In this document: piece by piece, positions 1-64,000 of the stretch | How positions within the stretch are numbered: position 1 is the stretch's first letter | How the letters are laid out: each line of letters starts with the position of its first letter | DNA from: Octopus vulgaris | Lineage: Eukaryota | Reading direction: 5' to 3' | DNA: 64,000 bases | NCBI GenBank assembly: GCA_951406725.2 | Contig: OX597831.1 | Coordinates: 18,972,001-19,036,000 of the forward strand | Program-made: the position numbers and the translations under genes | Notes under the pieces: model-generated | Databases searched by the model: none | Seen by the model: only the letters and a program-made list of their open reading frames with translations | Told to the model about the DNA's origin: nothing

Positions 1-610
1 TGAAGTTGAATCAGATTGTCATATAACTTTGCGAAAGATCGCAGAGAGGTTACATGTTTCACACACGAGGACTGAAAATTATTTAAAATGTTTTGGACTC
101 ATTCAGAAGTTTGATCTTTGAGTTCCACATAAATGGAAAGAAACACGACCAATCAATATTTGCGATCTGCATCTCGAACGCAATGAAATCGACATTTTTT
201 TTTTAATGAATCATCACTGGTGAACAAAAATGGATTGTCTACAAAAACATGAATCAGAACTGTAGGAAACTGTAAGAAACGAAAATGGCCAGAATTGGCA
301 AATCATAAAGGAATCGGATTCCACCACGATAACGTCAGACGACACACGTTTTGCACCCTCAAATTACTATTTATTTGAAGTTGCAAGATTCTTTGAACGG
401 AAATATTTTCAATAATGGTGATAACCTCAAATCACACCTGCTTCGCTTTATCGTTAATAACCAGTAGTTCTATGGACACGGAATGAGGAATTTACTAGAA
501 CCATGGAAACATTCATCAAACAAAATACGGAATACATAATTGATTGAAGTTCATTCTTTGTATGAAAAAAAATGACTGTTATTTCACACGAAAACCCGAA
601 GTTACTTCCT
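1..610 (+). mobile_element. Degenerate mariner transposase 3' remnant
   Basis: Broken frames read RNEID.F..IITGE.KWIVY (~180-245) and FHHDNVRRH (~320-345), matching the mariner TGDEKW and HDNARPH motifs. Frameshifts and deletions throughout. Confidence 0.75.
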
Positions 611-622
611 TATATATATATA

Positions 623-1598
623 CTAGCATTATGACCCGTCGTTGCTGGGTCATAGTGCTAGTGCATGTATATATGTGTATATATATATATATGTGTACAT
701 ATTACATATACATCTATATATATATATATATATACATCTACATATAAAATACAAATTACAAAGTTATATCTTGATATCGCTAGTGATAACAATACTCAAC
801 ATATATAACAGACTGGAATTGTAAGCCCGTCTCTTGCAATTTCGATCAATTGTATCTTGTCCTCCCTCTTGTATAGAAGTGTGGCTACAATCCAGCCTAC
901 CTCAACTTCTGGGGGGCGGATCATTTTTAATTTTTATCCGGCACGTCCTACGTCCCAGATATAAAGGTAAAATTAAATATTTCCACTTTGCAAGTTCAAG
1001 TCGAGTACTCACTTGCATACTCCGTTGACTCGAACCTTGCTTCTATTGTGGCGAATTTACCGCCTCTAGTTAGATATCTTTCATAGTCGCACCAAGACAC
1101 TTTTCGATGGTGCTTTCTTCCAGGTTAATTCTTTATTACCCACTAGGGGCTACATAGAGGGAACGTTACAAACATTGGGGACATAGAACATCACAATTAC
1201 ATAGATATGATTAAAAATGAATTATGAAGATGATATATGAAAGCGGTGCCAACGGCCCCATCCGCTAGCACCACTTACCTGTCCTTTTGTTTTCACTGTC
1301 ACCTGAATGTTCATTCCCAATACGTAGACCATCCATATCCATTCTTACTCCGAAACTGTCCTCCATATATTCAACTAATTCATCGCTCATTCTTGTATCT
1401 TCTTGTATGGAGAAGATATGATATTGCTGTGGGCTCGCCCTAGGCAAAAAGTTTAAACATTTTTTGCCGATAACACTCCTTAGACCCTAAGTAAGGCATG
1501 TGTAAATTTTGAATGAAATTGGTTGTGTAGGTCTCAAGTCTTAGGGAAACACACAGACATACAGACAGACAGACATTCTCAGTTTTATATATAGAGAG

Positions 1599-1599
<1 letters not shown>
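623..1599 (-). mobile_element. Non-autonomous Helitron (Lep1-like), copy 1
   Basis: CTAG terminus at 623-626 next to a hairpin (tagcattatgaccc...gggtcatagtgcta). (acag)n tract and TC terminus near 1599. Homologous copy at 53149-54172. Confidence 0.65.

Positions 1600-1650
<51 letters not shown>
1600..1650. repeat. (TTA)n microsatellite at the 3' end of the R4/Dong-like element
   Basis: Perfect tta run seen directly. Confidence 0.95.
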
Positions 1651-1651
<1 letters not shown>

Positions 1652-4600
1652 TTTTTTTTTCTTCTTTCAAATTAGCTTCCATTTCTTGCCGAGTGTCTTC
1701 CCGACTCCTAGAGCAAAGAAACACATAGTATACATTGGTAGGCCATTAAACCAAACGCAATAGTTCGTTCATTTTTTTTTTTAAGTTAAGTTAAAAGACA
1801 TAAGCAGCAACGGTTCTCACATCGACAATGCTCTTCTCAATACGTGTGATGTACCAGTTAAGACAATCTTTTGAACTTCTTGCAGGGATGGTAAGCCAGG
1901 GATCATTCTCATATAATTTTCGGTTCCCTTCTTGATCATTTCTAGTGCTCCTACGATCACTGGTATTGTAACCGCCTTGAGATGCCACATTTTCTCAATT
2001 TCAATGAGTAGATCTTTATATTTTCTGAGCTTGTCAAACTCTTTCGCTGAGATATTATGATCACAGGGGATGCTCATGTCGATCAATAAGCAAACTTTAT
2101 TGTTTTGGTCTTTCACAACAATATCTGGTTTATTGGCCTTGATGGTTCGGTCTGTATGTATTGGAAAGTCCCACAGAATGGTTACATTTTCTCCTTCAGT
2201 TACAGCTTCAGGGTGGTGATTATACCACTTGTCGGCAGTTTTGATATTGTAATGCCGACTTATTAGCCAGTGTAGATATTGGCCAACTCTGTCATGTCTT
2301 AATTTATACTCCACTGGAGCTAAGACTTTACATCCAGAGATTAGGTGGTCCACTGTTTCAATCATGTCGTTGCAGAATCGGCATTTTGGGTCGGCTCCAT
2401 TTTTCATCACATTGGCCTGGTAGTTCCGGGTTAATAGGTTTTGATCTTGAGCAGCCAGGATGAAACCTTCACTCTCTGCTTTTAGCCCTGAGCTCCGTAG
2501 CCACTGATGGGTTTGCTTCTGGTCAACATCAGCTTGTTTGCTGCGGGTCACATATTTGCCGTGCAGAGGTTTCTCCTCCCACCTATCAGCCAATTGCTCG
2601 TGCGCTTTTTTCGTTGCCATTATTTTCACCTTCTTTGCAACAATAATTGCCGTACTTCCCTCGGGTTGTTCTGTTTGGGTATCCTGCACGAGATCAATAG
2701 CAAATTTTTTGCTTTCCTTTATGATAGAATGAAGCTTCTTTCGTCTCTCGTGATTTTCCACGAGCTTTAGCAGCCAGTCATTCGATATTTCGAGATATTT
2801 GGCCAGTCCAATTGTGGTTGTTTTGTAAGCTAGTTCAAATTGGATCAGGCCTCGACCTCCTTGGGCTCTGGGAAAGTAAAGGCGATCTACGTCTGCCTTT
2901 GGGTGGTGCATCCTATTACAACTCAGCAGCTTGCGTATTTTCCTATCTATATTCTTTACTTCACTCATATTCCAGTTCAACACATTGTAGCTATAAGTAA
3001 CAACTGGAACTGCTAAGGAATTTATAGCTAACACCTTGTTACGTGCATTTAGTTCAGATTTCAGGACTGCACGAACTCTGCTATAACATTCCTCCCTGAT
3101 CGTCTCTTTCATGCTTGCATGCTGAATACCAGAGCCTTCATTTATCCCTAAATATTTCTATGTTTGTTCTTGCTCAAGCTCTCTTATGACTGTGTCAACA
3201 TCTAACACGACTGAATTTGTGGTCTTCACTTTCCCTTTCTGGAAAGTGGCCTTGGCACACTTCTCAAGTCCAAACTCCATCCCGATGTCATCGCTGAATG
3301 CTTTCACAGTGCGCAATAGGCCTTCAAGTTCATTATTGTCTTTACCATAAACTTTTAAGTCATCCATATAAAATAGATGGCTTATTTTTTTATTGGCAAT
3401 TTTATACCCATACCCTGTTCTGTTTAATTCACTTGTAAGGGGTATTAGGGCTATGCAGAATATTAAAGGTGAAAGTGAGTCACCTTGAAAAATTCCACAG
3501 TTGATGTTTATATTTTCTGACGCAAGTACTCAATTAGAGTGGTATAATTGGAGATTCGTATTCCACAACGACATATTGTGCTTCAGGAAGTTTGAAATCA
3601 CAGGGAAAATTTTGATGATGTCCAGCGATTTCAAGATCCATGGATGCGGTATACTGTCGAAGGCCTTTTTATAGTCAATCCATGCGGTGCTGAGATTTCT
3701 GCGCTTGTTGTGACAGTTCTCAAGGATCATACGATTGATTAGCAGTTGATCTTTGCATCCGTAAGAGCCTCGGCGGCACCCTTTTTGTTCAATGGGGAAA
3801 ATATCGTTCTTCTCCATGAATGCATATGTTTTCTCCGCCAGGATAGATGCTAGGATTTTATACGTGGTGGATAGACAGGTTATAGGCCAATAGTTTTTGG
3901 GAAGGTTCGTTTCGTTATTCTTTGGGAGTAGGTAAGTAATGCCACTTGCTAACCATTCAGATGTTTTCTTTGGGTCTCTCATAATTCCATTGAGCAGCTG
4001 AACTAGCTTACCGTGTGCGCACGGGAGCGATGCGAGTCAGAAATTCGGCACCCTATCTTTACCGGGGGATTTCCAATTATGGGCCTTCGTGAGTGCCTTT
4101 CTTAGGTCTGCTATTGTGATGTCTTCCCATGCTTGTTGTTGTAAATTTTGGTAGGATCCTTCAGTTTGTATAATCCAGTCTGTATTTATGTTGTACGTCT
4201 TCTTGTCACTCCAAATACTTTTCCAAAAGTTTTGAACTTCTTCCATGGGAGGGGGGTCTTTAACGGTTACTTTCTCCTTCCCTATTTCTCTGTAGAATTT
4301 TTTGGCATTGGATGTGAACAGCTTATTTTGCTTGTAAAACTTGTTTCTCTTCTCAAATCTTCGTATTCTTTGGGCTTTTGCTTGGGCTTTTTGTTTCAGC
4401 GTTTCTTTTATTGATATCAGTTCTTCTCTTAGTGAGGATCCAAATTGTCTCTTCATCTTTCTTCCTGTTCTGGATCTTACATCATTTCCACATATTAGTT
4501 CATTTAATATTGATATTTCCCCTCTCATAAATTCAATCTCTTTTTCAATTTTACTTCTCCAGGTTTGATTTCTTCCCAGGTTTTGTTTTCTTTGTTTTTT

Positions 4601-5570
4601 CGGGGGCATACAGCTGGTTTCAATTGCCCTAGCAGAAGCGTAAATAATTTCATTTAACTCAGTAAAATCAGGTTTTAATTCTCGTATTATTTCATTTGTT
4701 ACATAGTTGCCAATTTGGATTTGTTTTTTTATTTTGGTTTGTATTTGAGAGTTTATGAAGTGGTTCTCTATCATTCATACTTGTATGTCTTACAACTTCA
4801 AGTGTATTCAGGATTTTCTGCCTCATTTCTGCCATAGACTCTCTGTGTTCTTCAGCAAATGGGAGATCTTCAGTTACTGTTGTTTTTTTCGTTTTCCTGG
4901 CTATCTTTAACAGGTACAATAGAATTTCTTGTATCTTCAGGCCTTTGCGTACTTTGGTCAGATGGCAGTCTTTCAATTAAGCCTCGTGGCGGGCTATACT
5001 GTTCATCTGATTCTTCATTTCCTTTGTGTCTTATATTTGTGTCATTTTCGGTTGCGTGCTTGATCGCACTTATTTCACTGTCTGTGAGTCTGTTATTTCT
5101 AAGGATATCCCTCCTCACATTTGCTAATTTGTTCTCGTCCAAATAGGGCCTACTGTCTTGATTCCGTGTTCTCCATATACTGTAAGAGTTTGCGGTGTGT
5201 CTCTCTTGAGATGGCCTACCTAATGCATAGTAATAAGCGTATATAACTTCTTTATACTCTTCTCGGGTCCATTTGTTCCGCTTACATTTTTCTTTCTGTG
5301 GTGGTTGTGGTGGTGAACTTGGAGGGCTCGAGTTGGGGGATTTCCCGTTCAAGTGACCATCCATGTCCGTATTCGGAGAAGAGTTTGTGCCAGTTGATGA
5401 CTTTTCGATCCCAGGCTGGCTCTTCCCTGGGGGATTCGCTTCCAGATTAACCATAGGACAAGCGATTTGGTATACTGATTTAGTTTTCCTTTTAGTTTCC
5501 AAAAACATTTTGGTGCTACGATAATGTTATAATTTTTTAGCTTTGGTTGGCTCGTGGGGAGACGGCCATC
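1651..5570 (-). mobile_element. R4/Dong-like non-LTR retrotransposon (RT plus C-terminal restriction-like endonuclease), near full length, frameshifted
   Basis: ORF pieces 4870-5508, 4037-4774, 3530-3982, 3158-3367 and 1817-3112. Motifs: KSPGKD, PITCL, EQKGC, WIDYKKAFDS, (Y)MDDLK, zinc motif CRFC...H...C, RHD, KPDIV and K..KY..L. Flanked by (TTA)n tracts on both sides. Confidence 0.9.
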
Positions 5571-5619
5571 ATTGCCGTTACAATTATAATCGTATCATTA
5601 TAGCAGCCGTAGTCGGCTT

Positions 5620-5786
5620 ATTATTGTTATTATGATCACCATTATTATCACTATCATCATTATCACCACCATTACCATCATCATTATCATTATCACCATC
5701 ACCATCACCACCATCATCATCAATGATATTGTTTTTTGTGTAGTCACAGCAGTATTATTTTTATTATTATTATTATTATTATCATC

Positions 5787-5824
<38 letters not shown>

Positions 5825-5870
5825 CATTATTATTATTATTTTTATTATTTATAATTATGAGTATAATTAT
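5620..5870. repeat. (ATC/ACC)n and (TTA)n microsatellites
   Basis: Seen directly; explains the poly-I/poly-L ORF 5632-5937. Confidence 0.9.
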
Positions 5871-6719
5871 AATTAGCGTTCATCAAAACGAATTTGCTTT
5901 CCCACATACCGAACTTTTAGAAATAGCAGCCAAATAACTTAGCTATTTCTACTAATATAAGACGAATCTCCCAGACAACGTATACTCAAAAACAATTCAC
6001 GTAGCCATAGAAGCTAAACAACGAAAATTCACTCAGCATTTGATTACTTGCCAACGCGTTTCTGACTTAGATAGATATGGAGATGCAATTATACTCATAA
6101 TTATAAATAATAATATTTAAGTTTACCGAAAACGCTCCTTTTAACATGCTGAACACTACTTGGTGGAATTATTAATTACTATTATTATTGATATATATAT
6201 ATATATATACGAGCAAAACGCCCCCCGTCCAGTGGACGGTGCTGAGATGTCAAAAATTTAAACCAAATTTTCTCAAAACAACTTGTCCGAACCTCCCATA
6301 GGCCTCCGCTTTGAGAAATACTGATTTAACCTAAATTTGAGACACCAGCAAACGAAGAAATAAAGATGACTTTTTTTCTATTCCAAAGTAAAACGATTTT
6401 ATTCACACAAATATGCAACCGCAGAGTTTAAAGTACCAGTAATGATAAGGCTACTGAGTGGGAGAAAACAAACATGGTTTAAACATTCAGCTTGGCAGGA
6501 AAGAAACGAGCCGTCAAGCAGTAAAAAAAAACAACAAAAAATGGAAGATGCAGTTACGTAGGACAAAAACGGCTTTCTCGATCGCATTCTCACCTGGTAT
6601 CGATTTTTGTAATTTTTTCAAGACTTATACACGCCGTGATACCATCTGTATCTTCATATCAAATAATATATATATATATATATACTACATATATATAACC
6701 TATATATATATATATATAT

Positions 6720-7600
6720 ATATTATATTAAATTATAGATAAAACCACTATTAGGCAAACCAAACAGTGAAAATCATAAGCCAAAACATAGAAATAAAAT
6801 TACAGAAAAATATATAAAAAATATAAAATATAAAATATAAAAATCCAATTAAAATATTTAAATTAAAGTTAAATTTTTATTTTTAATTATTTAAATTACT
6901 AAATTAAACTTATAAATTGAAAATATATACATAGTGGCTGTGTGGTAAGTAGCTTGCTAACCAACACATGGTTGCGGGTTCAGTCCCACTGCGTGGCATC
7001 TTGGGCAAGTGTCTTCTGCAATAGCCCCAGGCTGACCAATGCCTTGTGAGTGGATTTGGTAGACGGAAACTGAAAGAAGCCTGTCGTATATATGTATATA
7101 CATATATAAGTGTGTGTGTATATGTTTGTGTGTCTGTATTTGTCCCCCTAGCATTGATTGACAACCGATGCTGGTGTGTTTAAGTCCCCGTTACTTAGCG
7201 GTTCGGCAAAAGAAACCGATAGAATAAGTACTGGGCTTACAAAGAATAAGTCCCGGGGTCGATTTGCTCGACTAAAGGCGGTGCTCCAGCATGGCCGCAG
7301 TCAAATGACTGAAACAAGTAAAAGAAGAAAAAAAGAAGATATAAATAAAAATAAAAGAATAAATAATTAAATACAATAATAATAAAAATATATATATATT
7401 TATAATGTATAAGTTTAATTTATCAATTTAAATATTTTTTTAAAATTTAAACTTTAATTTTAATACTTCAATTGAATTTTTATATTTTATATTTTATATT
7501 TTTATATATTTTTAATAAATTTTATTTCTATGTATTGGTTTATGATTTTCACTGTTTGATTTACCTAATAGTGGTTTTATCTCTCATTTAATATAATATA
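6720..7600. mobile_element. Palindromic MITE-like element with a SINE in its centre
   Basis: 6735-6890 (gataaaaccactattaggcaaaccaaacagtgaaaatcataag) is the reverse complement of 7440-7590 (ttatgattttcactgtttgatttacctaatagtggttttatc). Confidence 0.75.
6932..7330 (+). mobile_element. tRNA-derived SINE (Octopus-type family 1)
   Basis: A/B-box-like head tggctgtgtggtaag...ggttcagtcccac, body ttgggcaagtgtcttct, tail gactgaaacaagtaaaag. Many copies in this window. Confidence 0.85.
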
Positions 7601-8921
7601 TATTTATACAATAAAATTAGAGTTAATCCTAAATCTAATTTTTCCCTGTAAGTTTGATTTACTCCCTAATATTATTATATATATATATATATATATATAG
7701 TGGATGGAAGAGGGGTAAAGGACGACTGTGGGCTTACGAACGAACTGAAATAAATAAACGAAATAGGTATGTGTGTAAGCATGTACGTATTTATGAATGT
7801 ATGTATGGCCATCACATATGAAATATATAACGCAATTGTTCACTGTCGCTACACCAGGAATGTTTCACGAACGGAGGAGGAGCGCTACATAGAGAAGCTG
7901 AAAGAAATTCGACGTTACTCCTTGCACAAAAAAACGGGAGAGTTATACTGCTGCAGGCGTTAACATACTCGTACAAAATTATTCACCTTCATTTCAGGCA
8001 TCAGTCGAACGAAGGTGATCTTCTGAGATGTTGATGAAATTGTGAGAATGTCGATTTGTCTACCATTCGACATGCTTCAAACGTAACATTGTGTGAGATT
8101 TCACTTGTTAGGTGTTACATATATTATTGGGAGTCATTGTGAGAATGAGCGTACTTTATCCATCCAGGTATGCAATATTATCTTCAACATCTCAAAGAAG
8201 ACTCCAGCATAAATATAAAAACGCTGATGGAATATTTGAGATGTCATGATTTCACGTTGGTTATTCATGACCGCTGAATCTATCACATTTATTGGGTATT
8301 TCTTTCAGGATGTATCGGGAGCTGTACATAACAGGCTGTGATTTCCCTTATTAACTTTGCCCCTGGCACTGATCAAACAATTTCATTTGTCTTTGCTCTA
8401 CTTCACATTACACATGCTATATATCGAACGCCCCCCTTCATCACATATGTGATTGCTGATTCCGATACGTGATGGGGTTCGGCGATAGCCTCCGTTTGTT
8501 TATCAGGTTTCTTGTTGGTAATGTTTTCAACAAGTTGTATAAATTGCGGCATACAAACGATTTCCTTTATACAGTTGAAAAAGTCTCTACTAAGCGTCTA
8601 CTCTAATGGACTGCGCAGCTAATTCAGTTGATCGGACAACTGTGAGTTGACAGTCGAAATCGTTGCCTATACGTTATTATTTAATACATTTTAAATAAAA
8701 CATCAATTTACAGGGGATCAATTCCACAGAGTAGGGAGTGGCAATCAAAGGGATCGAGTTGAGCTGATAAGGATGCAAGCATGCGGATAAACGAATTTAA
8801 CATATAAAATATAATACAAAATTTTGCGTATGAAACATTAAATATGTATATATGTATACATGAAAATTGAGACCAAACAAAAAATTGAGACTTTCAAACA
8901 ATGAATATTTGAGAACAGATA

Positions 8922-9335
8922 TACTCTTTTACTCTTTTATTTGTTTCAGTCATTTGACTGTGGCCATGCTGGAGCACCGCCTTTAATCGAGCAACTCGAC
9001 CCCGGGACTTATTCTTGTGTAAGCCCAGTACTTATTCTATCGGTCTCTTTGCAGAACCGCTATATTACGGGGACATAAACACACCAGTATCGGTTGTCAA
9101 ACAATGCCAGGGGGACAAACACAGACACACAAATACACACACACGCATATATATATATATACATATATACAACGGGCTTCTTTCAGTTTCCATCTACCAA
9201 ATCCACTCACAAGGCTTTGGTCGACCCGAGGCTATAGTAGAAGACACTTGCCCAAGGTGACACGCAGTGTGACTGAACCTTGAACCATGTGGTTGGTAAA
9301 CAAGCTACTTACCACACAGTCACTCCTGCGCCTAT
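8922..9335 (-). mobile_element. SINE family 1
   Basis: Reverse complement of 6932-7330. Confidence 0.85.
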
Positions 9336-10340
9336 ATACAAATTTCTATTGATAGATCCACTTCACACAGAATATAACCAAAAGAGAAAGCTGGTGGTAT
9401 AAGACGACAAGCTGGAGGCTTGGAGTGACATGATAATGCCGGTAGATATAGTTCATGGCAATATATTCCGTAATGGATGCAATCAACAAACCATAAGATG
9501 TGAGCCTATCATCAAGGTAAAGAGGATCTTACATTTCATATTTTAATACAAATACACAGAAGTTAGATTGAAGATGGAATCGTCGAACTTCTTGGCCAAA
9601 CTATTATATTATATTTATTATATCTAATTTCTTTATCCGCATAATTGCCTGTACTTTTCCTCTCTCTCACTATCAGTATATATGTGTGTGTATACGCATG
9701 CATACGTAGATAACGTGAGGAAGTGTGAGATAGACACCCATATAGATGACATAGATAGGGATGTGTTGTATTAGCGTAAGTGTATTCACGTAAGATCAAA
9801 TGAACAATTCCTCACCGACAGTATTGCGACTTGGCAAAATTACTTCAACGTACAGAGACAATCTACCATAGGAAACGCATGCAGTTCATTGCTCTCGAAA
9901 TCAGGATCCAGCTCGGTACCAGGTTATATTAAGGGACTAAGTTGATAGGTTGAATTGGACACGCAAGGACTGGACGAAATCCCCGCTCTTTATCGGTTTT
10001 CATGCCAAAATATTGCCCTATAAATATGTTACAAAACGCAGTTTTCGGTAAGAAAACAAGAAAAAGATCTGCAACTGCTGAGGAATTTTGAGCAAGCATT
10101 AAACGCAAATGATGTAAATACAAAAAGAGATGTTTCTTGATATTCAGATTTTAGTTGCTTTGCGTTGACTAAATGTAAATCCGAAGAATGATCAGCTTGA
10201 AAACATTTCCTTTGTGGGAAAGAAAATGGAATTCTGTTCGTGAAATTCTGAAACATTTTACGTACAACATTTCGGATGGGTTAAATTTGTGGGTAGTAAT
10301 TTGCGGATTTGTATTTCTTTGAGACACATATAGAAATATA

Positions 10341-10402
<62 letters not shown>

Positions 10403-10403
10403 T

Positions 10404-10435
<32 letters not shown>

Positions 10436-10440
10436 ATGGG

Positions 10441-10628
10441 GTTATAATTAAGGGTATCTAAAAGACATTAACATGCTAGATATAGCAATCAAAACTTGGC
10501 CCTAAAACCAAATCAAATATTCATACAGCACCAGGAGAGAAGAAAAAGAGACAAAATAAACTAGCAAATTATTTTTTGACTGCTTTATCTAGCATGCTGG
10601 TATCTTTTAGATACCCTTAATTATAATT
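10441..10628. mobile_element. Small palindromic MITE-like element
   Basis: ttataattaagggtatctaaaaga...catgctagata pairs with tatctagcatg...tcttttagatacccttaattataa. Confidence 0.7.
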
Positions 10629-10723
10629 TTAATAATAATTATTACGTTTCAGGTTTTTATTCCCATGCTAGCCTCTTGATTTGATCGGTATTTTAAATAA
10701 CGATCTTATCCTTATTTATATAA

Positions 10724-10780
<57 letters not shown>

Positions 10781-10990
10781 TACATATATATGTATGCATA
10801 TACATATATATATGTGTGTGTGTGTGTATACATACATGTATATGTTTACGTATGAATTCATGTGTGTATGCATGGGGAGGGAATATCAATTAGAAAAAGA
10901 TAAGACAGATTAACTCTGTTACTACAACATTTATATTCGACGCACAAGTATTAATGAAAATTCAGAAATAATTATCTTATTGCTACTTAC

Positions 10991-11027
10991 GAGAAATGAG
11001 GAAGAAAATAAATATAGAATATATCAT
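10991..11027 (-). CDS. Copy Z of the six-Cys gene family: exon 1 only (MIYSIFIFFLIS, phase 1)
   Basis: 37 nt from ATG to a gtaagtagc donor, the same length, phase and donor as exon 1 of copies B-E, with homologous upstream sequence. No exon 2-4 homologues were found to the left in this window. Confidence 0.7.
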
Positions 11028-12185
11028 TGTGTAATTCCGTGATGAATTCTTCATATTCTCGCAACTTACGCAACGTAATTTCTTCTATAATTTCATATAA
11101 AGACGTAACATGTGTTTCAACTAACGAGGAAGGTAAGTAAATTTGATCTATGACATGCTATTTCACAATGCATGTATCTATACATAGTAGAAAAATCAAT
11201 ATTGTATATACAATGAGTTCGGTCTGAATTTATTGATTTTTCAGGTCTCCATTTTACTGAGACAAAATGTTTTTGTCACCATTCATAGTCAAAAGATACA
11301 TTAGAGTTTCTTATTGTAAGTGAGGAAATTTAAGATGATTTGTAGAAATTTAAGCCATCTGAATATTCGTTATAAGCTGTGTGAAAAGGTAAGTCCCTTT
11401 AATAAATACAATCGTCGAGAGGTCCTACAGATGCATGCACTGGCAGAAACACACCTTTCAATCATATGAATAATGATTAATATAGATAGCCCCTTGAATT
11501 TTAATTAATATAACCCTTTTTTTTATATATTTCACCACCATAGTAAAAAAATCCTTTTTATACTTTCAAAGAACTACTACCCAATCCAGTGAGGTATGTG
11601 TTACCTTTGTCCCTATACCTCGCCCTCCTCTTTCCCTCTCTCTCTTTCCCTATATCTATAGTAAGCACATTTAAACACACAGACACAAACCGTTCACCTC
11701 AACACTGTCTGTTTTCTGACACCCACCCATCCACAAACACAATCACGCACACACATACACACACACACACACACACACATTAATGCCGTTATATACAGTC
11801 ACACACAGAGACACTCACAAAAGAAAATTCATCATTCATTTGAACTGCACCCTTTCACCTTCCTATTCTTATGCCTCTCTTCTCCTACTTCGTTTGAACC
11901 CTTGAACCTTTAGAACCTTCTAGATTCTTCTACATCCAACCATTTTGACGTCACTCCTTATAAAGGAATTTTTTAAAGAGACACTCATTTTCACTATGGG
12001 CTCCGTGTGAGCAGTCATCTAAAAGTTTTTTGTGCATCTTGATGTTGACATAAGTTCCTTGCTTTTGCTAATGAAAAAGCGGCATAATATACTCCTTATT
12101 CCTTCGCAATTAGGAATATGCAGCCTTCGAAACATATGTCGAAAATATGGAATTTTGTTAATTCGTCGTTCAACTCCATTCTTTC

Positions 12186-12243
<58 letters not shown>

Positions 12244-12270
12244 ATATATATATATATATATATATATAAG

Positions 12271-12328
<58 letters not shown>

Positions 12329-12710
12329 ATAAAAGATTTATATCTTTAAATGTAATATGTGACAATTATTCGGTAGCCATGACAAAACTCCGAGTTTCGG
12401 ATGCCGGGATGGAAATCCACGCCGTCAAATCTTCAGTTATCCGGCCATCGGAAAAACTACTATGAAAATGACCGTTAAACAAAGGAAAATTACTGTGTGA
12501 TTAACCGTTATTAAGACAATAGAGTTATTAAATTGACCGCTAAGTGAGGGGAGGAAATAAAAGTAGGGGGTAAAAACGTTCATAGTATTCGCGTAAGAAT
12601 GCACGTCCATACCTACACATGCGAACCCACACAACCACGTAAATGAGCCTAAAAGTATACACTCATCCACTCTCACTTGAAACGTACACATTCTCACCCG
12701 CACCATTCGG

Positions 12711-12748
<38 letters not shown>

Positions 12749-12790
12749 CCCCCCCCCACACACACATACACGCACCATATATGTTCAGCA

Positions 12791-12861
<71 letters not shown>

Positions 12862-13115
12862 CGTCCACATTTGTTGAATAACTGCCTCAACGCCCAGTCA
12901 TAATGTTGTAAGAGCTGGGTCAGGCAGCTCCTACCTGGTCGGAAGCTATGCTGGGTAACACTCAGCAAGTTATTTTCTTCAAGGAATGCGATTAGTTTCC
13001 CTTTGACAATCCGTTCCATGATTTTGTTGTTGTGTGAAGGCAGAGAGATATGCCTATAGTTTTTGGCATCTGCTCTGCTTCGTCCTTTATGGATTAGGCA
13101 CATTATTCCCCCCTT

Positions 13116-15613
<2,498 letters not shown>

Positions 15614-17505
15614 TGTGTAATTTGGTGATGAACTCTTCAAATTCTGCCGACTTATCTTTACTATTTTTCTATATATTTCCTATTTCTTTTAGTTAACGGC
15701 AGAAATCTTTTTGGTAGACACGGCTATTTCTTTGATAATTTTATAATATTCAAGCATGCATTTCAACTGACGACGTAGGCATGTAAAATCTATTTATGCC
15801 ATGTTATATCAAAATACATATTCAAGTTTCATTGCGGTAGAATGACCAAAGAAACAGGTGGGCTAAACATCATTTCCAAAAAAATGTGATATATGTGTTG
15901 AAGAAAGTAGTATTACATGTACAATGTGTTCGGTCTGAATGATCTTAATGTCTCCATTTTATTAAGGAAGAACGGGAAATATTTCTCACCGCTCAACGTC
16001 GCTGAAAACATTACCGATTTATGTTATACTTTATTATACTTTAGGAAATATTAGATGGCGTGGAGAAATGTAAAGCATCTGAATAATGGCTTCAAATTTT
16101 ATGACAAGGTATAGCAATTTCGCTCGCTGGGAGGGATAAACATTTTATTACATCCACGCCAGTACAACACGTATTAACATTGTTTTTGTGTGTGTATATC
16201 TTGCCTATACCTTTTTAGATAACGTCGTAAAACTTCTTCGTAATTCCAAGGATTTGTATTAATTGAAAATATTAAATAATTGTTATTTCCGTTCATTATT
16301 TTGCTTCAAATATTATACACAACACACCTTTCTAACTAGCTCTTTTTCCTAATCTAAAAATGCTCCATTTAGAACGAAATAAAATATTAAACGTGCATTA
16401 TCTTCAGGGATGATAGATATATAGTTTGCGTTGTAGATGTGAGCACACACACATATTATATAATTTAAATTAACCGAAATTTGCAATTACAAATCTAACT
16501 ATTGAGAACTCAAATTTTAACTGAGATATTCCGACAGCTATGCTCTTTATTCCCACGTGAGATATAGCAATACTAACGGAAAACTTTATTGCTTTCATCC
16601 CATTTATGCTAGGCCACAGTTTGTAAACACTACTCTGAAAGTAGAATACATCACATCTTTATATATGAGGAATTATTTTCCAAATACCTGACCGTTTAAT
16701 GACACGACCGATACAATGTGCACTCAAAATGTATGTTTTGTCGTAAGAGATTTTATTTCGAAAATATATATCATAGTATCTCGCGTGGGTCTACTTATTG
16801 TAGTATTTCTTTTAAGCCAAACTTCACGATCCATAATGTTAAATCTTAATTAATGCTCAATTTGAGGCTTACATTGAAATGTAAAACAATTTCTCCCTTT
16901 CTTACCATTATTGAAACTGCTTGTATGGAACCATTTTCATCCGGGGGAATAATTCGAATTTAAAACGATTTGAAAATTACAAAAACTGACGCAGTAAAAG
17001 TCGTTGAAATAGAAAAATATTTTAATCTATATTTAAAGCATACAATGAAGAACATTATTAGATATCTCCAATGTCACGTATGAAATTGTACACAACTGCA
17101 GTGAAGTCGATCTTTTGAAATATTAGAATCTTGATTTTACGGCATATCTCATTGAATAAAGTTTTCAAATTAATACACAAACGTATTTATAGAGCCATAA
17201 AAAATACATAAATACTTATGTATGTGTGAGTAATAGAGTTATAATAGCAGCTCCCCATACGGACATGCTGCTAACCTGTAAATGGAAAAAAAGTTACGTT
17301 ATTCTAAATTTAACAAAAAAAAAACAATAATAATATAAAGTGAATTAGGGGAGACTTTTTACTAGTGAGACGTTTTATTCTGTTGCTCATATCACTTCCA
17401 TTAATTTTCGAATGGCCTATGTTTTTTTTCGATTATATAGGCACAGAATATATTAATCAAGCCCATACATAATTTTATGTTAATTATGAGGTTATATTAA
17501 GGTAA

Positions 17506-17845
17506 GTGGAGGCGCAATAGCCCAGTGGTTATGACAGAGGACTTGCTGTCGTGAGATCACGATTTCGATTCTCAGACTGGGCGTTGTGAGTGTTCATTGA
17601 CCGAAAACACCTAAAGATCCACCAGATTCCGGCAGGAAGCGGTGTCGAACACTGCAGTACTCATTCACCACAAATTTTTCCTATGTAGTTTGTACCTGTA
17701 TTTCAAAGAGAAGCCTTGTCACACACTGTTTCACGCAGAATCTCGCCGAGAATTACCTTTAGAATACACGTAAATCTCACGAGCATGCATTTCTGTTGAT
17801 CGGAACAACTGAAACCCTCGTTGTCTTAATCGAAGGAGTGCCATG
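17506..17845 (+). mobile_element. Degenerate tRNA-derived SINE (family 2)
   Basis: Head ggaggcgcaatagcccagtggtta...gatttcgattc. The 3' half (tgtatttcaaag...gccttgtcacac) is shared with 21245-21566. Absent from the paralogous flanks of C, D and E. Confidence 0.7.
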
Positions 17846-18959
17846 ATTAAGGTAGGTTCCTTTATCAGACCGAAGTGTATGTTTTATTTTTTTAAAGATA
17901 TACGGTATGCTTCGAGATACTTCCAATTAACTTACAAAGAGGTTTGTTTGGATAAATACACTATTTTTATCTTGTAATTTTATTGATTTTATGCCCTAAC
18001 GTTGGCGTAGGTTAAGTTGAATTGCTGTTAAATTCCATTTACGCACTCAGATGCTAGTAATTTTTGATGTAGAATAACTACGGGAATTACCAAACCAGCA
18101 GCCTTGAGATCATTGTTCATTAAGAGGAAACTACTGAATCACATTCTTAAAAACTTTCTTTTCAAATCTATTCCTGTAATAATCAGAAGTGTCATTGAAC
18201 ATTGTTTCGATTACAATTTTATTGGCAACGGGCATGTAACGCCATAAATATTATATGATATGTATTATAAAGATTATACATATGTATGTTATTAAAATAC
18301 ATTCAAAATATTCCTGCAGGGATAACTCTAGCGCATTCGTATTATGAAACAATCAACGCATTCTCATAGTTCTAATTCCTATGCTTACGGTGTAATTCAA
18401 TGTTATTGGGACTACACGGTCTTTTAATGTTTTCTAAATCTTCCCTTACGTTGGAACCATCTTTTAACGTTCTGAAACAAAGAATATTTAATTCATAGCT
18501 GACGCATTTATTTTACTATGTGCACTTCTATTTCATTTAGGACTTTATAATATGCCACGAAGCGTTCCAGAGGCTTTGCATTATATTTTATGCCTATGTT
18601 ACAGTTATTGAAGCCATATTGAAATGGTTGACCATACTATGTTACTAATAACAAGTACAGAGCGGCGCTCAAAACAGGAATGTATCGAGAGTATTGTAGG
18701 GAATTGAAATCGAAATGGTTGTCATATATTGAACACTAAGCGGTACTAGAAATATTTTGCTTACTCCAAATATGTTGCACAAACCCTTCAATGGCAAAGG
18801 AGCAGTCTGAAATATGAGTTGAATTATTGTGAAAAATAAGTGTCGAAAGCAATAATACATTCTCAATCATATTCCCATGTCGAAAATTATCCTCTGCTGA
18901 ATATAGAAGCCATAATATTATAATCGATTAGAAATCTTACAGACAAAACAAAATAGATT

Positions 18960-19355
18960 ACACTTTACTGATCGACTATTTTACTTGTTTCAGTCATTTG
19001 ACTGTGGCCATGCTGGAGCACCGCCTTTAGTCGACCCCAGGGTTTATCCATTGTAAGCCTAGTATTTATTCTCTCGGGGCCTTTTACCGAACAGCTATGT
19101 TACGGGGACGTAGACACACCAGCATCAGTTGTCAAGTGATGTTGGGGAACAAACACAAACACGCACACACACATACATATATATACATATATTCGATCGG
19201 CTTCTTTCAGTTTCCGCCTACCAGATCCACTCACAAGTCTTTGGTCTGTCTGAGGCTATAGTAGAAGACACTTGCCCAAGGTGCCACGCAGAGAGACTGA
19301 ACCCAGAACCATGTGGTTGGTAAGCATGCTACTTACCAAACAGCCACACTTCCGC
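18960..19355 (-). mobile_element. SINE family 1 in intron 3 (paralogues at ~32260-32660 and ~44985-45380; absent from copy E)
   Basis: Homology to 8922-9335. Confidence 0.85.
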
Positions 19356-19819
19356 CATTACGTTTATTTCACTGCAGTGGCCCCTATAGCCTAATATTTA
19401 CTATTGAATTGAAAGAAAAGAAAATCGTAGCTAAACAGCTTTCGTTCTTTGTCCGCTCGATTGTTCCTTCAAGGATGATGTAAGGAAAATTAATGATTGT
19501 TTAGAATTATTAAAGAAAAGAAAACTTTTTGAACCGTTAATTTCTGAATCGCTCATTTTAAATGGAAACATAACGAACACGATGCAGGGTACTTACCGGT
19601 CATTTCTTAAAACGTATGGCTTCGTAATGTTGCTTGCAAAAACACAATATTCCCTTGAAGCACTTTTTAAATTCCTCGAAATTACTGGAAGGTAAAACCA
19701 TAAATAGAAATTATACATTGCGGCATTCTTGTTTTGTTTATATTTTTATAAACCTCGATTCTGGAGCCAAACTCGACTTTCATATACCTTCTTTTGCATT
19801 GTCTCTCCGGCATATATAT

Positions 19820-20150
19820 TCCTTTACCTGTTTCAGTCATTTTGGACAACAGCCCAGTTGGACCGACGCGTTTAGTTGAGCAAATCAAGCCCAGAACTTA
19901 TTCTTTGTAAGCCTTGTACTTATTCTCTCGGTCTGTTTTGCCGAACCGCAATGTTACGGGAACGTAAACACACCAGCATCGGTTGTCAAGCGATGTTGAA
20001 GGGGATAGACACAGAAATATATACTCACACATACATATATATATATATCGATAGATAGATATATAGATATACGACGGGCTTCTTTCAGCTACCAAATCCA
20101 CTCAAAAGGCTTTGGTCGACCCTAGGATATATTAGAAGTCACTTGCCCAA
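19820..20150 (-). mobile_element. Truncated SINE family 1 in intron 2 (paralogues at ~33130-33470 and ~45850-46180)
   Basis: tgtttcagtcattt...acttgcccaa homology to family 1. Confidence 0.75.
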
Positions 20151-20424
20151 AATCCCGGTCAATCGCGTCAGATAATTGCTAGCGGAGATATCACGTTTCA
20201 TTTGGTCTAGTTTAAAATCAAAATATTGTCTATATTTAATCGGACAAGGAGATTCGATATATTTATCAATGGACATATTAGGGTTCATTGTCGTGATTCC
20301 ATATAAATACATGCAGCATTTTGGTAAAAGTTTTATAAAGGGAAATATTTGTCAAAAAGCAATTGTATAGATATTAATTAAAAACTGAAGCGAAAACTAG
20401 GATCTTATATATATATATATATAC

Positions 20425-21102
20425 ATACATTCAAAAATATCAGGAAGGGCCATAATAGGACATTCGACTCCCTAGAAAGAGCAGCCAAACTCAAACCGCT
20501 AATAGTTGTAATTCTGAAATTGGAAGAGAAATAAAAAAGTTCACCCTTTCATCTCTTGACTATGCATAGTTTCGGCAAACTTTGGTGAACAAATTTATTT
20601 AATTAAATTGAATTTATTTACAACTGGCGTGCCTCGTCAGCAGAGAAGCCAAGGATGAACATATATCCACGAGGCGATGGTAAAGAAGCCTCAAGTCTAG
20701 AATTTTTTGCTAACCTTATATTTATTAATTAATGATTTTTTGGCTAATTTGAAATTAAATCAGTAGTTTATATTTGCCGCTGAGAAGACCACGCGATTGC
20801 CGTAGATTTTGAAAATTTATAGCATATAGACTTGAGGCTTCCTTACCATTGCCTCATGGATATATGTTCGTCCTTGGCTTCTCTGCTGACGAGGCACGCC
20901 AGTTGTACATAAATTTAAATTAATTTAATTAATTTTTTTACTAATGTTTGCCGAAACTATGCATAGACCAGAGATGAAAGGGTAAACGTATTTATTTCTC
21001 TTTCAATTTCAGAATTACAAATATTAGCGGTTTGAGTTTGGCTGCTCTTTCTAGTGAGTCGAATGTCCTATTATGGCCCTTCCTTATATTTTTGAATGTA
21101 TA
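20425..21102. mobile_element. Fold-back/MITE palindrome with ~300 bp arms
   Basis: tacattcaaaaatatcaggaagggccataataggacattcgactc... pairs with ...gagtcgaatgtcctattatggcccttccttatatttttgaatgta. Present only in copy B intron 2. Confidence 0.85.
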
Positions 21103-21185
21103 TTATATAGTCTTTGACTATCATTTACTTCCCACTGGACCGTTGGTAGCGGAGAATTTTTTCTAGAATGTTTTGCTACACTTAA

Positions 21186-21241
<56 letters not shown>

Positions 21242-21244
21242 AAA

Positions 21245-21566
21245 AGACTCCGCCGGTTACGACGACGAGGGTCCCAGCTGATACGATCAACGGAACAGCT
21301 TGCTCGTGAAATTAACGTGCAAATGGCTGAGCATTCCACAGACACGTGTACCCTTAACGTAGTTCTCGGGGATAATCAGCGTGACACAGAGAGTGACAAG
21401 GCTGACCCTTTGAAATACAAGTACAACTCATTTTTGCCAGCTGAGTGGACTGGAGCAACGTGAAATAAAGTGTCTTGCTCAAGGACACAACGCGTCGCCG
21501 GGAATCGAACTCACAACCTTACGATCATGAGCCGAATGCCCTAACCACTAAGCCACGCGCCCTCAC
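21245..21566 (-). mobile_element. tRNA-derived SINE (family 2), well preserved
   Basis: Minus-strand head gaggcgcgtggcttagtggttagg...gagttcgattcccgg (A and B boxes), then tgtgtccttgagcaagacactt and a T-rich end. Confidence 0.85.
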
Positions 21567-21672
21567 CTATATATATATACATACATAAATAAACATTCAT
21601 ACATACATACCTATATATATATATAAACATTTATAAATGTAACTATAAGTACCTGCAGAATATCTTTGATCG

Positions 21673-22447
21673 AGGGTCTGCATAGGTAAAAGGGCATTTA
21701 CGTCTTGCAGATCCAAGGCAATCCAGTTTCGCTGTCATTACGCCTCAAATATGAGGTTTCTCTTGAAAATTTTAAAAGATTTTTCCGAAATTAATTTTTT
21801 TGTTAAATTACAAATCATTTCCTTTTGATAGGCATTCATATGATACATATTATACATGTGGGTGTTTGATGTTCTGTTCTGTGTATTTTTGAGTGTGGTG
21901 AAGATGTTTCAATATAGTTCTGACCGTGTATTTGTCACAATTTATACTGTGTTTATCAGCTCACATAAGTACGCCACTTTACAGGAAACACGCCTTGTAT
22001 CGAATGTCCTCGTTCATCACGTTTCTCACTCCGATACATAATGGTGTTTGGAAATGGCCTCCATTTGTTTACCAGGATTATTATCGATAATATTCAGTGT
22101 TCGTTGTATAAATTGCGGTATCTTAACGCTTTCTACTGGAGGAATATTCCATTCAGGGTCTACCATATCGGATTGCAAAGGTAATTCAGTTGCTTGTACA
22201 ACTGCGTGTTCACAATGGGAACGACAGAATGAGGTCTCCGTTTTGCCCTTGTAACAATCTTGTTCCGTCAATTTGTCAGCATCACAAAGACCTCGAAACA
22301 ATTTCACAATACATTTTTAATAGCCCTGATCAGATACTTATCACAATCTTGTTCCTTGGACGTGGTATAAGAAGTTTTATATTCTGAACACAACTCATAG
22401 ACCAAAATATTTTGATTACAGATATTGTTTTATAAAGTTCTCATGTA

Positions 22448-22488
<41 letters not shown>

Positions 22489-23290
22489 TATATAGGGTCC
22501 TGCATAGGTAGAAGGGCATTTACGTCATGCACATCCAAGGCAATCCAGTTTCGCTGTCATTACGCCTAAAATATGAGGTTTCTCTTGAAAATTTTAAAAG
22601 ATTTTTCCGAAATTAATTTTTTTGTTAAATTACAAATCATTTCCTTTTGATAGGCATTCATATGATACATATTATACATGTGGGTGTTTGATGTTCTGTT
22701 CTGTGTATTTTTGAGTGTGGTGAAGATGTTTCAATATAGTTCTGACCGTGTATTTGTCACAATTTATACTGTGTTTATCAGCTCACATAAGTACGCCACT
22801 TTACAGGAAACACGCCTTGTATCGAATGTCCTCGTTCATCACGTTTCTCACTCCGATACATAATGGTGTTTGGAAATGGCCTCCATTTGTTTACCAGGAT
22901 TATTATCGATAATATTCAGTGTTCGTTGTATAAATTGCGGTATCTTAACGCTTTCTACTGGAGGAATATTCCATTCAGGGTCTACCATATCGGATTGCAA
23001 AGGTAATTCAGTTGCTTGTACAACTGCGTGTTCACAATGGGAACGACAGAATGAGCTCTCCGTTTTGCCCTTGTAACAATCTTGTTCCGTCAATTTGTCA
23101 GCATCACAAAGACCTCGAAACAACTTCACCACACATTTTTAATGGCCCTGTTCAGAAACTTATCACTATCTTGTTACTTGGACGTGGTATAAGAAGTTTT
23201 ATATTATGAACACAACTCATAAACCAAAATATTTTGATTACAGATATTGTTTTATAAAGTTCTCATGTAGAATATATATATATATATATG
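21673..23290. repeat. ~822 bp tandem duplication including a dead second exon 2 (22495-22565)
   Basis: Identical ORFs at 21856 and 22678 (offset 822). The duplicate exon 2 has an AGA>TGA stop and no donor site. Confidence 0.9.
21950..22160 (-). mobile_element. Old Tc1/mariner-type transposase remnant in intron 1 (also ~22770-22980, ~34520-34730, ~46930-47140, partial ~59410-59560)
   Basis: PQFIQRTLNIIDNNPGKQMEAISK...VSE...NEDIRYK resembles the second HTH region of Tc1/mariner transposases, with stops. Confidence 0.55.
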
Positions 23291-23749
23291 GGGGGGGTGT
23301 TATCATGTAGAATATGTATATATACAAATTAGCAAAGAACGTAATAAAATGTTTCTAAAGAAAAAAAGAGTTAACTCCTCTAAAGTTGATTTATCAGATA
23401 ACGGAATATTTGTTACCTTTTGGAAGAATTATTTAATAATAAAAGCTAATGACTGAATTCTGTGGAAAAGTTTCTATTCTATTTGGCAACAGATTTCTTA
23501 TGAACATGTTTAGATATATATATAACACTTGTTTCATGGGCGTGCGTAATGCGAAGTTTGCTTTCCAAACACATGGTTTCATACATCCGGCCTTGTACGT
23601 GGAACTTGACTGTCACTACATAAAACTGGTGATTTCGTAATGCATTAAAGAACTCGTTTATTTAAACATTGTAAATCTGTAACAATTGCAAATGATAAAA
23701 TGTGAAAAGGGGAATTTGTTGGAATTTTATTGATTAATATATCACTTTG

Positions 23750-24175
23750 CAAAAAAAGTACAAGGTCACTGTGTCCATTCTTGGCCCTCTAATTGATGAA
23801 AATGGCACTCTACAAGAGAAAGTCGAAACCATGTATGAGATACAGCAGAAAAAGTACTCCTCTGTTATCAGCAATCTCAATATGGCCTATCTGGTCTGTA
23901 TCAGTCAGGTTAATCTTCAGCACACCCAAGACTTGGCCCACGTGCTATCCACCCACAACATAAAACATACTCGCAGCACAAAACATTATTAGGGCACATT
24001 TATGTTACCTCAATTGGACCCGGTCCCTCTAACATTATATTAAAATACATGAAAGCAGAAACAGTGACCATCCAGTTTAAGACGTCTTCGGACAAATTTC
24101 TCCAAGAATTATAGGATAAACCTCATACACTCGGATATGCCTCTGTAAGTAATAACTCTATTTTCGAATGGGCCA
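23750..24175 (+). mobile_element. Highly deleted CR1-like LINE remnant (also ~36665-37090 and ~49080-49505)
   Basis: GPLIDENGTL motif and a C-terminal-like FKTSSDKFLQEL.DKP...NSI, followed by a (tatg)n tail. Confidence 0.5.
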
Positions 24176-25684
24176 TGTATGTATGTATGTACGTATGTAT
24201 GTATTTATGTATGTATGTATATGGAACAAAAACGTAATAGAGGACAATAAAACATTTGGACAGATAGACTGGAGAAAAAACAATTAGAACAACAGGAAAA
24301 AAGACGGGCCATTTGTGGCCTTATTTCATCAGCCAAGTTTACCAGATGTCCTTACTTCTTCCCGAAATTACATTTGAGACATTTCTATCTGGTTGCCCCC
24401 AAAAGATTCTTAGCTAAGTGAATTAGATATTTTTGGAAGAAAGTTTGCGAATGTGTACGAAAACAAAGACAAAAAAAAGGAGAACATGGTATGCAATTTC
24501 AAATACAACCAACATGGAATTAGCAACAGGTGTCTTTCGATTTAGAACGAATCCAATTGAAGTGGCGTGCATGAAGTGAAAGCCTAAAGGCAGGAACATA
24601 GGTGATGGACACAAGAAGTGTTGGCGGTCGGCATTCAGGCCAAGAAAGAAAGATCACGGCTGGCCAGACACCGGCCACTTGGAAGGAGGAGAGAGGGGTA
24701 GAATCAGCGGGATTGAAGGATTAGCGAACATCAGCATTCGGCCAGACAGATGATACAAAGGCCGACAGGAGAAACAACATTTAGGTCAGAAAATAAAGAG
24801 AGTCATTCGCGTCCTTCTTTCATCAGTCAAGTTTACAAGTCGTCCTCATTTTTTCGGACACAACAAGGTGTCCGATTAGTATTTGCGAGGAGAGATCATC
24901 GCTTCTATCTATTCCTGGTCTTACGTGATACATACTAGCTAGTCATTAACATGCGCTAAGGACGGGTAACCACCCGGAACCTCGAGTCTGTGTGTATCAC
25001 GTAAGGCTAGAGATGGGAGCGTTGACCTTCCCTCGCAAATGCTAATCGGACACAGAATGTGTATCGTTAGCTAACTGGAGGAAATGTCTTCAAGGGGCTA
25101 TAAACGCCAGTATCACAATCCCGTATGTGACTTCACCTTTGGCTGGCAATTCTGTATTGTTACGATCCTGTATTGCTACAGGGTACATCTTGCTCGGATA
25201 TTTAATCTAGATTATTTCTCCACTTTCGAGATCAGCGACGGTTGGTCGCTGCAGAAAGCATCTGGTATTTTGCGAGTTGGGTGAGTTTTCATCACTAGCT
25301 TCCGATGAACACATGCTGATGACGGGTAACCACCTAGAAACTCAGTTTCGGGTGTATCACTAAGGGTAGGGAGGGGAGCGATGACCATCCCTCGCAAATT
25401 ATAATCGGAAACAGAATGTGTTGTTAGTTGGAGGAGACGTTTTCCTGGAGCTATAAACGCTAGTAGTACAGACCCGTAGGGGACGCCGCACTTGGTTGGC
25501 AAATATATGTTACGTTTCAGTAATTGCTACTGTTTGCAGATTTAATATAGCTATGCGTGAGCGGCTGTGTGTGTGTGTGTGCGTTGTGTTTGTCTAAATA
25601 TGTTTGTCAGTATGGATGTATGTATGTACGTATGTATGTATGTATGTATGTATGTATGTATGTATGTATGTATGTATGTATGTA

Positions 25685-25735
<51 letters not shown>

Positions 25736-26419
25736 ATGAATGAATGAATTCATGTGTGCATGCAAGAATAAGGAGAATTAAAAAATGGTTGATGCAAAAT
25801 GTATATAGTACTCCATCCCGTATATTTTGCGCACAAATACGAACAACTATTGCCATTGAGCGCATAAGAGAAAGTAGATTATTGGAATCACTCGTCCTGG
25901 TCTGTTTGTTTACGCATTTACAAAATCCTTGCCAAAAAACGGTTCAATGGATATTCATGAAAATCGGTAAAACAAACTCAGTGGTTGAGTGGTTCGAAGT
26001 GATGATATGTTGGCTTAATTATCTTCAAACATGCATAATGCATACATACATTTGCGACTGCGTGTGAGCCTGTGTGTGTACAGTGATGGATTCGAGTCTT
26101 TCGTTTATTTACCAGTTGATTTTTGAATTTCAGAGGAGTATGCTTATCATGGTGATACTTAAGACACAAAAATTAAATGGAACTTACAAATTTCCCGATA
26201 AGCAAGTTTAATGAAACCTTTCCAAATCTTCATTCAATTCAATTAAAAATCATGGATAAGCAACGCATTGTAAACCACATGATAACTGGCCAAAATATTT
26301 TATCTGAGTGCAGGGTTTGCATCTCACTTCTAGTGCCTATTTTTTTTCTCATTATAAATTAATTTCCATAAAGCTACTTACGGGAAATGAGGAAGACGAA
26401 GACGATAAAATGCTTCATT

Positions 26420-26570
26420 GTCTAATTTCGTGACGAATATCTCGTAGTCTGGCGATTCGCATCGTGGAAACATATGTTATAATTAAATATGATGTGACAT
26501 ATGTTTCAACTGACAGAGACAGCTTGTGAATGGGATCAATGACATGCAATGTCATAATACATTCTCCTAT
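26420..26570 (-). promoter_or_regulatory. Conserved 5' UTR and proximal promoter of the six-Cys family
   Basis: Blocks (plus strand) tgtttcaactgac and atgacatgc recur at similar distances upstream of exon 1 in Z (~11112-11160), A (~15760-15805), B, C, D and E (~62030-62080). Confidence 0.5.
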
Positions 26571-27067
26571 GTTTATTCTTCTACTTTCACGAGCCCCACA
26601 GTTGTGTAAAAGATAGTTTTACATAAATCTGTGATATTTGTGTGCACCCGTACTTCGTGAACGAAGAACAAATTTCGTTTCTAATCTAGGCACAACGCCC
26701 GAAATTTTAGGAGAAGGGATCAGCTGATTAGATCGACCCCGAAGAGATGAAAGGCAAAGGCGACCTCGGCAGAAAGGAAGGAACAATATTACAAATACGT
26801 GTTCAGCCTAAATTTAACAACTATTATTTATCTATTTTTGAAGGAAACATTTCATGAATTTCTTACACGTCTACGTCTTTGGAGAGCATATATATTCATG
26901 TTTCAATTGAGAAAATGTCAGATGACATGAAGAAATGGAAGCCATTTGACAATTAGGTCCAAATTTGGGGACGAGACAAGCTATTCCAAACTTTTCTTTC
27001 TCCACTAATTGCCTTCTCATTGCCTCACCTCCACATACTTATAATTGCTTTCTAAAAATTACACATT

Positions 27068-27117
<50 letters not shown>

Positions 27118-27119
<2 letters not shown>

Positions 27120-28760
27120 CCTTCACTGCCACCTTCACTGCCATAACCTTCACTGACATAACCTTCACTGACATAACCTTCACTGCCACCGACATCGTAG
27201 CAGCAATAAATGAGGTCAAACATTACTCTGCTGTAGGCCCTGATAGATTTCCCGCTAGTCTCCTGAAGGAATGTAGATATCAACTTGCAGTCCCTCTGAC
27301 CAACCTCTGGAGAAACTCGTTAGACGCAGGTTATATACCGAAACAGTTTCTATCCCAGTCGGTCATCCCGGTTTTCAAACAGGGAAACAGATCCCTCGCA
27401 GCCAACTATCGCCCAATCCCACTCACCTCCCACATCATTAAAGTGTTTGAAAGAGTGTTAAGATCAAGGATAGCTGACTTCCTGGAGACCCACAAACTCC
27501 TAAATTCAAATCAGCATGGCTTTCGCTGTGGCAGGGACTGTCTAAAACAGCTCTTACACCACATTGAAGATGTACTCAAAGCCTTGAGAACAGGTTCGAA
27601 CTCTGACGTCATATATCTTGACTTCAGTAAAGAGTTCGACAGGGTTGACCATAACATCCTACTCTCAAAATTGGCAAATGTTGGAATCCGTGGAAAAGTT
27701 CTACACTGGATTCAGTATTTCCTGGCGAATAGAACACAACATTTTGTAGTTGATGGAGTCCACTCAAACCCAGCAAAAGTCACCAGCGGTGTTCCCAAAG
27801 GGAAATCTTTTGGGTCCGCTACTCTTCATAATTTACGTAAACGATCTTTCCAGTGTCGTACATCACTGCAAAGTGAAAATATTCGCTGATGACACTAAGC
27901 TCCAGCAAATCGCCAATGAAGAAGCAGACCGAACTCAACTCCAGTCTGATCTATATGCTGTGAGTCAATGGGCAGACAGAAACAAAATGCAACTGAATGA
28001 GGGAAAATTTGAGCTGATGCATTTTGGAAGAAATTCCTCACTAAAACAACCATACTCTCTTCCTTCAGGGCCACACCTTGAATACTGCTGCCCACTGTGG
28101 TCTCCTCACACAAGACAAAACATCTCCAGAATTGAGTCACCCCAGAAGGCTCTCACTAAACAAATTGAAGGCATGGCTGCTCTCGATTATTGGGATCGCC
28201 TTAAAGCCTTGAAACTTTACTCCTTCAAGCGTCGCCGTGAGCGGTACATCATTTGTACGATGTGGAAAATATACCGCCAACTTTGCCCAAACGACCTAAA
28301 CATTAGCTTCAAGGTTCATCCAAGACTTGGACCACGGGCTATACGTCCCCTGCCAAATTGAAGATCACAACATACATGTACACTGCAACAAAATTTCTTT
28401 TCCTCAACAGGCCCTGCCCTATTTAACATTGTCCCGAGGGAGATCAAAGAGGAAAAGGATCCCATCAACTTTAAACAGAGTCTGGATAGATTCCTTCAAA
28501 GAATACCAGATAAGCCACCCATAATTGGATACAACTCACCCAACAAGAACTCACTACTTGAACAAAACTGGATACAACTCACCCAACAAGAACTCACTAC
28601 TTGAACAAAAATGGATACAACTCACCCAACAAGAACTCATTACTTGAACAAAACTTGACTTAAACAGGGTTCGAATAATCCTATCAGGTGGTGCTATTAA
28701 GTTAGACATGGCCTGGACCAATCTCTGGTCGAAACTATCTAAGTTTTATCTAAGTTTTAT
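27118..28760 (+). mobile_element. 5'-truncated, internally deleted CR1/L2-like LINE
   Basis: NYRPI.LTS, NQHGFR, YLDFSKEFDRVDH, GVP.G..LGPLLF, FADDTK, LEYCCPLWSP. The 3' UTR has three 43-bp repeats and a (tatctaagttt) tail. Confidence 0.9.
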
Positions 28761-28822
28761 ATTTATACACGTATTCATCGCTATATATGTTATTTTTATA
28801 ATTGCTTTCTAAAAATTACACA

Positions 28823-29023
<201 letters not shown>

Positions 29024-29499
29024 TTTTATATATCTATATATATATATATACACGTATTCATCGCTATATATGTTATTTCTATGAGTCTGTATAATCATTA
29101 TTTGATATAGCCGAAGAATAAGCAGTAATATAAGTTTAAGGATTCTGTCAGGTCGCGCTTGAATGCTACTGGTAAAGTGTAATCCAGAACAACCTGTCGG
29201 CATGGTCGGCTCATCGACAACTGAACTGGAAACCCCACCAGGCTTAATGTGAGAGGAGGATGCCGCTGGACAACGTGCGGGAAGAACAATAAAACCTGTT
29301 AAAGGGTGGATGACGTCCTGAAGATCAACGGCCATCCAACAAAATGTCTGTATCCTCTTTTTCATTTCTTATATGTGTATATGCATATATTTACTTTCTC
29401 TCTCTCACTTCTTATATAAATTATGCTTTCAAAGGCACAAGTGAAATTTGACATTATCTTTAATATTTCACCTTGTTTCAAGTGAGATTATCTATCCTC

Positions 29500-29830
29500 A
29501 AATAAATGGGTGCACATGTCACAACTATTCCGCCATTATTTTCCCTCTTTTTGTTCCTTTCTTAATCGATATAGTCTTTCGCCGATAAATAATGTTGCCA
29601 ATGGCATCGGTTGCAATTTGCTTTTGATAATTTTGCGTGCGCACAAATTTCCTCGATTGTTTTATCTCCAATGAGTACGGGCAGATTGTGAATGATGATA
29701 TTGAATGAGTTTTTGTATCTTGGGTTTTGTGAGGAGATGTGACTGCTTTTAAATTTTGTGTGATTTTTCGGTTAACTTCCCTTAATGCTTGTATGACTAT
29801 TTCCTTTCTTCGCTTCACCCATTCGTTTAT
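29500..29830 (-). mobile_element. Very degenerate LINE RT remnant (also ~42250-42580)
   Basis: LKAVTSPH...ISIKKGTKRG weakly resembles the RT motifs KAFDS and I.KG.RQG. Confidence 0.3.
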
Positions 29831-32006
29831 TAATGATGGTGGGTAATGTCTTCTGCGGAGTGTCGAATTAAGTTCACAGAGTCTCCGTTTGCGGGGATTG
29901 GTATCCGAAACTATAGTTTATACTCATTTCGCTAGATTATAAGTTATATTAAGTTTCAATATATTTGGGTTGGCATGAGTTAAATAACAGGTATGGTTTT
30001 GATTCTGTGGCCTTATAAAATATACAATGTACATTGCCTTGAGAGACGATGATATTTTTTTTTATTTTAGATATGAGCACGGAAACCATTTGATATACAT
30101 TTTACTCATATTTAAATTACACGAAGGTTACAGTTACAAAATTCTAAGTATGGAGTACTCAAATTATAACAGATATTCCAACAGCTATAAACTTTTTAAA
30201 CACATAAGATATAGCGATATTAATGAAAGACATAATTGCTTTCGTCCGAGTTATTCTTTGCCACAGATTTTAAATACTACTCTGAAAGTAAAATGCATCA
30301 CAGTTTTATATATGAGGAAGTATAATTAATGTCACATTGAAATATTTTCCAATACCTTACTGTTCTCGTTAAGGAATCGCCCGGTACATATGTGCACTCA
30401 AATGTATGTTTTGTCGTAAGAGATTATATTTCATAATATAGTATCTCGTGTGGGGCTATTTATTATAGCATCTCTGTTAAGTGATACTTCACGATCCACA
30501 ATGCGAAATCGTAATTAATGTAGAATTTCTGGCTTTCTTACCATTATTGATTCTGCTTCTATGGTACCATCTTCATCGGGGTAAATACTTCGAATGCGAC
30601 ATTAAAAACAATTTGAAAATAAAAAAAAACAATGACGCAGTGAAAGTCGTTGAAATATCTCAGAGATATTTTAATCTATATTTAAAGCATACTGTGTAGG
30701 GCATTATTAGAATCCTCAAAATCACATATAAAATTGTAGACATTTGTAGTCCAGTCGATCTAGTTGTGATACAGGAATTTCGTTGTTCGGCTCATCTTTT
30801 TGAATAAATTTTTCAAATTAATACGCATATGTACTTCTAGTACCATAAGAAATATTTATGCATGTGTGAGCAATAATGTTACAAAAGCAGCTCTGGATAC
30901 TGGCTGACCGCTAACCTGTAAATGGAAGAAAAGTTTCGTTATTTGAGATTTAATAAAAACAATGACGTAATGTGAATTAGGTGAGCCTTTTTGCTAGTGA
31001 GATGTTTTACTGTGCAATCCTTATCACTTCCATTAATTTTCGAATAGCCTATGTTATTTTCGATGATATAAACATAAAATATATTAATCAGGGCCACATA
31101 TAATTTATGTTATTTATCAGGATTTGACAAGGTAGATTCCCCTATCAGGAGGAAGTGAATGTTGAGTTTTTTAAACATATACGGTATGTTTGTAGATATT
31201 TTTAATTAACTAACAAAACGGTTTGTTTGGATAGGTGCACTTTCTTGTGCATACCCTATCTTGTACTTTTATTGATTTTAAGCCCTAACGTTGACGTAGG
31301 TTTACTCGAATTGTTGCTAGATTCCATTTACACCCGCAGATGCTAACAATTGTTGGTGGTAGAATAACTACGGTAATTACCAAACCAGCAGCCTTGAGAT
31401 CATTGTTCATTAAGGGGAAACTACAGTATCCTATTCTTAAACACTTGCTTTTCAGTTATATACACGTAATAATCAGCTGTACCATTGAGCAACTTTTCGA
31501 TTTCAATTATATTTCGACGGGCTTGTAACCCCATAAATATTATATCATATGTATTATAAAGATTATACATATGGATGTTATCAAAATATATTCAAAATAT
31601 TCCTGTACGGATAACTCTAGCGCATTCGTATTATGAAACACTCAACGCATTCTCATAATTCTAATTCCTATGCTTACGGTGTAATTCAATGTTATTGTAA
31701 CTACACGGCCTCTTAATATAATTTTCTAAAACATAGAAACCATCTTTTAACTTTCTCAATCAAGGAAGGTTAAATAAATAACTGACGCGGGTATTTTACT
31801 GTGAACACTTCTACTTCAGTTAGGACGTTATAATGCACCCTTTTGCTTTCCAGAGGCTTTGCATTATATTTTATGCCCATGTTACCGTTATCGAAGTCAT
31901 ATTGAAATCGATTACCATACTATGTTAATAATAAAAACATATAGAGCGTCAATTACAACAGATAGGTAGCGAGAGTATTGTAGTGTATGAAAATGGCATT
32001 TATACT

Positions 32007-33765
32007 TCAAATCGATATGGTTGTCATATATTGAAGACTCAGCGGCAGTAGAAATACTTTGCTTGCTCCAACTATGTTCCAGACGAGCTTGCCCGACGGA
32101 GAAGTATTCTGAAAAATATTTCGAATTGTGAAAAATTATTTTCAAAAGCAATAATAGATTCTCAGTCATATTCCCATGCGAAAAATTATCCTCTGCTGAA
32201 TATAGAAACCATTATATTATAATCGATTAGAAATCTTACAAACAAAACAAAATAGATTACTCTTTACTGTTCGACTCTTTTACTTGTTTCAGTCATTTGA
32301 CTGTGGCCATGCTGGAGCACCGCCTTTAGTCGAAGAAATCGACGCCAGGACTTTTCCTTTGTAAGCTTAGTACTTATTCTATCGGGGTTTTTACCGAACA
32401 GCTATGTTACGGGGACGTAGACACACCAGCATCAGTTGTCAAGTGATGTTGGGAATAAACACAAACACGCACACACACATACATATATATACATATATAC
32501 GATCGGCTTCTTTCAGTTTCCGCCTACCAGATCCACTCACAAGTCTTTGGTCTGTCTGAGGCTATAGTAGAAGACACTTGCCCAAGGTGCCACGCAGAGA
32601 GACTGAACCCAGAACCATGTGGTTGGTAAGCATGCTACTTACCAAACAGCCACACTTCCGCCATTACGTTTATTTCACTGCGGTGGCCCCTATAGCCTAA
32701 TATTTACTTTTGAATTGAAAGAAAAGAAAATCGTAGCTAAACAGCTTTCGTTCTTTGTCCGCTCGATTGTTCCTTCAAGGATGATGTAAGGAAAATTAAT
32801 GATTGTTTAGAATTATTAAAGAAAAGAAAACTTTTTGAACCGTTAATTTCTGAATCGCTCATTTTAAATGGAAACATAACGAACACGATGCAGGGTACTT
32901 ACCAGGCATTTCTTAGAATGTATGGTTATGAAAGTGTACTTGCAAAACTTCAACGATTTCTTGAAGCACTTTTCAAATTCCTCGAAATTACTGGAAGGTA
33001 AAACCATAAATAAAAATTATACATTGCGGCATTCTTGCTTTGTTTATATTTTTATAAACCTCGATTCTGGAGCCAAACTCGACTTTCATATACCTTCTTT
33101 TGCATTGTCTCTCCGGCATATATATTCCATTACCTGTTTCAGTCATTTTGGACAACAGCCCAGTTGGACCGACGCGTTTAGTTGAGCAAATCAAGCCCAG
33201 GACTTATTCTTTGTAAGCCTTGAACTTATTCTATCGATCTGTTTTGCCGAACCGCAATGTTACGGGAACGTAAACAAACCAGCATCGGCTGTCAAGCGAT
33301 GTTGAAGGGGATACACATACAATTATATACTCACACATACATATATATATATCGATAGATAGATAGATATATAGATAGATAGATAGATAGATACGACATG
33401 TTTCTTTCAGCTACCAAATCCACTCAAAAGGCTTTAGTCGACCCTAGGATATATTAGAAGACACTTGCCCCAAATCCCGGTCAATCGCGTCAGACAATTG
33501 CTAGCGGAGATATCACGTTTCACTTGGTCTAGTTTAAAAACAAAATATTGTCTATATTTAATCGGACAAAGAGATTCGATATATTTATCAATGGACATAT
33601 TAGGGTTCATTGCCGTGATTCCATATAAATACATGCAGCATTTTCGAATAGATTTATAACAGGAAATATTTGTCAATAAGCGAGTGTATAAATATTAAGT
33701 AAATACTCAATCGAAAAGTACAATCATATATAAATAAATAAATAAATAAATAAATAAATATATAT

Positions 33766-33842
<77 letters not shown>

Positions 33843-35018
33843 TATATACATACCTACATACATACATATATATAAATATTATACATATATAAACACTTAT
33901 AAATTTAACTATAATTACCTGCAATATAACTCTGGATTCAATACAGGGTCTGCATAGGTAGAAGGGCATTTACGTCTTGCAGATTGAAGGCATTCCCATT
34001 TAAATGATATTACGCCTAAAATATGTGAGGTTCCTCTTGAAAATTTTTTAAGATTTTTCCGAAATTAATTTTTTTGTTAAATTACAAATCATTTCCATTT
34101 TGATAGGCATTCATATGATACATATTATACTTGTGGGTGTTTGATGTTCTGTTCTGTGTATTTTTGAATGTGGTGAAGATATTTCAATATAGTTCTTACC
34201 GTGTATTATGTAACTATAATTACCTGCAGAATATCTTTGATCGAGGGTCTGCATAGGTAGAAGGGCATTTACGTCTTGCAGATCCAAGGCAATCCGGTTT
34301 CGCTGTCATTACGCCTAAAATATGAGGTTTCTCTTGAAAATTTAAAAAGATTTTTCCGGAATTAATTTTTTTGTTAAATTACAAATCATTTCCTTTTGAT
34401 AGGCATTCATATGATACATATTATACATGTGGGTGTTTGATGTTCTGTTCTGTGTATTTTTGAGTGTGGTGAAGATGTTTCAATGTAGTTCTGACCGTGT
34501 ATTTATCACAATTTATACTGTGTTTATCAGCTCACATAAGTACGCCACTTTACAGGAAACACGCCTCGTATCGAATGTCCTCGTTCATCACGTTTCTCAC
34601 TCCGATACATAATGGTGTTTGGAAATGGCCTCCATTTGTTTACCAGGATTATTATCGATAATATTCAGTGTTCGTTGTATAAATTGCGGTATCTTAACGC
34701 TTTCTACTGGAGTAATATTCCATTCAGGGTCTACCATATCGGATTGCAAATGTAATTCAGTTGCTTGTACAACTGCGTGTTCACAATGGGAACGACAGAA
34801 TGAGCTCTCCGTTTTGCCCTTGTAACAATCTTGTTCCGTCAATTTGGCTGCTTCACAAAGACCTCGAAACAACTTCACCACACATTTTTAATGGCCCTGT
34901 TCAGATACTTATCACAATCTTGTTACTTGGACGTGGTATAAGAAGTTTTATATTATGAACACAACTCATAAACCAAAATATTTTGATTACAGATATTGTT
35001 TTATAAAGTTCTCATATA

Positions 35019-35086
<68 letters not shown>

Positions 35087-38000
35087 GCTGGTTGTTATCA
35101 TGTAGAATATGTATATATACAAATTAGCAAAGAACGTAATAAAATGTTTCTAAAGAAAGAAAAGAGTTAACTCCTCTAAAGTTGAATTATCAGATAACGG
35201 AATATTTGTTACCTTTTGGAAGAATTATTTAATAATAAAAGCTAATGACTGAATTCTGTGGAAAAGTTTCTATTCTATTTGGCAACGGATTTCTTATGAA
35301 CATGTTTAGATGTTTCCATTAACACGCAAGTAGTGAGCGGTGTTCCGCCGGGCACTGTTTTGGGTTCCACTTCTGTTCATAATGGCCCTCTCAGACATGC
35401 CCTCAGCCACGCAGAGAGCCACGATCACTAGTTATGCAGATGATACAAAAGTTTGACAGGCAATACAGAACCCTGAGGACACTAAACGCCTGCAATGTGA
35501 GCTGGACAAAATATACAAGTGGGCTGAAAAGAATAGCATGCAGTTCAATGCTGAAAAGTTTCAAGCTTTATACTATCAGCATGCAAAACTAAATGCAATA
35601 CCAAATGAATACACTGAACCCGGAGGAACTGCAATCCCAGAGGCACAATCAGTGCGTGACCTGGGTATTTACATGAGTGATGACGCAACCTTTCGTGTAC
35701 ATGTTGCTAAATTGGCAATTGAAATGTAGGCGACTGGCCGGATGGATTCTCAGAACCTTTAGAACAAGAGAACAAGAAACCATGATGGTCCTCTGTTGGA
35801 CACTTGTCCTAAGCCACTTTGACTATTGCTCTCAGCTATGGTCACCATCTAGTGTCAAGTTGATCACAGAACTTGAGGCGATCCAACGTAGCTACACGAA
35901 GAAGATAGCCTCTGTGCAGAATATAAGCTACTGGGAAAGACTCAAGAGATTAAAACTCTATTCCTTGGAGCGTAGGCGAGAAAACTATGCCATAATATAC
36001 ATCTGGAAGATCCTGGAAGGACTTGTCCCAAACTTTGGCATCGAGAGTTACACAAATGCTAGAACTGGGCGCCACTGCATGGTGCCTAGGACTCCAAATT
36101 TGCCATCAAGATGTAGGACAAGATACTGTGATAATCTGGGCTTCCGAGGACCACAGCTCTTCAATATCCTCCCGAATAACCTAAGAGAACTGCATGGGTT
36201 GTATGCAGATGTCTTTAAAATGAAACTGGATCTCTTCTTGTCAGGTATCCCAGATGAACCAACTTCACGGCAGGAGGTGCAGATGAGGGCAGCTGCATCG
36301 AACTCTCTCATGCACCAAATGGCAGTTGCTAAAATGCATTCGTGAAGTAAAACCATGTAGCAACACCAAATGGCTGTGCCCCAGCATGGCCACAGCTCGT
36401 GAGCTGAAACTAGAATCAATCAATCAATCAATCATATATATAACACTTGTTTCATGGGTGTGCGGTAATAAGTTTGCTTTCCAAACACATGGTTTCATAC
36501 ATCCGGCCTTGTACGTGGAACTTGACTGTCACTACATAAAACTGGTGATTTCGTAATGCATTAAAGAACTCGTTTATTTAAACATTGTAAATCTGTAACA
36601 ATTGCAAATGATAAAATGTGAAAAGGGGAATTTGTTGGAATTTTATTGATTAATATATCACTTTGCAAAAAAAGTACAAGGTCACTGTGTCCATTCTTGG
36701 CCCTCTAATTGATAAAAATGGCACTCTACAAGAGAATGTCGAAATCATGTGTGAGATACTACAGAAACAGTACTGCTCTGTTATCAGCAATCTCAATATG
36801 GCCTATCTGGTCTGTATCAGTCAGGTTCATCTTCAGCACACCCAAGACTTGGCCCACGTGCTATCCACCCACAACATAAAACATACTCGCAGCACAAAAC
36901 ATTATTAGGGCACATTTATGTTACCTCAATTGGACCCGGTCCCTCTAACATTATACTAAAACACATGAAAGCAGAAACAGTGACCATCCAGTTTAAGACG
37001 TCTTCGGACAAATTTCTCCAAGAATTATAGGATAAACCTCATACACTCGGATATGCCTCTGTAAGTAATAACTCTATTTTCGAATGGGCCATGTATGTAT
37101 GTATGTACGTATGTATGTATTTATGTATGTATGTATATGGAACAAAAACGTAATAGAGGACAATAAAACATTCGGACAGATAGACTGGAGAAAAAAACAA
37201 TTAGAACAACAGGAAAAAAGACGGGCCATTTGTGGCCTTATTTCATCAGCCAAGTTTACCAGATGTCCTTACTGCTTCCCGAAATTACATTTGAGACATT
37301 TCGATCTGGTTGCCCCCAAAAGATTCTTAGCTAAGTGAATTAGATATTTTTGGAAGAAAGTTAGCGAATGTGTACGAAAACAAAGACAAAAAAAGGAGAA
37401 CATGGTATGCAATTTCAAATACAACCAACATGAAATTAGCAACAGGTGTCTTTCGATTTAGAACGAATCCAATTGAAGTGGCGTGCATGAAGTGAAAGCC
37501 TAAAGGCAGGAACATAGGAGATGGACACAAGAGGTGTTGGCGGTCGGCATTCAGGCCAAGAAAGAAAGATCATGGCTGGCCAGACACCGGCCACTTGGAA
37601 GGAGGAGAGAGGGGTAGGAGGCAGCGGGATTGAAGGATTAGCGAAAATCAGCATTCGGACAGACAGATGATACAAAGGCCGACAGGAGAAACAACATTTA
37701 GGTCAGAAAATAAAGAGAGTCATTCGCGTCCTTCTTTCATCAGTCAAGTTTACAAGTGGTCCTCATTTTTTCGGACACAACAAGGTGTCCGATTAGTATT
37801 TGCGAGGAGAGGTCATCGCTTCTATCTATTCCTGGTCTTACGTGATACATACTAGCTAGTCATTAACATGCGCTAAGGACGGGTAACCACCCGGAACCTC
37901 GAGTCTGTGTGTATCACGTAAGGCTAGAGATGGGAGCGTTGACCTTCCCTCGCAAATGCTAATCGGACACAGAATGTGTATCGTTAGCTAACTGGAGGAA

Positions 38001-38590
38001 ATGTCTTCAAGGGGCTATAAACGCCAGTATCACTATCCCGTATGTGACTTCACCTTTGGCTGGCAATTCTGTATTGTTACGATCCTGTATTGCTACAGGG
38101 TACATCTTGCTCGGATATTTAATCTAGATTATTTCTCCACTTTCGAGATCAGCGACGGTTGGTCGCTGCAGAAAGCATCTGGTATTTTGCGAGTTGGGTG
38201 AGTTTTCATCACTAGCTTCCGATGAACACATGCTGATGACGGGTAACCACCTAGAAACTCAGGTTCGGGTGTATCACTAAGGGTAGGGAGGGGAGCGATG
38301 ACCATCCCTCGCAAATTATAATCGGAAACAGAATGTGTTGTTAGTTGGAGGAGACGTTTTCCTGGAGCTATAAACGCTAGTAGTACAGACCCGTAGGGGA
38401 CGCCGCACTTGGTTGGCAAATATATGTTACGTTTCAGTAATGCTACTGTTTGCAGATTTAATATAGCTATGCGTGAGCGGCTGTGTGTGTGTGTGTGCGT
38501 TGTGTGTTTGTCTAAATATGTTTGTCAGTATGGATGTATGTATGTACGTATGTATGTATGTATGTATGTATGTATGTATGTATGTATGTA

Positions 38591-38643
<53 letters not shown>

Positions 38644-39325
38644 ATGAATGAATGAATTCATGTGTGCATGCAAGAATAAGGAGAATTAAAAAATGGTTGA
38701 TGCAAAATGTATATAGTACTCCATCCCGTATATTTTGCGCACAAATACGAACAACTATTGCCATTGAGCGCATAAGAGAAAGTAGATTATTGGAATCACT
38801 CGTCCTGGTCTGTTTGTTTACGCATTTACAAAATCCTTGCCAAAAAACGGTTCAATGGATATTCATGAAAATCGGTAAAACAAACTCAGTGGTTGAGTGG
38901 TTCGAAGTGATGATATGTTGGCTTAATTATCTTCAAACATGCATAATGCATACATACATTTGCGACTGCGTGTGAGCCTGTGTGTGTACAGTGATGGATT
39001 CGAGTCTTTCGTTTATTTACCAGTTGATTTTTGAATTTCAGAGGAGTATGCTTATCATGGTGATACTTAAGACACAAAAATTAAATGGAACTTACAAATT
39101 TCCCGATAAGCAAGTTTAATGAAACCTTTCCAAATCTTCATTCAATTCAATTAAAAATCATGGATAAGCAACGCATTGTAAACCACATGATAACTGGCCA
39201 AAATATTTTATCTGAGTGCAGGGTTTGCATCTCACTTCTAGTGCCTATTTTTTTCTCATTATAAATTAATTTCCATAAAGCTACTTACGGGAAATGAGGA
39301 AGACGAAGACGATAAAATGCTTCAT
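32007..39325 (-). CDS. Copy C: small secreted, probably GPI-anchored six-Cys protein (105 or 107 aa; two alternative exon 2s)
   Basis: Exons 39289-39325, [34224-34314 or 33919-34015], 32903-32990 and 32007-32108, all GT-AG with phases 1-2-0. MKHFIVFVFLISR-[VMTAKPDCLGSARRKCPSTYADPRSKIFC | VISFKWECLQSARRKCPSTYADPVLNPELYC][63 protein letters not shown]. Confidence 0.85.
35312..36433 (+). mobile_element. 5'-truncated CR1-like LINE in intron 1 of copy C
   Basis: SGVPPGTVLG, YADDTK, MQFNAEKF, VRDLG, DYCSQLWSP, LYSLERRR; (aatc)n tail. The site is empty in copy B (~23515). Confidence 0.9.
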
Positions 39326-39974
39326 TGTCTAATTTCGTGACGAATATCTTCGTAGTCTGGCGATTCGCATCGTGGAAACATATGTTATAATTAAATATGA
39401 TGTGACATATGTTTCAACTGACAGAGACAGCTTGTGAATGTGATCAATGACATGCAATGTCATAATACATTCTCCTATGTTTATTCTTCTACTTTCACGA
39501 GCCCCACAGTTGTGTAAAAGATAGTTTTACATAAATCTGTGATATTTGTGTGCACCCGTACTTCGTGAACGAAGAACAAATTTCGTTTCTAATCTAGGCA
39601 CAACGCCCGAAATTTTAGGAGAAGGGATCAGCTGATTAGATCGACTCCGAATAGATGAAAGGCAAAGGCGACCTCGGCAGAAAGGAAGGAGAATATTACA
39701 AATACGTTTTCAGCCTAAATTTAACAACTATTATTTATCTATTTTTGAAGGAAACATTTCATGAATTTCTTACACGTCTACGTCTTTGGAGAGCATATAT
39801 ATTCATGTTTCAATTGAGAAAATGTCAGATGACATGAAGAAATGGAAGCCATTTGACAATTAGGTCCAAATTTGGGGACGAGACAAGCTATTCCAAACTT
39901 TTCTTTCTCCACTAATTGCCTTCTCATTGCCTCACCTCCACATACTTATAATTGCTTTCTAAAAATTACACATT

Positions 39975-40026
<52 letters not shown>

Positions 40027-40028
<2 letters not shown>

Positions 40029-41625
40029 CCTTCACTGCCACCTTCACTGCCATAACCTTCACTGACATAACCTTCACTGACATAACCTTCACTGCCACCG
40101 ACATCGTAGCAGCAATAAATGAGGTCAAACATTACTCTGCTGTAGGCCCTGATAGATTTCCCGCTAGTCTCCTGAAGGAATGTAGATATCAACTTGCAGT
40201 CCCTCTGACCAACCTCTGGAGAAACTCGTTAGACGCAGGTTATATACCGAAACAGTTTCTATCCCAGTCGGTCATCCCGGTTTTCAAACAGGGAAACAGA
40301 TCCCTCGCAGCAACTATCGCCCAATCCCACTCACCTCCCACATCATTAAAGTGTTTGAAAGAGTGTTAAGATCAAGGATAGCTGACTTCCTGGAGACCCA
40401 CAAACTCCTAAATTCAAATCAGCATGGCTTTCGCTGTGGCAGGGACTGTCTAAAACAGCTCTTACACCACATTGAAGATGTACTCAAAGCCTTGAGAACA
40501 GGTTCGAACTCTGACGTCATATATCTTGACTTCAGTAAAGAGTTCGACAGGGTTGACCATAACATCCTACTCTCAAAATTGGCAAATGTTGGAATCCGTG
40601 GAAAAGTTCTACACTGGATTCAGTATTTCCTGGCGAATAGAACACAACATTTTGTAGTTGATGGAGTCCACTCAAACCCAGCAAAAGTCACCAGCGGTGT
40701 TCCCCAGGGAACTCTTTTGGGTCCGCTACTCTTCATAATTTACGTAAACGATCTTTCCAGTGTCGTACATCACTGCAAAGTGAAAATATTCGCTGATGAC
40801 ACTAAGCTCCAGCAAATCGCCAATGAAGAAGCAGACCGAACTCAACTCCAGTCTGATCTATATGCTGTGAGTCAATGGGCAGACAGAAACAAAATGCAAC
40901 TGAATGAGGGAAAATTTGAGCTGATGCATTTTGGAAGAAATTCCTCACTAAAACAACCATACTCTCTTCCTTCAGGGCCACACCTTGAATACTGCTGCCC
41001 ACTGTGGTCTCCTCACACAAGACAAAACATCTCCAGAATTGAGTCACCCCAGAAGGCTCTCACTAAACAAATTGAAGGCATGGCTGCTCTCGATTATTGG
41101 GATCGCCTTAAAGCCTTGAAACTTTACTCCTTCAAGCGTCGCCGTGAGCGGTACATCATTTGTACGATGTGGAAAATATACCGCCAACTTTGTCCAAACG
41201 ACCTAAACATTAGCTTCAAGATTCATCCAAGATTTGGACCACGGGCCTATACGTCCCCTGCCAAATTGAAGATCACAACATACATGTACACTGCAACATA
41301 ATTTCTTTTCCTCAACAGGCCCTGCCCTATTTAACATTGTCCCGAGGGAGATCAAAGAGGAAAAGGATCCCATCAACTTTAAACAGAGTCTGGATAGATT
41401 CCTTCAAAGAATACCAGATAAGCCACCCATAATTGGATACAACTCACCCAACAAGAACTCACTACTTGAACAAAACTGGATACAACTCACCCAACAAGAA
41501 CTCACTACTTGAACAAAACTTGACTTAAACAGGGTTCGAATAATCCTATCAGGTGGTGCTATTAAGTTAGACATGGCCTGGACCAATCTTTGGTTGAAAC
41601 TATCTAAGTTTTATCTAAGTTTTAT
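40027..41625 (+). mobile_element. CR1/L2-like LINE, paralogue of 27118-28760
   Basis: ORF 40351-41301 with GVPQGTLLGPLLF and FADD. Two 43-bp repeats in the 3' UTR. Confidence 0.9.
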
Positions 41626-41687
41626 ATTTATACACGTATTCATCGCTATATATGTTATTTTTATAATTGCTTTCTAAAAATTACACA

Positions 41688-41800
<113 letters not shown>

Positions 41801-44732
41801 GTATTCATCGCTATATATGTTAATTTCTATGAGTCTGTATGATCATTATTTGATATAGCCGAAGAATAAGCAGTAATATAAGTTTAAGGATTCTGTCAGG
41901 TCGCGCTTGAATGCTACTGGTAAAGTGTAATCCAGAACAACCTGTCGGCATGGTCGGCTCATCGACAACTGAACTGGAAACCCCACCAGGCTTAATGTGA
42001 GAGGAGGATGCCGCTGGACAACGTGCGGGAAGAACAATAAAACCTGTTAAAGGGTGGATGAAGTCCTGAAGATCAACGGCCATCCAACAAAATGTCTGTA
42101 TCCTCTTTTTCGTTTCTTATATGTGTATATGCATATATTTACTCTCTCTCTCTCTCACTCCTTATATAAATTATGCTTTCAAAGGCACAAGTGAAATTTG
42201 ACATTATCTTAAATATTTCACCTTGTTTCAAGTGAGATTTTGTATCCTCAAATAAATGGGTGCACATGTCACAACTATCCCGACATTATTTTCCCTCTTT
42301 TTGTTCCTTTCTTAATCGATATAGTCTTTCGCCGATAAATAATGTTGCCAATGGCATCGGTTGCAATTTGCTTTTGATAATTTTGCGTGCGCACAAATTT
42401 CCTCGATTGTTTTATCTCCAATGAGTACGGGCAGATTGTGAATGATGATATTGAATGACTTTTTGTATCTTGGGTTTTGTGAGGAGATGTGACTGCTTTT
42501 ATATTTTGTGTGATTTTTCGGTTAACTTCCCTTAATGCTTGTATGACTATTTCCTTTCTTCGCTTCACCCCTTCGTTTATTAATGATGGTGGGTAATGTC
42601 TTCTGCGGAGTGTCGAATTAAGTTCACAGAGTCTCCGTTTGCGGGGATTGGTATCCGAAACTATAGTTTATACTCATTTCGCTAGATTATAAGGTATATT
42701 AAGTTTCAATATATTTGGGTTGGCATGAGTTAAATAACAGGTATGGTTTTGATTCTGTGGCCCTATAAAATATACAATGTACATTGCCTTGAGAGACGAT
42801 GATATTTTTTTTATTTTAGATATGAGCACGGAAACCATTTGATATACATTTTACTCATATTTAAATTACACGAAGGTTACAGTTACAAAACTCTAAGTAT
42901 GGAGTACTCAAATTATAACAAATATTCCAACAGCTATAAACTTTTTAAACACATAAGATATAGCAATATTAATGAAAGACATAATTGCTTTCGTCCGAGT
43001 TATTCTTTGCCACAGATTTTCAATACTACTCTGAAAGTAAAATGCATCACAGTTTTATATATGAGGAAGTATAATTAATGTCACATTGAAATATTTTCCA
43101 ATACCTTACTGTTCTCGTTAAGGAATCGCCCGGTACATATGTGCACTCAAATGTATGTTTTGTCGTAAGAGATTATATTTCATAATATAGTATCTCGTGT
43201 GGGGCTATTTATTATAGCATCTCTGTTAAGTGATACTTCACGATCCACAATGCGAAATCGTAATAATGTAGAATTTCCTGGCTTTCTTACCATTATTGAT
43301 TCTGCTTCTATGGTACCATCTTCATCCGGGGTAAATACTTCGAATGCGACATTAAAAACAATTTGAAAATAAAAAAAAACAATGACGCAGTGAAAGTCGT
43401 TGAAATATCTCAGAGATATTTTAATCTATATTTAAAGCATACTGTGTAGGGCATTATTAGAATCCTCAATGTCACATATGAAATTGTAGACATTTGTAGT
43501 CCAGTCGATCTAGTTGTGATACAGGAATTTCGTTGTTCGGCTCATCTTTTTGAATAAATTTTTCAAATTAATACGCATATGTACTTCTAGTACCATAAGA
43601 AATATTTATGCATGTGTGAGCAATAATGTTACAAAAGCAGCTCTGGATACTGGCTGACCGCTAACCTGTAAATGGAAGAAAAGTTTCGTTATTTGAGATT
43701 TAATAAAAACAATGACGTAATGTGAATTAGGTGAGCCTTTTTGCTAGTGAGATGTTTTACTGTTCAATTCTTATCACTTCCATTAATTTCCGAATAGTCT
43801 ATGTTATTTTCGATGATATAAACACAAAATATATTAATCAGGGCCACATATAATTTTATGTTATTTATCAGGATTTGATAAGGTAGATTCCCCTATCAGG
43901 AGGAAGTGAATGTTGAGTTTTTTAAACATATACGGTATGTTTGGATAGGTGCACTTTCTTGTGCATACCCAACAGACTATCTTTATCTTGTACTTTTATT
44001 GATTTTAAGCCCTAACGTTGACGTAGATTTACTCGAATTTTTGCTAGATTCCATTTACACCCGCAGATGCTAACAATTGTTGAGGTAGAATAACTACGGT
44101 AATTACCAAACCAGCAGCCTTGAGATCATTGTTCATTAAGGGGAAACTACAGTATCCTATTCTTAAACACTTTCTTTTCAGTTATATACACGTAATAATT
44201 AGCTGTACCATTGAACAATTGTTCGATTTCAATTATATTTCGACGGGCTTGTAACCCCATAAATATAATATCGTATGTATTATAAAGATTATACATATGT
44301 ATGTTATCAAAATATATTCAAAATATTCCTGTACGGATAACTCTAGCGCATTCGTATTATGAAACACTCAACGCATTCTCATAATTCTAATTCCTATGCT
44401 TACGGTGTAATTCAATGTTATTGTAACTACACGGCCTCTTAATATAATTTTCTAAAACATAGAAACCATCTTTTAACTTTCTCAATCAAGGAAGGTTAAA
44501 TAAATAACTGACGCGGGTATTTTACTGTGAACACTTCTACTTCAGTTAGGACGTTATAATGCACCCTTTTGCTTTCCAGAGGCTTTGCATTATATTTTAT
44601 GCCCATGTTACCGTTATCGAAGTCATATTGAAATCGATTACCATACTATGTTAATAATAAAAACATATAGAGCGTCAATTACAACAGATAGGTAGCGAGA
44701 GTATTGTAGTGTATGAAAATGGCATTTATACT

Positions 44733-46472
44733 TCAAATCGATATGGTTGTCATATATTGAAGACTCAGCGGCAGTAGAAATACTTTGCTTGCTCCAACTA
44801 TGTTCCAGACGAGCTTGCCCGACGGAGAAGTATTCTGAAAAATATTTCGAATTGTGAAAAATTATTTTCAAAAGCAATAATAGATTCTCAGTCATATTCC
44901 CATGCGAAAAATTATCCTCTGCTGAATATAGAAACCATTATATTATAATCGATTAGAAATCTTACAGACAAAACAAAATAGATTACACTTTACTGATCGA
45001 CTCTTTTACTTGTTTCAGTCATTTGACTGTGGTCATGCTGGAGCACCGCCTTTAGCCGACCCCAGGGATTATCCATTGTAAGCCTAGTATTTATTCTCTC
45101 GGGGCCTTTTACCGAACAGCTATGTTACGGGGACGTAGACACACCAGCATCAGTTGTCAAGTGATGTTGGGGAACAAACACAAACACGCACACGCACATA
45201 CATATATATACATATATACGATCGGCTTCTTTCAGTTTCCGCCTACTAGATCCACTCACAAGTCTTTGGTCTGTCTGAGGCTATAGTAGAAGACACTTGC
45301 CCAAGGTGCCACGCAGAGAGACTGAACCCAGAACCATGTGGTTGGTAAGCATGCTACTTACCAAACAGCCACACTTCCGCCATTACGTTTATTTCACTGC
45401 GGTGGCCCCTATAGCCTAATATTTACTATTGAATTGAAAGAAAAGAAAATCGTAGCTAAACAGCTTTCGTTCTTTGTCCGCTCGATTGTTCCTTCAAGGG
45501 TGATGTAAGGAAAATTAATGATTGTTTAGAATTATTAAAGAAAAGAAAACTTTTTGAACCGTTAATTTCTGAATCGCTCATTTTAAATGGAAACATAACG
45601 AACACGATGCAGGGTACTTACCGGGCATTTCTTAGAACGTATGGTTTTGAAAGTGTACTTGCAAAACTTCAACGATTTCTTGAAGCACTTTTCAAATTCA
45701 TCGAAATTACTGGAAGGTAAAACCATAAATAAAAATTATACATTGCGGCATTCTTGCTTTGTTTATATTTTTATAAACCTCGATTCTGGAGCCAAACTCG
45801 ACTTTCATATACCTTCTTTTGCATTGTCTCTCCGGCATATATATTCCATTACCTGTTTCAGTCATTTTGGACAACAGCCCAGTTGGACCGACGCGTTTAG
45901 TTGAGCAAATCAAGCCCAGGACTTATTCTTTGTAAGCCTTGAACTTATTCTATCGATCTGTTTTGCCGAACCGCAATGTTACGGGAACGTAAACACACCA
46001 GCATCGGTTGTCAAGCGTTGTTGAAGGGGATACACATACAATTATATACTCACACATACATATATATATCGATAGATAGATAGATAGATAGATAGATATA
46101 CGACGTGTTTCTTTCAGCTACCAAATCCACTCGAAAGGCTTTAGTCGACCCTAGGATATATTAGAAGACACTTGCCCCAAATCCCGGTCAATCGCGTCAG
46201 ACAATTGCTAGCGGAGATATCACGTTTCACTTGGTCTAGTTTAAAAACAAAATATTGTCTATATTTAATCGGACAAAGAGATTCGATATATTTATCAATG
46301 GACATATTAGGGTTCATTGCCGTGATTCCATATAAATACATGCAGCATTTTCGAATAGATTTATAAAAGGAAATATTTGTCAATAAGCGAGTGTATAAAT
46401 ATTAAGTAAATACTCAATCGAAAAGTACAATCATATATAAATAAATAAATAAATAAATATATATATATATAC

Positions 46473-46554
<82 letters not shown>

Positions 46555-47423
46555 CCTACATACATACATATATATAAATATTATACATATATAAACACTT
46601 ATAAATTTAACTATAATTACCTGCAATATAACTCTGGATTCAATACAGGGTCTGCATAGGTAGAAGGGCATTTACGTCTTGCAGATTGAAGGCATTCCCA
46701 TTTAAATGATATTACGCCTAAAATATGTGAGGTTCCTCTTGAAAATTTTTTAAGATTTTTCCGAAATTAATTTTTTTGTTAAATTACAAATCATTTCCTT
46801 TTGATAGGCATTCATATGATACATATTATACATGTGGGTGTTTGATGTTCTGTTCTGTGTATTTTTGAGTGTGGTGAAGATGTTTCAATATAGTTCTGAC
46901 CGTGTATTTGTCACAATTTATACTGTGTTTATCAGCTCACATAAGTACGCCACTTTACAGGAAACACGCCTTGTATCGAAAGTCCTCGTTCATCACGTTT
47001 CTCACTCCGATACATAATGGTGTTTGGAAATGGCCTCCATTTGTTTACCAGGATTATTATCGATAATATTCAGTGTTCGTTGTATAAATTGCGGTATCTT
47101 AACGCTTTCTACTGGAGGAATATTCCATTCAGGGTCTACCATATCGGATTGCAAAGGTAATTCAGTTGCTTGTACAACTGCGTGTTCACAATGGGAACGA
47201 CAGAATGAGCTCTCCGTTTTGCCCTTGTAACAATCTTGTTCCGTCTATTTCTCAGCATCACAAAGACCTCGAAACAATTTCACAATACATTTTTAATAGC
47301 CCTGTTCAGGTACTTATCACAATCTTGTTCCTTGGACGTGGTATAAGAAGTTTTATATTCTGAACACAACTCATAGACCAAAATATTTTGATTACAGATA
47401 TTGTTTTATAAAGTTCTCATGTA

Positions 47424-47491
<68 letters not shown>

Positions 47492-50400
47492 GGGGGGGGT
47501 TGTTATCATGTAGAATACGTATATATACAAATTAGCAAAGAACGTAATAAAATGTTTCTAAAGAAAAAAAAGAGTTAGCTCCTCTAAAGTTGATTTATCA
47601 GATAACGGAATATTTGTTACCTTTTGGAAGAATTATTTAATAATAAAAGCTAATGACTGAATTCTGTGGAAAAGTTTCTATTCTATTTGGCAACGGATTT
47701 CTTATGAACATGTTTAGATGTTTCCATTAACACGCAAATAGTGAGCGGTGTTCCGCCGGGCACTGTTTTGGGACCACTTCTGTTCATAATGGCCCTCTCA
47801 GACATGCCCTCAGCCACGCAGAGAGCCACGATCACAAGTTATGCAGATGATACAAAAGTTTGACAGGCAATACAGAACCCTGAGGACACTAAACGCCTGC
47901 AATGTGAGCTGGACAAAATATACAAGTGGGCTGAAAAGAATAGCATGCAGTTCAATGCTGAAAAGTTTCAAGCTTTATACTATCAGCATGCAAAACTAAA
48001 TGCAATACCAAATGAATACACTGAACCCGGAGGAACTGCAATCCCAGAGGCACAATCAGTGCGTGACCTGGGTATTTACATGAGTGATGACGCAACCTTT
48101 CGTGTACATGTTGCTAAATTGGCATTGAAATGTAGACGACTGGCCGGATGGATTCTCAGAACCTTTAGAACAAGAGAACAAGAAACCATGATGGTCCTCT
48201 GGAGGACACTTGTCCTAAGCCACTTTGACTATTGCTCTCAGCTATGGTCACCATCCAGTGTCAAGTTGATCACAGAACTTGAGGCGATCCAACGTAGCTA
48301 CACGAAGAAGATAGCCTCTGTGCAGAATATAAGCTACTGGGAAAGACTCAAGAGATTAAAACTCTATTCCTTGGAGCGTAGGCGAGAAAACCATGCCATG
48401 ATATACATCTGCAATATCCTGGAAGGACTTGTCCCAAACTTTGGCATCGAGAGTTACACAAATGCTAGAACTGGGCGCCACTGCATGGTGCCTAGGACTC
48501 CAAATTTGCCATCAAGATGTAGGACAAGATACCGTGATAATCTGGGCTTCCGAGAACCACAGCTCTTCAATATCCTCCCGAAGAACCTAAGAGACCTGCA
48601 TGGGTTGGATGCAGATGTCTTTAAAATGAAACTGGATCTCTTCTTGTCAGGTATCCCAGATGAACTAACTTCACGGCAGGAGGTGCAGCTGAGGGCAGCT
48701 GCATCGAACTCTCTCAAGCACCAAATGGCAGTTGCTAAAAAGCATTCGTGAAGTAAAACCATGTAGCAACACCAAATGGCTGTGCCCCAGCATGGCCACA
48801 GCTCGTGAGCTGAAACTAGAATCAATCAATCAATCAATCAATCATATATATATATAACACTTGTTTCATGGGTGTGCGGTAATAAGTTTGCTTTCCAAAC
48901 ACATGGTTTCATACATCCAGCCTTGTACGTGGAACTTGACTGTCACTACATAAAACTGGTGATTTCGTAATGCATTAAAGAACTCGTTTATTTAAACATT
49001 GTAAATCTGTAACAATTGCAAATGATAAAATGTGAAAAGGGGAATTTGTTGGAATTTTATTGATTAATATATCACTTTGCAAGAAAAGTACAAGGTCACT
49101 GTGTCCATTCTTGGCCCTCTAATTGATGAAAATGGCACTCTACAAGAGAAAGTCGAAACCAAGTATGAGATACAGCAGAAAAAGTACTGCTCTGTTATCA
49201 GCAATCTCAATATGGCCTATCTGGCCTGTATCAGTCAGGTTCATCTTCAGCACACCCAAGACTTGGCCCACGTGCTATCCACCCACAACATAAAACATAC
49301 TCGCAGCACAAAACATTATTAGGGCACATTTATGTTACCTCAATTGGACCCGGTCCCTCTAACATTATACTAAAACACATGAAAGCAGAAACAGTGACCA
49401 TCCAGTTTAAGACGTCTTCGGACAAATTTCTCCAAGAATTATAGGATAAACCTCATACACTCGGATATGCCTCTGTAAGTAATAACTCTATTTTCGAATG
49501 GGCCATGTATGTATGTATGTACGTATGTATGTATGTATGTATGTACGTATGTATGTATGTATGTATGTATGTATGTATGTATGTATGTATGTATGTATGT
49601 ATGTATGTATGTATGTATGTATGTATATGGAACAAAAACGTAATAGAGGACAATAAAACATTCGGACAGATAGACTGGAGAAAAAAACAATTAGAACAAC
49701 AGGAAAAAAGACGGGCCATTTGTTGCCTTATTTCATCAGCCAAGTTTACCAGATGTCCTTACTGCTTCCCGAAATTACATTTGAGACATTTCGATCTGGT
49801 TGCCCCCAAAAGATTCTTAGCTAAGTGAATTAGATATTTTTGGAAGAAAGTTAGCGAATGTGTACGAAAACAAAGACAAAAAAAGGAGAACATGGTATGC
49901 AATTTCAAATACAACCAACATGAAATTAGCAACAGGTGTCTTTCGATTTAGAACGAATCCAATTGAAGTGGCGTGCATGAAGTGAAAGCCTAAAGGCAGG
50001 AACAGAGGTGATGGACACAAGAGGTGTTGGCGGTCGGCATTCAGGCTAAGAAAGAAAGATCATGGCTGGCCAGACACCGGCCACTTGGAAGGAGGAGAGA
50101 GGGGTAGGAGGCAGCGGGATTGAAGGATTAGCGAAAATCAGCATTCGGACAGACAGATAATACAAAGGCCGACAGGAGAAACAACATTTAGGTCAGAAAA
50201 TAAAGAGAGTCATTCGCGTCCTTCTTTCATCAGTCAAGTTTACAAGTGGTCCTCATTTTTTCGGACACAACAAGGTGTCCGATTAGTATTTGCGAGGAGA
50301 GATCATCGCTTCTATCTATTCCTGGTCTTACGTGATACATACTAGTTAGTCATTAACATGCGCTAAGGACGGGTAACCACCCGGAACCTCGAGTCTGTGT

Positions 50401-51072
50401 GTATCACGTAAAGCTAGAGATGGGAGCGTTGACCTTCCCTCGCAAATGCTAATCGGACACAGAATGTGTATCGTTAGCTAACTGGCGGAAATGTTTTCAA
50501 GGGGCTATAAACGCCAGTATCACTATCCCGTATGTGACTTCACCTTTGGCTGGCAATTCTGTATTGTTATGATCCTGTATTGCTACAGGGTACATCTTGC
50601 TCGGATATTTAATCTAGATTATTTCTCCACTTTCGAGATCAGCGACGGTTGGTCGCTGCAGAAAGCATCTGGTATTTTGCGAGTTGGGTGAGTTTTCATC
50701 ACTAGCTTCCGATGAACACATGCTGATGACGGGTAACCACCTAGAAACTCAGGTTCGGGTGTATCACTAAGGGTAGGGAGGGGAGCGATGACCATCCCTC
50801 GCAAATTATAATCGGAAACAGAATGTGTTGTTAGTTGGAGGAGACGTTTTCCTGGAGCTATAAACGCTAGTAGTACAGACCCGTAGGGGACGCCGCACTT
50901 GGTTGGAAAATATAGGTTACGTTTCAGTATTGCTACTGTTTGCAGATTTAATATAGCTATGCGTGAGCGGCTGTGTGTGTGTGTGTGCGTTGTGTGTTTG
51001 TCTAAATATGTTTGTCAGTATGGATGTATGTATGTACGTATGTATGTATGTATGTATGTATGTATGTATGTA

Positions 51073-51160
<88 letters not shown>

Positions 51161-51840
51161 AATGAATGAATTCATGTGTGCATGCAAGAATAAGGAGAAT
51201 TAAAAAATGGTTGATGCAAAATGTATATAGTACTCCATCCCGTATATTTTGCGCACAAATACGAACAACTATTGCCATTAAGCGCATAAGAGAAAGTAGA
51301 TTATTGGAATCACTCGTCCTAGTCTGTTTGTTTACGCATTTACAAAATCCTTGCCAAAAAACGGTTCAATGGATATTCATGAAAATCGGTAAAACAAACT
51401 CAGTGGTTGAGTGGTTCGAAGTGATGATATGTTGGCTTAATTATCTTCAAACATGCATAATGCATACATACATTTGCGACTGCGTGTGAGCCTGTGTGTG
51501 TACAGTGATGGATTCGAGTCTTTCGTTTATTTACCAGTTGATTTTTGAATTTCAGAGGAGTATGCTTATCATGGTGATACTTAAGACACAAAAATTAAAT
51601 GGAACTTACAAATTTCCCGATAAGCAAGTTTAATGAAACCTTTCCAAATCTTCATTCAATTCAATTAAAAATCATGGATAAGCAACGCATTGTAAACCAC
51701 ATGATAACTGGCCAAAATATTTTATCTGAGTGCAGGGTTTGCATCTCACTTCTAGTGCCTATTTTTTTTCTCATTATAAATTAATTTCCATAAAGCTACT
51801 TACGGGAAATGAGGAAGACGAAGACGATAAAATGCTTCAT
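44733..51840 (-). CDS. Copy D: small secreted, probably GPI-anchored six-Cys protein (107 aa)
   Basis: Exons 51804-51840, 46621-46717, 45622-45709 and 44733-44834 (37+97+88+102 = 324 nt). [107 protein letters not shown]. Confidence 0.85.
47720..48843 (+). mobile_element. 5'-truncated CR1-like LINE in intron 1 of copy D (same insertion as 35312-36433)
   Basis: ORF 47945-48751, the same junctions as in copy C, and an (aatc)n tail. Confidence 0.9.
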
Positions 51841-52500
51841 TGTCTAATTTCGTGACGAATATCTCGTAGTCTGGCGATTCGCATCGTGGAAACATATGTT
51901 ATAATTAAATATGATGTGACATATGTTTCAACTGACAGAGACAGCTTGTGAATGTGATCAATGACATGCAATGTCATAATACATTCTCCTATGTTTATTC
52001 TTCTACTTTCACGAGCCCCACAGTTGTGTAAAAGATAGTTTTACATAAATCTGTGATATTTGTGTGCACCCGTACTTCGTGAACGAAGAACAAATTTCGT
52101 TTCTAATCTAGGCACAACGCCCGAAATTTTAGGAGAAGGGATCAGCTGATTAGATCGACCCCGAAGAGATGAAATCAAAGGCGACCTCGGCAGAAAGGAA
52201 GAACAATATTACAAATACGTGTTGAGCCTAAATTTAACAACTATTATTTATCTATTTTTGAAGGAAACATTTCATGAATTTCTTACACTTCTACGTCTTT
52301 GGAGAGCATATATATTCATGTTTCAATTGAGAAAATGTCAGATGACATGAAGAAATGGAAGCCATTTGACAATTAGGTCCAAATTTTGTGGACGAGACAA
52401 GCTATTTCAAACTTTTCTTTCTCCACTAATTGCCTTCTCATTGCCTCACCTCCACATACTTATAATTGCTTTCTAAAAATTACATAATAATAATAATAAT

Positions 52501-52576
<76 letters not shown>

Positions 52577-52741
52577 GTATATATATATATATATATATTT
52601 ATATATGTATATATATATATAGAGAGAGAGAGATATTTATATATATTTATATATGTATATATATATACGTATTCATTGCTATATATGTTATTTTTATAAT
52701 TGCTTTCTAAAAATTACACATTAATATATATATACATATAC

Positions 52742-52776
<35 letters not shown>

Positions 52777-52991
52777 GGCATGGTCGGCTCATCGACAACT
52801 GAACTGGAAACCCCACCAGGCTTGTTGTGAGAGGAGGATGCCGCTGGACAACGTGCGGGATGAACAATAAAACCTGTTAAAGGGTGGATGAAGTCCTGAA
52901 GATCAACGGCCATCCAACAAAATGTCTGTATCCTCTTTTTCATTTCTTATATGTGTATATGCATATATTTACACACTCTCTCTCTCTCTCT

Positions 52992-53026
<35 letters not shown>

Positions 53027-53148
53027 TATGTCTTTTAATTGTATATCTTTTACTTTTCTTTATACAATATTATTTATTTGTACTTCTTATGGACACATCA
53101 CACGTTTTTATTATTTATTTTATATATATGTATATATATATATATATA

Positions 53149-54172
53149 CTGGCATTTAAGACCCGTCGTTGCCGGGTCATAGTGCTAGTGCATGTATATA
53201 TGTGTATATATATGTGTACATATTACATGTACATCTATATATATACATCTACACATAAAATACAAAATACAAAGTTATATCTTGATATCAGTAATGATAA
53301 CAATACTCAAAATATATAACAAACTGGAATTGTTAGCCCGCCTCTTGTAATTTCGATCAATTGTATCTTGTCCTCCCTCTTGTATAGAAGTGTGGCTACA
53401 ATCCAGCCTACTTCTTCTTCTGGGGGGGGGGGATTAAAATTTTTTTTCCCGGGATGTCCTACGTCCCAGATATAAAGTTAAAAATAAAATATTTGCACTT
53501 TACAAGTTTGAATCGAGTACTCCCTTGCACGCTCCGTTGACTCGAACCTTGCTTCTATTGTGGCGAATTTACCCCGTCTGATTAGATATATTTCATAGTC
53601 GCACCAAGACACTTTTCGAAGGTGCTTTCCTCCATGTGTTCAAATCTTCTTTTTTGTCTACATATTATACTTTATAGACTATAGTCTTTACTTTAATTTA
53701 ATTTTTTATTATCCATCTGGACTATTCCATTTCTGCACGCTAATTTTATTTTTAATTTATTCCCATTCATGTGAAACCACTTATTCAAGTTCAAGTAACT
53801 GATGCAATTTCATACCAATTGCTATTTTTACTTTTGTTATGTTACGATTATATTATACTTTAGTTTGATTTTAATTATTACTTACTACATATAATTCAAT
53901 TGTTATTATTATTTTTATTGTTAAAGTGAAAGAATCTGACATAAAATAGAGAAAAATGTTTGTTTCACTTTTAACACGTAATACTGAAATAGTGGAGAAC
54001 ATATGATATTGCTATGGGCTTGCTCTAGGCAAGAAGTTGAACATGATACTCCCCGGACCCTAAGTAAGGCATGTGTAAAATTTGAATGAAATTGGTTGTG
54101 TAGTTCTCAAGTTTTAGGAAAACACACAGACATACAGACAGACACACATTCTCAGTTTTATATATATAAAGA
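53149..54172 (-). mobile_element. Non-autonomous Helitron (Lep1-like), copy 2
   Basis: Ends homologous to 623-1599 (gacccgtcgttgccgggtc hairpin; acagacagac...ctcagttttatatata). The internal segment differs. Confidence 0.65.
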
Positions 54173-55949
54173 TATATATGGGTGTGTGTGTATGTTTGTT
54201 TTTATATACTTAGAGCTCGAATCCTGAAAAAGTGTCTGTCAGGGATCTGGTATTGCACCTTACAGTTGCAAATCTAAATATAGAGTAATCGAAATATAAG
54301 CTAATCTCTTTATCACCAGATGAAATGCAACAAAGCAAATGGAAGACATCTTTGCTTTCATCCCAGTTATGCTTCGCCACGGGTTTTATATAATTCTCTG
54401 AAAGTGAAATTCATCGCATCTTTATATAGGTTGAATTTTTTGTAAATAAACATTAAATCACTCGACGTACACGTGCACTCAAATGGAAGTATGGTCGTAA
54501 GAGGTTTTATTTCGAAAATATACAGCATAGTATCTCGTGTGCGTGTACTTAACGTAGTAATTCCGTTGGATGAAACTTCACGATCCGTAATCCTTTCTTA
54601 CCATTATTGATTCTACTTATATGACAACATTTTCATCCGGGGTGAATACTTCGAATGTAATTTAATCTATATTTGAAGTCCAGAGTGTTGGACATTATTA
54701 GATATCCTCAATGTCGCGTATGGTATTGTAATATTTAAATTCCGGGTTGTTGACTTGTCTCATTGAACAAATTTTTCAAATTAATGCACATACGTACTTC
54801 TAATGCCATAACAAATACTTATGTATGTGTGAGTAAGAGAGTTACAATAGCAGCTCCAAATGCTGACTGGCTGCTAGCCTGTAAAGGGAATAAAAGACTT
54901 GTATCTCAAAATTTAATAAAAAGAATATTGTAAGGTGAATTAAATGACCCTTTTTAATAATGAGACGTTTCACTGTGCTACGATTAGTACTTCTTTTAAT
55001 TTCCGATTGGCCGTGTTTTTATCGGTCATATGGACACAAATTATATTAATCAGGGCCACATATAATTTTATGTTATGTGGATAGAATAAGTTAGCTTCCT
55101 TTATGAGACTGCCGTGTATGTTGTGTCTTTTAAAAGTCATATACGGTATGTTTGTAGATACTTTTAATTAACTAACAAAGAGGTTTGTTTTCGTAGGTAC
55201 ACTTTCTTCCGCATATCCGACACTATCTCTCGTACTTTTTATTGATTTTATGCCCTAACGTTGCCGTAGGTTTAGTTGAATTATTTACGATCGCAGATGC
55301 TGCTAACGGTTGATGCACAAGAACTACGCCAGCAGCTATGGCATCATTTTTCATTCGGAGGAAACTACAGAATCCCATTCTTAAAAAACTTTCTTTTCAA
55401 ATATATTCCTGTAATAATCATCATTGTCATCGAACATTTTTCCGATTACAATTTTATTGGCAACGGACATGTAACGCCATAAATATTATATGATATGTAT
55501 TATAAAGATTATACATATGTATGTTATCAAAATATATTCAAAATATTCCTGTACGGATAACTCTAGCGCATTCGCATTATGAAACAACCAACGCATTCTC
55601 ATAGTTCTAATTCCTATGCTTACGGTGTAATTCAATGTTATTGTAACTACACGGCCTCTTAATATAATTTTCTAAAACATAGAAACCAACTTTTAACTTT
55701 CTCAAACAAGGAAGATCTAATAAATAACTGACGCGGGTATTTTACTGTGAACACTTCTACTTCAGTTAGGACGTTATATTGCACCCTTTTGCCTTCCGGG
55801 GGCATTGCATTATATTTTATGCCCATGTTACCGTTATTGTAGCCACATTGAAATGGTTTATTATATTATGTTACTAATAACAAATGTAGAGCGTCGATTA
55901 CAACAGATATGTTGCGATAGAATTATAGTGAATTAAAAAGACATATACT

Positions 55950-56708
55950 TCAAATCGATATGGTTGTCATATATTGAAAACTCGGAGGCTGTAGAAATAT
56001 TTCGCTTACTCCAATTATGTTGCCCAATGCCTTCCTCGGCTGTGGTGTACTCTGAAAAATATGATGAATTATAGTGAAAACTTAGTTTCAGAACCAATAA
56101 TAGATTCTTCAAACATATTGCCACAAGAAAGATTATCCTCTACTGCATAATGATGTCATAATACAACAATCGATTATAAATCATCCAAGTAAGACAAAAT
56201 AGATGGTCAAAGTTATTAAATTTACTTCGACCGGATTTTCATTACGTTTATTCCATCGCGGTACCCCCTATGTCCAATTATTTAGTAATGAATTGAAATA
56301 AAAGAAAATCGTAGCTAAATAGCAATCGTTCTTTCTTCGCTCGCGTGTTCCTTCAAGGGTGATACAATGAAAATTAATCATTGTTTAGATTTGTAAAATA
56401 AAAGTATACTTTAAATCGTTAATTTCTTAGTCGAACCTTTTTAATGGAAATATAGCAAACACAATGCAAGCTACTTACCACGCACTTAAAATACTGTTCA
56501 TCTTTAAAATCTTGTAAACACACATAGGAAAATCTCATGAAGCATTTCACAAAACTGTCAAATTCACTGGAATGTAAAATTATGAATGGACATTATGCAT
56601 TCGGGTATTCTTGTATTGCTTAAATATTTATAAAACCCCAATTCTGGAGTCAGACTCGATTTCCATGGAATTCAATATGTATTGTCTCTCTGGTAATTAA
56701 GTCCGTTA

Positions 56709-56795
<87 letters not shown>

Positions 56796-57330
56796 CATAT
56801 ATACATGTTCGTATATACACATATATGTGTGCATACATACATATGCGTGTATATATATGTATATATTTATATATATATATATGTGTGCGTGTGTGTATGC
56901 AGACTTGAGTCTGGTGCATCCTCCTGGCTTCCCAGAACCCGGTCGAACCGTCTATCATATGCTAGCATGGAAAACGGACGGTAAACGTTGATGATGATGA
57001 TGGTGATAACGTATATATGAATATTGCATAAATGTTCGTGGGTAAGGCCAGAACAATGGGAAGTAAATGCAACGTATATCACAAGGAAACATATATTTGA
57101 ATTAGTGTAAATTTAGCCTGTATTCCATATTTCGGGGTTATGACCCTATCCTCAAGAAATTGAGAAATGTTGCCGATGTGAGTGGGTGTGAACGTGTGTA
57201 GATGGGATCATAACCTCGAAATATTGAATACAAATTAAGTCCTACATAAATTCAAATATTTGTTTTCTTGTGAGTTACCTTCGTTCTTTTTTACAATATA
57301 TTCTACACAATGCTTCACAGAAATTATTCC

Positions 57331-57374
<44 letters not shown>

Positions 57375-58730
57375 CGTGTGATAATTTGTAGCGCAAAGAG
57401 CAATTGTTTCGGTGTTAAAAACAAAATGTGTTTATATTAAGTTGTTCATGGAGATTTGCTACATTCATCAAAGGACATATTCAGGTTCATTGTCGTGATT
57501 CCATATGAATATATGTATAAATGGAAATATTTCTTAATATGCAATTGTATAAATATTAAAGAAATACGAATACCGAACGTAAGATCATATACACTTGTAA
57601 ATATAATTATATTTACCTGCAGTAGGTGTCAATATCGCCTAGAAGATGTTTATAGTAGCCAGGACATTTTTCTTGGGCAAGTTGACGGCAGTCAGGCTTG
57701 GATGACATTACGCCTAAAATATGTGAGGTTTCTATTGAAAATATTTAAATGCCTAGATTAAGCTGACCCGCTCTACGCGCGGGTAAGAGTGTGGTTGTTA
57801 CTTTCTTTTGCTTCCTTTCTGTTTTTTATCACCACATTCTCCCTCTTTGTTTCTCTCTCCTTTCTCTCTCACTTTCCCACTCTCTTACTCTTCATTTCTC
57901 TCGGACTCTCCCTCGCTTTCTCTTACTCTCTATCTTTATCTATCTCAGATTTATAAACAACAAAAGATCTTGAGTAAGTTGAGAAAGAAAATATATTGCA
58001 AGATCAATCATAAATATCAGGCAGTATCAACGGAAAGGTCTGCTTCAAAGTAGACAGCAAAACACTAACATTTAAAAGAGACAGACGCACTTGCCAGCTG
58101 AATAAAAAATTTTTAAAACTGGAAACCAGTTTGATGGGATAGAATCTGAGGATAGTAGAGTCACCATGGCTGGAATTTCATAACGAGGGACAGCAACGTA
58201 GTGGTGGTCTAACGACTGGCGTAAAAGTTTGAACTTGATGTAAAAGAAAATTCCTAAACACCAAGTTTTGAAGTGATTCTTTCTCACGACAGTAGACTCA
58301 CCATGGCAAGCATTCAAAACTTCTTTATCATGGACGGCAACACATTGACGATTTAAAGGCAGGCGCAATTTTTTCAGCTTGATGTAACAAAGAATTCCTA
58401 AACACCGGCTCCTGTGAATTTTAATCCCCTTCCAGTCCCATTTAGACCTCTTTTCACATTTTAGTTAATATAACCCGATTCCATTCGGGACTACTCGGGC
58501 CACATTTTATAAGATGAAGAATTTTGTCCTAGAGGTCACGCCTTGCATTTGAGGGGAAAATAGTTGCCATGCAAACTGGCCAGCACTTTTAACACAGGTG
58601 TGCATATTTTCAGTTCAACCGACTACATAATGCACACATCATACATATATATATGTATATATATATATATATGTATATATATAGGCATTATATATATGTG
58701 TGTGTACACATTATATATACAAATGTATAC

Positions 58731-58770
<40 letters not shown>

Positions 58771-61027
58771 CAGATATATACACTTTGTATATATACATTA
58801 TATATAAATATTTTATATATAGAACACACACATATATATAAATTAACCCAATAAATATCTGATTCATAATATTTGTTCTCATGATTGTGTTGTGGTGGTG
58901 GTGATTATAATTCTCTCTATGAATGCAGGCAGGCGTAGAGAGAGAGAAGATGTGCAAGAAAGAGTGAAGGTGGCAGAAGAAAGAGAGAAAGAGAGAGAGA
59001 GGAAGACAGGCAGATAAGAAAATGAGAGAAGTCTTGTTAAAGTGTGCGTTTTTTGCCCTAGCAACGACACCTTTTACGATAGGGATTTCTAACCTAGCCC
59101 ACTCACATCCGCAACTCATTTTACATGTCCCTGTAAATCCTGGAGTCAATCCGACGGGATCTAGTGCCCTTTAACCCGTTCCAAGTCCAAAACCAGACAA
59201 ACAAACAAACTTTCTCATTGCATATTTATAGATATTGATTATTCCGAAAATATTATTATTATTTTTGTTAAATTACAATTCATTTTAGTTTGTAAGGAAT
59301 TCATATGATACAGATTATACATACCGTTGTTTGATGTGCGGTTTGATGCATTTTTGGGTGCGGTAAAGTCGTTTCAGTCGCCTTCTGGCCGAGTATTTGT
59401 CACAATTGTATAATGCGTTTATCAGCTGACATAATAGCACCACTTAACAGTAAAAGCGTCATAAATCGAATGACTTCGTTCAACACGTTTCTGATAGATA
59501 CCGTTGTCCGGCAATGATCTCCATTTGTTTACCAGGATTATCAGCGATAATGTTTAATGTGGCAGCCCCAGCTCTGCCACTATAAGTTGACAACAAACCA
59601 TGACAAGATAGGGGAAATCATGGAAGGGATAACTTTTTTTACAATAGGAAGGAAATATGCGACAATAATTGTAACTTTTGTATCAGAAGAGGAGGTGAAA
59701 AAACCGACAACATGCTGATAAAGGTAGGGAAATGGACATTGATGCCCAACTGTCTAGGCAAAAAATCGTTAGGACTAGGGTGGGAAGAATCCCACCGTCG
59801 ATAGACCCAGAACGGATAATAGCCGCAATTCAGAGCTGAGGAAAGTAAGTGAAGACCTGAAGATTAGCAAAATAAGCCGAACACAACAAATGGAATGTTG
59901 GGTCTAGAGATAATCTGTGCAATGAGCCCGAAATATTATGACGAAATGGCGGAAACTTTGAAACTACCAAGCTGGAGATCCCCAAAGTGTTACGAATATG
60001 GTGAAAGAGGGCACTTAAGAAGGAAATGCCCTAGAGCAGAAGTAGAAGTGGTAGAGAAGAGTTTTCAGGAACATATAGTGGTAGAAAAAGATCAGAAACA
60101 GAAAACAGAACATGACAGGAATTTTGTGGAGGCGAAACCCAGGAAAAGAGAGAAAAGGAAGTCACTGACGACATTGAAACTGAACACATGTAAAGAAATG
60201 GAAGAAAAAAGCCAACTCAGAACGAGAAACAGAGAATATTTACCGGTAGAATTCCCAGCAAAGGACTTACAAATACAGAGTCATTCAGACCAGAAACAAG
60301 ACAACCCAGAATTACGGAAAGCTAAAAACATAGACACACAGATAAAACACGTAGAATTACAGTCAAACGAACACACAGACATACAGACGCAATTACAAGA
60401 AATCATTAAACAACAGAAATATAGAGAGACAAAAAGAGACAGCATGAAAAACACAAACAAAAAGAAAAGATAGAGTGAGATAGGACACCCCAACTGAAAC
60501 GATTGCAAAATTGAAAGACATTGAAAGGGACAGAAGTGGTAAGTCGTTATCATTTGGTAAAGACTGTAATTGAGGAAAATATTTAATTGAACTTTTTATG
60601 TAAAAAAAAGGGAGAAATCAATAAATTTTGCAACTTTTGAATGAACGGATATTCAAACGTTTTTTTTTTTTTATTTTTAAATACTGTGATAAATATTTAG
60701 TTGACTTTTAGTTTAAAATCAGGGAAAGAAAATATGTAGGTCCTGTATGAACATTTGTTTAAAATGTGAAACAATTAAGGCTTTTATATTTTTTCCTAAA
60801 ACCGAAAATAAATAACTCCTTAAATATTGTATTTTTAACAAATAAGTAATAATAGAACACAATTAATGGGTCTTATAACTATTCTTTTCTCAAATTCCAA
60901 CCACAACAGCATTATTTTAAGTTCTATACCTTCTTCTCTTGTGCTGTCGCCAGCTTAGTAATTCCTTCCTTAGCGCAGGTTGAATACTTAAGAATATTCT
61001 AGCATTATGTGCCCGGAGGTTTCTAGT

Positions 61028-61108
<81 letters not shown>

Positions 61109-61243
61109 AATGAGGGTGAAAAATCGATATTAATTTAATAATACCATCAATTTAACACCAAGTGGCTTAGCACAAAAAACTACGGAGAAAATACAAATTC
61201 ATACATAAATTATTATACATTATATTTATATTTATACATAATA

Positions 61244-61292
<49 letters not shown>

Positions 61293-61970
61293 TCAATGTA
61301 TGTATCAATATAGCTTTGTAAGTATAGTTCTAGGTATGCATTAATGTATGTTTGTATGTATTTATGTATGTTTGTATTTATGTATGTTTGTATTAATGTG
61401 TGCACGCATGAAAAGGAAGAAAGACAAATGGTTGAGACAAAATAGATATAATACTACATCCCGTGTGTCATATCTATATTCTGCGCACCAACAAACAACC
61501 ATCACCAAGCGCTAGTAAGCAAAAACCGCTTATTGTAATCACTCATCTTAATCTGTTTTTCTGTGTATTTGTAAAATTAATACAAACGAAAACCAATTTT
61601 AGCAGAAATAATCATTGGTTAAGAGGTTAGAAATGATGAAATTTTGGTTTGATTATCTTCAAACATACATAAATCCATAATACTTTTGCGCCAGTGCGTT
61701 TTCCTGTGTGTGTGTAGGGATGGAAATGAGGATTTCATTTATTTCGGAGTTGATTTCTTGTGTTTATCAGAATAATTCATTTCAATTAAAAATCATGGGT
61801 AAGCAACGCATTGTAAACCACACTATAGTTTCCGAAAGAATTTATCTTCACACTGAGTTTACAACGCCCCTGTGGAGCCCTTTTTTTCGTTTTCTTTTTT
61901 CCAATAAAAAATAATTTCCATATAGCTACTTACGGAAAATGAGGAAGACAAATATGATAAAATAATTCAT
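55950..61970 (-). CDS. Copy E: divergent small secreted, probably GPI-anchored six-Cys protein (107 aa)
   Basis: Exons 61934-61970, 57617-57713, 56479-56566 and 55950-56051, GT-AG with phases 1-2-0. [107 protein letters not shown]. Confidence 0.88.
57075..57275. mobile_element. Small palindromic MITE-like element in intron 2 of copy E
   Basis: tcacaaggaaacatatatttgaat...tatttcggggttatgaccc pairs with gggatcataacctcgaaata...attcaaatatttgttttcttgtga. Confidence 0.65.
57753..59238 (-). mobile_element. Non-autonomous Helitron-like insertion in intron 1 of copy E
   Basis: CTAG plus hairpin acccgc...gcgggt at the left end; (caaa)n and a TC terminus at the right end. It interrupts sequence that is contiguous in copies B-D just before ttccgaaa. 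Confidence 0.6.
59561..60560 (+). mobile_element. Retroelement gag/ORF1-like remnant with a degenerate CCHC knuckle
   Basis: [17 protein letters not shown] in ORF 59895-60473. Truncates the Tc1 remnant at ~59560. Confidence 0.55.
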
Positions 61971-62204
61971 TTTCAGGTTTCGTGAGTAACTCCTCGTAGT
62001 CTGGCGATTTTGATTAAATATGATGTGACATGTGCTTCAACAGGCAGAGAAAGCATATAAATTTGATTAATGACATGCAGTGCCATTATACCTTTTCATA
62101 TATTCTTGTACATTCACGAAGACGACAGGTGTATAAAAGATAATTTTGCAGAAAACTGTATTTGTCTGGACCTATACTAAGTGATCGAAGAACAATATTC
62201 CTTT

Positions 62205-62360
62205 CTGCTCTAGGCACAAAGCCCGAAGTTTCTGTGGAAAGTGCCAGTTGTTTAGACGCCCCCAGCATGCCACTGGTACTTAATCATAAAAGGTAAAGTC
62301 GACCTCCGTGGAATTTGAACTCAGAACGTAAAGACAGACGTAATAATGCTAAGCATCCGT
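62205..62360 (-). mobile_element. SINE fragment (family 3; related fragments at ~26680-26775, ~39590-39685, ~52100-52195)
   Basis: ctaggcacaa.gcccgaa...aaagtcgacctc.g.ggaatttgaactcagaacgtaaag includes a B-box-like GAGTTCAAATTCC on the minus strand. Confidence 0.6.
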
Positions 62361-62388
62361 CTACCAAATCTAATCACAAGGCTTTGCT

Positions 62389-62424
<36 letters not shown>

Positions 62425-62430
<6 letters not shown>

Positions 62431-64000
62431 AAAGCCGAAGGCAGGTGGTGTAGACAACAAACTGTTGTACCTGTTCAATCTCGGGAAGTGAAAAAGGTTT
62501 TTAATGTTTCGAGCTTAAACTCTTCCACAGAAAGGAACAGAGAAAGAAATAAGGAGAGAAATAAAGAAGATGTAGTGTCTAGCGATCTATCAGTGCGAAT
62601 ACCGGACAGAAGGGTCACACAGGAGAGCTAGGAAGAAGGGGAGATAATAAAGTAGCGGTGATCCCAAAACGAAGGTGGGCATGCTTGTGTATAAGAGGGC
62701 ATGTATGTGTGTGTGGAAGAGGGCTGGTGACCATGACCTGTGTGCGTGTATGTGTAGGTGTGTGGACGATGGTGTGGGGCTGAGAAGTTGTCACTGCTAG
62801 TGTGTGCAAGGTGGTGCAATGTTATGTGGTGTTGTGTGTTATGGTGGTGTATGATGTGTTGTGTGTGGTGTGATGTGGCGGTGTTGGGATATGGGAGAGG
62901 CGAGAGTGGGGAAAGCAAGTGTGGGGTGTGGGTTAGACTGAGCGTGGTGTAGAGGTGGGTTGGAATGGAATGGACAGGGAAGGTGGGGTTGGATTGTGCA
63001 GAAGTGGGGTTACGCGGGAGGGGTGACGATGAAGGTACAGGGGGAAGGGAGAAGGTGGGTAGCAGTCAAGAGAAAACAGTGGAAGAGTAGGAGTGAAGAA
63101 AAAATCGGAGTCGGAGCAGAAGAGAAGAGGTGGGTCGGAGGAAGTATGTGTGAGAGGAAAAGGTGAGAGGGGAGGATACTTGAGCCAATGTGACGCAAAG
63201 GAGCGATGAGAGAAGATTAATACCTGTTCACGGTAAAGACGGAATACATCATGGCTCCTGAGCAAGGACAATCTGAACACAGACAGATGTTGCAAAGAGT
63301 GATCGATGAAGCGGAAATTGCCGAGTCGGATGTCTTGGAGGTCAGCCAAGTAGCGTCCCGTTTGCTCGATGTATAGAGAAGAGCAGTGATAGCAGGAGAT
63401 GCAGTAAATGAGAATTATAGAAGTACAGGTGAAAGAGTCGGTGATATGATAGTTTCGATGATGGTTGCTGGTGATGAGGGTGGCGTTGGATCAGCAGCGT
63501 GGGCGGGAGCAGAAGAAACGAATCTCGTTGGGAGATTGATTTAGGGAAGAAGCTGTGGACCAAGAGGTATCGTAGGTTGTGGGATCGTTTGAAAGAAATG
63601 GGGTCGGTCAAGGAAGATGTGCGAAGTCGAGGGCTCGGATTGGAGTCGCCAAAAGACCCGTCGAATGGTGCGTTGGAGAAATAGGGAGATGAGGTGGTAG
63701 GTGAGGGAAAAGCGGAGACCGGAGACGGCGGTGCGGGGAGAGAGAAGGTTCACGGTTCACGGAACGTGCTCTGGCAAGGCCGATGTGGATAGTGACGAGG
63801 GGTTATCCACGTAGGATGAAGTGGAGAGCCATGAGCTGAGACTGAGTCTGAAAGTTATGTTCGTCACGGCAAAGGCTGCGTAGACGGAAGAATTGGGAAA
63901 AGGGTTTACAAAGCTTAGTTTGTTTAGAGTGGGAGGAGAAGTTGAACTATGAGTGTGAGACTGAGTGTTTGTAGTGGATGGAGGTGGTGAGAGTAGAGTG
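62425..64000 (-). mobile_element. Penelope-like element (RT C-terminus plus GIY-YIG endonuclease), degenerate, runs off the window
   Basis: PFSQFFRLRSLC, ISFKRSHNLRYLLVHS, CIS C..C..LYIEQTGRYLAD, DIRLGN and REQVLIF, with frameshifts. Confidence 0.8.

What the first reader, a model, noticed from the sequence alone, without database searches (positions are those of the whole stretch)
33919..34314. Two tandem intact exon-2 variants in copy C: candidate mutually exclusive splicing
Exon 2a (34224-34314, 91 nt, VMTAKPDCLG...PRSKIFC, B-type) and exon 2b (33919-34015, 97 nt, VISFKWECLQ...PVLNPELYC, D-type) both keep a TTTTAG acceptor and a GTAATT donor, 208 nt apart. Both are phase 1>2, so including both shifts the frame and only one can be used productively. 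Copy B independently has a duplicated but dead exon 2 (22495-22565). Inference: recombination between paralogues is creating cassette-type diversity in the N-terminal half of the domain.
Basis: partly seen in the sequence, partly recalled or inferred. Interest (0 to 1): 0.7.

Follow-up and report, generated by a model that had tools for sequence, protein, structure and literature searches.

The report
Octopus hybrid gene with twin exons
A 12.6-kb tandem duplication in an octopus gene array fused two neighbouring genes and left the hybrid with both parents' second exon side by side, plus one RNA pairing site predicted to compete for two partners, so the gene likely makes working protein from only one exon at a time, though no RNA could be checked.

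Summary
Exons 2a (91 nt) and 2b (97 nt) are intact, 208 nt apart and phase 1>2. Including both puts a stop 81 nt before the next junction.

The pair sits exactly at the breakpoint of a 12.6-kb tandem duplication (1.4% diverged). Copy C is therefore a 5'-B/3'-D hybrid lying between its two parents (anti-Lepore layout). Contigs of 4 of 4 DNA runs laid carry the junction (one clear bridge, three at the tool's length limit), so misassembly is unlikely.

New here: a predicted 19-bp stem whose upstream arm (34883-34864) is single, while its partner is duplicated in front of each exon. That is docking-site/selector geometry. It beats 200 of 200 shuffles, but 4 of 148 other windows reach similar strength, and no compensatory change is seen.

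The exons diverged mainly at amino-acid sites. The protein is a small six-cysteine, probably GPI-anchored protein, known only from one Octopus bimaculoides model.

Splicing is untested because no RNA holder was listed. The likeliest outcome is leaky either-or output filtered by nonsense-mediated decay. Regulated exclusive splicing and an unproductive gene both remain open.

The parts
39289..39325 (-). Copy C exon 1 coding part (signal peptide, phase-1 end)
   Evidence: matches residues 1-13 of O. bimaculoides XP_052830201.1
34864..34883 (-). Predicted docking arm: single copy in C, intron 1, 4.4 kb after the exon-1 donor
   Evidence: a contig with 0 other letters covers at least its 11-nt core in 4 of 4 runs
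34464..34483 (-). Predicted selector a, 150 nt before exon 2a; duplex -30.1 kcal/mol with the docking arm
   Evidence: pairing probability 0.88 in the 1-kb region
34224..34314 (-). Exon 2a, B-type, 91 nt, phase 1>2
   Evidence: no other letters listed in X2-X4 contigs across the exon
34207..34208 (.). Breakpoint of the 12.6-kb tandem duplication: B-type sequence ends 16 nt after the 2a donor, D-type intron begins 192 nt before 2b
   Evidence: junction contig in 4 of 4 runs
34168..34187 (-). Predicted selector b, 153 nt before exon 2b; two C-to-T changes turn G-C into G-U; duplex -25.5 kcal/mol
   Evidence: pairing probability 0.009 at equilibrium
33919..34015 (-). Exon 2b, D-type, 97 nt, phase 1>2
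32903..32990 (-). Copy C exon 3 (88 nt, three Cys)
32067..32108 (-). Probable 42-nt linker exon, GC donor in C and D (GT in B and E)
30856..30915 (-). Copy C last coding exon, hydrophobic tail read as a GPI-anchor signal (inferred)
34208..46911 (.). Duplicated segment, copy 1 (D 3' part, spacer, C 5' part)
   Evidence: 153 mismatches in 10,680 aligned bases against 21637-34207
21637..34207 (.). Duplicated segment, copy 2 (C 3' part, spacer, B 5' part)
46621..46717 (-). Copy D single exon 2, identical to 2b; D's docking arm (47288-47269) carries three stem-breaking changes
   Evidence: -14.9 kcal/mol
21653..21743 (-). Copy B full exon 2 (2a-type) with TTTGAG acceptor
22495..22565 (-). Copy B truncated extra exon 2, from a separate duplication; intact docking allele upstream at 23134-23115

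Best explanation
Copy C is a hybrid gene at the breakpoint of a 12.6-kb tandem duplication and carries the exon 2 of both parent genes; it likely yields working mRNA with only one exon 2, because transcripts with both exons are frameshifted and predicted to be destroyed by nonsense-mediated decay, while one intronic RNA arm predicted to pair with either of two partners would bias the choice. Step 1 (shown in sequence): the 5' part of C, up to 16 nt past the 2a donor, continues the B-side copy. The 3' part, from 192 nt before 2b, matches D. Step 2 (inferred): one unequal crossover between misaligned B and D, offset by about 305 nt, turned the array E-D-B into E-D-C-B. Step 3 (shown in sequence, function predicted): the B side brought the docking arm and selector a, and the D side brought selector b. 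Step 4 (inferred): pairing with selector b loops out 2a and gives 2b-only mRNA. Pairing with selector a loops out neither exon, so 2a is included; 2b is then either included too (stop, decay) or sometimes skipped. The output is leaky and unequal rather than a tightly regulated switch.
For: The duplication ends at 34208/34207, with 1.4% mismatch over 10,680 aligned bases. C 3' vs D 3' differ by 1.4%, C 3' vs B 3' by 11.5%. C and B share the upstream spacer (1.5% over 2,752 nt), while D shares only 198 nt of it. Junction contigs lie in 4 of 4 runs from 4 studies and 2 organism labels, at 1.2-2.5 times the depth of the paralogue-E contig. Frame arithmetic and stop position. Stem -30.1 kcal/mol, reached by 0 of 200 shuffles (mean -18.6). 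Both changes in selector b keep a pair (G-U). The geometry matches the model in PMC6071210. 2a vs 2b: 16 of 91 exon sites differ against 10 of 189 intron sites (Fisher p = 0.0017); pN 0.18 vs pS 0.04 over the first 23 codons. C has no stop or splice-site lesion in exons 1-3 or the last exon, whereas B has several.
Against: No junction read or RNA contig was seen. Stems this strong are not rare here: 4 of 148 windows and 1 of 27 reach -30. There is no compensatory (two-sided) change, and the outgroup copy E lacks the stem (best -20.2). At equilibrium the docking arm pairs selector b with probability 0.009 in this haplotype, so loop-out of 2a would be rare. No second, downstream stem to skip 2b was found. 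The intact docking allele in both two-exon genes follows from common descent and is not independent evidence of selection. C 5' is not clearly closer to B (1.4%) than B is to D (1.3%); C vs D is 2.0%. With about 1.4% divergence since the event, intact exons are weak evidence of use. X1 may be the source of the assembly. X2-X4 have 30 letters on the short side of the breakpoint, one under the tool's bridging rule.
Confidence: 0.42

Rival explanations
1. C is effectively unproductive: both exons have full-strength sites, are nearly always spliced in together, and the mRNA is degraded (or the gene is silent). C would be a young pseudogene that has not yet decayed.
For: 2b, the last 60 nt of its acceptor region and its donor are identical to D's single exon 2. 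The 208-nt intron is long enough to splice. The favoured stem loops out neither exon. The event is young (1.4%), and neighbours A and B are decaying.
Against: The junction is in 4 of 4 runs at no less than single-copy depth, with no listed change in 2a or the 5' half of 2b. C exon 3 differs from D by 4 amino-acid and 0 silent changes. Both points are weak.
Confidence: 0.28
2. True docking-site/selector mutually exclusive splicing, as for Dscam exon 6: pairing activates the exon just downstream of the paired selector and the other exon is repressed. The window's haplotype would then make mainly 2a, and haplotypes with a stronger selector b would make both.
For: One docking arm and two selectors at equal distance (150 and 153 nt) from their exons; stem above shuffles; same layout as Fig. 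3a as described in PMC6071210. Selector b is weakened in the haplotype where the other 2a carrier, B, is broken. X2-X4 are inferred to have the stronger allele at 34181.
Against: In Dscam the switch also needs a repressor and weak splice sites (PMC6071210); here the sites equal those of a single-exon gene. No covariation; about 3% background rate for such stems.
Confidence: 0.24
3. Different origin: an old in-gene 305-nt duplication made 2a and 2b, whole-gene duplication followed, and D lost 2a while B lost 2b.
For: In the window the 2a-2b intron has 5 private changes in its 5' part and equals D only in the last 60 nt. Junction depth of 2.3-2.5 times E in X2 and X4 could mean more than one two-exon gene.
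Against: The 12.6-kb duplication ends exactly at the 2a/2b junction, and B's 3' half is 11.5% from C's. In X2-X4 the junction contig ends where it would merge with D-type intron and has the two differences expected of D-type alleles (positions inferred). One event explains everything; this rival needs at least three.
Confidence: 0.08
4. Misassembly of two similar paralogues or haplotypes.
For: Near-identical 12.6-kb repeats and many TA microsatellites are hard to assemble; no listed contig spans the whole stretch.
Against: The junction sequence itself occurs in contigs of 4 of 4 runs, three with alleles unlike the window's. The copies differ by 1.4%.
Confidence: 0.03

Closest known systems
Mutually exclusive homologous exons from tandem exon duplication (PMC8373072, passages read; PMC6071210, parts 1 and 3 of 5 read)
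   Same: Two adjacent homologous exons of the same phase and similar length; joint inclusion shifts the frame.
   Different: Either-or use is not shown here. The human cases are mostly old (90.9% have fish equivalents, PMC8373072); this pair is about 1.4% young. The two exons came already diverged from two genes rather than by copying one exon.
Docking-site/selector pairing (Dscam exon 6; duplication model of Ivanov and Pervouchine 2018, PMC6071210; srp two-way pairing, PMC4691838, passages read)
   Same: One upstream intronic arm complementary to a sequence repeated before each exon; the repeat arose with the exon duplication.
   Different: No compensatory changes, no deep conservation, no mutational test, no downstream stem as in srp. 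The docking arm is 4.4 kb from the upstream donor.
Hybrid genes from unequal crossover in tandem arrays, anti-Lepore haemoglobin layout (recalled, not from a call)
   Same: The hybrid sits between its two intact parents, 5' part from the downstream gene and 3' part from the upstream gene.
   Different: The exchange is out of register by about 305 nt, so the hybrid keeps both parents' exon 2.
Octopus bimaculoides uncharacterized protein LOC128249756 (XP_052830201.1, XP_052830200.1)
   Same: Same exon blocks, six Cys, signal peptide and hydrophobic tail; closest to copy E (exon 3 67% identical). Only hit among 1.84 billion representatives.
   Different: The models hold one exon-2 block. Isoforms X1 and X2 differ at the N-terminus, not in exon 2. 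Function is not described.

Membership tests
Mutually exclusive homologous exons | Adjacent homologous exons, same phase, intact splice sites | tested here: met
Mutually exclusive homologous exons | Each exon seen alone in mRNA between the same flanking exons, never both | not testable with these tools
   No RNA holder listed; only DNA runs could be laid
Mutually exclusive homologous exons | Both exons kept across species | tested here: inconclusive
   Junction in runs of two organism labels, but these hold exact 31-mers and so are very close; O. bimaculoides models show one exon-2 block
Steric exclusion | Intron between the exons too short to splice | tested here: not met
   208 nt; the usual limit of about 50 nt from donor to branch point is recalled
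U2/U12 incompatibility | Mixed major and minor splice sites | tested here: not met
   Both exons have TTTTAG and GTAATT, ordinary GT-AG sites
NMD-enforced exclusion | Exon lengths not multiples of three; joint inclusion gives a stop well before a later junction | tested here: met
   91 and 97 nt; stop 81 nt before the 2b/exon-3 junction and 169 nt before the next. Decay itself untested
Docking-site/selector system | One flanking site complementary to a site before each exon, pairings competing | tested here: met
   -30.1 and -25.5 kcal/mol with the same arm; predicted only
Docking-site/selector system | Conservation with compensatory base changes | tested here: inconclusive
   Only two one-sided G-C to G-U changes; copies too young; absent from E
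Docking-site/selector system | Exon choice changes on breaking the stem and returns on restoring it | not testable with these tools
   Needs a minigene
Hybrid gene by unequal crossover | Tandem duplication whose breakpoint lies inside the gene, with each side matching a different neighbour | tested here: met

The most novel reading that the evidence does not exclude
A mutually exclusive exon cassette caught at birth: one out-of-register crossover between two fast-diverging paralogues delivered, in a single step, two ready-made alternative exons and a working docking-site/selector switch, and selector strength now varies between haplotypes, tuning isoform choice in an octopus cell-surface protein family under diversifying selection. 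It would be a natural test of the duplication model for competing RNA structures.
Probability: 0.2. Interest if true: 0.75.

Novelty: new variant of a known kind. Interest (0 to 1): 0.45.

Why it matters
How exclusive exon pairs become exclusive right after duplication is an open question, and the described cases are mostly ancient. Here the parents (B, D), the breakpoint, the candidate stem and natural alleles of both stem arms lie within 30 kb. The two splicing models predict opposite main products (2b-only or double inclusion against 2a-only), so one RNA data set or minigene decides. It also suggests that paralogue crossover can create pre-diverged alternative exons. If C proves unproductive, it is an ordinary by-product of array turnover.

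Tried and rejected
No whole genome was held. The run search listed no RNA holder among 24 rows; this is no evidence on expression.

No laid contig covers the 3' end of 2b (33885-33944) in any run, or B's downstream flank. Filtering or contig pruning is likely, so I draw nothing from it. I first read the 0.52 word share of X2-X4 as 'B and D without C', because B+D alone predict 0.52; one search overturned that. I first read the private changes in the 2a-2b intron as a lost paralogue; X2-X4 appear to lack at least two of them, so I dropped this. Depth ratios were not additive across contigs and are used only as 'not rare'.

Word-index protein searches with exon read-throughs found nothing; with P0001, only itself. 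Pfam gave 0 families for 6 exon peptides and 2 full proteins. ESM Atlas gave no usable hit. Rfam gave 0 matches in 33880-35020. Two AlphaFold models had mean pLDDT 52, so no fold search was run. Alignment A4 was misaligned and not used.

No significant downstream stem was found. A transposon terminal-repeat origin of the stem was considered; only the selector side has a homologue in the window (E intron 1), so it stays unresolved.

Literature searches found no paper on this gene or on a cephalopod docking/selector exon pair, judged from listings only. The library lacks most subscription papers, and supplements were not read. Earlier scan notes held nothing on this locus.

Full report
Setting. 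The window holds a tandem array of related genes on the - strand, in transcription order E, D, C, B and degenerate A copies. A profile of five exon-3 peptides found 1 protein among 1.84 billion representatives (E 1.4e-08). It is Octopus bimaculoides uncharacterized LOC128249756, whose blocks map onto exon 1, exon 2, exon 3, a 42-nt linker exon and the last exon. The window is therefore most likely from an octopus; the microsatellites and a SINE that I recall as octopus-type agree. The product is a signal peptide, a domain of about 55 residues with six Cys and a hydrophobic tail that I read as a GPI signal (inferred). Pfam, the Atlas and two low-confidence folds gave no family.

Observation. 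Coordinates, lengths, splice sites, phases, peptides and the 208-nt gap are as reported. Each exon alone keeps the frame. Both together give a stop 81 nt before the 2b/exon-3 junction, and skipping both also stops early. B's extra exon is real and dead and comes from a different unit of about 820 nt. B also has a TTTGAG acceptor at its full exon 2 and a TGA in exon 3. In this haplotype C is thus the only intact carrier of the 2a type.

What it is. Window 21637-34207 and 34208-46911 are a head-to-tail duplication: 13 collinear blocks with 153 mismatches in 10,680 aligned bases after masking microsatellites. Its breakpoint lies 16 nt after the 2a donor and 192 nt before 2b. Downstream of it C matches D (1.4%) and not B (11.5%). 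Upstream, C shares its whole spacer with B, while D shares only 198 nt of it. The 5' gene parts are nearly star-like (C-B 1.4%, B-D 1.3%, C-D 2.0%), so they do not by themselves assign parentage. The simplest history is one unequal crossover between B and D, out of register by about 305 nt at a spot of imperfect similarity, which left a 5'-B/3'-D hybrid between its parents (inferred).

Is it real? Of 24 listed runs, 8 hold part of the stretch and none is on record as RNA. I laid 4 of them. X1 has a contig over 34159-34273 with no other letter, with 49 and 66 letters on the two sides of the breakpoint; it may be the assembly's source. X2, X3 and X4 (three other studies, one with another organism label) each have a fully aligned 106-nt contig over 34178-34283 with 2 other letters. 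The two letters are not listed; exactly two sites (34197, 34181) separate the window from D-type intron in that stretch, so I infer those. Junction contigs have 1.2, 2.3, 1.5 and 2.5 times the depth of the paralogue-E contig (rough, not a copy number). No change is listed in 2a or the 5' half of 2b in X2-X4. The 3' end of 2b is covered in no run.

Divergence of the exons. 2a and 2b differ at 16 of 91 aligned sites against 10 of 189 in the duplicated intron (p = 0.0017). Over the first 23 codons pN is 0.18 and pS 0.04; over all 29 codons 0.23 and 0.12. Exon 3 of C vs B gives pN 0.27 and pS 0.05, with flanks at 0.7-3%. This suggests diversifying selection on the mature domain, on small counts. 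Under the crossover model it acted while 2a and 2b were in separate genes, so it does not show that C uses both.

How exclusion could work. Steric and U2/U12 exclusion are not met. The frameshift condition for an NMD filter is met. A scan for helices between the exon cluster and the rest of the pre-mRNA ranked one partner first and third: 34883-34864 pairs with 34483-34464 before 2a or with its duplicate 34187-34168 before 2b. The stem is 19 bp with one mismatch, -30.1 and -25.5 kcal/mol. None of 200 shuffles reached it, but 4 of 148 and 1 of 27 real windows did, so the background is about 3%. Selector b carries two C-to-T changes, both opposite G, which has a fair chance of happening without selection. 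D and B's second unit carry three stem-breaking changes in the docking arm (-14.9), while C and B's first unit are intact. This fits descent from ancestral B and is not independent proof of function; 3 of 7 differences falling in the arm has p = 0.055. Both docking alleles occur in 4 of 4 runs. E has no such stem. The layout is that of Ivanov and Pervouchine's model, which itself notes that a single upstream dock explains only one of the two splicing choices (PMC6071210, parts 1 and 3 of 5 read). In srp a second, downstream stem supplies the other choice (PMC4691838, passages); I found none here. Folding the 1-kb region gives 0.88 for dock with selector a and 0.009 with selector b.

Verdict. 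Shown: a real, young hybrid gene with two intact, diverged exon-2 variants at a duplication breakpoint. Predicted: a competing stem. Inferred and untested: what the spliceosome does. I put leaky, NMD-filtered either-or output at 0.42, an unproductive gene at 0.28, a Dscam-type switch at 0.24 and misassembly at 0.03. The alternative origin (0.08) concerns history rather than splicing. It works like a tandem exclusive-exon pair in layout, but membership is unproven without RNA. My searches found no paper on this gene or on such a stem in cephalopods (listings; supplements not read). Interest 0.45, or 0.75 if the switch is shown.

Noticed in passing
window 32108-32067 and 44834-44793; 56051-56010; 18806-18765 (- strand): A 42-nt in-frame linker exon matching the O. 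bimaculoides model has GT donors in E and B but a GC donor in C and D, so it may be a GC-AG intron or skipped in frame.
   Followed up: partly
window 31725-31678, 44451-44404, 55671-55624 (- strand): A 48-nt open AG...GT segment is identical in C, D and the otherwise distant E, degenerate in B and absent from the O. bimaculoides protein: a possible extra exon or a recently converted tract.
   Followed up: no
window 19684-19597 (- strand): B exon 3 is 77% identical to C's with flanks 97-99% identical; nearly all changes are amino-acid changing, and it has a TGA at the last Cys.
   Followed up: partly
window 21637-23290: B's separate duplication of about 820 nt is bounded by TA microsatellites, which suggests exchange between the TA tracts flanking exon 2; exon 2 has been duplicated twice by different routes in this array.
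   Followed up: partly
window 14460-14475 (- strand): In the degenerate A copy exon 2 is overwritten by a TA/CA microsatellite; the remaining 3' end resembles 2a's end more than 2b's or E's.
   Followed up: no
window 34223-34210 (- strand): The 2a donor and next bases could form a 5-bp hairpin, weaker at the 2b donor; the two donors can also pair with each other (-9.7 kcal/mol).
   Followed up: no
window 13380-12880 (- strand): A decayed stretch that reads like a LINE reverse-transcriptase fragment (by eye, recalled likeness) lies after A exon 3.
   Followed up: no
runs X2 and X4, window 34178-34283: Junction contig depth is 2.3-2.5 times the E contig, so other individuals may carry more than one two-exon gene or longer exon arrays.
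   Followed up: no
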